Below, one piece after another: positions 1-19,307 of a stretch of 19,307 bases of DNA. Within the stretch, counting starts at the first letter, position 1. The number at the start of each line of letters is the position of its first letter. A program made the translations under genes and the position numbers. Source of the DNA: a bacterium (lineage in GTDB: Bacteria > Patescibacteriota > Microgenomatia > Daviesbacterales > UBA10151); NCBI GenBank assembly GCA_021786105.1, contig JAJYNW010000012.1, forward strand, positions 1-19,307. The letters run 5' to 3'. The notes below the pieces were generated by a model that worked only from the letters and a program-made list of their open reading frames with translations, was not told where the DNA came from and did no database searches.

Positions 1-9
1 TTTTAGAAT

Positions 10-60
10 ATTAATGGACAGTTCACCTTCTCTCAACAGGAGGTCCTGTCCATTAATTTT
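10..60 (+). terminator. Long hairpin, possible terminator of an upstream unit
   Basis: Perfect 12-bp inverted repeat ATTAATGGACAG (10-21) / CTGTCCATTAAT (46-57), inner stem ACCTTCT (25-31) / AGGAGGT (38-44), then a short T run. Upstream context is outside the window. Confidence 0.5.
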
Positions 61-135
61 GCCCATAAGCTACCCCTTAAATGCAAATTAGTTAATTTCC
101 TGGAATAAGTGCAGGTGGGTCAGAAATTTGATCCC

Positions 136-164
136 TTGACGAGGCGGAAAATTTATGGTATTTT
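136..164 (+). promoter_or_regulatory. sigma70-type promoter for rpoB
   Basis: TTGACG (136-141), 17-nt spacer, TATTTT (159-164), with extended -10 TG at 156-157. Confidence 0.65.
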
Positions 165-188
165 ATGGTCAATTGAATAGAAAAAATG

Positions 189-220
189 AAGGCGTACGGG
201 TACGTATGCTTTTCTTTGTT
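189..220 (+). terminator. Terminator-like hairpin inside the rpoB 5' leader (possible attenuator)
   Basis: AAGGCGTACG (189-198), loop GGTA, CGTATGCTTT (203-212): 10 bp including 2 G-U pairs, followed by T-rich TCTTTGTT. Confidence 0.5.
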
Positions 221-277
221 GATCCCGCTTGGTAGGTAAATCTGTCCATTACCACTTTGCGAAAAAGGCCTCTACTC

Positions 278-3200
278 ATGTCATTAAACATAGCAAATAT
301 ACAAACAAACGAACGTAAATATTGGAGCAAAGCACCCTCAATTGTTCCTGAACTTAATTTAATCCAAATTCAATTAGACTCATATCATTGGTTTTTAAAT
401 GAAGGCATTAGGGAGGTTCTTGAAGAAATCTCCCCTGTTGAAGACTTCACAGGTAAAAATTGGACTCTAGAACTAGGGTCCTTTTATTTCGGTAAACCAA
501 AGTACACTTCTGAACAGGCCAAGGAAAAAGGCGTCACCTATGACGCCCCTTTAAAAATTGAGGCAATTTTAGTCAATAAACAAACCGGGCAAAGATACAA
601 GCAGGATGTATTTTTGGGTGATATCCCACAAATGACTGATAAAGGAACTTTTATCGTTAATGGAGTGGAAAGGGTTATTATTAACCAACTGGTCCGTTCT
701 CCGGGAGTATTTTTCCAGGCAGCTGATGATCCGATTACCGGGAGAAGATTATATTCGGCAGAAATCCGTCCTTACCGGGGTTCGTGGTTGGAGTTCTCTA
801 TCACCAGAGGCGGCGTGTTGACTGCCAAGATTGACAGGAGAAGAAAATTTGCCGCCACTACTTTACTTCGGGCTTTAGGTTTTTCCGAAAACGAATCAAT
901 TGCCGAACTTTTTAAAGATGTTGATACTGCTGAAGAAAAATTTATTGATACCACTCTTGCGAAAGATCCGACTAAAACCACTGATGAAGCACTCCTCGAA
1001 ATATTTAGAAAAATGCGACCGGGTGACCCGGTTGTTTTGGATAATGCCAAGGCACTCCTCGACGGAATGTTTTTCAATTCCCGCCGCTATAATTTAATTA
1101 AAGTTGGCAGATATAAGATTAATAAAAGACTAGGCTTGGATTTGCCGAATGCCCCGGAAAATTGGATTCTGACCAAAGACGACATTATTGCCACATTAAA
1201 GTACCTAATTAAACTAAATAACGGTGAGGGTAAATTAGATGATATCGATCATTTGGCTAACAGGCGGGTTAGGTGTGCGGGAGAGCTAGTGCAGCAAAAT
1301 GCCTTTAGGATCGGAGTTTTAAGACTGGAAAGAATTATTAAAGAAAGAATGAGTTTGACCGCGGCTGATGCTGAAGTTTCCCCGGGCGGACTTATTAATG
1401 CCAAGCCGGTGATTGCGGCCATCAATGAATTTTTCCGCTCTTCTCAATTGTCTTCTATCCTGGATCAGGTTAACCCGTTGTCTGAGTTGGATCATTTAAG
1501 ACGTCTTTCAGTTATGGGAGCCGGTGGTATTACCAGAGATAGGGCCAGTTTCTCCGTCCGCGACATTAACCACTCTCAATATGGTCGGATTGACCCGATC
1601 AGATCTCCGGAAGGTCAAAATATTGGTCTGGTGACCTATTTAGCTTTATATGCCCGTATTAATGAATACGGATTTTTGGAAACTCCTTACCGGAAAGTAG
1701 TCATGCAGCGTGGTAAGCCGCAGGTGACTGATGATGTCATATATATAACTGCTGATGACGAAGAAGATTTTCATATTACCGAGGCTACGGTAAAGTTGGA
1801 TGACAAAGGTTACATTATTGATGACCGGGTGCCGACCCGTTTCCAGGGTAGTTTCTTTGAAGGTCCGGCCAAAGATATCTCCTTAATTGATATTTCCCCG
1901 CAGCAAATTTTCGGCACTTCTGCTGCATTGATTCCTTTCCTGGCCAATGATGACGCTAACCGGGCTTTGATGGGTACCCAGATGCAGTGTCAGGCAGTGC
2001 CGCTTTTGCGACCTACTGCCCCAATTGTGGGTACCGGTATGGAAAGAACAGTGGCTGACAATATGGGCCGGGTAGTCAGGGCACCGGCTGACGGAACTAT
2101 TAAATATGCTGATGCTAAAAAATTGATCTTGCAAACTAAGAATGAAGAACTCCGCTATGACATCAAAAAGTTTGTTCACTCACCGCAAGGCACTTGTTAT
2201 TCACAAAGGCCGGTAGTGAATACGGGAGATAAAGTTAAAAAGGGTGACTTGTTGGTCGATGGTGCCGCTTGTGAAAACGGGGAGTTAGCGCTCGGTCAAA
2301 ACTTAAGAATTGCTTATATGAGTTTTGATGGTTTGGGGTACGAAGATGCGATTGTGATTTCTGACCGGTTAGTCAAAGAAGATGCGCTAACCTCTATTCA
2401 TATTGAAGAATATGAAGTGGATGTGGTGGAAACCAAACTGGGGCCGGAAGAGTTAACCTCTGATATCCCCAATGTTTCTGAGGAAGCTTTAGTCAATTTG
2501 GATGAAAATGGTATTGTTAGGATTGGGGCAGAGGTTGGGCCAAATGACATTTTGGTCGGTAAAGTTCAGCCTAAAGGCGAAACCGAGTTGACTGCGGAAG
2601 AAAGATTACTGCGGGCCATCTTTGGTGAGAAAGCCAAAGAAGTCAGGGATACCTCTTTGCGGATTCCGCACGGAGAAAGAGGTACAGTAATTGGAGTGCA
2701 AATTTTGTCACGAGACGCCGGAGATGAGTTGGATACCGGTACTTTGATGAGAATTAAAGTTAAAGTGGCCCAAATGAGAAAAGTGACTGAGGGAGATAAG
2801 TTAGCTGGTCGCCATGGTAACAAAGGAGTTATTTCCCGAATTGTACCGGCTGCCGACATGCCGTATATGGCAGACGGGACACCGGTGGATATTATTATTT
2901 CTCCCCTATCAGTTTTATCAAGGATGAATCTGGGACAATTGTTGGAAACGCACTGGGGTTTTGCCGGTAAGAAACTAGGTTATAAAGTGGCGGCACCGGT
3001 GTTTGAAAAAATTCCGGAAGACAAATTAATGGCAGAACTGCAAAGAGCCGGGTTTCCCACTGATGGTAAAGTACAATTATTTGACGGTAGGACCGGCCAG
3101 CCATTTGAAAATACCATTGTGGTCGGTATCAATTACATCCTCAAGCTGATCCACATGGTTGAGGAAAAGATTCATGCCCGTTCTACCGGTCCGTACTCTT

Positions 3201-3640
3201 TGGTTACTCAACAGCCTTTGGGCGGAAAAGCTCAAATGGGAGGACAAAGATTGGGAGAGATGGAAGTTTGGGCTTTGGAAGCATATGGAGCAGCCCATAT
3301 TTTACAGGAAATGTTAACTATTAAGTCCGATGATGTGGTGGGCCGGGCTAAGGCTTTTGAAGCTATAGTTAAAGGAATTGATATTCCTCAGGCTTTAATT
3401 CCGGAATCATTTAAAGTTTTGGTGAAAGAATTGCAAGCATTGGGCTTAAATGTTGAAACGCTTGGTGCTAAAATAGTCGAAGCTCAAGAGATTGAGGAAA
3501 AGCCGGAAGTGGCAGCCGAGGTGGCCCAACTGGAAGAAGAATTAGAAGTAAAATCGGCTGCGGTGGAAGAAGAATTGGAAGATAGCTCGTTTGAAGTGGT
3601 TGATGCAAGCGAGTTAGAGAAAAAGGAGGAGGGTGAATAG
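278..3640 (+). CDS. rpoB: DNA-directed RNA polymerase subunit beta
   Basis: Conserved motifs QLVRSPG, GDKLAGRHGNKGV, HARSTGPYSLVTQQPLGG and GGQRLGEMEVWALEAYGA. ATG at 278 is preferred over the in-frame TTG at 257. Acidic C-terminal tail. Confidence 0.99.
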   Translation: MSLNIANIQTNERKYWSKAPSIVPELNLIQIQLDSYHWFLNEGIREVLEEISPVEDFTGKNWTLELGSFYFGKPKYTSEQAKEKGVTYDAPLKIEAILVNKQTGQRYKQDVFLGDIPQMTDKGTFIVNGVERVIINQLVRSPGVFFQAADDPITGRRLYSAEIRPYRGSWLEFSITRGGVLTAKIDRRRKFAATTLLRALGFSENESIAELFKDVDTAEEKFIDTTLAKDPTKTTDEALLEIFRKMRPGDPVVLDNAKALLDGMFFNSRRYNLIKVGRYKINKRLGLDLPNAPENWILTKDDIIATLKYLIKLNNGEGKLDDIDHLANRRVRCAGELVQQNAFRIGVLRLERIIKERMSLTAADAEVSPGGLINAKPVIAAINEFFRSSQLSSILDQVNPLSELDHLRRLSVMGAGGITRDRASFSVRDINHSQYGRIDPIRSPEGQNIGLVTYLALYARINEYGFLETPYRKVVMQRGKPQVTDDVIYITADDEEDFHITEATVKLDDKGYIIDDRVPTRFQGSFFEGPAKDISLIDISPQQIFGTSAALIPFLANDDANRALMGTQMQCQAVPLLRPTAPIVGTGMERTVADNMGRVVRAPADGTIKYADAKKLILQTKNEELRYDIKKFVHSPQGTCYSQRPVVNTGDKVKKGDLLVDGAACENGELALGQNLRIAYMSFDGLGYEDAIVISDRLVKEDALTSIHIEEYEVDVVETKLGPEELTSDIPNVSEEALVNLDENGIVRIGAEVGPNDILVGKVQPKGETELTAEERLLRAIFGEKAKEVRDTSLRIPHGERGTVIGVQILSRDAGDELDTGTLMRIKVKVAQMRKVTEGDKLAGRHGNKGVISRIVPAADMPYMADGTPVDIIISPLSVLSRMNLGQLLETHWGFAGKKLGYKVAAPVFEKIPEDKLMAELQRAGFPTDGKVQLFDGRTGQPFENTIVVGINYILKLIHMVEEKIHARSTGPYSLVTQQPLGGKAQMGGQRLGEMEVWALEAYGAAHILQEMLTIKSDDVVGRAKAFEAIVKGIDIPQALIPESFKVLVKELQALGLNVETLGAKIVEAQEIEEKPEVAAEVAQLEEELEVKSAAVEEELEDSSFEVVDASELEKKEEGE

Positions 3641-3708
3641 TTAATAGATAAAAGTTAATAGATAATAGAAAGAAAAAAAACTATTACCTATTAGCAATTA
3701 ACTATTAA
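3638..3708. repeat. Heptamer tandem-repeat inverted hairpin filling the rpoB-rpoC spacer
   Basis: Left arm has TAATAG-N units with TAG/AAG at 3638, 3645, 3652, 3659, 3666. Right arm has CTATTA-N units with CTA/CAA at 3681, 3688, 3695, 3702. 28-bp stem 3641-3668/3681-3708 with 4 mismatches and a 12-nt A-rich loop. Confidence 0.9.
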
Positions 3709-3711
3709 GAA

Positions 3712-6700
3712 ATGAATATGAACGATTTACTAGATTTTGAAAGCTTAAGATTAACAGTAGCCAGCCCGGAGCAAATAAGAAGCTGGTCTTTTGGTGAGGT
3801 TAGCAAACCGGAAACTATTAATTACCGGACTCTTAAGGCGGAAAAAGACGGTTTATTCTCCGAAAACATCTTTGGTCCGACTAAAGATTATGAATGTTAC
3901 TGTGGTAAGTACAAAAGAATTAGATTCAGAGGGGTTATTTGTGATAAGTGTGGAGTTGAAGTCACTCAGTCTAAGGTCAGGCGCGAAAGAATGGGCCATA
4001 TTAATTTGGCTTCACCGGTAGCCCACTCTTGGTTTGTTAAAGGCGCACCTTCCAAATTATCTTTGATCTTGGATATTTCACCAAAGAACTTGGAAGCGGT
4101 GATTTACTTTGCTTCATATTTGGCGACCAATGTTGATTCGGCCGGCAAAACCGCGGCTTTGGAAAGATTAGAGAAAGATCTGCAGGAAAAAATTGCTGCT
4201 TCCAAAGAAAACACGGAGAAAAATATTGCAGCTTTGGAAGATAGTCTTAAGAAAGAGCTGTCAGAATTAAAGAAAAAATTCGAAAAGGAAAAATTTGAGC
4301 TGGAAGCACAGGAGCTGGAACTGAAAAACAGGGCAGAAATTCAGAAATTAAGAGATGGCTTGGTTACTGAAATCGGCACTCTGGAGGGGATTTTTAAGGC
4401 TGTCTCAGATTTGGTTAAAAGTGTTACACAATTAAAGTTATTGTCAGAAGAAGAGTACTTTAAGCTTTCCGAATACGGAGTGTCGGATTTTGTGGAAGTC
4501 GGCATGGGTGCTGAAGCATTTTTGGATGTATTACAAAAGCTGGATTTGGATAAGTTATCCGCCCATTTGCGGGAAGAAGTCAGAAAGTCCAGCGGACAAA
4601 AACATATTAAAGCTACCAAAAGACTTCGAGTCATTGAAGGTATGCGTTCATCGGGCATCTCTCCTTCCTGGTTAGTTTTACGGGTATTGCCGGTTTTACC
4701 TCCTGACCTTCGACCAATGGTTCAGCTACCGGGAGGCAGGTTTGCCACTTCTGATTTAAATGATCTTTACCGGAGAGTTATTAACAGAAATAACCGTTTG
4801 AACAGGTTGATTAATTTAGGTGCACCAGAAATCATTTTGAGAAATGAAAAAAGAATGCTGCAAGAAGCAGTAGATAGCTTGATTGATGCTACTTCCAGAA
4901 CTTCCAGACGGGGCGGACCGGTCAGCACTCATGTATTGCGGTCCCTTTCCGACATGCTGCGGGGTAAACAAGGAAGATTTAGGCAGAATTTGTTAGGTAA
5001 AAGGGTTGATTATTCCGGAAGGTCAGTGATTGTGGTCGGGCCAAGGCTTAAGTTAAACCAGGTCGGTTTGCCAAAGGAAATGGCTTTGGAAATGTTTAAA
5101 CCCTTTGTCTTGCGTGAGATGATTGCCAGAGGCTTGGCCTCCAATGTCAAGGGAGCCAAAAATGTGTTGGAGTTGAGGCCTTCGGAGGTATGGGATATTT
5201 TGGAAGAGATTATTACCGGACACCCGATTCTTATAAACCGGGCTCCGACTTTGCACCGTCTAGGTATTCAGGCTTTTCATCCGGTTTTGGTTGACGGTAA
5301 TGCCATTGCTATTCATCCTTGTATCTGCGCTGGTTTTAATGCTGACTTTGACGGCGACCAAATGGCTATCCATGTACCATTGTCTACCGATGCTCAGGAA
5401 GAAGCAAACAACTTGATGATGGCCAAAGAAAATATCTTTGGTCCAGCCAATGCTCAACCAATCACTGTGCCAAACCGGGAAATGGCTTTAGGTTGTTATT
5501 ATGTGACTGTAATTGAAGAGCCGGAAAAAGATGTACCTTTACAGTTTTTTACCTCTTCCACGGACGCTATCCGGGCTTATACTTTGGGATTTGTCGGTAT
5601 CCGGCAAAAGATTCAGGTCAGAATTGACAAAGAAGTGCTCGAGACATCAGTGGGAAGAATCTTGTTCAACCAGGTATTGCCGGCCCAAATGAGATTTATG
5701 AATTCAGTGATTAAAGGTCTAACTATCCGTGATATCATCCTGCGGGCGATGGAAGCTTTGACTAAAGAAGAGGTAGTTCAGTTAATTGATAGTATTAAAG
5801 CTATGGGTTTCTGGGGTGCTACCATTGCCGGTATTTCGATTTCAGTTTTTGATGCCAAGATTGTGCCTGATAAAGAAAAATACCTGGAAAGAGCCGGCAA
5901 AGAGATTGATGAAATTGAGAAAAATACGGCCAAAGGTTTGATTACTCCTCAGGAAAAATCTCAACTTTCCCAAATGGTTTGGATTAGAACTACCGAAGAG
6001 CTGGCTAATGCCACTTGGGATTATTTAGGCCCTAAGAACCCGATCAGAATGATGGTAGAAGCAGGTGCTCGGGGTTCCCGAGATCAGGCTAAACAGTTGT
6101 CTGCCATGCGGGGTTTGTCTACTGACCCAACCGGTAAGATTGTGGAATTGCCGACTAAGTCAAATTACCGACAAGGCTTGTCAGTCTTTGAATACTTTAC
6201 TTCTGCCAGAGGTGCGAGAAAAGGTGTGGCAGATAAAGCTTTGAAGACAGCCGATGCCGGGTATCTGACTCGAAGACTGGTTGATGTGGCTCATGATGTT
6301 ATTATCAGAATGGAAGACTGCGGAACTGAAGAGGCGCTTAATTATGATATTTCCAAGAGCAGCTTTAATACTGCCAGAGAAAAATTACTCGGCAGAGTAG
6401 CTGCAGACAATGTGTTAGAGCCTAAAAGCAGGAAAGTATTGGTTAAGAAGGGGACAGTGCTAATAGAGGATACAATCGCCCAGCTTTTAAAAGTCGGAGT
6501 GGTGAAGGTATCGGCCCGTTCTCCTTTAACCTGTGAAGCCCGTTATGGTATTTGCAGTACTTGTTACGGCTTTGATTTGACAACCAGAAAAATGGTGGCC
6601 ATCGGTACGCCGGTAGGAGTGGTAGCTGCGCAAGCTATTGGTGAGCCCGGAACGCAGTTGACCATGCGTACTTTCCATACTGGAGGAATTGTCGGGTTGG

Positions 6701-7407
6701 ATATTACTCAAGGTTTGCCCCGTGTTGAAGAATTGTTTGAAGCCAGAACTCCTAAAGTGGTGGCGCCGATGTCAGAGATTGCCGGAAAAGTTTCCATAGT
6801 TGAAACTGACATGGGAGTCCGGGTGAGGGTGAGAACTACCTCAAAACCGCACGAAGAAAGAGAATATATCATTCCGGCTACCTCAACCTTATTGGTAGAA
6901 GAAGGTCAGTTGATCGATGCCGGGACAATTTTGGCCTCCGGACATGTGGATACTAAAGAAACCTTGAGAATTCAGGGTCTAAGGGCCGCCCAACGTTATG
7001 TTGTTGATGAAGTCAGGAGTGTTTATGAATCTCAAGGTGTGCCGATTAACGAAAAGCATTTTGAGGTGATTGTCAGAAAGATGTCTGATAAAGTCAGGGT
7101 TGAGACTCAAGGCGATACGAATCTCTTGCCTGGTGAGATTATTGATAAACTGAGGTTTGAAGAAGAAAACAAGCGGGTGTTGGCAGGCGGTGGCGAACCG
7201 GCTACGGCAGAAGTAGTGATTTTGGGTATTACCCGAGCCAGCTTGCAAACAGAAAGCTTCCTGTCAGCAGCTTCATTCCAGGAAACTACGTCCATTTTGT
7301 CAGATGCAGCTATCTCCGGCAAGGTCGACAAGCTGATAGGACTGAAAGAAAATGTTATAATTGGCAGGCTTATCCCGACAGGGGAAAGAGCTAAGATAGA
7401 AACGTAA
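3712..7407 (+). CDS. rpoC: DNA-directed RNA polymerase subunit beta'
   Basis: N-terminal Zn finger CYCGKYK...CDKC, catalytic NADFDGD, bridge helix GARKG...GYLTRRLVDV, trigger loop TQLTMRTFHTGG without an SI3 insert. Confidence 0.99.
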   Translation: MNMNDLLDFESLRLTVASPEQIRSWSFGEVSKPETINYRTLKAEKDGLFSENIFGPTKDYECYCGKYKRIRFRGVICDKCGVEVTQSKVRRERMGHINLASPVAHSWFVKGAPSKLSLILDISPKNLEAVIYFASYLATNVDSAGKTAALERLEKDLQEKIAASKENTEKNIAALEDSLKKELSELKKKFEKEKFELEAQELELKNRAEIQKLRDGLVTEIGTLEGIFKAVSDLVKSVTQLKLLSEEEYFKLSEYGVSDFVEVGMGAEAFLDVLQKLDLDKLSAHLREEVRKSSGQKHIKATKRLRVIEGMRSSGISPSWLVLRVLPVLPPDLRPMVQLPGGRFATSDLNDLYRRVINRNNRLNRLINLGAPEIILRNEKRMLQEAVDSLIDATSRTSRRGGPVSTHVLRSLSDMLRGKQGRFRQNLLGKRVDYSGRSVIVVGPRLKLNQVGLPKEMALEMFKPFVLREMIARGLASNVKGAKNVLELRPSEVWDILEEIITGHPILINRAPTLHRLGIQAFHPVLVDGNAIAIHPCICAGFNADFDGDQMAIHVPLSTDAQEEANNLMMAKENIFGPANAQPITVPNREMALGCYYVTVIEEPEKDVPLQFFTSSTDAIRAYTLGFVGIRQKIQVRIDKEVLETSVGRILFNQVLPAQMRFMNSVIKGLTIRDIILRAMEALTKEEVVQLIDSIKAMGFWGATIAGISISVFDAKIVPDKEKYLERAGKEIDEIEKNTAKGLITPQEKSQLSQMVWIRTTEELANATWDYLGPKNPIRMMVEAGARGSRDQAKQLSAMRGLSTDPTGKIVELPTKSNYRQGLSVFEYFTSARGARKGVADKALKTADAGYLTRRLVDVAHDVIIRMEDCGTEEALNYDISKSSFNTAREKLLGRVAADNVLEPKSRKVLVKKGTVLIEDTIAQLLKVGVVKVSARSPLTCEARYGICSTCYGFDLTTRKMVAIGTPVGVVAAQAIGEPGTQLTMRTFHTGGIVGLDITQGLPRVEELFEARTPKVVAPMSEIAGKVSIVETDMGVRVRVRTTSKPHEEREYIIPATSTLLVEEGQLIDAGTILASGHVDTKETLRIQGLRAAQRYVVDEVRSVYESQGVPINEKHFEVIVRKMSDKVRVETQGDTNLLPGEIIDKLRFEEENKRVLAGGGEPATAEVVILGITRASLQTESFLSAASFQETTSILSDAAISGKVDKLIGLKENVIIGRLIPTGERAKIET

Positions 7408-7409
7408 AG

Positions 7410-7487
7410 GAGAGTCTAGAATCTAGTGACTAGAGTCTAGGAAAAACAAAATTCCACTTGACTCTAGACTCTAGCGACTAGCCGCTA
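7410..7487. repeat. Heptamer tandem-repeat inverted hairpin filling the rpoC-rpsL spacer
   Basis: Left arm has TAGAGTC-like units (TAG at 7417, 7424, 7431, 7438). Right arm has GACTCTA-like units (CTA at 7464, 7471, 7478, 7485). Perfect 11-bp pair CTAGAGTCTAG (7430-7440) / CTAGACTCTAG (7464-7474). A-rich loop; 7 CTAG tetramers. Confidence 0.9.
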
Positions 7488-7492
7488 TTTAT

Positions 7493-7948
7493 ATGCCGAC
7501 AATAAACCAATTAGTGAGAAAAGGCAGAAAAAATATTGCCAAAAAGATTAAAGCTACAGCCTTAAGACGAGGTTTTAATGCCAAAGATCGAAAATACACT
7601 CAGGATTTTAATCCGCAAAAGCGGGGAGTAGTAACTTTGGTCAAAACCATGACGCCAAAAAAACCTAATTCAGCTTTGCGGAAAGTAGCCAGGGTTAGAT
7701 TGTCTAACAGAACTGAAGTAACAGCTTACATTCAGGGTGAAGGACACTCTTTGGCCGAGCACGGTATTGTTTTAGTCAGAGGTGGTCGGGTGAAGGATTT
7801 GCCAGGAGTTAAATACCATTTAGTCAGAGGTAAATATGACTTGGCAGGTGTAGTTAACAGAAAACAAGGCAGATCCAGGTATGGTACTAAAAAAGGCGGA
7901 GGCGGTCCGGTTCCCAAAGCGGCCGCACCAGCCGGAGGAGGAGCATAA
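7493..7948 (+). CDS. rpsL: 30S ribosomal protein S12 (uS12)
   Basis: [25 protein letters not shown] and [10 protein letters not shown] motifs. Gly/Ala/Pro C-terminal extension. Confidence 0.99.
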
Positions 7949-8424
7949 TGAGAAGTAAAAAAGCAGAAAAAAGAGTAGCTCCTTTGGATCCGGTTTACGG
8001 TTCAAGGTTAATTTCCCGGTTTATTAACAAGGTGATGAAAGACGGTAAAAGATCAATTGCTGAGAAATTGGTTTATCAAGCTTTGGAAGAGATCAAAGAA
8101 AAATCCAAACAAGAGCCTTTGTCGGTTTTTGAAAAAGCTCTTAATAATGTGGCCCCGAAGATGGAAGTCAGGCCCCGCCGGGTCGGAGGAGCTTCTTATC
8201 AGGTACCGGTTGAGGTGCGGGGTGATCGGAAAGAAGCCTTGGCTATAAGGTGGATTTTAGCCGGGGCCAGATCCAGATCCAATAAAGAATATCATTCCTT
8301 TGATAAAAAACTGGCGGCAGAACTGCTGGATGCTTCTAATAACACCGGTTTGGCTATTAAGAAAAAGGACGATACTCAAAAAGCCGCAAATGCCAACCGG
8401 GCATTTTCTCATTTTCGCTGGTAA
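7948..8424 (+). CDS. rpsG: 30S ribosomal protein S7 (uS7)
   Basis: RRVGGASYQVPVEV and ANRAFSHFRW motifs. TAATG stop/start overlap with rpsL and GGAGGAGG just upstream. Confidence 0.99.
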   Translation: MRSKKAEKRVAPLDPVYGSRLISRFINKVMKDGKRSIAEKLVYQALEEIKEKSKQEPLSVFEKALNNVAPKMEVRPRRVGGASYQVPVEVRGDRKEALAIRWILAGARSRSNKEYHSFDKKLAAELLDASNNTGLAIKKKDDTQKAANANRAFSHFRW

Positions 8425-8458
8425 TTACCTCTTCGATATTTATCACTACTTTATTATA

Positions 8459-8487
8459 TTGACCTTACGGTTTTCACATATTAAACT
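8459..8487 (+). promoter_or_regulatory. sigma70-type promoter for the small ORF/PIN unit
   Basis: TTGACC (8459-8464), 17-nt spacer, TAAACT (8482-8487). Confidence 0.6.
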
Positions 8488-8502
8488 GATAAATATATAA
8501 TT

Positions 8503-8691
8503 ATGATGAATAGTAAAAGGCAGACGCCTCAAGATAGATTAAAGGAAAAATTACATAAGATTGATTTTTCTGAGAATGTTGATAGTTCTAAGAATTGTAG
8601 TTTCGATTCCAGGGAATTTGTTAGGAAAGCCAATGAGGTAAGAAAAACTTTTAGAAATGAAAATACTTTATTCTCCGAACCTAATTGCTGA
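8503..8691 (+). CDS. Small hypothetical protein, candidate antitoxin partner of the PIN gene
   Basis: 62-aa charged ORF directly after a promoter, overlapping the PIN gene start by 35 nt. Antitoxin role is inferred from position only. Confidence 0.45.
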   Translation: MMNSKRQTPQDRLKEKLHKIDFSENVDSSKNCSFDSREFVRKANEVRKTFRNENTLFSEPNC

Positions 8692-9188
8692 ACTGGCTAA
8701 TTCAGATTTATTCCTAGATACAAATACTTTTATAGGCGCTATTTCGTTCCCTGAATTGTTCGAAGAATTTTTTAAGCAGTTAAAGAATAGCGGATGTGCT
8801 TATATTACTATTCCATCAGTTCTTTTTGAGTTTACGAGAGGCGTAGAATCAATAGAAGCTTTTAATAAGAGGGCAGAGTTTATTACCAGTTTATCATCAA
8901 TATACCTATTGAAAGACATTTAAATGATTTAGAGTCTTTAACAATTGTTTTGCAAAGAATTCAGGTAGTATAAGTTATACTGACTTTTTACTTCTAGCTT
9001 GTCTTTATAAATTTCCTAAATCATTTCTGATTAGTGCGAATCATAAAGATTGTTCATTAGATATACTTGATCGCAAATTTGTGATTACTGTTGATACAGA
9101 CAAGGATATTAAAAACTATGATATATACCAATTTTCTTTAGACAAATTTAACAAAGCAGCAGAAAATATTTTAAAAAGTAATTCCTAA
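8657..9188 (+). pseudogene. PIN-domain (VapC-like) ribonuclease with two single-base frameshifts
   Basis: N-terminal part has LFLDTN and SVLFEF. It continues in a second frame (~8905-8961, PIERHLNDLESLTIVLQRI) and a third frame (8961-9188, SGSISYTDFLLLACL...LISANHKD...ILKSNS*). Restoring 2 nt gives about 177 aa with the PIN acidic motifs in order. Confidence 0.8.
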
Positions 9189-9716
9189 ATGGTCACAATA
9201 ATTTTTGAATCACACTCAACAACTTTTGATAATGAAAATCATTTATCATCTGGACATAATGATGTAGGACTTTCCCCTTTAGGGATGCAGCAGGCTAGGG
9301 AGTTAGGTGAAAGACGTAAAGCTGAGCATTTTGATGCTATTTTTTGTTCTGATTTGCAACGAGCTTACAAAACCGCGGAAATAGCCTTTAAAAACAGATT
9401 TCCCATTATTAAAGATAAAAGATTAAGAGAATGTGATTATGGAGATTTAACCAGACATCCAAGCAGCGAAGTTGATCCGTTAAAAGTGGAACATATTAAC
9501 AAACCTTTTCCAAATGGTGAAAGCTATGAACAAGCTGCTCGAAGAATGAAGGAATTTTTAGAGGAATTAAAGAGAGATTGTGAAGGTAAAAAGGTGATGG
9601 TTATTGGTCACCGGGCTACCCAATACGGATTGGAACACTGGATAAAGGGAGTTCCTATTAAAGATGCAGTTACTGCATCTTGGAAATGGCAGCCAGGCTG
9701 GGTTTATAGCTATTGA
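9189..9716 (+). CDS. Histidine phosphatase (phosphoglycerate mutase-like) family protein
   Basis: ESHSTT in place of RHG, plus FCSDLQRAYKTA, LRECDYG, FPNGES and VIGHRAT. ATG directly follows the PIN stop codon. Confidence 0.9.
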   Translation: MVTIIFESHSTTFDNENHLSSGHNDVGLSPLGMQQARELGERRKAEHFDAIFCSDLQRAYKTAEIAFKNRFPIIKDKRLRECDYGDLTRHPSSEVDPLKVEHINKPFPNGESYEQAARRMKEFLEELKRDCEGKKVMVIGHRATQYGLEHWIKGVPIKDAVTASWKWQPGWVYSY

Positions 9717-9743
9717 AACACTAGACATTGCCGCTGGTAATAT

Positions 9744-9772
9744 TTCACATTTCTTCTTTTTAGGTATACACT
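9744..9772 (+). promoter_or_regulatory. sigma70-type promoter predicting a leaderless transcript
   Basis: TTCACA (9744-9749), 17-nt spacer, TACACT (9767-9772). ATG at 9780. Confidence 0.55.
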
Positions 9773-9779
9773 TAAATTA

Positions 9780-10682
9780 ATGTCCAAGGGTTTTGCTGGA
9801 ATTTATATTTTATTAGGAATTTTATTATTAGTTGCTTTTGGTGGGGGATATTATTTTGGGGCAGGGAAAAATATTATTTCTGTACTATTCAGAAATAATC
9901 CTAAGATTTGTACTCAAGATGCCAAACAGTGCCTGGATGGTTCATATGTAGGCAGAATCGGTCCAAATTGTGAATTCAAATCTTGCCCTGCCTCTAAACC
10001 TACACCATCTCCGAGTGAAGTCGTTTACACTGAATCGTCCCACAGTGCTAGTTGGGAAACATATAGTTTTGAAAAATACGTCTCCAGGTATGGTAGGGCT
10101 TATTCTCTTTCATTCTCCTATCCTCCAAATTGGAAAGTAAGGGATCATGATTATCTTAGCGGTGCTGATGTAGCTTTTTTGTCACCAGACTATAAAACGC
10201 CCGAAATGGGTATAGCGGAAGAGATTTTAAAAGGTTATCGTATTGAAGTTTCGGTTTTATCTAATCAAAAGTTTTCAAGTTTAGAAGAGTGGGTTAAAAA
10301 CTATTATTATAATCCTCGTGAAAGAAAAGTTTATGTAAATCCTCAAAAGACAAAAATAGGCACTATAGATGCATTAATGTTTGAATGGAAAGATAAAGAA
10401 ACCGGAAAGATAGATATGATTACCGCACACACTTTTCATGCAAAAGTATTTGCTAAAGGAGATGCAGTATACATATTTCAGGTAGTTGCCCCATCTATAT
10501 CTTCGGAATACATATCTACTATGGATAAAATGTTGGCTACGGTTAAATTTTTAGATCAAGACCGAACCGGCACAGAGAACATATTTTGTGGGGGATTTGC
10601 CGGAACTGTTTGTCCTTTAGGGTATAAATGTCAGTTGGATGGGAACTATCCTGATGCTGGAGGCAGGTGTATAAAAGAATAG
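9780..10682 (+). CDS. Membrane-anchored/exported protein with Cys-rich modules and a PsbP-like central domain
   Basis: Leader MSKG|FAGIYILLGILLL, Cys module CTQDAKQCLDGSYVGRIGPNCEFKSCP, PTPSP linker, SFSYPPNW (PsbP-like start) and C-terminal CGGFAGTVCPLGYKC...C. Domain calls are by eye. Confidence 0.75.
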   Translation: MSKGFAGIYILLGILLLVAFGGGYYFGAGKNIISVLFRNNPKICTQDAKQCLDGSYVGRIGPNCEFKSCPASKPTPSPSEVVYTESSHSASWETYSFEKYVSRYGRAYSLSFSYPPNWKVRDHDYLSGADVAFLSPDYKTPEMGIAEEILKGYRIEVSVLSNQKFSSLEEWVKNYYYNPRERKVYVNPQKTKIGTIDALMFEWKDKETGKIDMITAHTFHAKVFAKGDAVYIFQVVAPSISSEYISTMDKMLATVKFLDQDRTGTENIFCGGFAGTVCPLGYKCQLDGNYPDAGGRCIKE

Positions 10683-10729
10683 CAGGCTAGTTTATGCGTG
10701 CGTTTCTTGACTTTAAGTGGTAATATATT

Positions 10730-10951
10730 ATGAATATGAGTAGATTAGGTAGTCCTGAAGGAGAGCCAATTGAACAATCTGTTGTTTCTCCAGATGCCTT
10801 AAGAAGGGTTGTCGGAAGTCTTCATAATATAGACCAAATAGAGGCGATTATGAGGATGGACCCTGATTCATCGGGTTTTCTTCTGAAAAGTTTAACAAAA
10901 GATTCTATTTCGTTTAATCTTTCCACTCTTGGCCGAAATCCCCGAAGCTGA
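10730..10951 (+). CDS. Hypothetical protein, possibly a truncated or frameshifted remnant
   Basis: 73-aa ORF (alternative start 10736) after an extended -10 TGgTAATAT (10718-10726). No recognisable domain. Confidence 0.4.
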   Translation: MNMSRLGSPEGEPIEQSVVSPDALRRVVGSLHNIDQIEAIMRMDPDSSGFLLKSLTKDSISFNLSTLGRNPRS

Positions 10952-10973
10952 AGAAGATTATCCATTTATCTAT

Positions 10974-10992
10974 TTGACTTTTAGGATCAAAA
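10974..10992 (+). repeat. 19-bp direct repeat, copy 1
   Basis: TTGACTTTTAGGATCAAAA, identical to 12704-12722. Confidence 0.9.
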
Positions 10993-11043
10993 ATATGCTT
11001 TCTCAATTTGACAAAGCTTAAATATTATGTCTTACTTAAGTTA

Positions 11044-12672
11044 ATGCCCAAACCGTCTGAGCGTGGTGTTGCTCATATTCTGTTTCTTTTACTGCTGGTG
11101 GTGGGGTTAATAGTGGGAGTATATTTAATCACCTCAGGCGCTCCTTTTAATTTCTTACCTAAAGCTTCTCTTTCAAAACCCACCGGCCCCGAAGTTAGCT
11201 TTTCTTTGGTAGGTCCTTCCGGTTGTACTGCCGGAATTCTTTGTGCCATTTATGGCCAGCATGCTTTACGGGAAGAGTTTGAAGTCAAACTATATGCCAG
11301 GTCAGATATTGAAACTGCTAATTTATTTACTGCCAAGATGACTTTCCCCAAAGATTTGGTAGAAGTTAAAGAGATTAGGGAAGAGAAAAGTTTTGGGCCA
11401 AATACCATCAATTGGGTAGAGGATTTTTATGATAACAATACCGGAGAGATTTCTTTGACAGGAGGAGTACCGGCTCCGGGATACCAAACTCAAGTTAATG
11501 GACCAGCAGGACTCATGGCTACCATTACCTTCAGAGCCAAAGCCTTAGGTAAAGGCACAGTGTCATTTACAGATTCCTCAGAAATATTGAGTAACTTAAA
11601 CAACATTAATATCTTAACTGTTAAAAGAGGATATGACTTTACCATTGAGGTCAAACCCTCACCTACACCTGTTTCTGGTTCTAGCTATTACATTGAAAAA
11701 TTACCAATAGGTGGTGTTTATATGGTAGCTCCTTCTGAAGCAGGAAGTGGTTATGCAGTTTATGCTTTGTTAAGAGATGGGCAAGGGAATGTAGTAGCAA
11801 ATCAGTCTAACTTAAATTATAGCTGGCAAGTGGAGCAGTTTGGCGGTGGCAGCACTATAAATGTGGAGCCTTTTGCAGGTTGCGCCAATGGGACGCAACC
11901 TCCTTGTCCGCTTGATCATGCAAATATTACTGTTCCTTCGGTTGGTTCTACCACTTCTGCTAATCTGTGGGTGACAGTGAGTGATAAAACTACTAATCAA
12001 ATTCTAACTAAAGCAGAATTTGTTTTAAATTTCGTGCCAAAAAGCGAATATGTCAGCTTCAATACTGTTAAACCAGGTTACAGTCAAGGAGAAACATATA
12101 ATGTTGGCCAGAAGGTTCCGATTAGTTGGAATTTAGTGGGTACAAATGTTGATTACTATAATTTAGGCTATTTCTATTATCAGGATGGGGCAAATAAGAG
12201 TGGATATATTGGTACAGTTAAATATCCAATTTCTTCTTATGATTGGACAATCCCGGCCGAGATAGCTAATCAACAAGTGCGGATTTCGATTGAACCGCGA
12301 GGTAAAGTTGTAACTAACCCAGGATGGGGTTATTCTGACTGGTCATTTAAGGTGGGATCCTCTAAGGTTTGTTTGCCCAGACCTGCTTGTTTGGATGCCA
12401 AGCCAGCCTGCAAACTGCCTGAGTCAGCAGAAGGATGGTGCCCGAATCCAACTCCAGTGCCTGGTCCAAAAGGCAATGGTGATGGGAATAAAGACGGCAA
12501 GATTAATCTGATCGATATGTCAATACTGCATACTGACTGGAAGGCAGATTTGAAGATTAACAAAACTATCAGAGAGGGAATAGATATGAACAATGATGGT
12601 TTAGTTAATGTCTTTGATTTCTCAGCTCTTCGTAATCTGCTGGCAAAACTGGGAGTGATTAAAATAAGATAA
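11044..12672 (+). CDS. Surface protein: pilin-like leader/TM, cohesin-like domain, Ig-like domains, Cys-rich module, C-terminal dockerin
   Basis: ATG at 11044 (MPKPSERG|VAHILFLLLLVVGLIVGVYLI) is preferred over TTG at 11008. Cohesin-like segment FEVKLYA...MTFPKDLVEV...ATITFRAKALGKGTVSF. Duplicated Ca-binding loops GDGNKDGKINLID and DMNNDGLVNVFD. Confidence 0.85.
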   Translation: MPKPSERGVAHILFLLLLVVGLIVGVYLITSGAPFNFLPKASLSKPTGPEVSFSLVGPSGCTAGILCAIYGQHALREEFEVKLYARSDIETANLFTAKMTFPKDLVEVKEIREEKSFGPNTINWVEDFYDNNTGEISLTGGVPAPGYQTQVNGPAGLMATITFRAKALGKGTVSFTDSSEILSNLNNINILTVKRGYDFTIEVKPSPTPVSGSSYYIEKLPIGGVYMVAPSEAGSGYAVYALLRDGQGNVVANQSNLNYSWQVEQFGGGSTINVEPFAGCANGTQPPCPLDHANITVPSVGSTTSANLWVTVSDKTTNQILTKAEFVLNFVPKSEYVSFNTVKPGYSQGETYNVGQKVPISWNLVGTNVDYYNLGYFYYQDGANKSGYIGTVKYPISSYDWTIPAEIANQQVRISIEPRGKVVTNPGWGYSDWSFKVGSSKVCLPRPACLDAKPACKLPESAEGWCPNPTPVPGPKGNGDGNKDGKINLIDMSILHTDWKADLKINKTIREGIDMNNDGLVNVFDFSALRNLLAKLGVIKIR

Positions 12673-12703
12673 AGTCTTCCTTCATAATTCATAGCATTAA
12701 TTG

Positions 12704-12732
12704 TTGACTTTTAGGATCAAAATCAGTAATAT
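12704..12732 (+). promoter_or_regulatory. sigma70-type promoter for mini-GreA/fusA; contains copy 2 of the 19-bp repeat
   Basis: TTGACT (12704-12709), 17-nt spacer, TAATAT (12727-12732). Confidence 0.65.
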
Positions 12733-12741
12733 TTACTTGTT

Positions 12742-12769
12742 GCCTCCCCGAGTTTGAGGGAGGTTTTTT
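12742..12769 (+). terminator. Intrinsic terminator-like hairpin just downstream of the promoter
   Basis: GCCTCCC (12742-12748) / GGGAGGT (12758-12764) stem with TTTTTT (12764-12769). Confidence 0.7.
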
Positions 12770-12799
12770 AAAGACTGAAAGTCGCAAGGTTCTTATATT

Positions 12800-13027
12800 A
12801 TGATGGATGTAAAGTTAAGGCAACAAAAAATTAAAATGTGGAAGGATAATCTAGCTAGGTTGGAAGAAGACCTAAAGGTTATTTTGGAGAAAAAAGGTGT
12901 GGCAGCTGCCGAAGGTGACCTGTCGGAAAACGCCGCTTACACCATGGCTTCTGAGGATGCAGAAACCACCAGAGTCAGAATTGAAGAAATTAAAAAATTA
13001 ATCAGAGATCTAGAAAAAGGGGAATAA
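12800..13027 (+). CDS. GreA/GreB N-terminal coiled-coil domain-only protein
   Basis: [13 protein letters not shown] matches the Gre tip motif GDLSENAEY, between two amphipathic helices. No C-terminal domain: the stop is 1 nt before the fusA ATG. Confidence 0.85.
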
Positions 13028-13028
13028 T

Positions 13029-15167
13029 ATGGCTATTGCAAAAACAAAAAGAGATTTTCCGCTGGATAGAATTAGAAATATCGGGATTATTGCCCATATT
13101 GATGCCGGCAAAACTACCACTACTGAGCGGATCCTTTTTTACACCGGAAAAACTTACAAAATTGGCAATATTGATGAAGGTACAACTGTGACTGACTGGA
13201 TGGAACAAGAGCGTGAACGTGGCATCACCATTGTTTCCGCAGCCATCACAGCTTTTTGGACTGTCAGAAAAGGCCTTTTTGAAGGTCATGAAATGAGGAT
13301 TAATTTAATTGATACTCCGGGACACGTTGATTTTACGGCTGAAGTGGAAAGGTCTTTGCGGGTGTTGGATGGGGCAGTAATCGTTTTGGATTCCTCCTCA
13401 GGAGTTCAGTCTCAAACAGAAACAGTTTGGAGGCAGGCTAATAAATACAGTGTTCCTTTGATTGCTTTTGCCAACAAAATGGATGTGGTGGGGGCCGACT
13501 TTCAGGCCACCATCCAATCAGCTCGGGATAGGTTGGGGGCAAATGCTATTGCTTACAACTTGCCAATCGGCAAGGAAAATGACTTCAAGGGAGTAGTTGA
13601 TCTTTTGACTGAGAAAGCCATTATTTGGGAAGGCGATCAAACCGGTGCCAAGTTTATTGAAGTAGAGATCCCGGCTAACATGGTTGAGGAAGTAAAGACT
13701 GCCCGGGCAAAATTAGTAGAAGAAATTTCCGGCACAGATGATGTGTTGATGGAAAAATATCTGGGTGGTGAGGAGATTACTGTGGAAGAATTGAAGATGG
13801 CTTTAAGGCGGGCAGTTATTGCCAATAAAATTGTTCCGGTAATGGCTGGTTCATCATTGCGGAATAAAGGGGTTCAGCCGATGCTTGATGCAGTGGTTGA
13901 GTATCTGCCTTCGCCTCAAGATATTGCTATAGTTACTGGTATAAACCCAAAAACAGGGGAAGCAGAAGAGAGAAAAGGCGATTCTAGCGCACCTCTGGCT
14001 GCTTTGGCCTTTAAAATCCAAGTTGATCCGCACGTCGGAAAGCTGACTTATATCAGGGTTTATTCCGGAACTTTAAAAAGCGGTTCTTATGTTTATAATG
14101 TTACCAAGCAAATTAGGGAGAGGGTTGGTAGGTTGCTTCTTATGCATGCCAATGATAGGGAGGAAATTGATGAAGCATATGCCGGAGAGATTGTAGCAGC
14201 AGTGGGGCTTAAAGATACGGTAACAGGGAACACGTTATGTGACGAAGGTGCTCCAATCATTTTGGAATCTATCACCTTTCCCGATCCGGTTATATCTTTG
14301 GCAATCGAACCCAAAACCAAATCTGACCAGGAAAAGTTGGGTTATGCTTTGCAGCGGTTGTCTGAAGAAGACCCGACTTTCCGAGTCAAATCTGATCCGG
14401 AAACAGGCCAAACTATCATTGCCGGGATGGGTGAACTTCAACTTGAGATTCTGGTGGACCGGATGAAAAGGGAATTTAAGCTGGAGGCCAACGTGGGTCA
14501 GCCGCAGGTGGCATATAAAGAAACTATTACTAAAGTTGCAGAAGGTGAAGGTAAATACATCAGGCAAACCGGCGGTCGCGGTCAATATGGGCACTGTTTG
14601 CTGCGGATTGAGCCTTTGCCTCGGGGAACCGGTCGGGAATTTGCTTCCGAAATTGTTGGTGGTGCCATTCCTCGGGAATTTATTCCTCCAATTGAAAAAG
14701 GAGTGATTGAAAAAGAAGACACCGGAATTTTGGCCGGTTATCCGGTGACTGATATTAAAGTGGTAGTTTATGATGGTTCTTTTCATGATGTTGATTCTTC
14801 CGAAGTGGCCTTTAAAATTGCCGCATCTTTAGGTTTGTCTGAGGCAGCTAAAAAAGCCGACATGATTTTGCTTGAACCTATCATGAAGGTGGAAGTCACT
14901 ACCCCGGATGAGTTTTTGGGAGAAATTATTGGTGATTTATCTTCCAAAAGGGCCCAAATTTTATCTTCTGAAACAAAAGGGAATGCCAGAGTGGTTATTG
15001 CTTTAGTGCCTTTAGCAGAGATGCATGGATATGCTACTGCTATCAGGTCTATGTCACAAGGCCGGGCTACTTATTACATGGAAGCAGATCACTACGAAAC
15101 CGTGCCATCCAATATTACCCAAAAAATCATCGAATCCTCAGGTTTCACTGGACGAGTGGAACATTAA
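13029..15167 (+). CDS. fusA: Elongation factor G
   Basis: [33 protein letters not shown] and HDVDSS motifs. Confidence 0.99.
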
Positions 15168-15185
15168 GTACCAACATCAAATATT

Positions 15186-15446
15186 ATGGGCATTGATAGG
15201 GAACCAAAAGCTCGGCTCTATACAAAAATCCTGCGACAGCGAACACGAAAAGAAGCTGCTGAAAAAGATCAAATAGATAAAGACTATGAGGAATTAAAAC
15301 ATATGGGCTTAGTTCATGGAGATTTTCTCGAAGGGCTTCCTGAGGTGCCAGATGCAGAGATTCCTAAAATTGAAAACCTTATCGAGCGAGCTATGGAGAG
15401 ATTTAGGACTTCCCATAGAGCGCATTTACCTGAGAGAAAAAACTAG
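15186..15446 (+). CDS. Hypothetical protein
   Basis: 86-aa ATG ORF fitting between fusA and the SPFH gene. Charged and helical; no recognisable motif. Confidence 0.55.
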   Translation: MGIDREPKARLYTKILRQRTRKEAAEKDQIDKDYEELKHMGLVHGDFLEGLPEVPDAEIPKIENLIERAMERFRTSHRAHLPERKN

Positions 15447-15458
15447 CCTCTTTATTAG

Positions 15459-15467
15459 TGGTATACT
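15459..15467 (+). promoter_or_regulatory. Extended -10 promoter predicting a leaderless transcript
   Basis: TGgTATACT (15459-15467). ATG at 15474. No SD sequence. Confidence 0.6.
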
Positions 15468-15473
15468 TGAAGT

Positions 15474-16241
15474 ATGGAAATTTTTTATTTGGTCGGAGCT
15501 TTCTTCTTAATTATTCTTTTACTTATCAGTTTTAAAATTGTTCAGGAATATGAGCGGGGGGTAATTTTTTTTCTGGGAAGAGTGACTGGGGTCAGGGGGC
15601 CAGGATTGATTATTTTAATCCCGATTTTTGAAAGAATGCAAAAGGTAACTCTTAGAACAATCACCATGGATATTCCCTCCCAAAAGATAATTACCAAAGA
15701 TAATGTTTCAATAGATATTGCCGCTGTTGCCTATTATCATATTGTCGACCCGAAAAAGTCGGTGATAGCCATTGAGGATGTGTATTCTGCTGTTAACCAA
15801 ATTTCTCAAACCACTGTCCGGAATGTGGTTGGACAATTTACCCTGGATCAGCTGCTTTCCAAAACCGGTGATATCAATGATCAAATCAGAAGTGTAATTG
15901 ACAAACATACCGAACCCTGGGGAGCGCAAGTGACAGCGGTGGAAATTAAAGATATCGTTCTACCGGATAATATGCAAAGGGCGATGGCTAAAGAAGCTGA
16001 GGCGGAAAGAGAAAGAAGAGCCAAAATTGTGGCGGCAGAAGGAGAAAAACAGGCAGCTGAGGCTTTGGGTCAGGCAGCTGATTTGATATCTAAACATCCG
16101 GTGGCGCTGCAGCTTCGGACTTTGCAAACCATGGCCGAAATTTCTACTGAGAAGAATTCCACTATTATCTTCCCGGCCCAATTTATGACTACAGTGCAGG
16201 AGGCTATTAAAACTTTGGCCAAAGATACTTCCGGAAGATAA
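15474..16241 (+). CDS. SPFH/band-7 stomatin-like (slipin) protein
   Basis: N-terminal [50 protein letters not shown] and ALQLRTLQT. Confidence 0.95.
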
Positions 16242-16260
16242 GTTTCTCAACTTAACCCTT

Positions 16261-16289
16261 TTGACTATAGGGCCTTAAGTCGTTATAAT
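16261..16289 (+). promoter_or_regulatory. Near-consensus sigma70 promoter predicting a leaderless gpsA transcript
   Basis: TTGACT (16261-16266), 17-nt spacer, TATAAT (16284-16289). ATG at 16297. No SD sequence. Confidence 0.8.
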
Positions 16290-16296
16290 CACCTTC

Positions 16297-17382
16297 ATGT
16301 CAGTCGAAATAAAAGTTGGAGTAGTTCCTGCAGGCGCTTTGGGGAGTGCCTTTGCAAAAATAGCTGCCGATATGGGCCACCAGGTAACGTTATACTTCAA
16401 TCGTCCTGAATCCTTAGAAACTTTTAAAGCAACACATCGAAGCGATAGGTTAGAGGGTATAGATTTACCGAGATCTATACATGGAACTTGCGATATTCAA
16501 GAGGTTGTTAAAGGTGCGAGAGTTCTCTTTTTGGCTCCCCCTTCGGTAAGATTCCGTGAAGTGTTTCAGAATTTAAAAACATCTCTTAGGGGAGATTGTG
16601 ATGTTCTGATTGGGACAAAGGGCTTGGAAGAGGGAACTAATCTAACAATGTCACAGATTGTTTTACAAGAACGGCCAAATCATATAGATCATGTTGCTGT
16701 TATGTCTGGTCCTAATATAGCAAACCAGATGGCTCTTCGTAAAGAAACAGGGACGGTAATTGCTTCTTATCAAGCAGGAACTGCAAAACGCCTCCAGGCT
16801 TTATTTAATACAAATTACTTCCGTGTTTATACGGAGGAAGATGTAATTGCGTTGGAGACTGCGGGTGCTCTGAAAAACATTATGGCTTTTGGGGTCGGTA
16901 TAGTAAATGTGCTTGATGTGAGTCAAAATACTAAGGCGCTTTATTTTGCAAGGGCTTTGGCGGAAATGGCTATGATCGGAAAAGTGTTAGGAGCACAGGA
17001 TGAAAGACCGTTTATGGGTTTATCAGGAGCTGGTGATTTTTTCCTTTCTTGCATAGGGCAAGGAACCAGGAATACAAGAGCAGGTGAGGCTTTTGCCAGA
17101 GGTCGATCGCTGAAAGAATTAGAGACTTCAAAAGATTTGGTAGAAAGTTTATATACAGTTAAAGTTGCTGCTGATATAGTAAGGAAACATAATTTGAATG
17201 CCCCAATTACTTTAGCAATTAATGGGATGGTTCATGAGGGTTGGGATAAGAGTGTTTGCATACAGCAGCTAATGGACCGGAAACCAGAAAAAGAGCAATT
17301 GAGAGACAAAGATTTAGGATTCTATTTGGCCAGACTAGGAACAAGGTTATTGCATAATATAGGAATTGGAAGAACTCTCTGA
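16297..17382 (+). CDS. gpsA: NAD(P)H-dependent glycerol-3-phosphate dehydrogenase
   Basis: TKGLE, SGPN, GALKN, GLSGAGD and TRN motifs. Rossmann loop reads PAGALG. Confidence 0.9.
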   Translation: MSVEIKVGVVPAGALGSAFAKIAADMGHQVTLYFNRPESLETFKATHRSDRLEGIDLPRSIHGTCDIQEVVKGARVLFLAPPSVRFREVFQNLKTSLRGDCDVLIGTKGLEEGTNLTMSQIVLQERPNHIDHVAVMSGPNIANQMALRKETGTVIASYQAGTAKRLQALFNTNYFRVYTEEDVIALETAGALKNIMAFGVGIVNVLDVSQNTKALYFARALAEMAMIGKVLGAQDERPFMGLSGAGDFFLSCIGQGTRNTRAGEAFARGRSLKELETSKDLVESLYTVKVAADIVRKHNLNAPITLAINGMVHEGWDKSVCIQQLMDRKPEKEQLRDKDLGFYLARLGTRLLHNIGIGRTL

Positions 17383-17391
17383 TTTAACCTA

Positions 17392-17420
17392 TTGCATTAT
17401 TATTTGGTTTAGTGTATATT
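17392..17420 (+). promoter_or_regulatory. sigma70-type promoter for tuf
   Basis: TTGCAT (17392-17397), 17-nt spacer, TATATT (17415-17420). The leader has hairpins at 17428-17444 and 17451-17465. Confidence 0.6.
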
Positions 17421-17519
17421 TTATTTACCAGCTGGAAGAGCTGGATTTTTAGAGCTAATAGCTCTTGTCAAAAATTGATTGTGGACAAACCTAATCAGCT
17501 TTGATAAAATTATAAAAAT

Positions 17520-18704
17520 ATGGCAGACGCAAAAAAATTTGATAGAACAAAACCGCACGTAAATGTTGGAACCATGGGTCACGTTGACCATGGTAAGACA
17601 ACTTTAACCGCTGCAATTACCAATGTTTTAGCTGCCAAAGGTATGGCAGAAAAAAGGTCAGTTGACCAAATTGACAATGCTCCAGAAGAAAAAGCCCGCG
17701 GTATTACCATTAATATTTCCCACCAAGAATACGAAACTGAAAAAAGACATTATGCTCACATTGACATGCCAGGTCATGCAGATTACATTAAAAATATGAT
17801 TACCGGTGCTGCTCAAACTGATGGTGCTATCTTGGTAGTATCTGCTCCGGATGGTCCGATGCCACAGACTAGAGAACATCTTTTGCTTGCTCACCAAGTC
17901 GGAGTTCCAGCAATTGTAGTTTTCCTCAATAAATGCGATATGGTTGATGATCCTGAACTCTTGGATTTGGTGGAAGAAGAAGTCAGGGATTTGCTTAAGA
18001 AATATGAATATGATCCGAACTCCCCGATAGTCAGAGGTTCAGCTAAAAAAGCTTTGGAAGGTGATGCTGAAGCCGTTAAAGCCATTGAAGAGCTCATGAA
18101 CAAAGTTGATGAGTGGATTCCAACTCCCACCCGGGAAACCGATAAACCATTCCTGATGGCTGTGGAAGATGTCTTTTCTATCAAAGGTCGCGGAACTGTG
18201 GTAACTGGAAGAATTGAAAGAGGTAAGGTTAAAGTTAATGAGGAAATTGAAATTGTCGGAATTAGACCAACTAAAAAGAGTGTGGTTACCGGAATTGAAA
18301 TGTTTCACAAAATGCTTGATGAGGGTCAAGCCGGAGATAACGCCGGAATTTTACTTCGAGGTATTGAAAAAGACGACGTTGAGCGCGGTCAAGTATTGGC
18401 CAAACCCGGCTCAATTACTCCTCACGCTGAATTTGAAGCAGAAGTTTATGTTTTAAGTAAAGAAGAAGGCGGAAGACATACCCCGTTCTTCAAAGGTTAC
18501 AGACCACAATTTTACATCAGAACTACTGATGTGACCGGTGAAGTCCAACTTCCGGAAGGTGTAGAAATGGCTATGCCAGGCGACACGGTTAATGTTAAAG
18601 GTAAGCTGATTACACCGGTTGCTATGGAAGAAGGTTTAAGGTTTGCTGTCCGGGAGGGCGGTAAAACTGTCGGAGCCGGAGTTATTACCAAGATTATCGC
18701 CTAA
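17520..18704 (+). CDS. tuf: Elongation factor Tu
   Basis: [34 protein letters not shown] and [10 protein letters not shown] motifs. Confidence 0.99.
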
Positions 18705-18724
18705 GTTGATTTAGGTGATAAAGT

Positions 18725-18744
18725 GGGGCGAAAGCCCCTTTTTT
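18725..18744 (+). terminator. Intrinsic terminator after tuf
   Basis: GGGGC-GAAA-GCCCC followed by TTTTTT. Preceded by a second hairpin (18694-18721) over the tuf stop codon. Confidence 0.8.
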
Positions 18745-18756
18745 GATGGTTTGAGG

Positions 18757-18762
18757 TATAAT
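18757..18762 (+). promoter_or_regulatory. Possible -10 box for rpsJ
   Basis: Perfect TATAAT just after the tuf terminator. No good -35 at 17-nt spacing. Confidence 0.4.
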
Positions 18763-18826
18763 AAGCATAGCTTGATTTCTCGCTTTGCTTGAAATTTAGC
18801 ACGTTAACAGTAAGAAGGTAACAAGT

Positions 18827-19135
18827 ATGCCAAGAGGACGAATTAGAGTAAAACTGAAAAGTTATGATCATCGGGTGTTAGATAACACCTGTGAATCCTT
18901 ATTGGATACCGCCCTTCGAACTGGCGCTAAAATAGTTGGTCCGATTCCCCTTCCTACTAAAATCGAAAGAATTACCGTTTTAACTTCTCCTCACACTGAT
19001 AAAAATTCCCGGGAAGCTTTTGAAATTAAAACCCACAAAAGAATGGTCGATATTGTTGAACCTACCCAAAAAACCATCGATTCTTTGATGCATCTGGAGA
19101 TCCCCGCCGGTGTGGACATTGAAGTGAAGATGTAA
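18827..19135 (+). CDS. rpsJ: 30S ribosomal protein S10 (uS10/NusE)
   Basis: [42 protein letters not shown] and PAGVDIEVK motifs. Confidence 0.99.
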
Positions 19136-19307
19136 AAAAAGTACCTTATTTTTTTACCCCTTTTTTCCTATCGGTCTAGCCTGACCCACCTGCAGATTTG
19201 AAATAAATGGGACAATTTTCTTTTAAAGGGTAGGATTTTGATCTGTCTCTAGGAAAATTTAGAAGAATTTTTGAAGATAGTCCGAGACTGTAGAGAAAAT
19301 ATTATTG

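Follow-up and report, generated by a model that had tools for sequence, protein, structure and literature searches.

Heptad-repeat hairpins flanking rpoC as probable empty copies of a dispersed IVS-type element

In the window (the whole 19,307-nt stretch analysed here), each of the two spacers next to rpoC contains an inverted pair of arrays with four to five 7-nt units per array; the pair can fold as a hairpin and is set flush against the preceding stop codon and the following ATG. Both hairpins are copies of a dispersed repeat and were inserted recently; at full length, this repeat also contains a small gene for a four-helix-bundle protein. We consider it probable that they represent ORF-less, MITE-like 'empty' members of a dispersed selfish family of IVS-type heptad-stem cassettes; the build of this family is that of the classical 23S rRNA IVS, lodged between protein genes. 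That the elements are mobile we infer from their distribution. The genome of the window is referred to as G000 (nearest named genomes: Candidatus Daviesbacteria, Candidate Phyla Radiation), other G-numbers denote relatives, and C-numbers denote contigs.

Layout of the two hairpins

The genes and hairpin parts, with the evidence for each, are as follows.

257–3640, + strand: rpoB (Pfam RNA_pol_Rpb2 domains)
3641–3668, + strand: hairpin 1 5′ arm, four heptads TTAATAG ATAAAAG TTAATAG ATAATAG (TRF, arm pairing, fold, TAG positions)
3669–3680, + strand: hairpin 1 A-rich loop (AAAGAAAAAAAA), 12 nt (arm pairing, fold)
3681–3708, + strand: hairpin 1 3′ arm, CTATTAC CTATTAG CAATTAA CTATTAA (TRF, arm pairing, fold, CTA positions)
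3712–7407, + strand: rpoC (Pfam RNA_pol_Rpb1 domains)
7408–7412, + strand: Shine-Dalgarno-like AGGAG, immediately past the rpoC stop at the foot of hairpin 2 (sequence, junction alignment)
7411–7440, + strand: hairpin 2 5′ arm, AGAGTCTAG AATCTAG TGACTAG AGTCTAG (TRF, arm pairing, fold, TAG positions)
7441–7456, + strand: hairpin 2 loop (GAAAAACAAAATTCCA), 16 nt (arm pairing, paralogue comparison)
7457–7486, + strand: hairpin 2 3′ arm (CTTGACTCTAGACTCTAGCGACTAGCCGCT) (arm pairing, paralogue comparison)
7493–7948, + strand: rpsL (S12), 151 aa (Pfam Ribosom_S12_S23)

Period 7 was detected by TRF in all four arms. In hairpin 1 (3641–3711), the heptad register starts with the rpoB stop TAG (3638–3640) itself and continues with TAG at 3645, 3659 and 3666; register place 3652 reads AAG, i.e. 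TAG fills four of five places. CTA follows at 3681, 3688 and 3702, with a misfit at place 3695, and the 3′ arm is separated by GAA from the ATG at 3712 (3 nt past the last unit). In hairpin 2 (7408–7492), TAG recurs at 7417, 7424, 7431 and 7438, and CTA at 7464, 7471, 7478 and 7485; here the arm is followed by ATTTAT and the ATG at 7493 (5 nt past the last CTA). The initial annotation had described TAG- and CTA-marked heptad arms around an A-rich loop with an ATG 3–5 nt later, and save for places 3652 and 3695 this description was borne out. Its assignment of TAG to the left and CTA to the right arm of spacer 2 is correct as far as it goes, but the unit holds the palindrome CTAG, such that TAG is also found in the right arm. 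As it had further proposed, stops occur in all three reading frames, on either strand, in each of the two spacers.

The arms of hairpin 1 are 28 nt each with 82% complementarity; those of hairpin 2 are 30 nt each with 73%. The predicted RNA fold of hairpin 1 (−16.6 kcal/mol, z −4.95) was equalled by none of 200 shuffles. The fold signal of hairpin 2 (−25.6 kcal/mol, z −2.45) is weaker, because 5/200 shuffles reach its energy. Both stems are imperfect, and the advantage of hairpin 2 over its shuffles is modest. Neither hairpin is an assembly artefact: contigs of two other studies cover them without differences (X6 record 17 for hairpin 1; X3 record 8 and X6 record 24 for hairpin 2).

A Shine-Dalgarno-like motif precedes each stem, namely GGAGGAGGG at 3625–3633 near the rpoB 3′ end, and the AGGAG at 7408–7412, which is common to the relative G011, itself without a hairpin. 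With the stem looped out, the distance from motif to ATG is about 10 nt for hairpin 1 and about 6 nt for hairpin 2. By Pfam, rpoC is unsplit in G000; its first in-frame ATG is that at 3712, and the start used in relatives (ATGAACGAT) aligns with the ATG at 3718 (junction alignment, read by eye). For annotation, the heptad hairpins explain odd spacers of 70–90 nt and likewise some apparent C-terminal extensions, e.g. of rplV on C16.

Filled and empty copies

A paralogue of the whole of hairpin 2, with its loop, lies at C17:29274-29339 (89.6% over 67 nt, opposite orientation), and hairpin 2 is also collinear with the hairpin that precedes a four-helix-bundle gene on C17. Its loop GAAAAACAAAATTCCA is common to the C17 paralogues, and its 3′ arm is nearly identical to the arm found both before and after that gene. 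About 13 copies of the hairpin 2 unit family were seen, most of them ending in ..GTCACTA(N2-5)ATG at start codons. For hairpin 1, the genome sequence search returned no close paralogue in G000 at E ≤ 0.01, and a looser look-alike lies at C14:74353-74408.

The initial annotation had suggested that similar arms flank four-helix-bundle genes, and this proved right. Heptad arms flank PF05635/TIGR02436 genes at 2/3 loci in G000. Among relatives, lag-7 periodic flanks occur at 23/31 PF05635 loci (lag 8, two loci; lag 6, none), and across many phyla heptad flanks were found at 45 of 76 usable loci vs 9/556 control windows. In this cross-phyla set, a complementarity of at least 13/14 between an element's own arms was seen in 38/76 loci, as compared with 1/149 shuffled partners. 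Five of eight four-helix-bundle loci on cyanobacterial plasmids (Nostoc, Trichormus) likewise have heptad flanks. PF05635 is present in 38/41 related genomes; a single genome, about 1 Mb in size, can have as many as 14 matches. Three genomes (G030, G031 and G034) have 0, 0 and 1 weak match; they contain 0–2 TAG arrays, and TGA and CAG arrays are absent. In G002, five TGA and three CAG arrays are present despite the lack of a PF05635 match.

Filled and empty copies have arms in common. Thirteen empty hairpins in G018 follow the pattern (NNNTCAG)4-AC-loop-GT(CTGANNN)4, and a filled copy, an allele of the kind envisaged in the initial annotation, has its ORF in exactly the loop position. One loop is common to three of the 13 empty hairpins. 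A Shine-Dalgarno-like motif directly upstream of the stem was seen by eye in only about half of these 13 copies; at one locus (L178) motif, stem and ATG are laid out as in hairpins 1 and 2.

The hairpins might also come first, as attachment sites that later receive an ORF plus one arm by recombination, much like integron cassettes. The C17 layout, [5′ arm]-loop-[3′ arm]-ORF-[3′ arm]-ATG (the ATG starting the following gene), speaks for such an origin: the ORF lies between two identical 36-nt 3′ arms beside a complete hairpin, and hairpin 2 matches the hairpin part of this layout. For this single case, the landing pad initially suggested is a fitting description. In most filled copies, however, there is a single 5′ arm and a single 3′ arm, with the ORF standing in for the loop, and no recombinase was linked to the heptad elements. 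Moreover, two or three of the G018 loops start with the 7 nt that end the ORF of the filled copy, a weak hint that the ORF was deleted and not filled in later. We therefore regard attachment sites as an unlikely origin of the hairpins.

The arms co-vary inside one element and differ from element to element. On the sense (ORF) strand of the 76 stems, G.U-type and A.C-type mismatches are equally frequent (75 and 76 respectively), and hence there is no sign of selection keeping the sense RNA fold; the stems look as if they were kept at the DNA level. In 68/76 stems the 5′ arm is purine-rich, often T-A-G-G-like, on both strands. A far-reaching and distinctly doubtful extension of the cassette model would trace heptad arrays, including the cyanobacterial STRRs (short tandemly repeated repetitive heptamer arrays), to a single class of TIGR02436-based mobile cassettes that spans the bacteria. 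Their arms would be made on DNA in a telomerase-like manner: a 7-nt template would be copied again and again onto the 3′ ends at both sides of the insertion site, and empty hairpins would be scars or non-autonomous copies. If true, such copying would explain the inverted symmetry of the arms and the use of one unit in both arms and of other units in other copies, along with the purine-rich 5′ arms and the missing G.U bias.

Host junctions and genome-wide distribution

Comparison with relatives shows that hairpins 1 and 2 are insertions into junctions that in most relatives are 0–4 nt long or overlapping. The rpoC|rpsL spacer measures 0–4 nt in 17 of 27 resolved relatives, 11–35 nt in five and 66–122 nt in another five; at rpoB|rpoC, most of 22 relatives have an overlap (ATGA) or a short spacer. 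The rpoC|rpsL hairpin of G000 was found in 0/15 same-genus genomes with data, 11 of which have at most 4 nt there. G007 and G020 at rpoB|rpoC and G022 at rpoC|rpsL carry different heptad hairpins, each with its own unit. The two hairpins of the window were inserted separately, and their units are of different families; given this, and relatives with no or other hairpins, the earlier notion of a unit bracketing rpoC had to be abandoned. Nor did the counts support a concentration in essential operons, for which the initial annotation had suggested looking: hairpins occupy about 9 of about 86 junction-genomes in the rpoB-rpoC-rpsL operon, not clearly above the genome-wide density. No clear target-site duplication was found around the hairpins. 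TGAAT flanks hairpin 1 on both sides, and the junction alignment does not fix the ancestral junction.

These comparisons bear on whether the hairpins were selected by the host as regulators, be it as mRNA processing sites uncoupling rpoB, rpoC and rpsL, as stabilizers or as translational-coupling devices. Their flush position between stop and start with a Shine-Dalgarno-like motif just upstream of the stem, and their identical sequence in the contigs of three studies, agree with a regulatory function, and transcript stability or translational coupling was suggested for the STRR hairpin between hupS and hupL, in the part of that report used here (PMC2670836). Against this, the near-zero or overlapping junctions of most relatives and the hairpins with unrelated units in some argue that hairpins 1 and 2 are not conserved regulators. 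The same type of element also lies at unrelated junctions (atpA|atpG, rplV|rpsC, before dnaN and before smpB), and G.U mismatches are not in excess over A.C. Host selection is thus hardly likely to account for the hairpins.

If they are instead copies of a selfish cassette, as we favour, they would ride on transcription of the host operon. We propose that looping-out of the stem, which lies between Shine-Dalgarno sequence and AUG, makes the insertion tolerable, as it would leave the upstream motif 6–10 nt from the downstream AUG. The heptad stop trinucleotides would terminate the upstream reading frame, whichever frame enters, and the first TAG of hairpin 1 would itself supply the rpoB stop. 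By analogy to IVS stems, the stems are probably substrates of RNase III, the gene for which lies at C13:7594-7983 in G000, and cleavage could split the rpoB-rpoC-rpsL transcript. If the stems are cut, operon structure is rewritten at the RNA level. None of the listed sequencing runs that contain this stretch is recorded as RNA; mRNA processing and ribosome insulation, as proposed in the initial annotation, are candidate roles.

Genome-wide, the search for further inverted period-7 arrays called for by the initial annotation was positive. G000 contains 54 lag-7 arrays vs about 7 in local shuffles, while lags 5, 8 and 10 remained at chance level; by a crude ORF map (coverage, 92% of the genome), 26 arrays are mostly non-coding and 28 lie 'inside ORFs'. 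An inverted partner was found for 22/54 arrays, compared with 3/54 and 10/54 in two controls. Four TAGs at period 7 occur 12 times and four CTAs 19 times, vs 0–1 occurrences at periods 5, 6 and 8–11; the TAG pattern is present at period 7 in 38/41 genomes and at period 8 in 3/41. Together with varied units in relatives and other phyla, this supports the earlier proposal of a dispersed, structure-defined family in which units differ and architecture is kept.

Could the arrays have arisen in situ, by microsatellite-like replication slippage of a chance 7-mer, with hairpin and gene association being incidental? Unit number does vary, units inside one array differ by point changes, and Coxiella strains differ in heptamer number according to the portion of PMC4990558 cited here. 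Slippage does not, however, yield a matching inverted array nearby (22/54 vs 3/54), non-repeat loops common to different loci in both orientations, or a preference for period 7 alone, and is very improbable. Intrinsic terminators or attenuators can practically be dismissed: the hairpins are stable, located in spacers and include one weak terminator-like match (7472–7487), but the stems have an ATG within 3–5 nt instead of a U-tract, a terminator scan was at chance (4 sites vs 4.1 expected), and the hairpins lie inside operons with essential downstream genes.

Comparison with known systems

The protein of the heptad elements is a distant relative of Avd of diversity-generating retroelements (bAvd Pfam E 1.5e-6, below the curated cut-off; 28.7 bits against NF033474, cut-off 80). 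In contrast to Avd genes, heptad-flanked genes stand alone between their arms. A reverse transcriptase (PF00078) was not found in G000, which is 92% complete; with this and an Avd score below cut-off, we rejected a diversity-generating retroelement (Avd with a neighbouring reverse transcriptase and template/variable repeats).

REPINs are said to be mobile hairpin pairs. Like REP, REPIN and MITE sequences, the heptad elements are short palindromic extragenic repeats with many copies in both orientations, few long and many short. They differ in that their arms are tandem 7-nt units varying by copy, while REP is one conserved sequence, in that no RAYT or transposase was identified with them (the profile search covered PF00078 only), and in that the linked protein is a four-helix bundle without a known catalytic motif.

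S23p-bearing IVSs, as in Coxiella, Leptospira and Salmonella, classically sit at the tip of helix 25 or helix 45 of the 23S rRNA, and their excision by RNase III is not followed by religation. In the relative G020, a heptad stem with a PF05635 ORF (about 400 nt) sits in a 23S rRNA hairpin loop at LSU model positions 1218/1219, presumably helix 45, the classical IVS site. The window hairpins resemble such IVSs in their long terminal-inverted-repeat stems (28 and 30 nt; 82% and 73%), and differ in lying in mRNA spacers (rpoB/rpoC, rpoC/rpsL) rather than rRNA, and in having loops of 12 and 16 nt in place of the PF05635 ORF present in paralogous or related copies. IVS-type elements are not confined to rRNA: in bacteria with the smallest genomes, they colonize the most tightly packed junctions of operons that are among the most essential. 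The 'IVS protein' family is among the commonest small proteins of unknown function, and the heptad elements offer it a testable role. In the Coxiella 23S IVS, tandem heptamers lie in the stem region just before the S23p (four-helix-bundle) ORF, their number differs among strains, and RNase III cuts the 28-bp stem, as stated in the cited part of PMC4990558. Candidate Phyla Radiation rRNA insertions with PF05635 ORFs have been published already, as an excerpt of PMC11270868 records.

STRRs have served as fingerprinting markers since the 1990s with no known source; the elements described here suggest a testable origin for these heptamer repeats. No paper tying STRR to TIGR02436 was found in a search for four-helix-bundle and STRR terms together. 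The excerpt of PMC2670836 used here describes an STRR heptad hairpin between the co-transcribed hupS and hupL, with a proposed function. The initial label 'undescribed' consequently falls for STRR hairpins (PMC2670836) and for the Coxiella IVS heptamers (PMC4990558), as far as these excerpts go, and stands for the remainder. STRRs and window hairpins share tandem 7-nt units, many dispersed and mostly intergenic copies, and inverted arrays as potential hairpins between co-transcribed genes. Unlike STRRs, the window hairpins occur in a host near Candidatus Daviesbacteria rather than in filamentous or heterocystous cyanobacteria, have TAATAG- and ACTCTAG-type units unlike the canonical STRR units, and belong to a type that inserts into near-zero spacers and is tied to TIGR02436 genes. 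Among known systems, the cyanobacterial STRR hairpins and the 23S IVS are the closest to the hairpins of the window.

The heptad hairpins on either side of rpoC

The window is one entire contig (C19) of the source genome G000, which comprises 1.04 Mb in 26 contigs at 40% G+C. Hairpins 1 and 2 occupy the two spacers between three genes identified by Pfam:

257-3640, rpoB
3641-3711, spacer 1 with hairpin 1
3712-7407, rpoC
7408-7492, spacer 2 with hairpin 2
7493-7948, rpsL

Pfam likewise confirmed rpsG and, farther along, fusA, tuf and rpsJ. The str operon is interrupted in the window: ∼4.6 kb between rpsG and fusA (8424-13029) hold an 88-aa ORF, a histidine phosphatase, a 300-aa family-less ORF and a 554-aa dockerin-domain protein, and the fusA-tuf gap (15167-17520) holds an 86-aa ORF, a Band 7/SPFH protein and glycerol-3-phosphate dehydrogenase. 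S12 (7493-7948) has 151 aa, of which the Pfam domain takes up 38-132; its relatives also possess the long N-terminal part. rpoC has two in-frame ATGs at 3712-3720 (ATG AAT ATG AAC), the second of which aligns with the start in relatives. No Rfam family reached its gathering score across the whole window.

From the rpoB stop codon onwards, spacer 1 reads TAG, the heptads TTAATAG, ATAAAAG, TTAATAG and ATAATAG, then AAAGAAAAAAAA, the heptads CTATTAC, CTATTAG, CAATTAA and CTATTAA, and finally GAA ATG. TAG thus stands at 3638, 3645, 3659 and 3666 (four of five register places) and CTA at 3681, 3688 and 3702; complementarity between the arms (3641-3668 and 3681-3708) is 82%, and the predicted RNA fold has −16.6 kcal/mol with a z of −4.95. 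Spacer 2 has TAG at 7417, 7424, 7431 and 7438 and CTA at 7464, 7471, 7478 and 7485, with arms (7411-7440 and 7457-7486) that are 73% complementary; its fold reaches −25.6 kcal/mol, yet with a z of just −2.45. Both spacers contain stop codons in all three frames of both strands. The two hairpins recur with zero differences in contigs of two additional studies, so that the heptad architecture which the initial annotation had described in both spacers is borne out by registers, arms, folds and independent contigs alike. Among the listed sequencing runs that contain the window, none is recorded as RNA; metatranscriptome X8 matched the window in short pieces only, < 90% alike, which are other organisms' sequence. 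TGAAT on either side of hairpin 1 is a possible target-site duplication; junction sequences vary within the genus.

A dispersed element family with and without a four-helix-bundle gene

Autocorrelation at a strict threshold revealed 21 lag-7 arrays in the source genome, against none in locally shuffled sequence, and lags 8-14 gave none. At a looser threshold there were 54 lag-7 arrays versus 7 in shuffled sequence; lags 5, 8 and 10 stayed at chance, and lags 6, 9 and 12 were modestly above it, as is to be expected from coding repeats. The arrays fell into the unit groups ACTCTAG, AAACCCT, ACTGACG, AAAATC/AAAATTC, AACAGGC, AATTAGA and TAATAG. The reverse complement of an array's own unit lay in tandem nearby for 22 of the 54, compared with 3 and 10 of 54 in two controls, mostly at a distance of 7-60 nt (∼370-400 nt for two arrays). 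Four TAGs at period 7 occurred 12 times and four CTAs 19 times, with 0-1 at other periods. These numbers uphold the earlier proposal of a family defined by structure, with varying units. The gene map beyond the window, a crude longest-ORF map, places 28 of the 54 arrays within ORFs. Hairpin counts for this genome come from differing detectors and are lower bounds; they exclude a strict ungapped finder that returned 6 hairpins only and missed known ones, including hairpin 2. A CCCTAAA/TTTAGGG unit family, with the letters of the plant-type telomere repeat, was seen at C3:24170, C13:13298, C17:49417, C18:13929 and C21:19422 and 26495, several copies having no inverted partner.

Copies of the ACTCTAG family number ∼13 in the source genome, and most end in GTCACTA(N2-5)ATG at a start codon. 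Their sites include those between atpA and atpG, rplV and rpsC, a resolvase-like gene and dnaN, a gene of unknown function and smpB, a class II tRNA synthetase and a D-Ala-D-Ala carboxypeptidase gene, and two T2SSE ATPase genes, with fold z values of −2.9 to −4.9. In the rplV-rpsC copy (L196 880-1010; C16:3779-3909) the 5′ arm has TGG in place of the family's TAG, and reading through this arm extends L22 at its C-terminus by ∼29 aa past the Pfam domain. ACTCTAG-type arms also stand at two contig ends, C10:4886-4930 and C12:100-163, beside the mutually inverted CTGACCCACCTGCA and TGCAGGTGGGTCAG; between them a cargo different from the four-helix-bundle gene may have been lost to an assembly gap. 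Hairpin 2 has a paralogue of the whole element, loop included, at C17:29274-29339 (89.6% over 67 nt, opposite orientation), and a search at E ≤ 0.01 found no paralogue of hairpin 1 in the source genome.

PF05635 matched the source genome in three places. TTCAAAA-type heptads on one side and their complement on the other enclose the ORF at C13:23517-23825. Upstream of the C17:41814-42131 ORF, whose product scores 96.7 bits with TIGR02436 and 110 bits with PF05635, stands an entire hairpin belonging to the family of hairpin 2; the 3′ arm of this upstream hairpin, 36 nt long, recurs unchanged on the other side of the ORF, and the ATG of the next gene comes directly after. The weak third match (within C3:13700-14120) has period-9 repeat flanks, TTATAACNN, similar to a TATAA-rich palindrome of relatives G012 and G010.

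Filled and empty copies of one element were found in the related genome G018. It carries at least 13 intergenic hairpins, on either strand, of the form ATAG (NNNTCAG)4 AC, a loop of 6-16 nt, GT (CTGANNN)4 CTAT(N1-5) ATG; three share the loop AAATCAGAAA(A), one of them in reversed orientation. In its filled copy L187, an ORF sits exactly at the loop position (CAGAC, ATG ..., GTCTGA), and the expected filled and empty alleles thereby exist. Collectively, the heptad stems form a dispersed, insertion-polymorphic element family, some members of which contain a TIGR02436 gene and others not; the window hairpins are ORF-less members belonging to two distinct unit families.

The association with four-helix-bundle genes extended well beyond the source genome. 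PF05635 occurred in 38 of 41 genomes, with up to 14 matches per genome. At 31 such loci read in relatives, flanks were periodic (≥ 16/21) at lag 7 in 23, at lag 8 in two and at lag 6 in none, and the downstream array was the complement of the upstream one. With the C17 protein as query we collected 80 loci (76 usable) from Patescibacteria, Bacteroidota, Planctomycetota, Acidobacteriota, Chloroflexota, Proteobacteria and others. Among the usable loci, 45 showed lag 7 in either flank and 19 in both, versus 9 of 556 control windows; lag 8 was seen in seven, lag 9 in one, and lags 5, 6 and 10 in none. A locus's own arms were complementary at ≥ 13/14 in 38 of 76 cases, against 1 of 149 when partners were drawn from other loci. 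Plasmid matches to the gene comprised 37 records, 15 from Nostoc, four from Calothrix and further ones from other cyanobacteria; eight cyanobacterial plasmid loci were read, five with lag-7 and one with lag-8 flanks. The initial annotation's suggestion that heptad arms flank such genes thus holds in the source genome, its relatives, across bacteria and on these plasmids. The cyanobacterial plasmid genes lie between co-directional genes, several within cas operons: before cas4 (L193), between cas6 and cas4 (L194) and between cas10 and cmr3 (L195). L194, on a Pseudanabaena galeata plasmid, has at least 12 heptads on each side of the gene; they are direct, not inverted (AAAAGCT upstream, AAAAGCC downstream).

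Arrays and genes also tended to co-occur. Four TAGs at period 7 were present in 38 of 41 genomes, mostly with at least 15 matches per genome (both strands summed), compared with 3 of 41 at period 8. Relatives G030, G031 and G034 had zero, zero and one weak PF05635 match and 0, 2 and 0 TAG arrays respectively, and no TGA or CAG period-7 arrays. G002, of the same genus as the source genome, had neither PF05635 matches nor TAG arrays, with five TGA and three CAG arrays; G018 had 49 TGA and 75 CAG arrays. PF05635 matches and TAG arrays correlated with a Spearman rho of 0.49, the support from which is overstated because the genomes are kin.

Occupied junctions and a possible basis for their tolerance

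We retrieved orthologous junctions from 40 relatives, of which 18 belong to the genus of the source genome, six to its family and 16 to its class. The rpoC-rpsL spacer, resolved in 27 of 29 loci, measured 0-4 nt in 17, 11-35 nt in five and 66-122 nt in five. The long spacers contain a different, AAAATGC-type heptad hairpin in G022, a common non-heptad, TATAA-rich palindrome in the congeners G012 and G010 (L008 and L013), another palindrome in G034 and something else in G036. Most of 22 relatives have an ATGA overlap or a short spacer between rpoB and rpoC; G007 carries an 80-nt hairpin there (CTATCAG/CTGACGA) and G020 a heptad hairpin (TAGTTCA/CTACGAA). The source genome's own elements were found in no relative at either junction among those compared. 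In a co-occurring relative from sequencing run X4, 40 other letters replace 7377-7490 between rpoC and rpsL, and hairpin 2 is absent. Hence, the window hairpins are insertions at junctions that are near zero length in most relatives. The control junction, rpsL-rpsG, was likewise occupied in 2 of 28 relatives (an octad array in G019, heptads in G022), and the suggested concentration in essential operons was not confirmed. Occupancy of all three junctions by differing elements means that insertion was repeated and independent, though not demonstrably more frequent than elsewhere.

Rival readings would make the hairpins host-selected regulators, attachment sites or products of in-situ slippage. 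Were they terminators, terminator features would be expected; these were absent, and a promoter and terminator scan of the window stayed at or below chance. A DGR-type or retro-element reading is spoken against by a search for PF00078 reverse transcriptases, which found none in the source genome (92% complete).

Repeated insertion into near-zero junctions would be tolerated because the stem folds out between the Shine-Dalgarno (SD) sequence and AUG. Looping out the stems would bring GGAGGAGGG (3625-3633) to a distance of 10 nt from the rpoC ATG (3712) and AGGAG (7408-7412) to ∼6 nt from the rpsL ATG (7493). The relative G011 has an identical ACG-stop-AGGAGA at its rpoC end and no hairpin. At L178 of G018, AAGGAG immediately precedes the stem and ATG follows 4 nt past it; an SD-like motif before the stem was recognised by eye in no more than about half of the copies in G018. 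The heptad units could also supply stop codons, a second reason for the elements to persist: the array's first TAG doubles as the rpoB stop, at a place where relatives have TGA within ATGA. By analogy with the intervening sequences (IVS) of 23S rRNA, the stems are likely substrates of RNase III, the gene for which lies at C13:7594-7983 in the source genome.

Over 76 stems, mismatches on the ORF sense strand numbered 75 of G.U type and 76 of A.C type, so that no selection on the fold of the sense RNA can be seen; it may be at the level of DNA that the pairing arises or is maintained. Purines were more frequent in the 5′ arm in 68 stems and in the 3′ arm in seven (5′ versus 3′ counts: TAG 100 versus 28, AGG 79 versus 3), with the TCAG/CTGA family as an exception. 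Since both strands of an inverted repeat give the same reading, this asymmetry belongs to the element rather than to ORF direction.

Cyanobacterial heptamers and 23S rRNA intervening sequences

Heptamers of the STRR type (short tandemly repeated repetitive sequences of cyanobacteria) were reportedly treated by Mazel in 1990, small dispersed repeats of Nostoc by Elhai in 2008, and the title of one paper is said to place an STRR within an RNase P RNA gene. PMC2670836 describes 7-bp-repeat STRR hairpins of unknown function between hupS and hupL. Our search of the literature outside subscription journals found no paper tying heptamer arrays to four-helix-bundle genes besides the Coxiella IVS, and none describing heptad hairpins of such kind in the Candidate Phyla Radiation.

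The 23S rRNA is not assembled in the source genome. The 23S gene of G020, a member of the same family, extends over 4165 nt, with one PF05635 match inside it. By Rfam alignment, the loop of a hairpin contains an insertion of ∼400 nt between model positions 1218 and 1219, presumably the helix-45 site, just before GGUAGGGGAGCG. The insertion is bordered by TTCGGAT/GTCAGAT heptad arrays and their complement, which are predicted to pair with each other (fold z −6.2). Heptad-armed four-helix-bundle cassettes also lie directly downstream of the 23S rRNA gene in G020 (L203, C22:9250-9950) and G007 (L204, C2:126400-127200). PMC11270868 reports rRNA insertions that carry 23S_rRNA_IVP ORFs in bacteria of the Candidate Phyla Radiation. 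As described in PMC4990558, the Coxiella IVS has a terminal stem of 28 bp, with two to three GACAGAT heptamers in tandem before the S23p ORF, their number depending on the strain, and RNase III cuts at the first repeat. The heptad-stem elements, with or without a TIGR02436 gene, have the build of such an IVS.
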